64,000 bases of DNA, taken from positions 20,336,001 to 20,400,000 of the forward strand of contig OZ038378.1 of NCBI GenBank assembly GCA_964036045.1, given 5' to 3'. This DNA comes from Eutreptiella sp. 'Long Island Sound 2002'. Its lineage: Eukaryota; Protista; Euglenida. Numbering within the stretch: position 1 is the stretch's first letter; every line of letters starts with the position of its first letter. A program made the position numbers and the translations under genes. The notes beneath the pieces were generated by a model. The model was not told where the DNA came from. It searched no databases and was given only the letters and a program-made list of their open reading frames with translations. Positions 1 through 64,000 of this stretch are shown in pieces.

Positions 1-264
1 CATCCCCTTTATTGTCGCTGCCTCCAATGCGCACGCTCCACCATCCGCTCCATTCTGGTTCCCAGTTCCTGCTGTTCTGGTTGCCTCTCCTGCCTCGCTG
101 TGCCCCTCCTCCTTGTCTGGTGTGCTCGCCCTTGTACCTCCTGGTGTGGCTCCCGCGTTCTGTGTTGCTCCTCCCCTTGTCTGTTGGCGCTCTTGGGTGC
201 CCCTGTCGCGCACCCCCTCCTGTCCCACCCACCTGCCCCCCCGTACGAGGATTTCACATCTCCG
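1..264. repeat. Dispersed repeat (partial, runs off the window edge); inverted copy at 45361-45626
   Basis: Reverse complement of 1-264 aligns almost base for base with 45361-45626; the ORF track shows the same peptide HGDVKSSYGGAGGWDRRGCATGAPKSANRQ at both places. Confidence 0.9.
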
Positions 265-2899
265 TGCGACGTGGACTGTCCCATGCGCGGTTGGCTGGTC
301 ACGGCCCTGTTGCCACCCCCGTGGCGGGCACCTCCCGGCGCGCGGGGTGCTGCTCCCGCCCTTGTGGAGTACGTGGGCACCTTGTAGAGGGAGAGGGGGG
401 GGTGTTTGCTGATGGCTTGCTTGGTGTGCACCGCATTTGGTGGTTGCTGCAGTGCTCGCACCTCATGGTCCCCTTGTGTATTGTTGTGTGTCCTGTTGGG
501 GCTCGTCTCACTGCCGTGTGTGGGACGGCTCTGTGCCCAGTTGCTTTGCTGCTTGCGTTCCTCCCAATTTCGCCCCCCCCCCCATGAAAGGCGAACACGC
601 ACGTACACCCGGAAATAACAACCTGCATACTCGTTGAGCCAGGCACCCCCCACATCCCCACTTAAACTTCCACACAGCCCCACCTGGCGACCCCCTCATT
701 TTCGCCTGACTCCTCACGCATCCGCCCTGCCCCCCCCCCCCCCCCTTTCCGACAAGCTCCCCAGCCGTTTTTCCCCGACCCACCAGGGGTTCGGAATAAT
801 TTTTTTTCTTTTGTTCGGAAATATTCGGAAATGTTCGGAATGGTGAAAAAAACACTTTTCTGCCCTTCCTCGCGGTTTCTAGATGCTTGTTATTTTTATT
901 ATTGTTATTATTGTTCTTGGTGCCTTTTGGATGCGTACTGTTCAGCCCTGGTGCCTTCTGGACATTTGCTGTTTATGCATGGTGCCTTCAGGATGCTTAC
1001 TGTTACTTCCCCATGCTTTGTGGATGCTTGCCGTTTTTTGTACCACGGTTTCTCGGTTGTGATGTTTGGTTCCCTGCTTTGTGTTGCTTGCTGCAGTTAC
1101 TCAGATGGGAACTCATCAGGAGCAGACATGGATGTATGAAAAGGGCTACAAAACCAACACAATCCAATGACAGCAAATCAAAAGGAAAAGGCTGCAGATC
1201 AGACCAAAACCCCAAATTCGGAAAAGATTGGGAGATGTCGGAATACTTGAAATTCTCAGCTCTCACTCTGGTTTGGAAATGTTTGGAAAATTTCGGAAGT
1301 ATTCGGATCCGAACCAGTGGGAAACCCTGCAGTAACTGCCATTTTGGGCGATCCCAGCTTTGAACACGAACAAGTACCGTGCATGCCTCAATACTACCCT
1401 GCAGCAGAGGAGACGGCATATTGTGTCAATGCGGCTTTCTTGTGGAGTCTCAGGCAATTGGAAAACCTGGCGATTGCCCGCGCACTGCAAAGGCTTCATC
1501 CATGTGAATGCCCTCGACAAGGAAACACGATCAACAACCAGCCGCACAGAAGGCCACAAGACCCAGATGCAAAATTTTTGACAACGGCTGTTGACCATAC
1601 GAAAACACACACGGGCCCTAGTTTGTCCCGACCTTTGCTCGGATACACCAAAGGCCCTTGAGGCAAAATCGAAGCAATTGAACCCACTGGAAGGTGCCCA
1701 CTTGTACGCGTTTCGGCCCTGTCAGCTGCAAACAATCAACAACGCCAGATTTCCATTTTCCCATGGCCGCACACGTCCTCGCCCTCCCCTCTACGCTGCC
1801 TCTGGGCCCATACTTAAAAGGTGATGTTGCCGCTTGGGGCTTGGGGGCTGCTGTGGCCGTTGGCTGAGGCCTTGGTGCGTCGCCCGGGTACCCGCTTCTG
1901 CCTTTTCTGGTGTCCGCCGGGGGGTTCTTCGGCCTTGTCGAGGCAGATGCGGGGTCCTGCGCCGGGACAGCGCCCTGCGCAGGCACCGGGGCTGGCACCG
2001 AAGTCGCAGCGCCGCTGGCCTGCCCTGCAGCACTTGTGTGCAGGGCGCTGGGGGTGGCCTCACGAGGCGGAGGGTCCGCAGATAGAGACCTGCGGGTCGC
2101 CGGTGGGGACTGGGGAACTGCGTCTGCGGGGTGTGTGGGCTGAGAGCGTGAGCGGCGATGGCCCGTGGGTTCGGCGGCGCGCAGCGGCTGGAACGTCGGG
2201 CTGCTGAAAGCGTGGCCCATGGACGGAACGTTTGCCGTCTTGACGTGCTGGAGGCCCAAGGGTATTGGTGTGCACGGGACGCCTTGGAACGAGGATGAGC
2301 TTGGGAGAGGCACGCCTGGAACAGACAGAGACAGAGCGAAGGGTCCGGATGTAGGGATTTTGGTGTGTACAGAAGAGCGGATGAGCGTAAGATACAGATG
2401 CTAGTTTCGGACAACAGGCAGGCCGTGCCGGATGAAGGGAGTGTCTTGGGAGTCACCACTGACTACAACCGCTACCCCTTTGGAGGACCAAATTCGTGTT
2501 GTCCATCGTCACAGGGCCATAGTTAGCCTCCAATTTAAATTTGGCAACATCAACTGATCAATTGCACTCACATGAGAGAGGCATATCTCTCGGGGACGGT
2601 AACATTTGTGCCAACGCGGTGGGTTTTCAAGGGTCGGTGCCATTGTTGCCTCATTTGAGTCCGCTGGGTGTCCCGTAGGTAGGGTATATTCGGGAAGCCC
2701 TTGAAAAGGGCTATTTGGAGCACCCTGGGTCTGCATGCTGTACTGACAATACCTTTGAGATTTTCGTCCGTTTTGGACGGTGCATGTGTTGCTTGCTGCC
2801 TCCTTTGTCAACAGGCAGCCACCATGTCCGCATATCAATTCACTCCACGGGCTGTTGCCTCCCCAGATGCACCCCAGAAACCTTTGGTTCGCAAAAGAG

Positions 2900-3467
2900 C
2901 ACGCCCTAGGGGTGCAAGTTAGCCGGCGTACATCTGCCAGCCCAGCAAAAAGGCCTCGTACAACCGGTTCGCAGCAACCTGCATGCTCCCACAAGAAACA
3001 CGAGATTCTGACCACCGCAGAGGCCGCTTCTTTTGCAAGCCAATTTTGGGATCGTAAAGTGCACCCCATGAAGGCTTCACAGCATGAGTTCTTGGCCATG
3101 CATTGATGTTGATTTGGAGAAAAACGTCCAGCATGCACAGTCCCTGCCCTTGTGGAAGGGGGCAACAATGAGGACGATTCGGATTCCGAATAATCAGTGG
3201 TCCCTCGAGCATTGCTCCGTCTTGTGCATCGTCCAATTGCAGCTCCGTTTGCTCAAAAATGTGACCATCTACCCTCCCCCAGCCTATACATTTCTGAAAC
3301 GGCCTTTTCTCACAGATTTCAAAAAGTATACACATACCCTCCCGAAAGGGACGAAATTTTGGCGCATTGGACCAAAAGTTCACAAAACCCAGGAAAAAGG
3401 CCAAAACCCACTGCGTTGGCGCATACCGAATGTCCCGGAGAGATATGTTCTGGCGATGTAGATTCAT
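2900..3467 (-). pseudogene. Decayed transposase remnant, tentatively KDZ (Kyakuja-Dileera-Zisupton) type
   Basis: Across frameshifts the minus strand reads SKRSCNWTMH...IVAPFHKGRDCACWTFFS/PNQHQCMAKNSCCEAF/WGAL, loosely resembling the KDZ pattern YDxxC...FHxxxHxxxC...ExxW as I recall it. Several stops and frameshifts; matched by eye only. Confidence 0.3.
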
Positions 3468-6400
3468 GAGCTAGTGCTGCGCGCGGCTGGGGGGGGTTCA
3501 GGCGATTCCAGTTCAGTGCTGCCCCAGTTCACACAAAGGGATGGATCCCAGACCTGCATAGGGCTTGACAGCAACATATGTGGGCATGTTGGACCCTGAC
3601 CCAACCGACGTGTTGGACATCGCTGACTGACGCCGCGCTGGAGTTGTGGTGGGTTCTGGGTACATCGCCGGGAGCGAGGGCGGTCTGACCTCACTCTTGA
3701 TGTATGTTGGGGCCGCAGGCAGCCGTGGGGACACCACCCGGGTTTGGTGGTCCACTCCCGAGATGTGCCCAAACGATGCCTTCAGGGACGGCATGTTTTG
3801 GGACGGGTACATGCTGCGGGGTGACTGCTGGGTCTGATGGGAGTAAGGGATGTAGGAGGTGGAGTTCAACATGGAGTAGGAGGGGGCGGCTCCGGCCAAG
3901 GTGGCATGTCTCGAGAGCAGCGGGTGCACGGAGGTCTGTGCCGGGAAGGATGTGGAGTATGCGGGGGTTGGGTAGGACACTGGAACCCCGAGGAAAGGCT
4001 CCGTGAAGGAGAGCATGGTGCAGGATGCCTGTGGAGCACAGAGCAAACGAGAAGATGTCCTGCTGCTGCTGGAGGCACGCACTTGCCCTTCCACTTAAAC
4101 GGGGGGGATGTATCAGGGGGGGCATAACCTCGTGAAAGCGAGCTAAGAGTGGGAAGAAAAGATGATGCAAATTGGTGTACGCAGTGCAAAAACGCACTGT
4201 CAGAGCAAGAACCTACTGCACTGCATATCAGCTTTTCGGCCAGCTGTCTGCATGCACAGAGAACGGCATCAAGAGAGTGCATCAGGGGGGGTGTCTCAGG
4301 TACAGCCCTTGTCCCACAACATGTGTGGGACATGGTCCAGGTCCCAGAAAACAACGGTAACATGGGGTCACCATGCTTAGACAAGGTGCTTACCCTTGGA
4401 TATGAAAGGATGCATGTTGGGTACAGCAATGTTAGCCATGGCACTCCATGGCTCCTAATTGCATCGAAACCAATCGAAATGACTTGCACCCCAAAGCACA
4501 TTGTTGTGATGGGCTGAAACAAATGTTACATGCATTCTGGCCCCTCTATCCCTTGCTTTCTTCTTTCTTCTTGTTACATTCTTGTTACATTCTGAACCAC
4601 AAAAATGGCAGCCCGAAAAGGTTCATAGCAGGGGGTAGTGTCTTCAACACAATGCACGTGTGCACATCAGGAGGTGTGGAGCGAAAGTGGATCTCAGAGG
4701 GGCACTCTCATCCACCGATTGTAGAGAACCAGTACTTGTAAAACCAGTAGCCATGGGCGTTTCCACCACTTTGCGGGGGATTTTTTTCTCTCTTTTCTTC
4801 AACGCCCCATGAGTGACTCCCAATTGTGTGACAGAAAAAGCATACCACCTGCTCTTCAACATGAGCGGGAAACTGTGATTCCCACACCTTGACATAGCGC
4901 TGCAGTCAGTCAACCCGGACGCTCCGCTAACTGAACTTGGGGAGTCGTTTAGAGATGATGATATTGCTTTCCGCGGCAATCGCCCATTGCAGCTGCTGCG
5001 GTCCGCGTCATGATCTCGGTCGGCGGCATGCCGGTCATGACGCGGTGGTGGCGGGAGGTGACAAGGGCGACCGTGCCGCTGCCCGAGCGATAGGGATGAC
5101 CGAGATGGGGATGATCATCGGCAACCCATTACACGGTGCTTGATACCCACATACATCAAAGAAATCAGTACTAACAGCCTCACCGTGTACACTACTCTAC
5201 CATTGTTGCTTTCTCACTCCCCATTGAAAGACGCATCATCGTCAAAAGGTCCTTGGCTTGTCAGAGTCCCTACCTCTCTACAATACCCGCCTAAGCCTCC
5301 TCGTCTGCCCGGACTTGAGAAAGCGACAATCCCATGCACCTTACCCTCCAATCCCACATGGCCGTTGTCTTCCAATTTAATGAGCCCTCTCCTAGTGCAC
5401 AACGAAAACGGGATTGGCAGTTGGTGCATGGGCGAGGACCGACAACACACGAAGCCCCCTTGCACCCCCCTCTCTCGTGACCCCCCCCTCCCTCTGGGAT
5501 AAAATGAAGTAATGAGGGTAGCACTTGCGGTGAGCAAATTGCATAACATCCACCCGCAATCACAAGTGAAGAGCGTAGCCAATCCAAAATTCACGCGTGG
5601 TCTCCATGGTTCGATGCCATGCTCCATGCATGGACCTCCACTCCTGGTGAAATTGAGGGACCATTGCAAGCATTGAGCAAAGCACACTTGAGTGTCTCTT
5701 GCTTTGCTTCGTGCTCCAGCTTCCAATGGACGTTACAAAATTGTCGCGGGACGTTGAACTTCAAATGTTGGGTGCAATCCTTTCATGGCAAACCCCGACC
5801 CTCGAGTTGGGCCTTCAACAATGACGTGGTTTCTTCAATCAATGCACCGCAAGCGGTTGGCAGTGGATCTGCTTTGCACAAAGTACTCCGAGAAGCGTAC
5901 GTGCTCGCCGGTCCCCCCAAGTATGTGCGGGTATATGGGATGGACGGTAAGCTCCCCCAAACCATTCTCGTTGCCTAACTTTTGGTTAGTTGTCATCCAA
6001 CTACTAACTACCATTGCTTAGTACTATAGTAGTTGGTACCCCCCCCCCCCCGACAACAGTACTGGTGCTCTTAATTTTTTGCTCCTAGGAAATTTAGCCG
6101 TGTTGCATAGATGGGGGCATTTCAACCGTGTCACTTGTGGGTTCGGGGTGTGTGCTCCATGGGTCCATGTGTCAACAAATCCCTCCTGTGTCCAGCGGTT
6201 ACCCATGAGTGAAAATGACAATGTCCATTTGGAACAATTGGTTGATGTCATGCAACCAACAATCACACAAGACCTCGTTCTTTTAATAGCCAAGGTAAGT
6301 GTGCTTTCTGCCTTGAGCGGCCAAAAAGAAATTATGCACAATTCAAGATGTTCACGTGTCTGTCTTTGTTTTGTGGTGCAATTTGGGCTCGTCCATGGGG

Positions 6401-6699
6401 ACCCCCGCTGTGTGCATATCTCTGAGTGTGAACCGTGTCGCTTATGACAGCTGTGTCTCTTCACACTTTTTTCATCCCCCCAAAGGTGAATCAACCGTGT
6501 CACTTCTCGAGGGGGAATTACTGGTACCGTTGTCGGGGGGGGGGGGGAGTACCTTGCCTCCACCACCCTCGTAATTTCAAAAACCAAGTGACATGCTTCC
6601 AATTTACGTACCACTCTGGTTGTTGTTGTGATGCATGTTGAATATTTGGGGTTGATTCACTGCCACTTTCAAGGCACTGGGCATTTGTTTGGACCGTTG

Positions 6700-7350
6700 G
6701 TTTTCCTTGGGTGTGCAAGGTGCATGGATTGATGGAGGGGGTAATCGACACCTTTCCCCGAAAGCGTCTTGGCATGCTCCTTTCCCTTTCTACCTGCGAT
6801 AGCGAGGATGGCCCCCACCTACATTTTGGGCATGGTGTAAAGGAGTTGTGCCATTCATTATAGCCACAAACATGTTCAAGCTCACTATTTTGAGGGCTCC
6901 TTGTTTGAGGGCTTTGTTGTTGTGATTGTGGTGCTATTTGGCATGCCTTTGTATTTCGCTGGTTGGTGCATGAACTCACGATTCGTAGCGTTTGAGGAGT
7001 TGGTGCTTGTTTGCTCTACTAAAGTGATGGAACCAAAGCCCACAATTTGCTTGCCTACGTAGATGCACAAGCTGTGAAGTGGGATTTGCACAGTGCCGTA
7101 CGTGACCGTTGAAAGCAACAGGTGATTGCGGGCGAAAGCCCACCAAGTGAGAGTGCATTGAGCGCACACCACGTGTGGTTCAACATCTAAAACAACGGCC
7201 ATACTTAGCCCTTGCTTCGCCGCACAACATGCGCCACATGTCGTAATAGAGGTGTGGCTCTTGCCGTTTGACAAAGTATTGGCGCTGATGGCTTTTATTT
7301 GACTTGGGAATATGGTATCAACACATCCATCACCGCAGACACATTACCGA
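6700..7350 (-). pseudogene. Cysteine-cluster (zinc-binding) coding remnants, probably transposon-derived
   Basis: Frames give CVCGDGC...TTCGACC...HVVCAQC and HVCG...CPKC; no intact start or full domain is recognisable. Confidence 0.25.
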
Positions 7351-8886
7351 AAGCAGCTCCATGGAAATTGCACAGATGGGATGCACTGCATTACCTTGCA
7401 CAAAAACACTCGCATTTGCACAAAAATACTCTGTAGCGTACGGAAGTACGTATGTCCATTGACATGTGCCATGCGTGCATCAACATGCACACAACGCCAT
7501 GGGGTGTCAAATGTGGAACCCGCCGCTCACGAAAGAATCTTGGGCAAAAAATAACCGCTCAAAGAGCGCCACGGCCGTCAACATGAGCCGTTTGAGCTAG
7601 CTCATTGTTGTGATTCGTGTGCGCAATTTTTGCGAAGATCATAACCCATTGATTGATTTGGCCTTCTTGCCCCAAAATTACCACGAGGAAGTCCACTGCG
7701 ACAATCGAGTTTGCAGATGAAGGGCGCTTTCGCCTACCCGAACGAATTCGCCAGCATGGATGAGATGAACACGTCCCCTAGTATTTAAAGTATTCAGTGG
7801 TGGGGTGATAGAAAAAGTATTTTTGCATGCCTGCCCTCGCCACCTCCTAAGTCAAGGGTGTACGTTGTGTTGGCCCAACAATTGGTTGCTTGCGTTGCTT
7901 CCTAAGGTTTGTTGCTTTTCCTCCACCTCTCCCGACAATCATATTCATGGGGGCGTCCTTCCATGTGAAATAGCTCTCAAAAAGCTCTTGCAAAATAGGC
8001 AAAAAGATCGGTTCCAAAAAGCGGTGCACATGCACACACACAATCGTTCAACCGCAAGCAGTGCGCATGTGCATGCATCCACAACTAGTTTACCTGACAT
8101 TACCCTAAACTAGTCCGGGAAAAATGGGGAGTGGAATACATGATGCAATGTATCGTCCCAAAAGCTTGCATAGACATCCCTAAGGATAACCCGCTTACGG
8201 ATTGACCACCATCCTCCCACCCAACTTTCAACTCGGCCTCGTTGAACGTTTATTGAGATCATTATTGGGATTGTTTGTAAAACTCAATCAGGTACCAAGG
8301 GTAACAAGCAGGGCGACTAGTGCGTTGTCCGAGCCTAATAGATCGGCGAGCGCCCATACCGGTGCTCAAATGTCGGGAGGGGTTAGCGGGTACTAGGCGA
8401 TGTGGCTCAGCAATACGTGAAGCATCTTGGTTATTGGTTTTGAAAGGATGGCGCAGCTCAACACCCCAACTTATTTCGCGGATTGCACAAACCTCCGCAA
8501 AAGTCAACGAGTGAGGTGTTGAGATATGCTGAAGATGTCACGTGAGTGAAGTGGAGTGGTAGGTCAAATACACGTTGTGATAACCAAACTGTGTAGCGAC
8601 TTGCTTGTTTAGTAATGGAATTTTGGATCGCCTCCCGAGAGTTGGGTTACATGGTTAGACTTGGAAAGGGTCAAGGTTCGGGGTCCGTTTTCACCTCGGA
8701 GCTTGTGGACGCAAACATCCGCGGTTGATAGCGAGGACCACATTAATGTTTTCTCAAGAGAAGGTTCTCGTTAGAACTACACCATAGAACCTCCTTCGCG
8801 CCAGGGTGCAAGCTTGACAACGGTAAAGTGGTCGGCAATGGTAGCAATGCACGTGGATTAGTAGCACTAGTGGGTCGCATTCCTCG

Positions 8887-9147
8887 TCAACCTTTGGTTC
8901 CGGATAGCTGGTTTGCGATTTTGCTCAAGCCTGACAGCAACGTATCAAGCGTCTCTTTGTCAAACTCGCAATGAATTTGCTCGGTTGCTTCCACACTATC
9001 CACCTTCTTTGGTGGTGGTTGTATTTCCAATTGCACAATAGCACTTTTTTGGTTCAACCTTCTTTGCTCGCTGCTTGAACGTCCGAGGTCGACCCTCCAA
9101 TCCATCGAAACTAGCTTGGAAAAAGCGACACGTTGTTGCATGGCAAT
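8887..9147 (-). pseudogene. COMMD9: COMM domain (C-terminal exon of a COMMD9-like gene)
   Basis: IAMQQRVAFSKLVSMDWRVDLGRSSS...IVQLEIQ...HCEFDKETLDTLLSGLSKIANQLS* matches the COMMD9 C-terminus (LVDLDWRVD...ELSKETLDTMLDGLGRIRDQLS). Preceded by a 76-nt GT-AG intron (9223-9148, donor GTAAGT). The upstream exon ends in W-R but has an in-frame TGA 10 codons earlier. Confidence 0.8.
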
Positions 9148-9915
9148 CTATAAAAGCTAGGCGCAGAAGAGCGGTGAAGAAGGGACGCACCGGCAACCGT
9201 TCCCACGACATGTCACCACTTACCCTCCAGCCCCATTTGCACGACGCATCAATTCACCAAGTGCCACCAGATGAGGTACGAAAAACACTCGGATTGCCAG
9301 AGGAATGACAATTTTTAGCCAAATGGCGACCCGCAGCCCAGACGGGTAATCGCGTGCGCAGTGCCTGCCGTGATACGTTTGCAATTAAACCACCCCACCC
9401 CTGGACATTAAGTCGATTCGGGTTTCTGCACGATCCGTGCATATAGTTATGTAGAGAATTTTAATGCAGATCGATCGATGCTAAATTTCTAGCACTTTCG
9501 TGGCCGTTTTGATGGATTTCGTAATTTACAGGGTTGTAGAATCTCGAATTTTTTGTGTCGACTATATCAATTAGAAGACTGTTAGTTGTTTGCTAGTTGT
9601 TTGCGAGCGTTTCCGACACCATTTGTCGTGTTTCGCAATGACTGACTGTATCGCACGTGAATGGCTAAGTACACATGAATGGCTAAGTACACATAGCGCT
9701 TAGACATACCCGTAGACATACAGACGCACGCGCACCATTTTCCAAGTGCTTTTCGGAAAAGGCAAAAATGGAACGTTGCATCTGCACAAATTTGAAGCCG
9801 TGCAGCAAATTTTTATAACGGCCAGCATAAGGGGCATCATCTGCATCGCTTTTCAGCAGCAAAATGTGTGACTCCTCATCTTAGCCCAACTACTCCCTTG
9901 ACTACGAGCCATTCC

Positions 9916-10630
9916 ATGAACCATTGACATCTGCGGCAAATGAGTCAGCAGACGATCAAGAGGTCCCTTCATACCTCCATGAACCATCTACTGCAGATGA
10001 CGACAACGACGTCTACAATGCATCCTCGGGTGAGTCGGATGTGCCAGAAGAAAAATTTGATGATGAAGATGACGACTTGAAAGATATCCCCAACGAAGGA
10101 GATTGGGCCCCGGTCCCCGGTGTCATCGCTGGCTACGATCGGGATACAGCCATTGCGACTGTACTTCAATGGGCCGATGATAATGGCCTTGTTGTTAGCC
10201 CTTGCGCTCCTTTCTTAATCGTTGGGTTGATAACTTCTTGGACAGTTGGCGCGTGTGGGTTGCGCAAAGGGAACAGATGAAATTCAAGTTGACTGTGGAT
10301 TTCTTGAAGTTGCAAGTGGGGGAGGCCAACAAGGTGCCGAAATTCGACATGGTGCATGTCATTCGACTGCCTTCGTTTGAGGGTTGGTTGCGCACCAAAG
10401 TGATTGGAAGATGGTGTCCACTTTGCTTGGCTTTGCGGGTACTCCGGAGTATGCTGATGAGGAACCCATGGAATCCCAACACGCTGACCATAACCGCATC
10501 CGTGTACGGTCGAAGCAATGCGTGAATCAGAAAGTTGCTATGCTTCACAGCGTGAACACCTTGTTGGTGTGCAACAATGTAAATTGTTGCATTACTGCTG
10601 GCAAGCTCTGGGACGAGCTTGGGTGAAGAG
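9916..10630 (+). pseudogene. Frameshifted ORF remnant with acidic N-terminus, unknown family (probably TE-derived)
   Basis: Three overlapping ORFs (9924-10280, 10202-10525, 10384-10626) read as one protein-like chain across two frameshifts; D/E-rich start. Confidence 0.4.
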
Positions 10631-10779
10631 GATTGAGCTTAACCCTAAGTAGAGCCAATGTGGTGTTGCGGAGGGCCCGACCCTAGCCCTAAATGATGGT
10701 TTCCTACTCTTTTGTTTGGTACAAGGGAGAACTCTATGATAATGGTGGGCCCTTTGGGAGAAAAAGCAAATTTTGGAGA

Positions 10780-10803
10780 CCCTAACCCTAACCCTAACCC
10801 TAA
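10780..10803. repeat. Interstitial telomeric repeat (CCCTAA)4
   Basis: Four exact CCCTAA units; single degenerate units nearby at about 10640 and 10685. Confidence 0.85.
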
Positions 10804-10879
10804 TGACACATTTGTGGGGGGCAAATCGGACTATGCATGTGATTGCAATGGTTGAAAGGCATTGGACGATCATTTATGT

Positions 10880-11300
10880 GCACTAAATCGAAGAAATTGA
10901 CATTACATTGTGTCCTACATTGTTGCATGATGTGAGCATTTGTCATTTGAGAGGGATTTGGACAGGGCAGGGTGCTGGGATTGCCATCCGTCACGATTTT
11001 GCGCGGAAAACCACCCCTAACACTAGGGAAGTGTGAAGAGATTGCATTTTTATCATCCCGTAGGGTCCCTTGGGCCATCCGCATCATCTCTTCACACTTA
11101 GACTTTTTGTCCGGGATTCCTTGATTTGGTGGGGTAGTGATTAGGTGATAGGTTTGCAATTGTGGGACCCATTTTTGGAACGCCTTTCATGCAATTTTAT
11201 TCACATTGCCATGGAGAAGCAAGCATAATCCAAATAACGACACAATTCGAGCACCAAAACCAACCACTCAAATGCAAGTTGCTTCATGAAACTGTCCGGC
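10880..11300 (-). pseudogene. Possible Mutator/MULE-type transposase remnant
   Basis: Reads VVGFGARIVSLFGLCLLL...GGFPRKIVTDG...AHIMQQ, reminiscent of MULE FG.ALL, GG.P.xIxTD and WHIMQN. Spacing is imperfect and stops are present. Confidence 0.3.
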
Positions 11301-11468
11301 TGCCTAGCTGCCCACATGGCCCGGCAGCCTTATGGTTGCTTGTTACCTTTTGGATTCTTTTGAATTGTGTTGGGAAATTTGCTCTACAATTTTGAAGGGA
11401 ATGGTTGTTGGTTGCGCGTAAGCATTGGCACCTAGCTCAACACAATGTGTGGAAAGTTTAATACTGCG

Positions 11469-11630
11469 TCAGGACAGCACAACCCCAAGCCATCAACAAC
11501 TCTCCGTACTGTCGCAAACTGTACTAGATCCTTGACAACACTCAACAAAAGACCAGTGATGATGCCACGGCTTCCACCTGAACAACATCCAGACCAACCT
11601 CCGAAAACAGAGCTCTAGAAGCCACCCACC
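11469..11630 (+). repeat. Dispersed ~160-bp direct repeat, copy 1 (copy 2 at 26852-27013)
   Basis: caggacagcacaacc...cagagctctagaagccacccac occurs at both sites with few differences. Confidence 0.9.
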
Positions 11631-12244
11631 CACCAGGATGCTCGTGGTGGTGTGATGAGTTCCAATGAAGCCAACCCTTGCGCCACACTTCTTTTGGTGT
11701 TGCTCTAGGTTGGGGACCCCGTCATATTGTCCACTGCTGCTTGCCGGCATGAAAACACACAGCCCGAGGTGCACAATGCGAGTGAACGTGCAATCTCCTT
11801 GATTAGCTAGACTAGTACTTGTCCAGCCAAGTGGCACAAGACTGGTCGTCCGTTGCCTTGGTTCGAGGGGGGCACGCAAATGCCGGAGACCCGTTTGTGG
11901 ACCCACCTATATCGCCTCCGAAGTGACCTAGGGTTGACTTGTGTGTACCAATGCATGCACGTTGCATGTGCTTTAACGGCTTTGTACAAGGCTCAATCAA
12001 CAGTTAGAAGGCGAACTTGTGTGGCATCAAAAATTTGTTTGCGTCTCCACACCGCATGAAATGAATGCTCCATTGTGATGTTTGCCCGTCCCTTTGCATT
12101 GTGCCCATGATCAAGCACGTCCGGCGACAGCTATGTGGACCCACCCATGTCGCCCTAGAGGCGTTTCACTTTCTCTCAACCTCTCATGCATGGGCAACTT
12201 TTGGCGCATTATCTTGGACGGCAAGATCCCGAGTTTCTATACAA

Positions 12245-12365
12245 TAATTGTGCCTATGCCACGGGATACAGGCAGATATCCGTGGCATTAGGCACAATTC
12301 TTATATCCGTGGCATCAGGGCCCGAGGATATCGGCAGATATCCGTGGCATATGCCACGGGATAGA
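12245..12365. repeat. Palindromic GATATCCGTGGCATATGCCACGG repeat cluster (left)
   Basis: Several copies of atatccgtggca / tgccacgg; a hairpin of about 19 bp at 12245-12299; 12301-12356 is the inverted copy of 13436-13489. Confidence 0.9.
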
Positions 12366-12457
12366 TGCGCCCAACCCTTCCCTTTCCCTCATTGCATACT
12401 TGAGCCATGCACAACACAACAATTGAGGACGCCAACAATTTTGGAAAGTTTTGTGGA

Positions 12458-12597
12458 TAGACGTCCAAGTTGGAGCTCTACACAATGTGCTCTCTATCGA
12501 TGCAAAAATGTGATGCCAATCTGTATGTAGACGTCCAAGTTGGAGCACTACACAATGTGCTCTCTATCGATGCGAAAATGTGATGCCAATATGTATG
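12458..12597. repeat. 70-bp tandem duplication
   Basis: tagacgtccaagttggagc...tgtatg occurs twice with period 70 and 3 mismatches. Confidence 0.95.
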
Positions 12598-12660
12598 AAA
12601 GGAACATTGTTCCCTACACTTAGCCATAAATAAGCAAGTATCATGAGGTCATGGTGCCAA

Positions 12661-13345
12661 TTACTGGGAACCAATCATTTCGGTCATACATGTCTCACAT
12701 GCCCACGATCCATGCTTTGGAGGAAACCGAAGCTTGGCACATGACAAGTGGTAAATAGCATGACAAACATCACAAGTCACAGATGCAGCATTCTTCGTAA
12801 TAGGATAGTCACAACAATAGCATTGTTGCTTTTCCTCTTTCACCTGAACTTTGCGAACCTTCGTGGGTGGCCCATCAAACCTAGCAGAGTCAAAAGGAGA
12901 TGGGATGCCTGTGAGATCTTGGCTTGTGGGGGCCTTTGCAGGTGTGGCTTGGGCTACCCATGCACACGAACGATACATCTCACGCTCATATACCATGTTC
13001 TCCTTTTCGCTTAATTGTGTCAAGGGAAAAGTAGCATAGTCCTCCTCCGCTGTGAGATCAATGACCTCGTGCTTTGGAGACGCTGTGTGCACGATTGGGT
13101 TGTTAGCACAAGGCTCCGCCTTGATAGGACTACCAAGAACAACCACAGTCTCAGCTTTAACAGCTTTAAGAGGACTAGCATGGACAACGCAAGGCTCCGC
13201 TTTTGGCTCCTTACAAATTTCCTCGTGAGGCACCTCGAGCTCCTTAGGCTTTTGGTAACGTGCAAGAATCTCGGCGGCTTTTTCAACCCCTTTAAATTCC
13301 TTGTCTTTGCGGTGATATACCAAGAGAATTTTGACTTGAACACCA
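12661..13345 (-). CDS. 5'-truncated ORF ending in a PHD finger
   Basis: C-terminus CYCC...TCDVCHAIYHLSC...GSWACETC fits C4HC3 with the conserved W. The annotated start MPRIS is supplied by the repeat at 13346-13362, so the real start is missing. Confidence 0.75.
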
Positions 13346-13489
13346 ACAGATATCCGTGGCATATGCCCGGGATATCGGCAGATATCCGTGGCATATGCCC
13401 AGGATATCGGCAGATATCCGTGGCTGCTGTATCCCGGGCATATGCCACGGATATCTGCCGATATCCTCGGGCCCTTGCCACGGATATAA
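13346..13489. repeat. Palindromic repeat cluster (right); MITE-like or terminal inverted repeat
   Basis: Two and a half direct 32-bp units (gatatccgtggcatatgccc(g/a)ggatatcggca) followed by an inverted arm ending gccacggatataa. Confidence 0.9.
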
Positions 13490-14227
13490 CTTCAACAATT
13501 GCTTAATCATTGGAGTCGTTATCAGTGAAGAATCAATCCAAAGTGCACCATCCCAACCCGAACCAACCGACATCAGCTTGCTCTTTGCCTTGTCCCGTCC
13601 AACTCCAACTGTGATCTGCAGGTTATGTTCTGACAAAAACTGTTGAGCCTTTTGCTCGTTTTGCTTTTGCATTGTGTACACACCTTGACAACAAACCCCA
13701 AGATATGACCCTTGGATAAGTGGTCAAGCCATCTCACATGAACGGAGCAATCTCGCAAAATAGAAAAATATTACACTGGGGGTGGCAAGAAAGGCTAGTC
13801 TTCCTTTAGACTGTGCGCATCGTGACATGATGCGCATATCGAAACACGGCATGTGAACGAACCTAAAGATGCCCCAATCACTCGCTGCGTTCTACATATT
13901 ATGCTGTATGGACACTGTTGAGCCCGTGCTTTTTGTGCTTTGCATAGTGTACACATGTAATTTTACTAGTTACCACTTTACTACTACTAGCCGAACGCTA
14001 AAGTCATTGCCGAGTAGCTTAAACCTCTAGTGTGTGCGGTCCATGTGGGTTTGGCCTCCCATGATCGCTTAAAGTCGCGATCGCAAGCCTACTGCTTTTG
14101 ATATTCGTGCGAAGAAACGAAAACTCGGGTCGTTCCATCAAGCAAAATAGCTTCCAAAACCGTGCCTTCGCTGTACTTCGTCCCTTTTGATGTTGGCACA
14201 GTCCATGGCCCGGGAGAACTGGTAGGC

Positions 14228-14915
14228 GGGGGGGGGTATTTTTCACGTCCGTGTTGGGCCTGTGTTAACACGACACAAGAGGGGGGTGGGGGGTATTTTT
14301 CACTGCTTGTGTTGGGGCCGTGTTAACACGTCCAATAGTGTTGTGTTGTGTTGTGTCGTGTTGTGTTGTGTTGTGTTGTGTCGTGTTGTGTTGTGTTGTG
14401 TTGTGCCGTGTTGTGTTGTGACGAAAAAATTGTACGACCAAGTGTTGGAGTATTCTGTGGACGACCTGTAGGTTTGTAGGTCTATGTGTCACTTTGCATG
14501 AGCACTCTCGGGGTGCTACGGGCCGCTGAACCCACTATCTTTGGGTGTGTCATAAGTCCACAAGTGGTCTAGCAATTGTTGTTGCACTACCTTTGCATGT
14601 CCCCATTGTCTATATCCACAACACAACACAACACAACACAACACAACACAACACAACACAACACAACACAACACAGCACAACACAACACAACACAACACA
14701 ACACAACACAACACAACACAACACAACACAACACAACACAACACAACACAGCACAACACAGCACGACACAACACAACCCGAAATCTCCGTCTTCTTGTGC
14801 TGCCATGACAAGGGGGGGGGGTATTTTTCGCCTCCGTGTTGGGCCTGTGTTAACACAACATAGGAGGGGGACGGGGGATATTTTTCACCTCCGTGTTGGC
14901 CGGCCGTGTTAACAC
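14228..14915. repeat. Composite element: ~105-bp direct repeats flanking inverted (TTGTG)n and (CACAA)n arms
   Basis: gggggtatttttc...gtgttaacac occurs twice at 14228-14329 and twice at 14812-14915. (TTGTG)n at about 14338-14420, (CACAA)n at about 14618-14776, with about 200 bp of unique core between. Confidence 0.85.
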
Positions 14916-15499
14916 GCCGATTCTCCCCGGTGCATTCTTTTTCGTGTGCTCATGGAGCGTTGGGTACTTTGCGAACGTGCGTTCGCTCCGAGCACAAGGG
15001 AAGGCGGGCCACCACGGGGGTGGCGTGCAAATTTTTTCGCATGGAACATGTTGGTTCTCATGCCGTTTGCTAAATCGGTTTGCCGGAAGGACGAATGATC
15101 CCGTCTATATGTACCGTGTGTTTCCAATGATCGTCACTCTAAATTAGCGATTTCTGCGCGTAGATTGACAAAATGTGGAAGAGGATTTGAAGAGTGGCAT
15201 GAAAACACTTTTGCTTGGTTGAGACGATGGAGTATTATCCGACGGTCGCCATTCGACTCCGAGATGGCGACGAGCAACGTTTCGTATGTCGGCATCGTGA
15301 TAAGGGAGGGGTGCACGGATGGGCTTCAAGGGAAGATGCCATTGCGATGTGTGCGGCCTCCCTCTCCAGCGTCGCTCTTGGGTTGGCCCTCTTTAGTTGT
15401 GCTCTCGGGGGATTTCTCTGTCACGTGCTTGGACACATCCTCCTATGGAAATGTCAGCCATTTCCTTTTAGGGGGGGCATTGGTTCAAGATTTTGTGCG

Positions 15500-16500
15500 C
15501 GCCAACCAAGTGGGGTGGACCGCGCTAGATAATGCAAAAGATGGGGTCACCTTTGTGGTTGGCATGTTGAATTGTGCCTTTGCATGCAAGCCCATCTCAC
15601 GAGTCTAGCTTAAAACTAGGGGATTAGATAAGGGAAGGGACCCGTTTTACCACCTTTCCGCCGAAGAATGTTTTTGCATACTAAGCTACCTCTTGGTGTT
15701 TGGGAGCAAAATGGAGTGCATAAGGTCCCAACCATTAAAATGAACAAAAATTTTCTCATTCTCAGCCCCCTTGGGTATCCCGTGGGCAGCCCACCATTCC
15801 CTTCCCAACAACACTTGCTTGCAACACTCTGATGCAAGCATGAGGCATAATCCTGTTGTTCCACCGTTGGCTCAATGGTTGTCTAATACTTCGAACCGCT
15901 GTTGCACAACCCTATGGGAAGAATCCCCCAATTCCAACGTCCAATTGGTGGAGACAACAACTCTGTGGTAGAGCAAAGCCTACAAGCCCTTGCCTACCAC
16001 AGGGCAGCACTCTACCCCTTGACCCTGCTTGGTGGGGATCTCAGTGGTCCAATGGAAGAGCCTCCCACCCGAACGGCAACAGTACCCATGTCAAGGGTTT
16101 CCCCCGCCACAATTGCAGGCTGATGTGAACAACAAGGTGTCCATGTGCGGAATCCCAAGGCCCCCATACGCAAGCGGAACCCTTGTTTGTGCAGTGGGGA
16201 TGTTTGTTGCAGTTGGCACATCCGTCTGCCCTACCAAAGGCCTGCCAGGGAGTTGGCATAATGGTGGCGACGGTCCCAAGGAGGCGGATTGCACGGTGGC
16301 CGAGGCACCCCAACGGGCGACCCACCAAAGGAGTCGGCACGAGAGAGGGATGGGCAGTTGCTGCACATAAGAGGGGCCTCCCTGGTGCCAGACAAAAGGT
16401 GCTGTGGAGGGCTGCACCCTGAAGGCGCAGGTGCAGTACGAGTCCCTCGATTGTGCAGCCTCGGAAGTCAGGCGGCAGGATTTCTACGCTATCCGCATGT
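15500..16500 (+). mobile_element. Heavily decayed non-LTR retrotransposon reverse transcriptase (tentative)
   Basis: Motifs in RT order across frameshifts: KPISRV, EQNG (15704), LPQGSTLPL (15994-16020), QADV. No intact YADD. Confidence 0.35.
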
Positions 16501-19500
16501 GTGACACGGGGAGATGGCCTGCCGCAGGGTTTGAGAGCCTTACTGAAGGGAGAGTGGGGATGCATGAGGGAGTACGAGTAGAGCAGAACAGGTGAGGAGG
16601 CGCTGGGCATGCGGAAATGGAAGATGCAACCAGAGGGGGGCTGAAAGGGGGCGGCCCTAGGTCTGCAAGCTGTGGGTTGCCAACGACAACCAATGCACGT
16701 GTACGCCTGCGCTCGAGTCGGACAATCGAACAGTGGAGTGCTGCGCCAGAGTCTGCACACGCCAAATACTGGGCGCGTATGAAAAACAGCATCGGGTGCG
16801 GCAGAGGCGACCGCAGGAGGGAGCAGAGTGGGCAGGGGGGGAACAGCAGCGAGAACTACCAGAGATCGAGCCAACATTGGTTAGGCATGGCCTGGCAGAC
16901 CGATGGATGTCCATCTTTCTGCATTTCAAGTGCTACAGGGGGCTCTCCCCTTGGGTATTGGAATTATTGGGCATCGTGTCACTGCTTCATCACATAGTCT
17001 TGTCGGGTTTTGCCAGCATCTTGACAGACCCTTTTGTCAAAATCCGCAAATGCACACAATGCAGGGCTGCCACGCCCACTCTTCTGCTGCGTTACTTGCA
17101 GCTCACGGCTCAGCGGCCCATGAGCACAGAAAAATTAGATTGATCCTCGGACTGCAACTGATGAGTTGAGAATTTGGGGAAGTGACCATTTCACGGTCTC
17201 CCTCCACTCTTTTAAGGCCGAACGGGCTGCTTCCAAAGGGATAGTGGTGTGTGAGGGTAGTGGCACTCTGCAGCTCTGCATTGCCACGGTGGTACTAACT
17301 ACCACCTTGACTCGCGCATGCTTCATGTTAGGAAAGCCCCTTGGCGCGGCAACGCGATATTTCTCAAAGCGTTGCAGAGCTGCTGTCAGGCGAAGAATTC
17401 GGTGTGCACCTCCCCGTTGCGTTCAGCCTACAGATGTTGCAGGCGTTTGCCAACCAGCATTCGGACCGAATGCAGTTTTGCGGTTTGGAATCTTTTTTGC
17501 CAGGGCTTGTTCTCCTTGTTCTCTTGGTGGTCCCCCATCAAGTTGACCGATTCATGACCCCCCACATGTCCCCCAGAATCCTCCTCCCCGTCAAGTCAAT
17601 GCCCTAGCAACCCCTTGCAAGCGCGTAGGAACAACGGTGATGTTCAGGAGTTGGGATCTCAGAATCGGTTCCATTTTTTTGCGAGCCCACCGCAGCATCC
17701 TTTTTTTCGGATGAGAAGATGGTGTTTGAGGCCATGAACGGTCACTGCTGGCCCTCTTGTGTCCCTGTCAACAAACTGCTTGACTAATGGCCCGTTTTGG
17801 GACCAAAATGGATCAGAAATAGGGTCGAGCCCCCAAATACTGCAGTCCTCCGGTGATAGAACAAGCACTCTTAATCAAGTCTGGACACTGGGACCGAGCT
17901 GGTGTGGGACAGGACATCAGGACCCATCTGGCTCGTGCAGCAGTGTTCTTATGCAAAGTGCATCGTGTACCATGTGTAGATTGTGTAGTGCAGTGTGCAT
18001 GATGCAGAATGCCAGCATATGTCCCACCAGCACAATGGGTCTGGGGCCACCGCTGACCCGATTTTCACAAACTTTCGGGTGCCATTCTGCTTTGGGTCTC
18101 GGATGCGGATAGAGGCTTTCATCGTCGGTAGCCTGAGCACCTGAATGCCCCAGATCAGGCCACTTGCTACTTGCTACTTGGTCCCTCACTGGTTCCTGTG
18201 TGTAGCGATCCTGCACTACTTGAAGGGCCAAAATGGTTCTTTTCAGCCCATTTGCAGCCTCTTGTGCCGCACTTTGGCCCACCGAAAAGGGCAAACAACA
18301 CGGCAACGGACATCCCCGCAGGATACCTGCTGGGCGCCGTTCGCCAACAACCGAATCGCAGGAAGGCACGAACAACAGGATCGACTTGAGCCAACAAATT
18401 TGACGGTCCACTGGTCAGGGGGCGTTGAGCCATGAGTGGGCGAAACATCGTGCTGGGGGAGGGGGCGGGATTTCTGGAACGGTGTGTGGGTCCCAGGGTC
18501 GGTTGCCTGGAGCGGACCCCCTTCCCCCGCCCCCGCCCCACCAAGGGGCAGCACTTGTGAGCAGAGGGACAACGGTCCCAATCTCACCTCCCAAACATGC
18601 TCTACCCCACGGGCTGGGGACGCACGGTGGACAATTCCCTCCTGAAAACTGAAACCAGTGCGCGCACCCGGAAGTACCCGGCAGTACCAACCGGCACACT
18701 CAGCACCCCCCCCCCCCCCCCACCACCATCACCATCACCATCACCATCACCAAGCTGAGTGGGAGTGGATTTTCTTGGGGGGATTGGGCTGCCTGCGGCT
18801 TGGGACTCAGGGGTAAAATGGCACATGTGATGTGTTGGGTGTAGTTTGTGGCGCTCTCAGCCACAAACTACTCAGCCAGAAACATGGGCCAGGGGTTGCA
18901 CAGGTACTTCCAATTTCTTTCAAACCACTGAAAGCCGCCTTTGAACTTCCCCGCCACATGAAACAACCACCAGGAATAGAGATGGAGCAGAAAAGGATGG
19001 CGCAAGATGGCACTGAGATTCAGAAAGAGCAAAGCGACAAACACCAAGCAAAAGCCTGCCCCCGTCCCAAATGGTTGAGCCCTGGACCGCCGACCTTGCA
19101 GAGGAGGCGGCTGGACGCAGAAGCTCCCTGGGGCGATGTTCTCCTGATGAGGCGTTTGGATGGAGCTGCGCCGCTCCCCCAGACCGGGTCGTGATCGTCA
19201 TGGCGTCAGGACCTCAGGCCTGGGGGCACCGATGTCCCATTTTACTCTTCACCACCGCAGCATGACACTTTTTGGGGCAGTGTGTGCGTAGGCCAGACCA
19301 TTGTTGGGATGAGTGTTTCGCTGGAAGCGCGCGCCTCTTGCCGCCTCAATGCGCAACCCAATCCCAAGCGCGTGCCTCGCCCCCCCCCCCCCCCTCGTGT
19401 GCCCCGTGCGTGCCTTTCCCCCCCACCCCCTGTGCACCAGCCCCCCCGCCCCCAACTTCCCTCTGGGGCTGCCCCCAGTTCCCTAATATTGTCTCTTCGG

Positions 19501-19979
19501 GTCTACAACGTGCGGTCGGTATCTGCAGTTAGTCGACCGCGTCTGCTTTACCAGACTGTCTCTGCAGACTGCAAAACTGTTGGAAAGCCCCCCTGCCTCA
19601 GGTCCCCCCTGTGCCAAACCCCCCCAGGGCCCAATACGCCAATCCCACTCCGTGCGCCTCATGCGCGCCCACCCCCTGTTCGCCTCATGAAGTGAGGCAC
19701 GCAGTCCCGGCGAGACTTAGGCTGGAACTTGGTCCGCGCTGGTGCTGCATGACGATGGCGCGCCCAGAGGAATGATCACGTTCACAGAGGTATCAATTGG
19801 TCGGGGCGCAGATGTGCTATGTGCAGATACCTACGGCCTCTGATACGTCTTTTTTGGACTCCAATACACCCTTTAGGAGGTGCTGGCGGTCACGCACTTG
19901 TGTTGTGCTCGTTGGGTCACTCTCCATCCTCTGGCCAGCGATTGGCTGTGTGCATCCTGACGATCCATGTGGTTTACAG

Positions 19980-20069
19980 ATTTTGTTTTCGGGGCCCAAA
20001 CGCTGAATGCAGAGGTGTATGAGCTGGCAGGAAGACCCACTGTGCTGGCCAGTCTGAACGGAACCAACG
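19980..20069 (+). CDS. Kinesin motor exon: (D)FVFGAQTLNAEVYELAGRPTVLASLNGTN(G)
   Basis: tttacag acceptor and gt donor; matches the kinesin FDxVFG...EVYE...P.V...LNG.NG segment; phase 1 joins the next exon. Confidence 0.85.
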
Positions 20070-23000
20070 GTTTGTGCTTTCTGCTGCACTACATACCATA
20101 GACCCTCTGCTGTTGCTTCTGCTTTGAGAATCAGGCAGGCAGGCTGGGAAACATTGCCCAATGCTTCATTCCATTCCATGAACGGATTTTGTTGGTGCTG
20201 TGCACATGCACGCTTGTGAGTCGTGGAATTGCAGACGGTCATGTCGTTGCTTGGTTATGCAGTTCTCATGTGGTGTGGAACAACAATGTTGGTGTGATGT
20301 GGACCCAGGCCATTTTGGGAGTTCTACCGAAGTTTTCTTTCCATTTTAGAGTCTCAAGCCTGCTCCTCTTGTACAGGGGGCCCATGCAGGACTGTTGTAC
20401 TATGGTATTGGAGAACCGACTGCATTGTTGGTGGGGTGCTCAATAATTGTGTACGGAGTGTCTCACTGGATTTGCCGTGTCGTTACACAGGGCGCAATCA
20501 GGCCAGGCCCCTGCCTCGTTAGCGCCACCCCCACCCCCTGTGTGCCTCGTCAGTGCGCCCCCCTCTTCCTGTGCACCTCATTAGCACCAAACCCCCCTGT
20601 CCACCAAACCCCTGTGCGTCAAACCCACCAAAATGTGCCAAGCCCCCCCCACCCCCCACCTCCCCCACCTCTGTGCACCTTCCTCACTCGTTTCGCTCGC
20701 TCCATACTTGCCCCCGTGCACTTTCCTCGCTTACTCAAGAGACATGCCCATGTGCACAGGTAAATGACATTAGACGATTGCTGACTAATAGCACACCCCT
20801 TGCGCCTTCTGAGCACCAACCCCCTTGTGCACCTTGTTAGCGCCAATCCCCCCCCCCCCCAGTGGGGACAGAGGAGATCAAGGAGGAACCACATCCAAAG
20901 GAGGAAAGAGACCAAGGGCTGGAGGAAGGGCACCAAAGGGAAGGGAGAGACAAGGAAGAGGGTAGGGTGGGCCCTTTTCCCTTCTTTTCTTCCTTCTACC
21001 CCTTGCTCCTTGTCCCTTCCCTTCCTCCCCTTTCATCCCCCTTTTGCGCTTGTTGTATTGCTGTTGGATATTTGGCCTTGTTCATGTGCTCTTCATCTTG
21101 TCCCCTTGCTGCTCATTTCGCGGACACTAGCACATGTTTGCCGCAATCAAATCTTACTCTCACCCTTTCTTGGTCTTACATGATGCTCTCCACCTCCCCT
21201 CTCTTCCCCTCCAACTTTTGCATGCCTATCAACTTTATCCTCTCCCCCACCCTAATCTAGTACCCTCTTGCCCGCACCACTTCCCTCTCTTTTTCTTGTG
21301 GGGGTCTTCTTTCCTCGTGAACCCCCCCCTTCCTGCTCTTTGTGCTGCTCCACTTGGGCCCCGTGCTTCTCCCTAGACTCATAGTATTATTTTTGCCGCC
21401 ATTGTTGCCGCCGCACTCTTACCTCCTATAACCATTTGGCAAGTCTGGCTTTTCTACGGCTGCATTGCAACACCCCATTGTTGCGGAACGCTTGCTTGGC
21501 TGGGGACGGGTTCGCATTTTTTTTTTGCATTTTTTTTTGCATTTTCGGGGCCACTCTTTTAGTGTGATGTTCAAGAGGAAAATTTTTAGTGTGACCTTGC
21601 ATTTGAACTAAAGTGTAGTCTTAAAGTCAATTACTGTTTGCATATCTGCCCAACAGTACCACTTTCATAGCTTACATTCTTCTTCTTGCAATAGACATGT
21701 TGGATTCTATGCCCTCCACTTCTCCTTGTGAGCCCCATTCTGATGATGGAACCAACACCCTGCCCCGGCGCAAAGTACGTGGTAAGGGGAAAGGTGGTGC
21801 TGGTGCAAAGTATTGCACCATGAGCCCTTGGAAGCGGAAGGAACAATTTCCCGGTCATCTGCTAAGTGTTTGCAGCAATGATCTTGATATCGAAGTTTAA
21901 GTGGTGGTTGAGATGATGAGGAAGAGGGATAAGGCTCGGGTTGAGCGCCTCCTGGAAGCACAGGCAGAGGCTCTACCTCAAAAAGCCGCTATGAGGCAAC
22001 CGAACCTACACTCCACAATTGCTTCACACAACAACAAGAACAAGGCCGCCGATTGGAGGCACAAGTGAGCTGGCATTGGTGACATCCTTCCGAAGCACAA
22101 CGTGTTCTCGATGATCAATCTTCTTTACCGGTCATTGTCTTGAGTTCAAGTGCTGATGCATTCAGCGTGTGGACACTGATGGCCAGAGCGTTTTGGTTTG
22201 GAGACCGTCCCTCCCAATATTGGTGGCACTAGGTGGACAACCCGGTGAGATGGTGCTGATTGGGTGGTCAAGCTATCCAACTATGGGTGAATAGTCGGAG
22301 GCAAGGAATCACGAAACACATCGATACGCCAAGCTCATGGGATTGGGCACCTTGTGGGTTTGGGAAGGGATATGGGGTAGAGGCAATATTGGGGCTCTGC
22401 CCCTTCTTGCCGAGGGAGTAACATCCCTCCTCTTGAACCACAGTAGAAGGGTGTGATTCCCTACCACGCTTTGCATGTTGAGCCGGTTCTGTAGTCTCTT
22501 GAAACGAGCGATGGTGTCAACAAATCAACATGTGTCTTGACAAACATAGGGGTTTGTGGGAGGCATACTCCATTACAAGAAAATCACATTTTTTTGTCGC
22601 ATATTTTGTCGCCTTTTCCGCATTTCCCCGCATTTACTAACCCCCCCCCCCCGTGCCGATATCACTTGGTGCACCATACCACTCCCTCCTTGGCCCTCAA
22701 TGGCCACAGTACAATCTACATGCATACTTGGGGCTCCATGTTTTAGACCACGCTTCTGGGCCCACTGTGCTTGCCCTTCCGTTGTCACTTATGCTTCACT
22801 CTCGTTGTCCTGGTTCCATTTGTGGCTTTCCTCTTCCACGTTTGCTCCTCCCACCGGGCCCAACCACCGGGCCCACCATTTTTCTCCTTCCCACCTCCAC
22901 ACAACACCCTTCCTCCATCCCCGCCACTACCAGTGGCACTTCCTCTCACATACCTGCCATGTGTTTGTGATATTGGTGCACCTCCCCCGGCTTCTTTCTC

Positions 23001-23120
23001 TAGATTGCTACACACTTGCTTGCCACCTCCTTTGCCCAAGGCCGTAGTGGTGTAGGCCTTCAAGCCACCTTCCTCTAGGGCACTTGCCACCCCTTCTTCT
23101 GGTTGGGGAGAGGTCCAACA

Positions 23121-23440
23121 TTAGACCACTCCCACCGCCAAGCTCTTATCTAGTACGATGGACCACAATGTTTGGTCTATTGTGTTGAGGGTGCACAAGT
23201 TAGACAAGTTAGACAATACCGGCTCATATCCTTGATGTGTGTGTATCCAACCCACTAGTTGTCCTCCTAACCCTGCACCCCAACTCATCACTTCCGCTAA
23301 TTCCGTGTTTCCCACCACACATTGTGTATGTGTAACCCCCCTACCTTGACTCTACTCCCTATCTTCTTGCCCTACATCTCCTTTGCTTGTCCCGCTACTT
23401 CCAATACTGCTTGGTTCCATTTCACCGGTAGGTCCTCTTG
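23121..23440 (-). pseudogene. JAB/MPN (JAMM, AMSH-like) metalloprotease remnant inside a kinesin intron
   Basis: AKEM*GKKIG...LHIHNV, frameshift, then GNTELAEV...QLVGWIHTHQGYEPVLSNLSNLCT, comparable to AMSH ETCG...ITHV...GWIHTHPxxxxxLSxxD. One stop, one frameshift, and a 9-bp duplication (tctaacttg) where the Asp ligand should be. Confidence 0.65.
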
Positions 23441-26334
23441 TAGTTCTCCTTTCATTGCTCTTGCCGCGCTTCCCCTTGGTTGGGGAGAAGGGGCCAAAGG
23501 TGCAAGGTGGGGAATGAGAAATAATGGGGTGAAGCTCGTAGGGGTGAAAAGGGGAGTGGTAGAGGAGATCCACAAGGACAAAGTACAGATACTTTTGGTA
23601 GGAGGGGTACATCAGCTGGCGATGGTCTTGGAGGAGGTGGAGGCGGTGGATGTGATGTCTCCCGACGGAGTTGGGGCTTTTTGGAGCAGTTGGGATCAGG
23701 AGTGCACCCATGGAGGAAGAGGTAAAAGCGGCATACAAGAAGTGGGTGTTACATTTACACCCCAACAAGAAAAAGGAATAATGCAGCCAAGGCAGCCCAA
23801 CTCTTCAAGGGGTTGAATGTTGGCTACACAGCATGGAAGGAAGCGGAAAGGAGGGCACTAGTAGACCTCATTTGGTCCCAATAAATACATATTGGTCCCC
23901 GACGTTGAGTAGTTTGATGTCCAACCCCTCCTCCTTTTTTCCTCCAAGATTTTGGCCCCCGAGATGGTGCGCTTGTCGTGTGTATGCCACCTGAACTTTA
24001 CTTGGAAGGTCAAGCTACGTGCCCTTTGAGACCCTATGTGGTGCCATGCCCTCTCATTCCTTTGGGTCCAGACCAGTTGGACCTGAAGTATTTGGGGTTG
24101 AACTAGGGTCCGCCCTTGGCACTATAAAAGTGGTGACCTCAAGCGCATGGGTGTTGGGGGATAGGATTTGGGCACTAGAGATATTCATAATTAGGGAAGG
24201 GATCAACTTCACAATGGATGACCCAACGAGGTTGATTTATAACCTACATTGGGCAAACACAGGTGCTGCTCTAGTGGGCATATGGCAATACTCGGGGAAT
24301 TAGGGTAAGGGAAGCAAAGGAGCATGCCATGGAATGATTGTGTGGTCTATCTGGTTGTGGGCCAACAGGTAGGACTTATCCATAATTTTCAAAAAACATA
24401 AGGGTCGATGGATATGTGAATCCCACTTCATGGAAAGGCCAACAACCGGGATTCACACCAGGATGCGGCGGCCCTATAGGGTGATAAAGAAGCAGATAGT
24501 GGAGGGGAAGCATCAAGGCCACGGACTTCGTGTGGCCCCACGTCAAAAAAGGCAATTGGCAAGTTCCGGGAGGCCGTGGCCAAGTATCCCACGAGGTGTG
24601 TACCCCCAAACTTGGAACCCGGCCAAAAATGGCATTGTTTGGGAGGCCAAAGGCTCAAGTACCTCAGGACACCTTGCAAAACAGCGGCAAGTCAACTGAA
24701 TGGCGAGTATGCCAAAGCAAGTAACATCTCAATTTGCAAACGTTCTCCGTTGTATCCCGGCGCATGTTGGAGGAGGTGCGTCGGCTGCCGCAAGTGGCAC
24801 AACCCGCAACTACTACTACAACACCAATCCCCTCCCATCACCCTACTTCCACATTGACCCCCCACCCATCACCCCGGGTGGCGCCCATGCCACACGAGGG
24901 AATGGACACACAATACACACACCCCGGACCTAGGGGGAGGGCCTGGGTGGTGGGGGACACAGGATGCGCTCGCCACAAGGAGGATTGAGCGCGAGAAAGG
25001 GCAGGTTGAAGGTCGTTATGTGCCCCCATCGGGAAAGGGACCTTGCAAGTGGACATCTTGGGGTCCAAAAGCCGCCGTTGGGGCAGGGTTCCCCCACCGC
25101 CGGTATGGAGTGTCCACTTGGATGCACCTAGCCAATGGTGAGGGCCGTTGCCCTCCTCTGTGTGGACCCGACACAGAGCTGTGAAATGGGGTCAGTCGGG
25201 GGCTCCGTTGGCACAACCTACCAAGGGAAAGGAAGGGTGAGTATGGAGGTAAGGATAGGCCAGGCAGACAGAGGGAGGGCATAGGGTGGTGAGAAGGCAA
25301 TGGGCGCCACCACCTATGGAGGGAAAATGTTCAAGGAAATGGCAAGGGTAAGGGGCTACAGGCCAATAGGCGCCGCCAGCTGCAGACGGCAATACAACCA
25401 AGTGTCATGCCACCCCCCCCCCCCCCCCTGTGGATCCGGCGAAAGTTGTTGAGAATTTTTGTACACATTGATGGAGGTGTGTCAACTACACAGTGGAAAA
25501 ACACCTCCATTCCTGCCTACCAACCAATTTTTTTAACTCAAATAAGGGGTGCTGTTGCAGTTTGTATTTATGCACATTTACACATATTTCAACAAAGGTG
25601 CTGGTATGCGCACCAAGTGATTTATTGTTGCTGAAGCAAGATCCACAACCGGAATATGACAAAGAGGACACAGCCACAACCCATATACTTGCATGTGTGT
25701 CCCCCTGATACGGCAAGGGATACATGGCCACAATCCACACCCTTGTAGGTGTGTGTGGCGTGTGGCCCAGGGACCGCAGGGATACTCAGGCACAAGCCAC
25801 ACACTTGCATGTATGTGGACCTGATACGGCACGGAACGAAGGAACACAACCCGCACACTTGCATGTGTTTGCCCCCACACCATACTGCATGTACCAGCTG
25901 CTGTACACACGTGGACAATGTTCCATGGCAGTTTGCTTGTGGTGCATTTATTTGAGTGCGTTTTCTCTAAAATGAGGAGTGCTTCGCATGCAACACAGAG
26001 GGACAAGGGGCAATACTTGCTGCAAAAACAGGAGGAGGAAATTCAAGTGGAAGCCATTCTAGGGCATCACCAATTCGCGTTTACGGGGGGGGGGCTCCCA
26101 TGCCAGGCAACCTTAGGGCGGGCGGGGGGGGTCCCTAAGAAGGGGGGGGGGGCTTGCCATGGCATGGGAGGGTGCAATTGGTCATTTGCAATTTTTTTTG
26201 ATTTTAGCAATTTTCACCAAGGGGTTTTTGTGGTGCGGCAGGGCAGGAGGGCTTTATTGTGCCGGCGTGTGCAATCATTGGCATCCCTGCGACAGCGTAC
26301 ACAACCCATATGCTGTGTGCAAATTTTGATGCAG

Positions 26335-26453
26335 GTGCAATTCTGTGCTATGGGGCCACTGACTCTGGCAAGACGTACACAATGATGGGCGGTGGTGGTC
26401 AGGAAGGAATGATCCCAATGGCCATCCGCGACGTGTTTTTGCATGTGAATGAG
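26335..26453 (+). CDS. Kinesin motor exon with P-loop: (G)AILCYGATDSGKTYTMMGGGGQEGMIPMAIRDVFLHVNE
   Basis: GxxxxGKT inside the YGxTxSGKTYTM kinesin signature; cag acceptor and gtaatc donor. Confidence 0.95.
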
Positions 26454-26851
26454 GTAATCTTCTTGCCCCAGCCCAGCGGTTAGGGTGGCCAGTGCAGCTG
26501 CAACTGCATATTTGCATTGCCGGCTGTTGATGGGAACATTTGGTGTCTGTGTCTTGTGACTTCTCTTGATGAAGTTGCATGCCTATGCCCGTGTCCCGGC
26601 CTACGTCCACAACTGTACTGCTGATCGTGGATGGCATTGTCAGGCGAATGAGGGGGCTGGTAAGAGGGTGGATTTGGGTTTGGGCTTCCTGGTGAGGGTT
26701 GCCCAAAGCTGGTGAAAGCCCTATGTAAGAGCTGGTAGGGTTTGGCGAGGCTGCAATCAAGGAGTTGCAGGGGTTCAGCTCCACAACCACTCCAAAATCC
26801 TCGGCTGTTCTCGAATGACCGAACAACCCTCTTTGACCCTTGTTCACCGCG

Positions 26852-27013
26852 TCAGGACAGCACAACCCTAAGCCATCAACAACTCTCCGTAACCGTCGCA
26901 AACTGTACTAGATCCTTGACAACACTCAGCAAAAGACCAATGATGATGCCCACGGCTTCCAACTGAACAACATCCAGACCAACCTCCGAAAACAGAGCTC
27001 TAGAAGCCACCCA
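26852..27013 (+). repeat. Dispersed ~160-bp direct repeat, copy 2
   Basis: Near-identical to 11469-11630. Confidence 0.9.
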
Positions 27014-29345
27014 CATGCCCCTGCGACCGCCTGTTCTCCCGCGCGTTTGGACTCGGGGACCGCCCTGCCTCCACCTGTGGCTGTTTCTTCAAGCGACCTC
27101 CATGGCGCCAAAGGAGTGGCCATTAGGGTCAAATAGGTTAGTACTCCAGAGGGCGGTGGTGGTTCAACCGTCAGGGGCAAGAAGGTTACCGGCAATGCCT
27201 CCGGATGTCTGCGTTGGTTCAATGGTGTTTATTTTGGTGCGGAGAGCCCTCCATCGTATCCAGAACAGCAAGAAAGGACATCACCTACACAAGTCAATTG
27301 CATCTGGAAGAAAAAAAAAGAAAAGAAATCGTCTAAAAACGGGTCAATTTGTGGATTTTGTGCCCTGGACCTGTTTTGTTTAGCGGCATTTGTTGAATTG
27401 ATCTCTACAGTCTGCTTCAACAATGTGGGTCCAGGGCCAGGCGTCCAGCCATGCATACCAACTGGCAATGCCATGTACAGTGTGATGGTGGAAGCAACCA
27501 GTGATTTCAGCAATTAAAATTTAGAACACAGGAGAATACCAGTGCGTGCCACCAACGGTAGCCGGCCGCGGGGCATCGTGGGTTTGGGAACAGCATATAC
27601 CGTGCAGACGCCAATATTTTGCCAAATATTTAATTCCAGGGTGTTTTTTTCTGAGCACAAAAAAAAAACAAGAAACGCAAATATTTGAAATGATTTTGGT
27701 GTTCCGGACAGAGGATTTCGCAAAAAATTAGGTTGATTAAATAAATAATCCGGAGAGTGTAGGGTTTGTACCGTTTGTGAACATTCGTACAGGCATGATG
27801 CAAGGATGTGCAAGGGGAAAAAATGGTTAAAGTCCGTGCTCCCCGATCCAGTCTTGCTGTCCTAGAGTAGGGATCCCTGAGATCTGGATTTTGCACACTG
27901 ACCACTAGGATATTGCCTGTACCTGACATAGCAGTGCTCAAGGACCATATACAAACTGAGGGGTAATTTTTTTTCCAAACAGCAGCAGTGAGCATACATT
28001 ATCAAACGCATAATGGCATTTGGACGAAGAATAATCGCAAAAAATAAATTTATTTTAGGTGCTCAATACACAGATTTCGGCTTGCAATTTCAAAAGCATC
28101 GCAATTTTTTTGGGGGGGGCTGTTTGGTGGCAAAACTAAAAAATTTGCTAAATTTCAATTGTTTTTATTTTCGCAAAATATTCGTGTTTTAGGAATATTC
28201 GTGTTTGCATGGTATGGGGCATTAGGTAATGGCTGCTCGTTGAAGATATTTGCCTTTTCCTACTAAGTGCGCAATCTCAGCGTCCCCTTAGGCGTGCAAT
28301 ACTTTTCCTTAATGAGGGATTTCAATCCATTGAGAATCTTTGGGAGCCCTCAGAAGACCACTCACTGCTGGGCATTCACTGGTGGTATATACTACAAAGC
28401 AACCCTCAGCAATGCTCAGCAAAAGTCTCAACGATGCTTTCTAAATCCCTGGACCTCTCATATCTTCCATACCCCTTCACGGAGCTCTCCCAACTCTGCT
28501 ACCCCCATACTTCAGGTTTCCCCTGTAGACCCTTTTCGCATACAATAAAAAAATATGGTCATACGGCATCTCCAACAGAGCACTGAGTGGCTGAAATCCG
28601 AGCGACCATAGTGCGTAGTGCAAATGTATTGGTCCATCTACCGGACAGCCAAAGCAATGGACAGGTGTGGTCAAGCAATGGACAAACAATTTTCGAGCCA
28701 TCAGCCATTACCTTTTTGCTGTGCACGAGTAACCTATACTAAAGTGCAGGGAAGGTGTGGGGGCGGCTCTTCTCAATACCCATGGGTGGCTTCTTCAGTG
28801 CACAGTCTGCGGACCTACACTTCATATGGTCATTCCACGTGGCAAAGGCACAATCCTGCAGATGGCGCTCCGTGTCTCTTGCACTGCAGGGCACTGCAGG
28901 ACATGCAATGTCTTTTGCATAGTTTAGAGACAACGTTATGGTTGCTTCCGCAGGCCCCCACCACTGCAATGAGCAATGTGTGCGGCACGTTAGGCGAAAC
29001 TTGGAGCCTTTGGGCTCTCTGTCCATGCATTGAGGAACCTAACGACCCCTGCACAGGCGCCTGTATGGGATAGCACTTACAAGCCCTGGGCATTTGTGTG
29101 TGTTGCGCCAATGGTACAGGAACCTGCATTGCACACCCATCCACAAATACTGCCAAGTGGACCTTCAAGTTAGGCGTGCCGCTGCAGTCGCATGGGCTGT
29201 ACAGGATATGGCGCTAGCTATACCAGTGTTCTTACCAACTGTCTTCCGTTTGTAACATCCTGGGTTGCCCTACTCATCAGCGCTGCAGCTTGAATGAATA
29301 TGGGCCCCAACAACAGCAACAACAGCAACAACAACATATGCATGC

Positions 29346-29588
<243 letters not shown>

Positions 29589-29636
29589 CAAAGGCATGGG
29601 CGCGGTGCTGGGGTTCCGCCTGTATTTATCTCGCAG

Positions 29637-29765
29637 CATTCGAATAAGCGTTGGGAAGTGAAGGTCAGTTTTATGGAGTTTTTGAACGAGTCCATTCGGG
29701 ATTTGGTGTATGACAAAGCGTCGCGAAATGCAGTCGCTTCCATTCTCCGAATCTATGAAGAGGAG
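29637..29765 (+). CDS. Kinesin motor exon: HSNKRWEVKVSFMEFLNESIRDLVYDKASRNAVASILRIYEEE
   Basis: Matches VxVSYLEIYNExIxDLL...LxIxE; cag acceptor and gtattt donor; phase 0 at both ends. Missed by the ORF track. Confidence 0.92.
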
Positions 29766-30380
29766 GTATTTTGTATGGAGTAATTTGTGTGCTTGCGTCA
29801 TATGCTGTGCGTGCACACGTACGCGCGTGTGTGTGTGTGTGTGGCATCAACGAGTGTGTCAGAGTGCAATGCCTATGCCGTGCAACGTTGTGACTGTGTT
29901 GTTTATTGACGGGGCTGATGCAACAGACCTGCACAATCCTGCACTACCTTGTGACTGCAGCCAGCTGTTTTGCAGGCATCAGAAGGGTATGTGTACGGAT
30001 GCCCATTTTGAACCCGCTCTGTGTGTATGTGCTTCACTACTGTGGCCAGGCAGTAGTGCGGCACGCAATGTTGGCACCACCCAGCGCCCAAATGCTCCCT
30101 TTCCTCTTCTCCTTTGCCCGGTATCTCAACTGCTAAAGAGCTTCTGCCTTGGGAAGTGCAGGTCGTGCACGGCACCTGAGAATTTTCGAAATTTTGGCCT
30201 TTTCTAGTCAACTTCTGTCGTGTCTGGGATGCGTTTGGATCATCGTTTGGTGCCAATACGGGTGCTCTAGCATCCATGGGGACCCATGTAGTGGCTGCTA
30301 GGCCCATGTAACCAGGGCCGTGGGTCCCCCTGCACCGCCCGAAATTGCTGTTTGAAGCCTATTCAGTGGCACCTGACAAT

Positions 30381-30570
30381 CACCTCAAAGAGGGTTGTTA
30401 ATTCAGCACAGGCACGAGCGCCATAAGAACCCCCCCGTTTTTGAGGGTGTTCACGTAGCATACCCCAATGCATGAAATTGGATGTTTGACCCCTTGCAAA
30501 GTCTTCATTTTGGGAGGCAAACTGTGCCCCCAATGAATTTTTCGATTTTGGCCCCTCAGCCCCCCCTCGG
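30381..30570 (+). repeat. Diverged dispersed repeat; second copy at about 36911-37095
   Basis: Shared tcacctcaaagag...atgaaattggatgt...tttttcgatttt...cccc blocks in the same order. Confidence 0.75.
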
Positions 30571-31164
30571 CCCCTTCGCCGCAGCTGAATGCTGCTTTCT
30601 AGGGGGGCTCCAAATGGAAAAAAAATGACCCCACCATTACCCGAAGCGGGCAAAATGGTTCGAACCCCCCCGTTTTCCCCACAACTGATCTGGGGCACAA
30701 AAAGTGTTTTTGCTCCATGATAAGCCTGTTTTGACTCTATTTGGAGGCGGAAACATCAACAGAAAAGGTTCAACAACATGGTCTTCCCCCCAGACCCTCC
30801 ATGATTATTTGGGAGGGGCCAAAACGGTTTTCTGAACCCTGTTTTGACCCCTCTGCCTTGCCGAAGGCACTGGAATTCAAGCAGGTCTTTGCTCAACGAT
30901 GGGGGGCTGGGGTGGTCCACAAGCGCTGGTTGGGTCCCGTGTAGTACAACCCATCTCCAGTGCCACATCTAGTAGAGCCTTTGATGAAGGTCACATGCCG
31001 ATCGCACTCGGTAGGGGACGGATTCCGGTCAAAGGTTGGGTGGTGTTGGGTCCTGCCTTACGAGATTTTGCAGGGCAGGGTCCTAGCCCCCCGGGACTGC
31101 GAGCCATCGAAGGTGGACCCGCCCCACAGGGGCACAACCCAAGGCTGCATGGCTTGTTTTGCAG

Positions 31165-31317
31165 AAGAAGGGGGTAGTCGTTTGGGGTGCCAAGGACATG
31201 GTCGTGGAATCGGAGGCTCAGGCGCTGAAGATTTTGGAGACGGGGCTCGAGAACCGCACAGCCAAAAGCGCCGGAGCAGAGGGACACAATCCGTGGTCCA
31301 CCGTGGTGTACCGCTTG
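31165..31317 (+). CDS. Kinesin motor exon (switch I region): KKGVVVWGAKDMVVESEAQALKILETGLENRTAKSAGAEGHNPWSTVVYRL
   Basis: Matches GVxVxGxxExxVxS...LxxGxxxR; cag acceptor and gtgcgt donor; NxxSSRSH is replaced by EGHNPWST. Confidence 0.9.
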
Positions 31318-32398
31318 GTGCGTGTGCGCGTCCCAAGGCAGGGCAGGCAGGGCACCCCCCCCCCCCCCTCTGCTCTGGTGGCCCGAGAGCAAACGGCTGG
31401 GGGGCGGCCTGGGCCGGGCAACCTGTCAGCCATCCGCACCTTTCCATCCTACCGCAGGGGAGGCGGGCATGCGTACCACCGTACCACATGCCCATACGGT
31501 ACAGTCGAGGGATCCAACACATCACATCCACAGAGGACACCGCCATGACTTCTGGCAATCATACGCGCAAAGTACACAACATCCGTGGGCATCCGCAGCA
31601 GACAGGGCAGGTGCCCTGACCAGGGCTACGGATGCTATCCGGGGTGCATCCTTGCACGGGGTGTGAAGCACAGAAACCAATTGCGCCGGGCCATGACACT
31701 GAGCAAATCTGGAGGCCAACAGCAGCCCAAATCCCCCTATCCCTCATCCCCACTTGGCTGTCGCACGCGCTGCTGCCTAGGCCCTGTACACCACTCGGCC
31801 CATAGGCGTGGGCAAAAACGGGGAGGCCTCTTGCGCCCCATATGTGTCAATGACCGCCAGCAGCATACAGGCCTCCGACGCAAACGAGCAGCGGCGGGAC
31901 GGGTGGCCCGGTGCAGCTGAGAGGGCACCCAGAACAGAAACGCAAGCAGCCTCGACCACCGCGGCACATGCTGCACCACCCTCAGGATGCGGTTGTGTGC
32001 GGAACAAGCCGTACGTGCAGTACCCTTGACCACCGTGGTCTGCCCCCAGCAGTCGACCACAATGATGTATCACATACTCCTTGCAGCTCACCTGTCCAAT
32101 ATGCAGGCATTCGTGTGACACAGATCTGCCCCCCCCCCCCTTGCCGCGCTTTGGTACCTTCAAGTGCCTTTGAATGGTTGCAATGCAGTAGCTCTTGGTG
32201 GGTGGCTGTGTCAAACAGGGAAAGTCTACCAACGGTTCCACCTACTCTTTCGCTTAGCCCACCTGAATTCGGTCTACCCGCCTGCCGCGCTTTCCCTGTC
32301 TCTCCCTTGGGAACTCGTCAGTCATATGTCAGGGCCTAGCTAGGGACCATTTACCTGGAGGCCGGCTGTGCCAGTGTGCCCTGTTTGCGCTCCTGCAG

Positions 32399-32461
32399 AG
32401 CATCGAGAGCACCTTTGAGGTGGGCAAGAATGATGCATTCAAGACATCGAGCGCAAATCTG
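32399..32461 (+). CDS. Kinesin motor exon: SIESTFEVGKNDAFKTSSANL
   Basis: ctgcag acceptor and gtgcgt donor; 63 nt, phase 0/0. The IES after switch I is reminiscent of kinesin-7/CENP-E. Confidence 0.8.
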
Positions 32462-32800
32462 GTGCGTTTGTGACGTGCCTGGCCGGTTGTGCTGCAGTCG
32501 CTGTTGTCCCATAGACGGGGTTGTTTTGGGGTGTTGGTGTGCCATTGGCTGCACGATCAGGTGATCTTTTCGTGCGTGGGGCATGTGTTGCCTGGGCCGT
32601 GTATTGTGGGGGCGAGTCCGAGGGAGAGGCGTGCGGCTGTGAGAGGGATAGACTTTGGGCTGTTGGCGGGAGGACGCCAGGGAGAGGCGTGCGGCTGTTG
32701 GGCGCGAGGGCGAGGCCCGGAGCTGAATATCTGGTGCAATCTGTTGTCGGGCGCTGTGTTCCAGACGTGTGCCTCTCCTGCTGCTGCCTCCGTGCTGCAG

Positions 32801-32946
32801 TATTTGGTGGATTTAGCGCGATCCGATTCGAATCCAAACGCTACGTTAAGTCTTAAGTCAAGCGATGGTAGCGCGGACGCGGAGTCCCGAAAGGCCGTGC
32901 AGACTCTGACCACCATCGTGACGAAACTCAGTCACGGAGACCGAGT
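32801..32946 (+). CDS. Kinesin motor exon (switch II region): YLVDLARSDSNPNATLSLKSSDGSADAESRKAVQTLTTIVTKLSHGDR(V)
   Basis: LVDLAxS motif and relay helix; ctgcag acceptor and gtatgt donor; phase 2 matches the next exon. Confidence 0.9.
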
Positions 32947-33865
32947 GTATGTGCGCTGCGCCGCCAGTGTGGGATTGAGGGTGGAGGTTGAGCGGCTGCT
33001 CCCAGGACCAGCGGATGCCAAACTGGTCCGCCAGCTTATGCATGCATCGCACCGAGGCGCCCTCCGTTCCCAAGGAGATGCGGCGTGTATGTGTATGTGT
33101 GTGCTGGGGGGGGGGGTGAATTCCCCATTTAAGGGGGCGGGCCATGGCATGCTTCGTGTGCCATTTGGCCTCAAAAGTTCTTCTGTGACGTGGCAACGCT
33201 TGGGAGGTGGAGTTGTGTTCCGTGTCAGATTGTGTGTGTGTGTGTGTGTATGTGTGTGGCCAATGGTCTGTGCGACATTTCTGGCAACACATACCATTGT
33301 CAAGTGTTGCTAGTGCGAGGCATGACCAATGCTGGAATTCAGCCATCTCCTTTTAGACCCCTCCCCTCTTTCAGGAAGCACTGCATGTGAGGCCTGCTGG
33401 CAGGAGAGGGGATGCTGAGGGGCATGATGCTGCAGTGTGCCGCAGTGGGATTAGCATTCCACCCCGACCACTGCCATGCACTGCCGATGACCTGACGTGA
33501 GGGTAGCAGCATCCCTGTAATCCTTTGACCCCGCGAAACCTCCACCGCCTTGAGTTAGGGCAGGAACGGTGCCAGAAGCAATAAACGATGTGCCACAGTT
33601 CCGTGCCCCAAGTGAACCGGTCCCTGAAACACTATTGTTATACTCAGACAAATGCCTCGCTGCTCTGTTTGCCCGCTTTACGCGTGCGCGTGCCAGGCGC
33701 GCGCCTATGGGTTGGGTTGTCTGCGTGGACGTGTATTTATTCGTGCGCGCGCGCGCGTGCGCATGCAAATGGTTCGTGCGTGACTTCCACGCATTTCGTC
33801 CACGAAGCAAAGGGCTGTCGGTGCTCACCGGCATCAGTAGTGGCTGCCTCTTTGCTGTTCTTCAG

Positions 33866-33931
33866 TGCACTGCCGTACAGAGAGAGCAAGTTGACCCGAG
33901 TCTTGGCCTCGGTTTTAGGAGGAAACTGCAG
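33866..33931 (+). CDS. Kinesin motor exon (L12): (V)ALPYRESKLTRVLASVLGGNC(R)
   Basis: Canonical PYRxSKLTRxLxxxLGGN; ttcag acceptor and gt donor; phase 2/2. Confidence 0.95.
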
Positions 33932-36038
33932 GTCATCTCCCCTTCAGTTCACTCCAGCCATGCACAGTGCCGTGTCCAAAGGAACAGCTCGTCGTCGTTT
34001 GTGCACACTCCTGAGCCGCCTACACAGCTCTTGACCTTCACAGAAATATTGCCGAGCGCAGTGCGTCACTCAGCCACATGCCGGATGCAGGCCCCTCTAG
34101 ACCCCCTCCCCCCTCTTCCGAATTCCAAGCCCCCTCCGTTACCCTCATTCCCTAAAAGTGCCAAAACACAGCCAACTCCAGGCCATGTTGGTGACAAATG
34201 CATTGGGCAAGCGGTTCTCTTGGAAGTCATGGTGAAGAGAGGGTGTGGCCCGTATCGTGCTGCTCCCCCAAACAAATCAGGGCCGTCCTTCTAGGACTGC
34301 GCGGATGTGTCTGCAGCCCTTTTGCAGCGCAATGCCCCTCCTCAAGACCAAAAAGGGGCGCGCACATGCGACACACGGCCCCAATCTGTTTGGAACGGGG
34401 GAAGGGGGGGCAAGAGAACGGTGGGGACGAAGGGATTACACGGGCCCCCACCAGGCTCTTTTGGGGAAGGGGCGGCGGTGTTCTGTGTGTTTGTACCAGG
34501 CCTGTCTTTACTGCCGAAAGCGAAATGGTCGGACTCCAGTACAACTGGACCACAACGGAGCATCGCCCGGTCGGAAGCTGCTGTTGATTACTGGCCAACC
34601 AGCGTAGGTCGAGCGTGAACCACCATCCACTCTCCTCCAGTCACCAGCAGCCATCAAATGCCACCCACCGTTGGGTAACTGCGACCTGACCGCAAAGCTT
34701 CAGGTGTATTCCAGTGCAAAAAAAAAAGGGAGTATCGACAAAAAAGGTCCTTTCCAGGCGCACTCCACTAGCAACACCATGGGCAGAATGCCTGGGAGTA
34801 CGATGCACCAGTGATGTTGGGGGTGGTGGAAAGCACTAAACACCACGTGGTCTGGGAATTGCTCAATGTGAAGCTCCAAGCGCTATTAGGGGAATGGACG
34901 GCATACTGGCAGAACACTGCAACCGTGAGCAGTGGAACAAATATTCCATTTTCATTGGTCAAACTGTGCACCCTCACAACACCCCAGTTCCATCGTCAGT
35001 GGCATTGGCACCAAACAGTAAGGTGTGAGCTCCTGCTAGCTTTCCTTGCTTTGGAACACTGGAGACCAAATGGTCATCAAGTATTGCTCTACAGGTGATT
35101 GTGTGGCGGCATCGATTGCCAGGTACCCCTACGAAGAAGAGAAGTGAACACAACTGTCGTGGCATGGACAGCACGGCTTGTCAACCATCATGCACCAAAC
35201 TCGCGGATATTTCGTTGGTGGCATGAACACAACAAACCTGTTAGTCAGGATAGCCTGGTAACTGTGCCCACGCAAGACAGGATAGCCTGCCCTCTGAAAA
35301 CATGTATATATTTGCTGGCATGGGCAAGACAGCCTGCTGGCTATCCTCAAGAACGAAGAATGCAGGAACAAAGTGGCAACATGGAAAGGACAGCCTGTCA
35401 GCTGTCCCCACTTCAGGACCTTCCGTAAGGATCCAGATTTTTTTCTTTTTTCTTTTCGGGACAGGGATTGTGGATATCGCCCCGTTAAGGGGTAACCGAC
35501 AGCTGTTGGAGGGTAATTGTGTGCATGCTACTTTGTTCGTGTGAGGGAGGGATTGCCCCCTCCTCCCCACCTTCTTCCCTCATGTACGGCCCTGCCCCAC
35601 TTGCTGGATGGCGGGTGTTTCTTGGTGGCGTGGAGAAGACACTGTGTTTGCTGTGTCCAAGACGAAAGATTTGCTATGAAACATGTGCTCGGCGACAAAT
35701 GCCAACACGAATGCTGCAAAAAGTAGGGTCTCGTGGGAATGGATTTGTCCATAGCCAACCCAATCTAAGAGGTGGACAATGTTGGAAACGGCCTTGGATC
35801 TGCAACCAGCGCAGGTGCCCCGGCCTAGTAACCAAGAGTCGCCCCGCAACGCACACAATTGACCACCACCAAACCTGGAGGTCACGCACAAGACATGGCA
35901 CTGGGCATTGGTTGTATTGCATGGTACCCCGCCAGCCTTTATGGATCACCCTCCCCTCCCTTCAATTGACCATCTGCCTGCCCCTGCCCTCTTTTCCAGT
36001 GCAAGCTGGCTCCCAATGATCCAATTCTTGTTGTGCAG

Positions 36039-36156
36039 GTGCTCCATCATCTGTCTGCTGCTAGACCATGACACTTGGCACAATGAGGCTGCCAGTACTC
36101 TGCAGTTTGCAGCGCGGGCGAAGAGAATGGTCAATTTTGTGACTGCCAATCAGACG
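36039..36156 (+). CDS. Kinesin motor exon (alpha6/neck): (R)CSIICLLLDHDTWHNEAASTLQFAARAKRMVNFVTANQT
   Basis: Matches ExxSTLxFAxRAKxIxN; gtgcag acceptor and gtgtgc donor. Confidence 0.92.
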
Positions 36157-37254
36157 GTGTGCATACCTGACGCTTGTGGCTGTCGCGGACTCGTGGTGTT
36201 TTGGGAGGTGTCCTCAAGTGGGCCAGAGACGGCCTTGCACTAGGAACTTCGGAGCTGCCCACCTTGCAGAGCTGGATCCTATGTCCGGAGGCGGGATGTT
36301 AATTGTACTGATGGAAAGTCGGAAGCAACCATAAGGGCTGTTGGGCACCATAGGAGGAGCTAGCCCGCCTCCCTGTGCACCCCCTCAGCCTCCGCCTGGA
36401 AGACAATCCTCTTGCGCTGTTTGATTTTGGCGCTTGCAGTTGCCAGAGAATATGATGCACTCGGAGTATCTATCATCATATCTGCCTTTTCTTTGCCATT
36501 TTCAGCCACAACACCACATGTTTGCGTCAATTTCATACCACTCTCTTTTGCAAGGTGAGCAACGCTCCGTGGGACGGGGCCACTTGAAGGGATGCTGCAA
36601 GCCTCATAGTGCTCGCGCCCAGCAGGAACCATGGAAAAGCCTCTGGTTGTGAGGCCTGCGAGCGGATACCTGACAATAACTCCCAGTTGAAAAGAAAGCG
36701 TGGCACCAGCCTGAGCACCTGCAAGCATGCAATGGCATTCCTTTCATCAGCGGTGGGGTGCAATCCTCTGGCGGGGGGTTCGGCGGCGGTTCGGTCCACC
36801 GGCAACCTGTCAAGCTGAATCATGGGTGTCTGGCTGAATTGGTGGGCCGGCATCACCAGATGGTTCCCACCTGTGCCTGTGCATGTGCTTGTACCTCAGC
36901 CTGTGTCCAAATCACCTCAAAGAGAGGTTGTTAGATCAAGCGCAGGCACAGACACCATTACCGCATTTATTGGGGTTATTCACATAGCACACACCAATGT
37001 ATGAAATTGGATGTCTACCCCCTTGTAAAATCATTATTTTGGGAGACAAAATTATCCCCCAATCAATTTTTCGATTTTGACCCCTCCAACCCCCTGTACC
37101 CGTGTACCGCTTTGTTGGGGGCTGGGGTGGGGTTGGAGATGTCAAAACTTGGTGGGCCTATAGCCGCCACTGTGTGTTGATCCAGACCCAGGTCCTAGAG
37201 AACTTTTTTCTTATATGAGGCCCCCCTGACCAATTACAGGGTCCTAGACCCTAT

Positions 37255-37535
37255 CTCCAGATTTCCAAGATCAGCTCCCCTATGGGGCCCCACAGGTGAG
37301 GATTTAGGCTTTTTCAGGCCGGCATGGGTTGGCTCAACAATTGCGATTTCTGGGTGACCTTCGATGACCCCAGGGACCCTTGGGCTCTTGTTGGGGTCCA
37401 GGTTTCCAAGATTGGCCCTATGGGGCCCAACGGGTGAGGACATCCCGGCCATTTTTCAGGCCAGCATGGGTTGGTTGAAAAATCTTGATTTCCGGGTGAC
37501 CTTCGATGACTTCAGGGGACCCTTGGGCCGTTGTT
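37255..37535. repeat. ~140-bp tandem duplication
   Basis: tttccaagat...ctatggggccc...gtgagga...gggtgaccttcgatgac...ggacccttgggc occurs twice. Confidence 0.85.
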
Positions 37536-37689
37536 GCATGATCATTTGGTGACTATGGGAGTATGTGTAAACCGAGGGGAGCCATGTAGCACCAAATAGG
37601 CCCTCCTAGTGGTGCGTATTGGCCCCCCAAGTTCGAAAACCCACTTACTTTGGACTGTTTGCAACCGTACAAAAACGGAAGTGATTTGA

Positions 37690-38870
37690 TGTTGGTTTAG
37701 TGTGAAAGTGAGGGTTGCCTCCAAAATCTCAAATCTTGACCCTGATTGGGGGTGGGATGATGTATGATAATGATGGGGGATCCCCAAATCGGAAATGTTG
37801 TGTCCAAAGCATAAGGACCACTCATACCTTGATGTTGGTTTGGTGTGAAAGTGAGTTTACCCCTGAGAATCTAAAATTGTGACCGTGATTGGGGATTGGA
37901 TGCTGGGTGAAGAAGATGATGGATGATCCCTGAGATGCTCACTCTCCACTTCAAAAGAACATTTACTCTGGGCCACCATACAAATTGGACCAATTCTGGC
38001 GTTGGTTGGGTGTGAAAGTGAGGGTTGCCTCCAAAATCTAAAATCTTGACCATCATTGGTGGCTGGATGATGAATGATGATGGAGGATCCCCAAATCGGA
38101 GATGTTGTATCTGAAGCAATTCTAAAAACCACTCATACCTTGATGTTGGTTGGGTGTGAAAATGAGTTTTGCCTTGAGAATCTAAAATTGTGCATGATTG
38201 GGGATTGGATGATAGATGATGGATGATGATGGAGGATCCCGAAATTGGAGATGTTGAGTCTCCGATTCGAAAACCCCCTTATAGTGGACTGTTTGCCACC
38301 GTACAAAACGGACGTGTCTTGACGTTGGTTTGATGTGAAACGGATTGCCTTTAAAATCTAAAAATTGCGACCCTGATTGGGGGTGGGATGATGGATGAGA
38401 ATGATGGAGGATCCCCAAATCAGAGATTCTGAATCTGAAATAATTCCAAAAAAAACGCTAATGCTTTGATGTTGGTTTGGTGTGAAAGTGAGTTTTGCCT
38501 ATCTACAATCTACAATCTACAATTGTCCCTGATTGGGGATTGGATGCTGGATGAAGACAATGATGGATGATCCCAAAATGTGAGATGCTCACTCTCCACT
38601 TCAAAAAAACGTTTACTCTGGGCTGTTTCTAAGCATACAAAGTGGACTGACGTGGTTGGGTGTGAAAGTGAGTTTTGCCTTGAAAATCTACAATCGTGAC
38701 CCTGATTTTGGGATGAGATGATTGATGATGATGATGGAGGATCCCTAAATCACGGATGCTGAATCTGAACCAATTTCAAAAACTACTTATACCTGTTTTG
38801 ATGTCCGTTTGGTGTAGCAATGAGTTTGGCCTGAGATGATGGATGATGCTAATGGATCTGATGGATGATC
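37690..38870. repeat. Degenerate minisatellite, about 8 units alternating short and long
   Basis: Anchor tgtgaaa (or variant) at 37701, 37844, 38011, 38155, 38334, 38481, 38661, 38813. Confidence 0.85.
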
Positions 38871-41800
38871 GCAAAATCAGCCACTTGGGGTTTTATTGCT
38901 CAGGGCAAATGCTCTGCGAGGTGAGTCTGCCAAAGGCAGTAGAGTTTCTGCTCTTGCCCGTGCAGCAGTCTGTGCCAGTGGTCCCTACGCACGTGCCTTC
39001 ACACGTGCTGTGGCTGTTTGCATGCGCCTGGGCATGTGCCCACACCTGTGTTTGTACCTGTGCTTGCACCTGTACTGCACCTGTGCCCATGCATGTAGCT
39101 GTGCCTGTTCCCCTGCTGGTGCCTGCATATTTACATGGGCCTGTGCATGTGCCTGCACCCATTTCTGGGCATGCGCCTGCGGCTGTACCCGTACATGTGC
39201 CTCTTTCGGGTTTGTGCCTGTTCCCATGTTGAAGCGTGATTGCATGCCCTGCGGTCCCCAACATCAGATTGTGCGGAGCCGATCTGCCATTGAGAGTCCA
39301 GATAAGGATGCGTCTTCACCGTCACGCTCCCTTGGGGGCAGCAGTTGCACTCGTCAGGGCAGCCTTTCAGGTCGACCTCATCTTGTGTTGTGCTGCTTTC
39401 AGGCGCTTGTCCCCCCCCCCCCCCCAAACTGCAGCCAGTGCATATTTTCCACTGTGCACACAAACGATGCACACTGCACACCGTGTGTACCCTAAGCGCT
39501 GCACATCCTGAGAGTTACTGAGTGTGCTGTGCAGCTACACCTTGCACACTGTGCAGACTGCACTCCCCACATTCGAGTCCCAAGCTTTCAACAATGGGGA
39601 GATTGTGGTCTTTACAACACACCCACCCTGCATGGAACCAGTAGCCTTCTTATGTTGCTCATCGGTGCCTCGCCATCATCTCGTTGCCATTGATGCCACT
39701 CTGTAACGTCCCCTATTCTTTTCCAGCGGCATCAGACCGGCCAACACAGAAATGCACGCTGCGTATTTTGCAAGCTATACACTGCACTTGGCACATGGCG
39801 CACTCTGCACTGCCTGACCTGTCCACTGTGTATTTTGTTCGATGACAGCCCATCCCGTGTCCTCTTCGGGGACCCCAAAGGGATGGCGGGGTGGGAGCAT
39901 GCGGCACCTGCATGTCGTGGCTTTGGCTCCGCACCGGAAGGTGACTATGGAGTAGGCCTGGCAGGCAAACCCGTGGAGGTGAAGGGACTTCGGAGCAAAA
40001 CCTCCACACTTCACTTGCGGTGGCCTTTCGTGGCGGAAGTCCTCTGTGTCTCTCTGACCTCGCTCTGACCTCGCGCCGGACATAATGCTGGCAGATGCGG
40101 CATGCGGGGCTGGTCCCCTGGCAGGCGCACCGCGCCTTTGCCTGGGGGCCCAGACCCGGCACCACAGGCTGTACTCCGCTGTACCCTCGGCTGTATCCTT
40201 GTTTTTGTGCTGCTCTGGGCGCGACACTGCCATTGTGCGCGACTTGCCTTGTCGGTTTCGCCCCCCCCCCCCCCCCTCTTGTGTGGCATTTTGTCCTGTG
40301 TTGGTTTCCTTATGGAGCCCTGAACAGTCACCTGTTTGTCCCTTCGGTGCTCGCGTTGGGCTATGTTGGCTTGTTTTCTCTGTAGGCCCTTGGCACCCTT
40401 GTCTAGTTTCTCCGTGGGGCCCTGACGAGTGCCACGTGCTTTTCGGGGTTTGCGCTGACGTGCAGAGTGGGGCCCAACAACTGGTCCATAGTACCTGCGG
40501 TGGGCGCTGTGGGGTGCGCTTCTTTGTTACAGACGCCCATCTGCCAGGCCCCACCTTTTCGCCGCGACCCTCCTCCACTCCGTAGTGTTTGCCACTCCTC
40601 GACTGGCTCTCCTTCCACCGCAACTGTCCGCTGTCCAGTGTGTGATGTGTCGCGGGTTTCACGCGCTTTGGTCGTGGCGCGGGTGTCGCGTGGGGCACAG
40701 TCCCAACTGCCCGCTGTCACGGCGTCTGATCTCCACCAGGGGCCACGCGGTGCCTCCCAAGGCGGCGGGCGTGGAGACATCCTTTGTGATCCCCCAGTGC
40801 CCCCCCAAACGTTCCTCAGGCAGACATCGGCACTGGTTGCTGGTAAACCCCTGTTTTGACTTGGGAAAGGAGTTTCCATCATCGGCGGTCTCATGAGCTA
40901 ACGCGAGCAAGTGGTTGGGTCTCGGGTGTGGGGGCAGGGGCTGTGGGATGTGTGTTGTGAGGTGGTGCCGGTGGTGTTGGGGAGGGAGTTGCAGTGTGCG
41001 GTGTGTAGTGTGGGGCACGGGGGAGTGGGGCTTGATGCGTGGGGTATGGCGGTTCCCTAGAGAGGGCGATGAACAGACACAGCATCTTCAAATCGGCATC
41101 CCACCGGTGAAAGACTTCAGGCATCTAGGCTTTGCGTTCAGAATGCGTATCGACACGGGCACACAGCGATGGGCATCACGACAGAAGAGACAGGGTATGG
41201 CACCGTGACTGCGCATTCGCGATGCCATGGTAGAGCAGTTCAAGCTGTGTGGTCACGCATGCGGAGCGTGGGCTGCGTATGTCAGGCCGACACACCGGTA
41301 CGAATGTTGATACAAATCGCAGACGCGTTCATGTTTGGATGAGGCATCGGGGATGAATTGTGTAGCGGGATACCGCCAGAGCTGTCCTGTAAGAAGAAGG
41401 TATTTTGTTTTTGCCCAGCTGAACGTGGCTGGCGGTTGGCGGTCGACCGACGGCAATTGGTGGTCAACTGACCCGGTTGGCCGGTAACCCACGGCCGGTG
41501 CTGATCAGCTGGTGCGCTGGTGAAGTCCAGGCACACTGGAGTGCAGCAGTTTTGTTTGTACGTGAAAGACAGGTACCACGTCAGTATTGCAACACCGGTG
41601 CTGTTTGCCGCTTATCTCTATTTTATGGACGCTCACGTCAGGTGCAGTTGCATTGAGTCGGCTGATGTTAGAGAATGATGCCCCACGGGACCCATGGCAA
41701 GGAAGTCCAAGGTATGACCGTTCAGTGTTGGGGAAGTGGAAGGGCTAGGAGGAACACACGAATGGTGACCTTCCAAGGGCCCATGAATTAGAATACTCGC

Positions 41801-43608
41801 TGGGCATGGGGGCATGACAGGGCCAGCGGCGCCGTGAGGGGTATGGCTGTACAGAGTTATGTACCGCAGCTATCATGCGAATATCGGCCTCAATGGAGGC
41901 GTTGGGCCCGTATTTTGTGTACTGTTCCGAGAGCTGTCTCCTCGGGGACGCCCTAAGGCAGGGAAACCCCACACACCAGCGATGTCCCCAGTGCAGAACT
42001 GAGATGATGGCATTACAACAAATCCGGATGGTTTTACTCTTCTCCACTTACATGGTTCCCCCCCTCCGCAGATTTTAGAAGAAAAATTGTTAGAGCAATT
42101 CCCCCCCCCCCCCCCCCGGGGGGGGTTCAACCATCCCCCCCTTCAAAGCAGCCAAAAGTTGGAACGAGAGGAACTGAAAATTGTGTTGGCGCCTTCGATG
42201 CCCAATGTGTGTGCACCCATGTTGCATGTGAAGCCACCATGACCAGTGGTACATCCTAGGAGCAGGGATGGTTGAGGCCCCTTGAAAGCTCCTGAGCCGT
42301 GAGCCGTGAGCTCCGTGAGCCCGCCTTTCTAGGCCACTTATCAACGAATGACAATTTGCCAGACAACCCCCGCCGCCCCACGTGATTTGCATGGCCTTTT
42401 TCATGGTTTTCATGGTCAAAGGAATGGGAAAACATTTGCCAGTGTGTGCATTTCAAAAACGGCTCCGGGCCTCGCCCGGCATGCGTGCATACAGTGCAAG
42501 GACTTAACGAATTTGTATCACTTGCACAAAGGAGATGGGTGTCCACTGAGCGGCCCCCTCGGTTTGGGAAGCGTGCATGGCCTACTGTAGCCCGTTGACT
42601 ATTTGGGGGTGGGTCTGGTATGATACGGTTTAGGTGTACTGCTTGTGCTGCATGCTGCTACACTGGCACAAGCGTGAGTTGTATCCGCCTGGATGTTTGG
42701 CATGCTGCAACACCCTTTTGAGGAACTGCATGCACCGCATGCGGGCTACCGGGCTGCCACGGTTGCGTGTTGCCGTTGCAGCTGTCTTTCCCGTGCCTGT
42801 TGCGAAATTTCGTTGGCACGGCCATGGGGTGCGTACCCGGCAGCCACACATCGACTTCACTTTGCCAAGTCATTAAAACTTTTTTTTTGCGTGTGCTTCC
42901 TGATGGATGGTGTGGTCGGACAATGGCAGAAGGTCCGCGGATACGATGTAGGCTCATGTTGATGCAGTATTTCTGCGTGTATCACAGCAAACAAAGCCAT
43001 GTAACAAGTGCCCACTCCGTCGATGATGCTTATGACACAGAGATGGGGCATGTGCCCGACGAGGATGCTGATGCAGCGAGGTGCCCAACTTTGTCCAGCT
43101 CATTTGCATGTGCAATGGTTATGCTATTGGCCCTTCAGGGAAATCGCACACTGGGAACACCTTCCCGACTTCTGAGTCATGTCGCAAGAAATCAACATTC
43201 AGATGTGTAGTTGATCCAGAATTTGGGGTCATGTTGTCAGTTTGCAAAGTCTGACGCCGAAAAACATGACCGCCCCCTCAAAGATGCGCTGTATCTGCAC
43301 CCTCTCCCGCACGCTCTACCTAGTGGACCTGCACACTACCACATCAGTGACTCCAAATCATTCCATTGCCATGAACACCAGATGCAAGCCCAAAGCAACA
43401 AAACGGTTGTCCCCTTGAGTACCTTGCCAATTACCCGCCATGCAAACACTTTCATGAGAATACTTACATGAAGGAAAGGGGGTGACTGTGGCACACTGGA
43501 GGGCTGCAGAAGGGAGAATCCACATGGCAGATGTACAGATGCACATGGTCAACTCCGTTTGAGGTGAACCGTCGTGTCAAATGCGTTTGATTGCGTATGT
43601 GCGCGCGT

Positions 43609-43652
<44 letters not shown>

Positions 43653-44904
43653 TATTTATTATCACTCCCTCCTCCCCATTTGCCGCTGCTGCTGGCCAAG
43701 CCATTTTGGGTATCTGGTCGTTCAGGCTGTCAACAGTCAGGCGCCACATGTGGCAACAAATTTCAATGCTGCCCTTTTCACGGGGTATCCTAAAAGTAGG
43801 CAAATATCCACCCGTCCGGAATCTCTCTCAGGGCAACTCCAACGCCGGGGCTGGACCGATCAGCTTTGGGTCCGGACTGGGGGATTCAGGTGTTCAGGGC
43901 ATCAACGGAAAAAAGCCTGAATCCCAAAGCATAGCGGCAGCCGAAAGCCCAGGCCAGCACACAGCCTCGCAGCAGAAATACTCAGGGGCGTCGACCAACA
44001 AAGCAGACCAAGGAGAGCAACAGCGGCACGGGCGACAGGGTCGACTGGGGCCAACAGATTTGGTGATGACTGTCAGGGCCCCGTGAATCGTACAGGAAGG
44101 GCTCGGGGTGTGTGGGAGGGGAAGCAGCCCTAACCTCTTTATGCACTGCTGAGGACCAGGCCGCCTCGGCCCTCGTGCAGTTCTGCCTGTCTTCTGCAGT
44201 TCCTCGCCTGCGGAGGCCTGTGCCTCGCACCAGCCTTCACCGGACGCAGGTGTGTTGTATGTGTGTGTGTGTGTGTGTGTGGGAGACCAGTTTTGGTTCT
44301 GGTTTCCCTCACGAAGTGTGTGTCTGTGCGCGCGCGCGTGTGTGTACGCGTGCATGCAAGCGTGCGTGCGTGCGCTTGTCTGTGCGTGCCTCTGCAGGCT
44401 TCAGATGGGCGCAGGATGTTGAGTTCAGTAAAGTGCATGAGTGTTTGATTACCTCGAAACGGCGTCATCACGTGCGTCTGACGGTGCCGTTGCGTGTGGC
44501 TCCGGTGCCTCGACAGTCGGCTCATACAGCCTTCTCTACCTCATGGCTCTCCCCACGGAATGGGGTTGGTTCCTCCGCGGTTTGACAAAGGGCACGGTCC
44601 AGGTGGCAGCACCGCGTTTAACGTACGGCGGTGGGCGATCACATACAACAGTTGATGATTCGCTGACCGCGGTTAATGGACGGCAGCCAGTGGGTATTAC
44701 GGGGCACGAATTCTATTCGTGTAGTGATGGGCCCACAGGTCGACATGGTAGCCCAGCCCCGCCCCGCCCCACCGCCTGTGCGCAGCGAGGGGTCAATGGC
44801 AGCCACGCCGTTCCCCACCGCTCTGTGCAACGAGGAGTCCACCGCTTGGCATGGCAGTGAGGACCGCCCCCTGGCGCACGACCGGGCGTCTCGCCAACCA
44901 TCGG

Positions 44905-44980
44905 TGGTGAACCTGGGGTTCGAACCCTCGACCTTGGGACCTTCAGAGGCCGTGGCTGAACGCCATTCGTCGATCGGGTA
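44905..44980 (-). repeat. Degenerate tRNA-like sequence (Phe-GAA-like; SINE head or tRNA pseudogene)
   Basis: Minus strand reads CTGAAGG-TCCC-AAGGTC-GAGGGTTCGAACCCC...CACCA: an anticodon loop, variable loop and B-box like tRNA-Phe. The acceptor stem and D-arm do not pair. Confidence 0.35.
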
Positions 44981-45360
44981 GCTGCTTCAAGCCATGGGGG
45001 AATCAGGTGATTCGTAGAACAGAATCTCTTTCGATTCTGCGTCCTCTCCTGCTCGCCCAAAACAACACACAAAAAGAGCACTTTACACATTTCTATTGAG
45101 ACGTGAACTGTTGGCCCACGCCAATGACAAAGCAAATGTGTGTGTTTCAGTCGGGTTTACCTACATGTGCTTTGCATGTGGGCTAGTACTGAGAGCATCG
45201 GAAAGTATCAAAGATCGCATTTGCAGCATGTTTGCCACCCTTTTGATGCGCTTTCGACCACCAGTTGGCCATTGGGTTCTTGGGGTGGGGGGAGGAGGAG
45301 GGGGTGCGCGACATGGGCACCCAGGAGCGCCAACAGACAGGGGGAGGATCAACACGGACA

Positions 45361-45626
45361 CACGGAGATGTGAAATCCTCGTACGGGGGGGCAGGTGGGT
45401 GGGACAGGAGGGGGTGCGCGACAGGGGCACCCAAGAGCGCCAACAGACAAGGGGAGGAGCAACACAGAACGCGGGAGCCACACCAAGAGGGACAAGGGCG
45501 GGCACACCAGACAAGGAGGAGGGGCACAGCAAGGCAGGAGAGGCAACCAGAACAGCAGGAACAGGGAACCAGAATGGAGCGAATGGTGGAGCGTGCGCAT
45601 GGGAGGCAGCGACAATAACGGGGATG
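45361..45626. repeat. Inverted copy of the repeat at 1-264
   Basis: Direct alignment by eye. Confidence 0.9.
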
Positions 45627-45789
45627 GCTTGGCCAGCCAGCCCTGTCGCTACCGGGTGCCAGGGCAACCCCTGCTCAACCGGCATCAGGTGGGGGGTGTC
45701 TCCCGCAGCCCAGATGGGCTGTTTGCGCAACAGGAGCGGGAGCTCATCAGGGGCACACCAGCCGTGAGGGGGAAAAGGACATATGGTGG

Positions 45790-45907
45790 ACGGCCGGGAC
45801 AGCGCGTGGAGGAACAGGGCACCTGGGCCTCACGCACACAGAAAGACACGGCCGGGACAGCGCGTGGAGGAACAGGGCACCTGGGCCTCACGCACACAGA
45901 AAGACAG
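45790..45907. repeat. 58-bp exact tandem duplication within a dispersed repeat
   Basis: acggccgggacagcgcgtggaggaacagggcacctgggcctcacgcacacagaaagac occurs twice. Confidence 0.95.
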
Positions 45908-47689
45908 CGAGGCAGGCTACGGACGGCCTGTGGACAGAGGCGCGTGGACAGCAAAAACAGTCGAACGACCCCGCCAACAACCAGCACATCCTCAATACGC
46001 AAATTATTGGGTGCCACTGACGCGCAAACGGCACACCATGCCACATTCAGCACAGCCCCAACACACCAACTACTGGGCTCCGCGAACGCGGAAACACCAC
46101 CAGCAAGAGCACTGGCCGCAGCGGCCGACAGAAAGCAGCGACCCGACGCAACATGCGAAGGGAAGAACGGGTGACTGTCCAGGGCCCCGTAAAGGAGCAA
46201 CAACCAGACGGAATGTCACACAGGGGGAGGAGGGGCTGGTGCACGCGCTGCAATTTTCAGCCTCTTTGGACCCGGGGTCACGACTGCAAGAGTTGTGTGC
46301 TCTAACCTCTTAACTGACTGGAGTCTCCCTGTCGCCAGCAGTTGCTGGTCGGCAGGCGCTTTGGCGGTCTGACATTTTCCGATTCGGTCCTCCATCAAGG
46401 ATGGCCCTGCTCTGGCCGTGTGCTGTATACTCCTTCGCCCCTGTCCCCATCGCGCCACATCTCTGCGGATTCTCGCTGATGCTGACGTGTGCAGGTCATC
46501 CGCTGGAAGACTATCAACCCCAAAGCCCACGGGGCTACGGTCCCCAAAGCCCCGGTGTGCCTGACTGCTGGCGCTGTTGTCGTACCCCCTCAGGGCCTTA
46601 TGGCAGGCGCGGGTGCCACTGAAGAGGCGGTTCCAGGGTTGTGTTCCTCCGCCTCCCAGTGTGGTCCTGAGGCCAGGGCGGTAAGAGGGAGTTGGTGGTT
46701 TGCTTTCGTTTCAGGACCGTCCGTCGTCGGGTGACATCGAAGGGCCGCCAGTGACCGACTGAGTTGCTGGCCGACTGCCTGCACTCCCTGGGGCGGGTAA
46801 CCGACCGCAGTTGCTGATACCCAACGTTTTCTTGACGTTGGTGTGTACCGCAGCCGGGCAGTCATTTCCTCGTTTTTTTGGGGGGGAGGGGACGCGTTGC
46901 AAAGAAAAGGGCGTCTTTTTCGCAGCTGCTCTTTACGGCATGCTGCATCCCCCCCACCCCACCACCCACCCACCTTGTTTGCATTTCTTGCCGGTTTGGT
47001 GGCCCCCAGAGCTTCCTTGCTTCTTCCTATATTGTTGCCCTCTGTTTCAGATATACATTTTTCTGTCCCCGCTGTCATCCATCCTTCAGCGGTTGATGTT
47101 ATGTGGGGGGGATGGTGTGATGCCAAGTAGCAAGACCGTACCATGAGCTACTCCACACCTCTATCCGTATTTGTGGGTACCAGAGCTCTGATGAGCAACC
47201 CCCACAGCAGCCCCGTGGGTAGCATGAGTTCTGAGCCCGATGTGTTGCACACTGCCCTGTCTCTTGGTTGCACATTAGCAATAGGGTTTTCATTTCTTTG
47301 TCCGCCTTTTTTCCGGTACTTTTTTGTTTGCACGGCGCATTTTGAGGAGTTGATATCGGTTGTGGCCCCCCATGACATCCCTTAAATTGGGACATTTCCT
47401 GAAAACCTGTGGAAAAGTGAGGGCATTGGGACTCCCACTGTGCCCTGCGGGGATGCACCCGTCGGAGCTGCTGGCACAAGAGATGTGCCTCCATTGGGCT
47501 GTGGGGCCAGCGTCCCTTGATCACCTCCGCCGTGTCCTCTTTAGAGGCGCCAGACGTACAAGGCAAAGGGGGGGCGGGCGCCACGAAACCCCCACACAGC
47601 GCAAAGCAACATGACGCCCTGAAGGACGGTCTATGCCACGCCACGCAGCAGTCTGGGATGCTTCGAGGGCGCAATGGGCTCACCCGAAA

Positions 47690-48724
<1,035 letters not shown>

Positions 48725-50479
48725 GCAGCCACCGCGCGCGGGTTTGGGAAGAGGCGTGTAGGTGAGGAAATTTGCCACCAACAAAATCCGACCGCGAGCG
48801 CCGCTCGCTTTCTTCCCCGACAACGGGGGGCAGGCATGCGACATGCCCCGCCAGCACCCGGTCATCAGGCGTGGTGCGGTCTGTGTTGGGCTGTGTTTGG
48901 CGGAATGTTCCTTTCTGGAACGTGCCTCACACCGCAGCCTTTGGGCTGGCCGCTCAGCGAGCGCGACACACGACTGTTACCTGCGGGTTTGTGTGGGTGT
49001 GTTGGGGCTGGCTCGGGGCCCTTCTAAAGGGCCAGCCCTCGTCGTTTGCGACTGTGCCGGTCGCCGGCCCGCCCGCAGTCTCACTGTGCATCTCCTGCCT
49101 CCGGTCTCGACAGCGGTGCCCAGCGAATGGGCCAATGTCCAACGTAATCTTGCACCAACGTTCACGTACCCCCTCGCGGTTGTGTGGAGTGCAGCGGGCA
49201 GCCCCGTGCGACTTTGTTACAGCATGACCCGTGCCTCTTGTCCACATCACAAACCTGATCCGCCGTCGTATCCATTTGAAGGGAGTGATCAGTACGCTCA
49301 CAAGAGCGCGTCGCGCGCGTCCTCCATTGCTTCCCCGACGGAAATGGCGGCTGATCAGGTGTGGCTGGGTGGGGCCTCCCCTTCCCTTTCCCCTGCCCTC
49401 ACTCCTCCCCTCGTTCCTTCGTTTCCCAAGCAGGCTGAGCAGGTTGCGCTTGAAGGGTGGGGGAGGGGTCCCCGGTCACCTCTTTGGGGTGTGACTTTGG
49501 AGGGGGTATCCCCGGTCTCACTTCTGGGCCGGGTATGGGACTCATGGCGGGCTGCGGTAGGTGGTAGACTGGGGGTAGGTGGGTTGGTGAAAAGGCAACG
49601 GAGGTGGCATGCACAGGGGGAGGGGGGGAAGGTGGGCACAGCGTGCACTTTTCAGGCAACAATCAGGAGGAATTAAAAACATTTTTTTTTAGGAGGTTTG
49701 CGGTCATTCTTGCGTATCCATGCGCCCATTTGCGAAGTTTTAGTTTTGGGGGCTGAATCAAGTGGAAAGGAACTATGGGTGGCTACTGCAGCGATCTTTT
49801 GGCGCCTTACGTGCAGACATGGAGCTTGACAGCGTTGTTCGCTGCGAGTTCTTTGCAACGTTCCCGGCACAGTTCACATCTCACCTGGGCCTGAAGTCCT
49901 TTAGTTTTGACCAGTTCTCGGTTGACCGAAGTAGCAGGAAGGTCCGTCTGAGGGAAGTATTCGGTAACTTATTCTGCGAAAACACTTTGCTTCATGTGTA
50001 GCTCTTGAAGCCGGCCACACATAAGGTCTCAGTATTGAGTACATCGGGTGAATCAGCACCATTTGGTTCCGCCGGCGCTTCTTTTTCAACCTCGATAGAG
50101 GGGACACTCAATGCCTTGTGATTCACCCTCCACTTATTCATGGCCACATGTTCAAGTGCACTGGAATGTACTGTCGTGTGATTCCCATTACGGCAATGCA
50201 ATAACCCCCCCCCCCCCCCACTGAACCCCTATCTGGGGGGGCAGGGGAGATGGTCACCCTACTTTCCACCACAACCAAGTGGCGTGGAGGTGGTGCTTCT
50301 GAATGACTCAGCAGGGATGCCGGAGGGGGGCGGCAAGGGGGTTTCAAATGCGGTTGCAAACTGCGTCCATCAAAACAATGGGTCTCTAGCATCCTCCTCT
50401 TCTTTCTGTTCCAGGACCTGGTGGCATCTACGGAAGTGCAATTGCGTTGGGAAGAGGGGGAAATGCCACGAAACAGATG

Positions 50480-50800
50480 ATGGAGCAGAACAACACATGG
50501 GGCGGGGTTGGAACGAAGGGTTGGCCTCAAGTGCAAGAGAAAAATTTTTCGCAGGATGTTAGAAACTTCCGGGAGTAAGGGGGGGCTGCACCCAGAGAAA
50601 TTGGAGGAAACAGTCTCCCACACGATGAGGCATACCAATTTGGATCTTGTTGATATTTCACAGGGCGCGTGCGCGCGCCATCCATTGTGGACCGCGGGGG
50701 GTAATATCAGCAAAACAGATATGCACAATTCGGTGTCAAGCAAGTTACAGTGTGCATGTGTTGGGAAGGATGACAGACAGCGATGTATTCGAACCGCTGA
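50480..50800 (+). mobile_element. Possible decayed LINE apurinic-type endonuclease
   Basis: MGRGWN...NLDLVDI...LWTAGGNISKTD...VSSKL resembles GDxN...LVD...TW...SRIDxxxVS. An in-frame stop lies between the motifs. Confidence 0.3.
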
Positions 50801-53119
50801 AACCCACAGGAGGAGGGGGTCCCGTTCACTATTCGCCTTGTTTTGCAGGTGGTGCCAACACATGTCTGTTCTGATGTTGGTCGCCTGCTCCCTGCCCCCC
50901 CCTCCATCTAGTGGGTGAAGCATCCACCACTGAGGCCACGCATGTCTGATGGTAGTTCAGCCCTGCTGAACTACTACCAAGCAACCGAGACAGCCCCCCG
51001 ACTTTCATTCCCCCCTCCCCGCTGCAACCCCCCTTCTTCTTTCCTTTCCCACCCAACCCCCCCCTCTCCGGTCCCCCAACGTCCTTGACCACCCCTTCTC
51101 CCTTCCTCCCCTAATGCCCCCACCTCTTTCCCCTCTCGCTGGAACATGGCATATTCCACGTTGCTTTGTCCTCGGATCACGTCCGTGTCAAACCGCCATC
51201 ATCCATCATCCCCCTTGGCACGTGCTGAATGGATCAGGGTTTTGACAGGGAAGAATGGGAAGATGAAGTGGAGTCCCGCACGTCGTCACAGCTGCTGGCA
51301 GAGGTACAGGCCCTCTCCCCGTTCGGTGTCGTTCAGTTTGCCTGCTGTAGTCGGACTTCCGAGGGGGTGCATGGGCCGGCTCAGATGCGGCAGGCGTCAA
51401 AAAAGTCTGCACTCGCCTGCTCAGCCGCCCCAATCAGAGTACTGTGTCTGGGCACATCAGTTGCACCCGCACATCGCTCCATGTGCGCCTTTTGTTTCCG
51501 GGCGCCCGGCAAGTCCCTCGTTCTAGGCGGTCCACTGCCCTGGACTCTTGGGCTTCGGACGGGGCCTCAGGCTCCAATCGTCGGTGGTTGCCCGACGAGG
51601 GTGCTGTGGGCTCTCCCTTGCAGATGCACGCCGCCCCGTCCTACAGCCAGCAAGGGCACGTGGGCTGGCAAGCGGCGGCATTCTAATTGGCGGTGGTTGA
51701 GAGGCGAGTCGCTGCACGAAAGGACGCCAACGCCACCCGCCGGTGGTTTCGGGTGTTGATGGTGAGCTGTTTGTTGTGGGGCAGATCGCCCTTTTGTGTC
51801 CAGCATTGATCCGGGGCTCAGCGTCTGGATGGAGACACGGGCGGGAAAGAAAACGTGCCATGGTGTTTAGACTCAGAAGAGAGGAAACCAGGATACGGAA
51901 CACCACCCGCAAAAGCCCCACCAACCCCCAAGCAGCACCTCAAAGCTAAGCCCTTTTAAGGGACCCCCCCCCCTCGCTTCAAGCTAACCCCCCCCCCCCT
52001 TCGTAGCTCTCCGACAACACGGCAGCCCAACCCATTGATTCCTCCAGCCCTGCCCCCTTTTCCCCATAGACTACCTTGATTGACAAAAGCAAACCGACAA
52101 AAGATGTAGTATGGGACCGTTGTACCTCATGGCAGCCACCCAGCTTTTATGGACTGACTGCCCCAAGCCCCCTTCCCACCCCCCAGAAAGCTGAAGTACC
52201 ATCGGCCACACTTACTCAGCCTTTATGGCACCCCCCCCCAAAAAAAGCTGCGTGGGAAGCAAAGAGTAGACGCCGCAAGGGGAGTAGCTGCAATGATGAG
52301 CAGCGGGACACGAATATCAGTCTCACCGACAAAACTGCCATCCCCCCCCCCCCCCCCAACTTGACAACGCAATAGGAAGATGGGGCATGCAAGCCCTCGG
52401 GGACCATATCGAATGTTGAAACCCCAGTTTTGTAAAAGTACTCATACCCAGGCGGCTGTACAGGTGGACAACGGAGCGCTTCCATCCTCACGTGCAGGTT
52501 CAAGTCCTGGTTAGCACGAGTTGTACAACACAATTTCACAAGTGCCAAGCCCATTTTGACCCAGAAAAACACACGTCGCTTGTGCTGCAACTCTCCTCTA
52601 TCCCCTTGATGTTCGGTAGTGTTGGCCCACATTGGTTGCCGCTGGTCCTACAGCTTCGAACTCCCTTCCCCTTCACCGTGCGATGCAATGCAGCTCATGG
52701 TCCCACTGGCCCCCGCCTGATGCCGTTGCAGGCGGAAAACGTCTGTGCACGTGTGAAGGCTCGCTTCACTCTGAGGTCACTTGAGGACCCTCACCACACT
52801 TCTGAGGCTGTCACCCCCATTGAGGGGACCGCCACTACTCATGCAGGAGCAGCAGCTGAGGTCTGTGCTTTTTCATGGTGATGATCCCATTTTGCGAAAC
52901 CTCAGCCCCTGCAAAGGCTGCACTGCCAGACAACTAGCGGACGCAGTCATCGTGAGACGTGTGAAGTTGCGCGGGTTCATTTGAGGATTGCCAAGAGTAA
53001 GGCAAGCTTTTGCAGGGTGGGCTAGTGGGATGGTAGCGTGTGGTGTGGTGTCGTGTGGTTTGGGACAGGTGTGGTGATTGGTGGGAGGTGTGCCGAACGC
53101 GCTGTTACCAGAAGGCAAT

Positions 53120-55825
53120 GGCCGGGACAACTCGTGCAATGCACTGCCACACTGCCCAGGGGCAGCAGGCAATGGAACTCCTGCAATGCACTGCCTCACT
53201 GCCTGTGGGCAGTGGGCAGTGGAACACTTGCTATGCAGGGCCACACTGCCTGTGGGCAGTGGGCAGAGGAACACCTGCAATGCACTGCCACACTGCCTAG
53301 GGGCAGTGGGCAGTGGAACTCCTGGAAAGCACTGCCACACTGCCCGGGGGCAGGGGCAATGGAACTGCTGCAATGCACTGCCACACTGCCCCAGGGCGGT
53401 GGGCACCGGAACTCCTGCTATGCACCGCCACACTGCCCGGGGGCAGTGGGCAGAGGAACACCTGCAATGCGCTGCCTCACTGCCTGCGGACAATGGGCAG
53501 TGGAACTCCTGGAATGCAACGCCACACTGCCTGGGGGCAGTGGGCAGTGGAACTTTTGCAATGCACTGCCACACTGCCTGTGGGCAGTGGGTAGTGCAAC
53601 TCGTGCAATGCACTGCCACACTGCCCGGGGGCAGCAGGCAATGGAACTCCTGCAATGCACTGCCTCACTGCCTGTGGGCAGTGGGCAGTGGAACTCTTGC
53701 TATGCAGGGCCACACTGCCTGTGGGCAGTGGGCAGAGGAACACCTGCAATGCAGTGCCACACTGCCTCGGGGCAGTGGGCAGTGGAACTCCTGGAAAGCA
53801 CTGCCACACTGCCCGGGGGCAGGGGCAATGGAACTGCTGCAATGCACTGCCACACTGCCCCAGGGCGGTGGGCACCGGAACTCCTGCTATGCACCGCCAC
53901 ACTGCCCGGGGGCAGTGGGCAGAGGAACACCTGCAATGCGCTGCCTCACTGCCTGTGGGCAGTGGGCAGTGGAACTCCTGCTATGCACCGCCACACTGCC
54001 TGGGGTCAGTGGGCAGTGGAACTCCTGCAAAGCACTGCCACATTGCCGGAGGGCGGTGGGCACTAGAACTCCTGCTATGCACTACCACACTGCCTGTGGG
54101 CAGTGGTGAGAGGAACACCTGCAATGCATTGCCACATTGCCCGGGGGCAGTGGGTAGTGGAACTCCTTCAAAACACTGCCACACTGCCCCGCGGCGGTGG
54201 TCACTGGAACTCCAGCTATGCACCGCCTACTGCTGCTGCAATGCACTGCCTCACTGCCTGTGGGAAGTCGGCAGAGGAACACCGGAACACCTGCAATGCA
54301 CTGCCACACTGCCCGGGGGCAGCGGGCAATGGAAGTGTTGCAGTGCACTGCCACACTGCCCGAGGGCGGTTGGCACTGGAACTACTGCAATGCACTGCCT
54401 CGCTGCATGTGGGCAGTGGGCAGTGGAACTCCTGCTATGCACCGCCACACTGCTTGTGGGTAGTGGGCAGAGGACCACCTGTGATGCACTGCCACACTGC
54501 CTGGGGGTAGTGGGCAGTGGAACTCTTGCAATGCACTGCCACACTGCCTTTGGGCAGTGGGCAGTGCAACTCCTACAATGCACTGCCACACTGCCCGGGG
54601 GTAGTGGGCAGTGGAACTCCTGCAATGCTCTGCCTCACTGCCTGTGGGTAGTGGGCAGTGGAACTCCTTCTATGCACGGCCACACTGCTTGTGGGCAGTG
54701 GGCCGAGGAACACTTGCAATGCACTGCCACACTGCCTAAGGGCAGTGGGCAGTGGAACTCCTGCAAAGCACTACCACACTGCCCGGGGGCAGCGGGCTAT
54801 GGAACTGCTGCAATGCACTGCCACACTGCCCGACGGCGGTGGGCACTAGAACTCCTGCTATGCACCGCCACACTGCCCGGGGGCAGCAGGCAATGGAACT
54901 CTTGCAATGCACTGCCACACTGCCTGAGGGAGTTGGGCACTGCACCTGCTGCAATGCACTACCTCAATGCCTGTGGGCAGTGGGCCGTGGAACTCGTGCT
55001 ATGCAGGGCTACACTGCTTGTGGGCAGTGGGCAGTGGAACTCTTGTAAAGCACTGCCACACTGCCCGGCGGCAGCGGGCAATGGAACTCCTGCAATGCAC
55101 TGCCACACTACCCGAGGGCGGTGGGCACTGGAACTCCTGCTATGCACCGCCACACTGCCTGTGGGCAATGGTAAGAGGAACTCCTGCAATGCACTGCCAC
55201 ACTGCCCGGGGGCAGCGGGCAATGGAAATACTGCAATGCACTGCCACACTGCCCCAGGGCGGTGGGCACTAGAAATACTGCTATGCACCGCCCGCTGCTC
55301 CTGCAATGCACTGCCTCACTACCTGTGGAGAGTCGGCAGAGGAACACCGGAACACTTGCAATGCACTGCCACACTGCCCGGCGGCAGCGGGCAATGGACG
55401 TGCTGCAGTGCACTGCCACACTGCCCGAGGGCGGTGGGCACTGGAACTACTGCAATGCACTGCCTCACTGCCTGTTGGCAGTGGGTAGTGGAACTCTTGC
55501 TATGCACCGCCACACTGCTTGTGGGCAGTGGGCAGTGGAACTCCTACAATGCACCGCCACACTACCCGGGGGTAGTGGGCATTGGAACTCTTGCAATGCA
55601 CTGCCACACTGCTTGGGGGCAGTGGGCAGTGGAACTCCTACAATGCACTGCCACACTGCCCGGGGGTAGTGGGCAGTGGAACTCCTGCAATGCACTGCCT
55701 TACTGCCCGGGGGCAGCAGGCAATGGAACTCCTGCAATGCAGTGCCACACTGCCCCAGGGCGGTGGGCACTAGAAGTGCTGCAATGCAGTGCCTCACTGC
55801 CTGTGGGCAGTGGGCAGTGGAACTT
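53120..55825. repeat. 47-bp satellite with a 10-mer (469-bp) higher-order repeat
   Basis: Consensus gaactcctgcaatgcactgccacactgcc(c/t)ggggcagtgggcagtg. The variant series starting ggcagcaggcaatgg recurs at 53161 and 53630. Confidence 0.95.
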
Positions 55826-56305
55826 TTGTAACGCGCACTAGGGGCTCTTTGTACTTATGGCTCGTGTGTGGGACCGCAGTGGGACCTCTTTGAAAGCTTG
55901 GCCTGTGTGCGTGAGTGCACCGGGGCAACACAGAAATCCTTGCCACTGTGCGGGAGCGCACTGGTGCTTCTGTGAAGTCATGGCCCTGGTGCGGGAGCGC
56001 GTGGGGGCCCCTTTGAAGAAATGGCCCCTGTGCGGGAGCGCACAGCGGCCTCTTTGAAGTCATGGCCCCTGTGCGGGAGCGCACAGGGGCCTCTAGGAAG
56101 TCATGGCCCTTGTGCAGGAGCGCACATGGGCTTCTTTGAAGTCATGGCCCTTGTGCGGGAGCGCACCGCGGGCCCCTTGTACTTATGGCCCCTGTGCGGG
56201 ATCGCAGTGAGACCTTTGTGAAGTCATGGCCCCTGTGCCGGAGCGCACTAGGGCTTCGCTGAAGTCATGGCCCCTGTGCGGGAGCGCACTAGGGGCCCTT
56301 TGTAC

Positions 56306-56642
56306 GGATCCTGCACATGGGTCATAAATACAAAGGGCCCCCAGTGCGCTCCCGCAAAGGGGTCATGACTTCAAAGAGGCCCCAGTGCGCTCCCGCATGG
56401 GGGCCATGATTTCCAAGGGGGCCCTGTGCGCTCCCGCAGAGGTGCCATAATTACAACGAACCCCCAGTGCGCTCCCGCACAAAGGCTATGACTTTAAAGG
56501 GGCTCCAGTGCGCTCCCGCATAGGTGCCATGACTTCAAACAAGCCCCATTGCATTCCCGCAAAGGGGCCATGACGTCAAAGGGGCCCCAGTGCGCTCCCG
56601 CACAGGGGCCATGTCTTCAAAGAGGTCACAGTGCGATCTTGC
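56306..56642 (-). repeat. Inverted block of about 8 monomers inside the 41-bp satellite
   Basis: Monomers read cagtgcgctcccgca...catgacttcaaag, the reverse complement of the consensus. Confidence 0.92.
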
Positions 56643-59420
56643 CCCTTTGCGGGATCACACTGAGACCCCTTTGAAGACATGGCCCTTGTGTGGGAGCGCA
56701 CTGGGCCCTTTTGAAGTCATGGCCCGTGTGCAGAAGTGCACTGGGGCTCCTTTGACGTCATGGCTCCTGTGCGGGAGCGCACCCGGGCCTCTTTGAAGTC
56801 ATGGCTCCTGTGCAGGAGCGCACTAGGGGCCCTTTGTACTTATGGCCCCTTTGCCCGAGCGCACTGGGGCCCCTTTGAAGTCATGGCTCCTGTGCGGCAG
56901 CGCACTTGGGCCTCTTTGAAATCATGGCCCTTGTGCGGGAGCACACGGAGACCTCTTTGAAGTCCTGGCCCCTGTGCGGGAGCGCACTGGGGCCCCTTTG
57001 AAGACATGGCCCTTGAGCGGGAGCGCACTGGAGCCTGTTTGAAGTCACGGCTCCTGTGTGGGATCGCACTGGGGCCTCTTTGAAGTCATGGCTCCTGTGT
57101 GGGAGCGCACTGGGGCCTCTTTGAAGTCATGGCCATTGTGTGGGAGCGCATTGGGGCCTCTTTGAAGTCATGGCCATTGTGCGGGAGCGCAGTGGGGCTT
57201 CTTTGAAGTCATGGCCTTTGTGCGGGAGCGCACTGGGGCCCCTTTGAAGTCATGGCCATTGTGCGGGAGCGCAGTGGGGCTTCTTTGAAGTCATGGCCAC
57301 TATGCGGGAGCGCACTGGCGCCCCTTTGAAGTCATGGCCCCTGTGCGGGAGCGTAGTGGGCCCTCTTTGAAGTCATGACCCCTAATCGGGAGCGCACCGG
57401 GGCCACTTTGAAGTCATGGCCCCTCTGCGGGAGTACACAGAGACCTCTTTGAAGTCCTGGCCCCTAAGCGGGAGCGCACCGGGGCCCCTTTGAAGACATG
57501 GCCCTTGAGCGGGAGCGCACTGGAGCCTGTTTGAAGTCACGACTCCTGTGTGGGATCGCACTGAGACCTCTTTGAAGACATGGCTCCTGTGCGGGAGCGC
57601 AGTGGGGGCCCTTTGTACTCATGGCCCCTGCGCGGGATCACACTGGGGCCTCTTTGAAGTCATGGCTCCTGTGCGGGAGCGCAGTGGGGCTTCTTTGAAG
57701 TCATGGCCCCTATGCGGGAGCGCACTGGCGCCCCTTTGAAGTCATGGCCCCTGTGCGGGAGCGTAGTGGGCCCTCTTTGAAGTCATGACCCCTTATCGGG
57801 AGCGCACTGGGGCCACTTTGAAGTCAAGGCCCTTGTGTGGGAGCGTAGTGGGGCCTCTTTGAAGTCATGGCCTTTGTGCGGGAGCGCAGTGGGGCCACTT
57901 TGAAGTCATGGCCCTTGTGTGGGAGCGTAGTGGGGCCTCTTTGAAGTCATGGCTCCAGTGCTAGAGCGCACCGGGGGCCCTTTGTACTCATGCCCTCTCT
58001 GCGGGATCGCAGTGAGACCTTTTTGAACTCATGGCCCCTAAAGTCATGGCTCTTGTGCGGGAGCGCAGTGGGGGCCCTTTGTACTCATGGCCCGTGTGCG
58101 GGATCGCACGAAGGCTTCTTTGAAGTCATGACGCCTGTGCAGGAGCGCACCGGGGCGCCTTTGAAGTCTCGGCCCCTCCGCGGGAGCGCACTGAGGCCTC
58201 TTGGAAGTCATGGCTCCTGTGCGGGAGCACATTGGGGCCGCTTTGAAGTCATGGCCCCTGTGCGGGAGCGCACTGGGGCTTCTTGGAAGTCATGGCCACT
58301 GTGCGGGAGCGCACTAGTGCCCCTTTGAAGTCATGGCCCCTGTGTGGGAGCTTAGTGCGGCCTCTTCGAAGTCATGACCCCTATGCGGGAGTGCACGGGG
58401 GCCTCTTTGAAGTCATGGCCCCTGTGTGGGAGCACAGTGGGGCTTGTTTGAAGCCATGGCTCTTGTGCTTGAGCACACTGCGGGCCCTTTGTATTTATGC
58501 CCCCTGTGCGGGATCGCAGTGAGACCTCTTTGAAGTCATGCCCCTTGTGAAGGAGCACACCGGGGCCCCTTCGAAGTCATGGCCTCTGTGCGCGAGCGCA
58601 CTGGGGCCTCTTTGAAGCCATGACCCATTTGCGGGAGCACAGTGGGGCCTCTTTGAAGTCATGGCCCCTTTGTGGGAGCGCAGTGGGGCCTCACAGAAAT
58701 CGTGGCCCATGTGCGGGAGCACATCGGGGCTTCTTTGAAGTCATGGCCCCTGTGCGGGAGCGCACAGGGCCCTCTTTGAAGTCACGGCCCCCGTGCGTGA
58801 CTGCATTGGGGCCTCCTTCAAGTCATGGCCCTTGTGCGCGATCAGAAAGGGGCCTCTTTGAAGTCATGGGCCTTGTGCAGGAGCGCACTGGGGCCTCCTT
58901 TGTACTTATGGCACCTGTGCGGGTTCGCGCTGGGGCCTTTTTGAAGTCATGGGTCCTGTGCGGGAGCGCAGTGGGGGCCCTTTGTACTCATGGCCCCTGT
59001 GCATGATCGCACTGACTTCTTTGAAGTCATGATGCTTGTGCATGAGCGCACCGGGGCGCCTTTGAAGTCATGGCCCCTGCGCGGGATCGCACTGAGACCT
59101 CTTTGAAGTCATGCCTGCTGTGCGGGAGCGCTCTAGGGCCTCTTTGAAGTCATGGCCCCTGTGCGGGAGCGCACTGGGGCTTCTTTGAAGTCAGGGCCCC
59201 TATGCGGGATTGCACGGGGCCTCTTTGAAGTCATGGCCCATGTGTGGGGGCGCTCTAGGGCCTCTTTGAAGTCATGGCCCCTGTGCGGGAGCGCACTGGG
59301 GCTTCTTTGAAGTCAGGGCCCCTATGCGGGATTGCACGGGGCCTCTTTGAAGTCATGGCCCATGTGTGGGAGCGCACTGGGAGCTCTTTGAAGTCATGGC
59401 TCTTGTGCGGGAGCGCACTG

Positions 59421-59649
59421 CAGTGATGGATCTAATTTGTGCGCCACTCAGGGGGTGGGGGGGGGTAGTGAATTGTGACATGTCACAAAAAATACAATAG
59501 GCCATAGTGGGAAAACAGCTTTTCTGAAAATATTGTGACACCCAAAAGGCTGTGACCGGGTTTTTTTGTGACGCGTATTGTGACGCCTCGTCACAAAACG
59601 GGGGGGGGGGGGGGAGGGACACCCACCCCCCCAATTAGATCCATCACTG
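59421..59649. mobile_element. 229-bp hAT-type MITE
   Basis: Perfect 17-bp TIRs cagtgatggatctaatt / aattagatccatcactg; exact 8-bp TSD gcgcactg (59413-59420, 59650-59657); about 7 internal GTGAC/GTCAC motifs; no ORF. Confidence 0.93.
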
Positions 59650-62600
59650 GCGCACTGGGGGCCATGTTTTTATGGCCCGTGTGCGAGATCACAGAGAGAC
59701 CTCTTTGAAGTCATGGCCCCTATGTGGGAGCACGATGGGGCCTCTTTGAAGTCATGCCCTCTGTGCGGGAGCGCACTGGGGCCTCTTTGAAGTCATGGCC
59801 TTTGTGCGGGAGCGCACTGGGGCCTCTTTGAAGTCATGGCCTTTGTGCGGGAGCGCACTGGGGCCCTTTTGAAGTCATGGCCCCTATGTGCGAGCGCACT
59901 GGGGCCTCTTTGAAGTCATGGCTGTTGTGCGGGAGCGCACTCGGGGCCCTTTGTACTTATGGCCCCTGTGTGGGATTGCGGTGAGACCTCTTTGAAGTCA
60001 TGCCCCTTGTGCGCCACCACACTGGGTCCCCTCTGATTACATGGCCTCTGTGTGAGGGCACACTGGGGCCTCTTTGAAGTCATGGCCCTTGGCGGGAGCG
60101 CACAAGGGCCTCTTTGAAGCCATGGCCGCTGTGCGGGAGCGCACTGGAGGCCCTTTGTACTTATGGCCCCTGTGCAGGATTGCACTGAAACCTCTTTGAA
60201 GACATGTCCCCTGTGCGGGAGCACAGTAGGCCCCCTTTGAAGTCATGGCCACTGTGCTGGAGCGCAGCGGGGCCTCACCGAAACCGTGGCCCCTGTGCGG
60301 GCGCACATTGGGGCTTCTTTGTTGTCATGGCCCCTTTGCGGGAGCACACTTGGGCCCCTTTGTACTTACGGCCCCTGTGCGGGATCGCGGTGAGAACTCT
60401 TTGAATAAATTGCTCTTGTGTGGAAGCGCACTGGGGCCTCTTTGAAGTCATAGCCCCTATGCGGGAGCGTTGTGGTGCTTCACAGAAATCGTGGCCCTTG
60501 TGTAGGAGCACACAGGGGCCTCTTTGAAGTTACGACCCCCGTGCGTGACTGCATTGGGGCCTCTTTCAAGTCATGGCCCCTGTGCGCGATCAGAAAGGGG
60601 CCTCTTTGAAGTCATGGGCCCTGTGCAGGGGCGCACTGGGGCCTCTTTGTACTTATGGCCCTTGTGCGGGATCACATTGGGGCCCTTTTGAGGTCATGGC
60701 CCCTATGCTGGAGTGCGGTGGGGCCTTCTTAAAGTCATGGCTCCTGTGCGGGAGCGTAGTGGGGGCCCTTTGTACTCATGGCCCCTGTGCAGGATCGCAT
60801 TGAGACTTCTTTGAAGTCATGATGCTTGTGCATGAGCGCACCGGGGCGCCTTTGAAGTCTTGGCCCCTGCGCGGGATTGCACTGAGACCTCTTTGAATTC
60901 ATGGCTCATGTGCGGGAGTGCACTGGGGCTTCTTTAAAGTCATGCCCCCTGTGCGGGAGCGCACTGGGGGCCCTTTGAAGTCATGGCCTTTGTGCAGGAG
61001 CGCACTGGGGCCCCTTTGAAGTCATGGCCCCTGTGTGGGAGCGCACTGGGGCCTCTTTGAAGTCATGGCCCCTGTGCGCGAGCACAATGGGGCCTCTTTG
61101 AAGTCATGGCTCCTGTGCGCGAGCACAATGGGGCCTCTTTGAAGTCATAGCCCTTGTGCGGGAGCGCACAGGGGGCTCTTTGCATTCACGGCCCCCGTGT
61201 GTGACTACATTGGGGCCTCTTTCAAGTCATAGCCCTTGTGTGGGACCGGATTGGGGCCTCTTTGAAGTCATGGCCCCTGTGCGGGAGCGCAGTGGGGCCT
61301 CTTTGTACTCATGGCCCTTGTGCAAGATGGCACTGAGACTTCTTTGAAGTCATGACGCCTGTCAGGAGCGCACCGGGGCCCGTTTGAAGTCATGGCCACG
61401 GCGCGGGATCGTCGTGAGACCTCTTTGAAGTCATGCCTGCTGTGCGGGAGCGCACCGGGGCTACTTTGAAGTCATGGCCACTATGCGGGAGCGCACCGGG
61501 GCCTCTTTGAAGTCATGGCCACTGTGCGGGATTCCACTGGGGCCTCTTTAAAGTCATGGCCCCTGTGCAGGATTGCACTGAGACCTCTTTAAAGACATGT
61601 CCCCTGTACGGGAGCGCAATAAGCCCCCTTTGAAGTCATGCCCCCCGTGCCGGAGCGCAGCGGGGCCTCACCGAAACCGTGGCCCCTTTGCGGGCGCACA
61701 TTGGGGCTTCTTTGACGTCATGGCCCCTGTGTAGGAGCACACCGGGGGCCCTTTGTACTTATGGCCCCTGTGCGGGATCGCGGTGAGACCTCTTTGAATG
61801 TGTGGGAGCGCACTGGGGCCTCTTTGAAGTCATAGTCCCTGTGCGAGAGCGCTGTGGTGCTTCACAGAAATGGTGGCATTTGTGTAGGAGCAGATTGGGG
61901 CTTCTTTGAAGTCATGGCCCCTGTGCGGGAGCACACAGGGGTCTCTTTGAAGTCACGGCCCCCGTGTGTGACTGCATTGGGGCCTCTTTCAAGTCATGGC
62001 CCTTGTACGCGATGGAATGGGGCCTCTTTGAAGTCATGGGCCCTGTGCAGGAGCGCACTGGGGCCTCTTTGTACTTATGGCCCCTGTGCGGGATCGCGCT
62101 AAGGCCCTTTCGAAGTCATGGCCCCTATGCTGGAGCGCGGTGGGGCCTTTTTGAAGTCATGGCTCTTGCGCGGGAGCGCAGTGGGGGCCCTTTGTACTCA
62201 TGGCCCCTGTGCAGGATCGCACTGAGACTTCTTTGAAGTCATGATGCTTGTGCATGAGCGCACCGGGGCGCCTTTGAAGTCATGGCCACTGTGCGGGAGC
62301 GCACTGGGCCCCCTTTTGAAGTCATGGCCACTGTGCGGGAGCGCACTGGTGGCCCTTTGAAGTCATGGCCACTATGTGGGAGTGCACTGGGGCCTCTTTG
62401 AAGTCATGGCCCGTGCATGGGAGCGCACTGGTGCCTCTTTGAAGTCATGGCTCTTTTGCGGGAGCGCACTGTGGGCCCTTTGTACTTATGGCCCTTGTGC
62501 GGGGTCGCAGTGAGACCTCTTTGAAGTCCTAGCCCCTGTGCGGGGTCGCAGTGAGACCTCTTTGAAGTTATGGCCCTTGTGCGGGAGCGCACCGGGGGCC

Positions 62601-64000
62601 CTTTGAAGTCATGGCCCCTATGTGGGAGCACACTCGGGCCTCTTTGAAGTCATGGCCTTTGTGCGGGAGCGCACTGGGGCCTCTTTGAAGTCATGGCTCC
62701 TGTGCAAGAGCGCACTGGGGCCACTTCGAAGTCATCACCCCTATGTAGGAGCGCACTGGGGCCTCTTTGAAGTCATGGCCCCTATGCAGGAGCGCACTGG
62801 GAGCTCTTTGAAGTCATGGCTCTTGTGCGGGAGCGCACCGGGGGCCCTTTGTACTTATGGCCCCTGTGTGGGGTTGCAGTGAGACCTCTTTGCAGTACGT
62901 GGGTGCACCCTTTGAAGCCATGGCCTCTATGTGGGAGCGCCCCGGGGCCTCTTTGAAGTCATGACCCTTGTGCAGGAGCGCACTGGGCCTCTTTGAAGTC
63001 ATGGCTCCTGTGCAAGAGCACACTGGGCCACTTCAAAGTCATCGGCCCTACGTAGGAGCGCACTGGGGCCTCTTTGAAGTCATGGCCCCTATGCAGGAGC
63101 GCACTGGGAGCTCTTTGAAGTCATGGCTCTTGTGCGGGCGTGCACTGGGGGCCCTTTGTACTTATGGCCCCTGTGTGGGGTTGTAGTGAGACCTCTTTGC
63201 AGTACGTGGGAGCACCCTTTGAAGCCATGGCCTCTATGCGGGAGTGCCCCGGGGCCTCTTTGAAGTCATGACCCTTGTGCGGGAGCGCACTGGGCCTCTT
63301 TGAAGCCATGGCTCCTGTGCGGGAGCGCACTGAGACCTCTTTGAAGAAACGGCTCCGGTGCGTGAGCGCACCGGGGCCTTTTTGAAGTCATGGCCCTTGT
63401 GGCAGAGCGCAATGGGGCCTCACAGAAATCGTGGTCCCTGTGCGCATTGGGGCTTCTTTGAAGTCATGGCCACTGTGCGGGAGCGCACAGGGGGCTCTTT
63501 GAAGTCACGGCCCCCGTGCGTGACTGCATTGGGGCCTCTTTCAAGTCATGGCCCCTGTGTGGGATCAGATTGGGGCCTCTTTCAAGTCATGACCCCTGTG
63601 CGGGAGCGCACTGGGGCCTCTTTGTACTTATGGCTCCTGTGCGGGAGCGCGCTGGGGCGTCATTGAAATTCTCGGCCCCGTCCAGGACCGCTCTGGAGCC
63701 TCATTGAAGTCATGGCCAGTGTGCGGGATTGCACTTGAGCATATTTGAAATCGTGGACCGTTTGTGGCATGGCACTGGGGCTTCTTTGAAGTCTTGGACC
63801 CTCTGCGGGAGCGCACTGGGGCCTCTTTGAATAATGGCCCCTGTGCGGGATTGCCCTGGGACCTCATTGAACCCGTGGCCTTTGTGCGGTAGCGCACTCA
63901 GGCTTCTTTGCAGTAATGTCCCTTGTGCGGGATTGCACTTGGGCCTGTCTAAAATCATTGACCTTGTGCGGGATCACAGTGCGGCCTCTTTGAAGTCACG

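What the first reader, a model, noticed from the sequence alone, without database searches (positions are those of the whole stretch)
19980..36156. Kinesin with intact P-loop and microtubule loop but both switch motifs rewritten: candidate pseudo-motor
Seen: eight exons splice cleanly and in phase with no stop, so the gene looks intact. Switch I NxxSSRSH reads ExxNPWST and switch II DLAGSE reads DLARSD, while GxxxxGKT and PYRESKLT are kept. Known: the switch I Arg / switch II Glu salt bridge and the switch II Gly are needed for ATP hydrolysis. Here Arg is Trp, Gly is Arg and Glu is Asp. Inference: a nucleotide-binding but non-hydrolysing microtubule tether or regulatory partner, analogous to Vik1/Cik1, Smy1 or Costal2, possibly derived from kinesin-7. 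The coordinated loss on both switches suggests selection rather than decay.
Basis: partly seen in the sequence, partly recalled or inferred. Interest (0 to 1): 0.72.

Follow-up and report, generated by a model that had tools for sequence, protein, structure and literature searches.

The report
Orphan Euglena kinesin, rewritten catalytic switches
A single-copy, intron-rich gene in a Euglena genome encodes a very divergent kinesin motor domain that keeps its ATP-binding loop but has lost the residues needed to burn ATP; sequence statistics say this arose under selection, not decay, but its start, tail, expression and relatives could not be found.

Summary
On the + strand, seven exons (I could not find an eighth) have GT..AG borders. 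They match the kinesin motor profile in order, from position about 46 to the end. The P-loop (GATDSGKT) and L12 (PYRESKLT) are kept.

Evidence for selection rather than decay:
- 14 of 14 invariant residues are kept in the P-loop, alpha3 and L12, against 6 of 20 in switch I, switch II and alpha4 (p = 4e-5).
- Neutral drift to the same loss leaves an open frame in only 1-2% of simulations.
- All seven exons have Euglena coding codon usage in frame. The two switch exons score highest.

Open points:
- No exon for the first ~45 motor residues (beta1, RxRP) was found in 40 kb upstream, and no tail was found.
- One donor site is ambiguous.
- No RNA evidence could be obtained.
- No paralogue or orthologue of the switch exons was found anywhere searched.
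- The kinesin-7 link rests on the P-loop exon alone.

Verdict: probably a lineage-specific, non-hydrolysing kinesin-like protein. That is a new member of a known kind (KIN-B, Vik1, KIF26, Costal2). It may be a truncated relic today.

The parts
19980..20069 (+). Exon E1 (beta2 to alpha1: FVFGAQTLNAEVYELAGRPTVLASLNGTN). It is entered in phase 1 after the acceptor tttacag and left in phase 1 before GTTTGT.
   Evidence: Sequence read. Pfam profile 46-79; local HMM 49-84; codon log-odds +4.2 in frame and negative off frame.
19938..19969 (+). Alternative 5' end. An in-frame ATG at 19967 lies in the same open frame as E1, with a TGA stop at 19958-19960. It is preceded by a pyrimidine-rich tract and a CAG at 19936-19938 that could take the spliced leader. 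This would give a motor truncated before beta2.
   Evidence: Sequence read; ORF 19967..20101. Inference only: no RNA evidence.
26335..26453 (+). Exon E2: P-loop and alpha2 (AILCYGATDSGKTYTMMGGGGQEGMIPMAIRDVFLHVNE). Acceptor gatgcag, donor GTAATC.
   Evidence: Pfam 42.5 bits, E 5.4e-11, profile 76-116. Best solved structure is CENP-E, 32.3 bits. All 10 invariant residues that fall in this exon are kept; the eleventh of the P-loop block (G78) lies in E1.
29637..29765 (+). Exon E3: beta4 and L5-L6 region (KVSFMEFLNESIRDLV...). Acceptor ctcgcag, donor GTATTT, phase 0 at both ends.
   Evidence: Pfam profile 116-149. Best solved structure is KIF13B, 18 bits. 3 of 5 invariant residues kept.
31165..31329 (+). 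Exon E4: beta5, alpha3 and the rewritten switch I (ENRTAKSAGAEGHNPWSTVVYRLVRV). Acceptor ttttgcag. The donor is ambiguous: the exon may end at 31302, 31305, 31317, 31323 or 31329, all in phase 0.
   Evidence: Pfam profile 157-205. KIF15 alignment across switch I. Unique in the genome. Highest codon log-odds, +17.2. Switch I keeps 1 of 7 invariant residues (read without gaps).
32765..32946 (+). Exon E5: beta7, the rewritten switch II (LVDLARSD), L11 and a rewritten alpha4. There are two in-frame acceptors, with exon starts at 32765 and 32801. The first gives the canonical spacing of about 25 residues between switch I and switch II. Donor GTATGT, phase 2.
   Evidence: Local HMM 230-276 at -0.6 bits, in order but not significant. 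No solved-structure match. Unique in the genome. Codon log-odds +16.5. Switch II keeps 4 of 7 and alpha4 1 of 6 invariant residues.
33866..33931 (+). Exon E6: L12 and alpha5 (ALPYRESKLTRVLASVLGGNC). Acceptor ttcttcag, entered in phase 2. Donor GTCATC, phase 2.
   Evidence: Pfam profile 276-298, 22.3 bits. 59-68% identical to other Euglena kinesins in this stretch.
36039..36156 (+). Exon E7: beta8, alpha6 and the start of the neck linker (CSIICLLLDHDTWHNEAASTLQFAARAKRMVNFVTANQT). Acceptor tgtgcag, donor GTGTGC, phase 0. If the donor is not used, the frame runs on to a stop at 36241-36243.
   Evidence: Local HMM 296-335. KIF1A alignment, 12.9 bits.

Best explanation
The locus is a single-copy gene of a Euglena gracilis-type genome. 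It is lineage-specific, interrupted by long conventional introns, and encodes a highly divergent kinesin-like motor domain.

Shown:
- The domain is in the same order as the kinesin motor from beta2 to the neck linker.
- It keeps the phosphate-binding P-loop, alpha3 and the L12/alpha5 tubulin contact.
- It has replaced the gamma-phosphate sensor: switch I Ser-Ser-Arg is Asn-Pro-Trp, and switch II Gly and Glu are Arg and Asp.
- It has also replaced most invariant residues of the relay helix alpha4.
- The replacements are confined to that one functional unit, while the reading frame, the splice sites and the codon usage are maintained.

Inferred: the protein evolved under purifying selection as a kinesin fold that can no longer hydrolyse ATP by the canonical mechanism. 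It would act as a static or regulatory module. The likeliest form is a non-catalytic subunit paired with another protein or an active kinesin, or a nucleotide-independent microtubule or cargo adaptor. It would not act as a motor.

Not shown: whether it still binds nucleotide or microtubules, what lies N- and C-terminal of the motor core, and whether the gene is expressed today.
For: - Motifs and the ordered match to PF00225.
- Canonical GT..AG borders with consistent phases at five junctions, and in-phase options at the sixth.
- Audit of invariant residues against 18 canonical motors: 11 of 11 kept in the P-loop/alpha2 block, 2 of 2 in alpha3, 1 of 1 in L12. Only 1 of 7 is kept in switch I, 4 of 7 in switch II and 1 of 6 in alpha4. 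Fisher's test, 14/0 against 6/14, gives p = 4e-5.
- Simulated unconstrained substitution up to the same loss of invariants (about 215 changes in 858 nt) gives a mean of 4 stop codons. An open frame survives in 1.3-2.4% of runs. A given block of 11 invariants survives in 0.1-0.3%.
- Codon log-odds trained on ten other Euglena kinesin ORFs are positive in frame and negative off frame for all seven exons. The sum is 62.5, against -61 +/- 20 for stop-free intron pieces (0 of 2000 reach it). The two switch exons, which no longer resemble kinesins in sequence, score highest.
- The other Euglena kinesin loci read through these regions (L005, L006, L010 and L013; L004 reaches only part of switch I) have canonical or near-canonical switches (ASRSH or SSRSH; DLAGSE or DLAGSD), so the rewriting is specific to this gene.
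- Established knowledge: the switch I Arg to switch II Glu salt bridge, the switch I serines and the switch II Gly are required for microtubule-activated hydrolysis. The same Gly-to-Ala change is used as a rigor mutation in trypanosome KIN-A (PMC10987093).
Against: - No RNA evidence. My one run search used a 9.9-kb query in which exons are only about 6.5% of the words. It returned DNA holders and three tiny putative RNA runs with none of the words. Reads laid on 31100-37099 were DNA contigs only.
- No exon for motor profile positions 1-45 (beta1, RxRP adenine pocket) in 40 kb upstream.
- No recognisable neck or stalk exon downstream.
- No paralogue of the switch exons in the 2.28-Gb genome.
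- No relative in 1.84 billion representative proteins beyond generic P-loop similarity. None in two word searches or in metagenome contigs. Conservation across species is therefore untested.
- The selection tests speak about the gene's history, not its present state.
- The grouping of invariant positions into functional blocks was chosen after seeing the data.
Confidence: 0.5

Rival explanations
1. Truncated relic. The locus is what remains of a kinesin-like gene that has lost its 5' exon(s) and tail. It is no longer expressed as a protein, and the open frames are a leftover.
For: - No N-terminal exon in 40 kb upstream and no tail exon downstream.
- A stop lies 20 nt upstream of E1 in the same frame.
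- The gene is a singleton without detectable relatives.
- No RNA holder was found.
- The genome is 2.28 Gb and rich in repeats. High-copy elements sit in the introns, and 5,458 dispersed copies of the spliced-leader sequence hint at much retroposed material.
Against: - An open frame over 286 codons, with intact GT/AG at every border examined, is expected in only 1-2% of neutral histories of this depth, before counting indels and splice sites.
- Losses are confined to one functional unit (p = 4e-5).
- Codon usage is still coding-like in every exon.
- Any inactivation must therefore be recent compared with the long period in which the rewritten switches were kept in a working gene.
- The failure to find terminal exons is weak evidence. 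The N-terminus of kinesin motors is poorly conserved, tails are low in complexity, exons here are about 40 codons long, and Euglena also has nonconventional introns.
Confidence: 0.3
2. Gene-model error. The real mRNA does not use the rewritten parts of E4 and E5. Other exons, or nonconventional introns without GT..AG, supply canonical switch motifs, and the gene is an ordinary motor.
For: - The E4 donor and the E5 acceptor are ambiguous.
- Euglena has nonconventional introns that no tool here predicts (own knowledge).
- A peptide ending in a canonical SSRSH is encoded on the + strand in intron 2 at 26975-27010.
Against: - An HMM scan of every open frame of 12 codons or more on both strands found no other switch I or switch II piece, apart from the SSRSH element.
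- That element lies between E2 and E3, out of order. It has no splice sites, exists as two 95% identical copies with 1-bp indels, and its second copy lies upstream of the gene.
- E4 and E5 have the strongest coding signal of all exons.
- With the 32765 acceptor they give the canonical spacing between switch I and switch II.
Confidence: 0.08
3. Unconventional but active motor. The domain still hydrolyses ATP, using other residues or a partner's residues in place of the canonical switch I and switch II set.
For: The P-loop and its flanks are fully conserved. This conservation would have no obvious purpose if nucleotide played no role.
Against: Six of seven invariant switch I residues are replaced. 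So are the switch II Gly and Glu and most of alpha4. Single substitutions at these positions abolish microtubule-activated ATPase in every kinesin tested (established knowledge; a rigor mutant is used in PMC10987093).
Confidence: 0.07

Closest known systems
KIN-B of Trypanosoma brucei, the degenerate kinesin of the kinetoplastid chromosomal passenger complex, partner of the active KIN-A
   Same: It is a kinesin-fold protein in the same phylum (Euglenozoa) with lost switch I and switch II and a changed alpha4. It is kept by selection as a non-motor subunit (PMC10987093).
   Different: KIN-B has also lost the P-loop and many alpha4-L12 residues, and its motor domain does not bind microtubules. 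Here the P-loop and L12 are intact. That paper found no KIN-A or KIN-B homologue in euglenids. No sequence link was found here, because no KIN-B sequence was available to compare.
Vik1 and Cik1 of budding yeast, the motor-homology domains that pair with Kar3
   Same: They are non-catalytic domains with a kinesin fold, working as the second head of a heterodimer (own knowledge).
   Different: Vik1 has no nucleotide-binding site at all and no recognisable kinesin sequence motifs, and its domain is C-terminal. Here the P-loop is kept, the sequence is still recognisably kinesin, and the neck-linker-like end suggests an N-terminal motor.
KIF26A/KIF26B (kinesin-11) and Costal2/KIF7 (kinesin-4 relatives)
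   Same: They are animal kinesins with recognisable motor domains that bind microtubules but have little or no motility, and are used as scaffolds or regulators (own knowledge; the KIF7 structure paper PMC3266853 was listed but not read).
   Different: They belong to defined families with long tails and conserved orthologues. KIF7 keeps canonical switch motifs. The Euglena gene has no assignable family, no known tail and no known orthologue.
Kinesin-7 / CENP-E
   Same: The P-loop exon (SGKTYTMMG..G.IP.AI.D.F) aligns best with CENP-E, at 32.3 bits without gaps.
   Different: No other exon prefers kinesin-7. The genome's own kinesin-7-like gene (L010, whose best named hits are CENP-E and KIN-7) is only 45% identical in the P-loop exon, which is no closer than other paralogues.

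Membership tests
Kinesin motor domain superfamily (Pfam PF00225) | Significant match to the family profile | tested here: met
   The P-loop exon alone scores 42.5 bits, above the gathering score of 29.3. Five pieces hit the profile in order from 46 to 298, and seven do so with a local HMM.
Kinesin motor domain superfamily (Pfam PF00225) | P-loop GxxxxGK[ST] | tested here: met
   GATDSGKT at 26352-26375.
Kinesin motor domain superfamily (Pfam PF00225) | Switch I NxxSSRSH | tested here: not met
   It reads EGHNPWST. 1 of 7 invariant positions is kept.
Kinesin motor domain superfamily (Pfam PF00225) | Switch II DxxGxE | tested here: not met
   It reads DLARSD: Gly is Arg and Glu is Asp.
Kinesin motor domain superfamily (Pfam PF00225) | N-terminal beta1 with the RxRP adenine-binding motif | tested here: not met
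   Not found in 40 kb upstream by HMM or by pattern. It may be too divergent to recognise, or absent.
Kinesin-7 (CENP-E) | The motor domain groups with kinesin-7 over its whole length | tested here: inconclusive
Exon by exon, only E2 prefers CENP-E. E3 prefers KIF13B, E4 KIF15 and E7 KIF1A, while E1 and E5 match nothing.
Kinesin-7 (CENP-E) | Long coiled-coil stalk after the motor | tested here: not met
   No coiled-coil-like or coding-like exon was recognised in the 10 kb downstream.
Catalytically inactive kinesin-like proteins ('pseudo-motors': KIN-B, Vik1/Cik1, KIF26, Costal2) | Kinesin fold or homology with catalytic residues lost | tested here: met
   for homology and losses. The fold itself was not predicted.
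Catalytically inactive kinesin-like proteins ('pseudo-motors': KIN-B, Vik1/Cik1, KIF26, Costal2) | Maintained by selection, that is expressed and conserved | tested here: inconclusive
   Indirect support comes from uneven retention, open-frame survival and codon usage. There is no transcript, orthologue or polymorphism data.
Catalytically inactive kinesin-like proteins ('pseudo-motors': KIN-B, Vik1/Cik1, KIF26, Costal2) | No ATPase; acts through binding (to a partner kinesin, microtubule or cargo) | not testable with these tools
   This needs the protein and an assay.

The most novel reading that the evidence does not exclude
Euglenids may have evolved, independently of kinetoplastid KIN-B, their own non-hydrolysing kinesin subunit. 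It would keep a nucleotide pocket as a structural or sensing element and pair with an active kinesin or a signalling complex. One candidate role is the unidentified localisation module of the euglenid chromosomal passenger complex, for which no KIN-A, KIN-B, Borealin or Survivin homologue is detectable (PMC10987093). This gene would be that subunit.
Probability: 0.05. Interest if true: 0.7.

Novelty: new member of a known kind. Interest (0 to 1): 0.35.

Why it matters
Dead-enzyme relatives of motors are a recurring way to build adaptors and regulators, and most known cases come from animals, yeast and trypanosomes. A euglenid example that keeps the P-loop and L12 while rewriting exactly the gamma-phosphate sensor and relay helix would be a natural dissection of the kinesin mechanism. 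It would show which parts are needed for a non-motor role. It would also add to the poorly charted kinesin repertoire of Euglena, which has at least 76 P-loop-bearing loci in this genome. As it stands, the value is limited because expression, the ends of the gene and any orthologue are unknown.

Tried and rejected
- RNA evidence. The single run search used too long a query, with exons only about 6.5% of the words. It returned DNA runs and three tiny putative RNA runs holding none of the words. The single read-laying run therefore showed only DNA contigs.
- Polymorphism or divergence for a dN/dS-like test. Contigs labelled organism B are identical to the window, and so is ENA assembly ERZ25074135 over 6.2 kb.
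- Orthologues or spliced products. Word searches on the switch II and switch I exons found nothing. The representative search with the P-loop exon found only the window's own 74-aa genomic ORF at 100% and generic kinesins at 65% or less. Two metagenome scans found nothing.
- Control for those searches. A canonical Euglena kinesin (L010) finds only a genomic ORF of the same organism. The collection seems to lack Euglena transcript-derived proteins, so the missing spliced product says nothing about expression.
- Paralogues. The switch exons are unique in the genome. The nearest P-loop exon is 51% identical, and its gene (L004) shares nothing else.
- N-terminal exon. An HMM on all open frames of the window and of 20 kb further upstream, plus RxRP-like patterns, found nothing.
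- Tail exon. Composition, codon log-odds and an acceptor/donor scan over 10 kb downstream gave only a weak candidate at 43832-44086, with log-odds 10-12, within the noise.
- SSRSH element in intron 2 as a displaced switch I exon. Rejected: it is out of order, has no splice sites, is a two-copy local repeat with frame-breaking indels, and the match is marginal (8.4 bits).

Full report
**What the window is.** The window is G000:C1:20336001-20400000 of a 2.28-Gb assembly in 2,317 contigs. It occurs 5,458 times in the genome and never in the reversed control. There is no copy in the window. So this is a Euglena gracilis-type nuclear genome. Spliced-leader trans-splicing, and both conventional and nonconventional introns, must be kept in mind (own knowledge).

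**Checking the observation.** Stop-free pieces around them hit Pfam Kinesin PF00225 in order:

| Piece | Profile positions | Bits |
|---|---|---|
| E1 | 46-79 | 11.5 |
| E2 | 76-116 | 42.5 (E 5.4e-11) |
| E3 | 116-149 | 17.5 |
| E4 | 157-205 | 12.4 |
| E6 | 276-298 | 22.3 |

The switch II piece and the last piece gave no Pfam hit. A local HMM built from 18 canonical motors (taken from the hits) places all seven pieces in order at 49-84, 81-120, 118-149, 159-195, 230-276, 276-301 and 296-335. The switch II piece scores only -0.6 bits.

Reading the DNA gives seven exons with GT..AG borders:

| Exon | Coordinates |
|---|---|
| E1 | 19980-20069 |
| E2 | 26335-26453 |
| E3 | 29637-29765 |
| E4 | 31165 to about 31329 |
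| E5 | 32765 (or 32801) to 32946 |
| E6 | 33866-33931 |
| E7 | 36039-36156 |

- **Phases.** They agree at E1/E2 (1), E2/E3 (0), E3/E4 (0), E5/E6 (2, restoring a Val codon) and E6/E7 (2, restoring an Arg codon).
- **E4/E5 junction.** This is the weak spot. Five GT sites in phase 0 lie between 31303 and 31330, and two in-frame acceptors exist. The 32765 acceptor gives about 25 residues between switch I and switch II, as in canonical motors. The 32801 acceptor would leave too few residues for the beta6-beta7 hairpin.
- **Exon count.** I could not find an eighth exon.

**The motifs.** Read without gaps against canonical motors, switch I (T..N..SSRSH) is A..E..NPWST. Switch II (DLAGSER) is DLARSDS. 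The P-loop is GATDSGKT and L12 is PYRESKLT. Alpha4 is the relay helix and the main tubulin contact, and it keeps 1 of 6 invariant positions. 'Microtubule loop kept' is therefore only half true.

**Is it decay or selection?** Three tests address this.

1. *Retention of invariant residues.* Of 40 positions that are at least 94% invariant in the 18 canonical motors, 39 are covered by the exons. Of those, 23 are kept and 16 changed (plus the ungapped reading of switch I).
   - Kept blocks: P-loop/alpha2 11 of 11, alpha3 2 of 2, L12 1 of 1.
   - Rewritten blocks: switch I 1 of 7, switch II 4 of 7, alpha4 1 of 6.
   - Intermediate: E3, 3 of 5.
   - Fisher's test, 14/0 against 6/14, gives p = 4e-5.
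   - Uniform neutral decay does not produce this pattern. The P-loop and L12 stayed constrained while the gamma-phosphate sensor and relay helix were released or remodelled. The caveat is that I grouped the positions after seeing the data, though the groups are the standard functional units.
2. *Survival of the open frame.* I evolved two real Euglena kinesin coding sequences of the same length by unconstrained point substitution until 16 of 39 marked residues had changed.
   - This took about 215 substitutions and produced on average 4 stop codons.
   - An open frame survived in 1.3-2.4% of runs. A given block of 11 marked residues survived in 0.1-0.3%.
   - Indels and the splice dinucleotides were not modelled, so the test is conservative.
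3. *Codon usage.* Log-odds were trained on ten other Euglena kinesin ORFs against this gene's introns.
   - They are positive in frame and negative in both other frames for every exon.
   - The sum, 62.5, lies six standard deviations above stop-free intron pieces of the same lengths (-61 +/- 20; 0 of 2000 reach it).
   - E4 and E5 no longer resemble kinesins in sequence, so they cannot profit from the family-biased training set. They score highest.

Together these say that the rewritten switches were carried for a long time by a gene under selection for a protein product.

**What is missing.**
- *The 5' end.* E1 begins in phase 1 and needs an upstream exon. The first ~45 positions of the motor (beta1 and the RxRP adenine pocket) were found nowhere in the window or in 20 kb further upstream, by HMM or by pattern.
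- *An alternative 5' end.* The open frame of E1 holds an in-frame ATG at 19967, just after a TGA stop. It is preceded by a pyrimidine tract and a CAG at 19938 that could take the spliced leader. That would give a motor truncated before beta2, which is hard to reconcile with a stable kinesin fold.
- *The 3' end.* Downstream of E7 no convincing exon was found. If the E7 donor is not used, the frame stops at 36241.
- The gene is therefore not shown to be intact.

**Expression.** It could not be tested. My only run search used a 9.9-kb query in which exons make up about 6.5% of the words, close to the tool's threshold of one twentieth. It returned DNA holders. The reads laid on 31100-37099 were DNA contigs identical to the window, including those labelled organism B. 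This was my planning error. It leaves the central prediction open.

**Relatives.**
- The switch I and switch II exons are unique in the genome.
- The P-loop exon has at least 76 matches in the genome. The next best is 51% identical, and its gene shares nothing else with this one.
- The other Euglena kinesin loci that could be read through these regions have canonical or near-canonical switches.
- Outside the genome, 1.84 billion representative proteins hold only the window's own 74-aa genomic ORF at 100%, and generic kinesins at 65% or less. None of those aligns with E4 or E5.
- Two word searches and two metagenome scans found nothing.
- As a control, a canonical Euglena kinesin (L010) found only an identical genomic ORF from an ENA assembly, followed by kinesin-7/CENP-E proteins of other phyla. 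Euglena transcript-derived proteins therefore seem absent from the collection, and the lack of a spliced product is uninformative.
- The ENA assembly ERZ25074135 is identical to the window over 6.2 kb, so no polymorphism is available.

**Family.** Exon by exon against solved structures:

| Exon | Best match | Bits |
|---|---|---|
| E1 | none | - |
| E2 | CENP-E (next hit 27.9) | 32.3 |
| E3 | KIF13B | 18 |
| E4 | KIF15 | 15 |
| E5 | none | - |
| E7 | KIF1A | 13 |

The kinesin-7 idea thus rests on one exon, and the gene is best called an orphan kinesin.

**Comparison with known systems.** Catalytically dead kinesin-like proteins are a known kind.
- In the same phylum, T. brucei KIN-B has lost the P-loop, switch I, switch II and many alpha4-L12 residues. 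Its motor domain does not bind microtubules, and it serves as the partner of the active KIN-A in the chromosomal passenger complex. Neither protein is detectable in euglenids (PMC10987093).
- Vik1/Cik1, KIF26 and Costal2/KIF7 are further examples (own knowledge).
- The Euglena gene differs from KIN-B and Vik1 in keeping the P-loop and L12. It differs from KIF26 and KIF7 in having no assignable family, tail or orthologue.
- It works like a pseudo-motor by inference. Membership of any named family was not shown.

**Verdict.**
- It is overstated on the exon count and on the gene being intact.
- Expression, the ends of the gene, nucleotide and microtubule binding, and kinesin-7 ancestry remain open.
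- I put about 0.5 on a still functional, lineage-specific pseudo-motor and about 0.3 on a truncated relic of such a gene. The rest is split between a gene-model error and an unconventional active motor.
- This is a new member of a known kind and of moderate interest.

Noticed in passing
window 26846-27014 and 11463-11629 (+): A 169-bp element occurs exactly twice in the 2.28-Gb genome, and both copies are in this window: one in intron 2 of the kinesin gene, the other 8 kb upstream of E1. The copies are 95% identical with two 1-bp indels. In one frame it encodes ...QTNLRKQSSRSH, a canonical kinesin switch I motif (8.4 bits against the motor HMM). It is out of order for an exon and has no splice sites. 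It is probably a coincidence, but an odd one beside a kinesin that has lost its switch I.
   Followed up: partly
window 12661-13362 (-): A 233-aa ORF with a C-terminal PHD-like zinc finger. The hits (zf-HC5HC2H 25 bits, PHD 18.6 bits) are all below the Pfam cut-offs. It is probably a separate gene or a transposon protein upstream of the kinesin.
   Followed up: partly
window about 52900-55850 (+ and -): Long open frames (up to 728 aa) are made of a degenerate repeat of about 30 residues (...CNALPHCPGAVGSGTPAMHCHTA...). They have no Pfam match, and both strands are open. This looks like a tandem DNA repeat rather than a gene.
   Followed up: no
window 32100-32299, 35900-36040, 36900-37099; also 30378-30564: High-copy dispersed repeats lie inside the introns and just downstream of E7. 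Summed contig depth is about 300 to 10,000 times the single-copy level. The element at 36910-37094 has a 78% identical copy at 30378-30564.
   Followed up: no
window 29300-29590 and 47600-48800: Very long (CA)n/(TG)n microsatellites, up to about 1.2 kb. The first ends about 50 nt upstream of E3.
   Followed up: no
G000, whole genome: The 24-nt spliced-leader sequence occurs 5,458 times, dispersed on both strands of the chromosomes and not only in tandem SL-RNA gene arrays. This could mean large numbers of dispersed SL-RNA genes, or retroposed copies of SL-capped mRNA.
   Followed up: no
L010 = G000:C1:3721442-3724543 (-): A canonical kinesin-7/CENP-E-like gene with a 549-aa uninterrupted frame and intact motifs. 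It contrasts with the heavily interrupted orphan gene. Many other Euglena kinesin loci also have long uninterrupted frames, up to 2,192 aa.
   Followed up: partly
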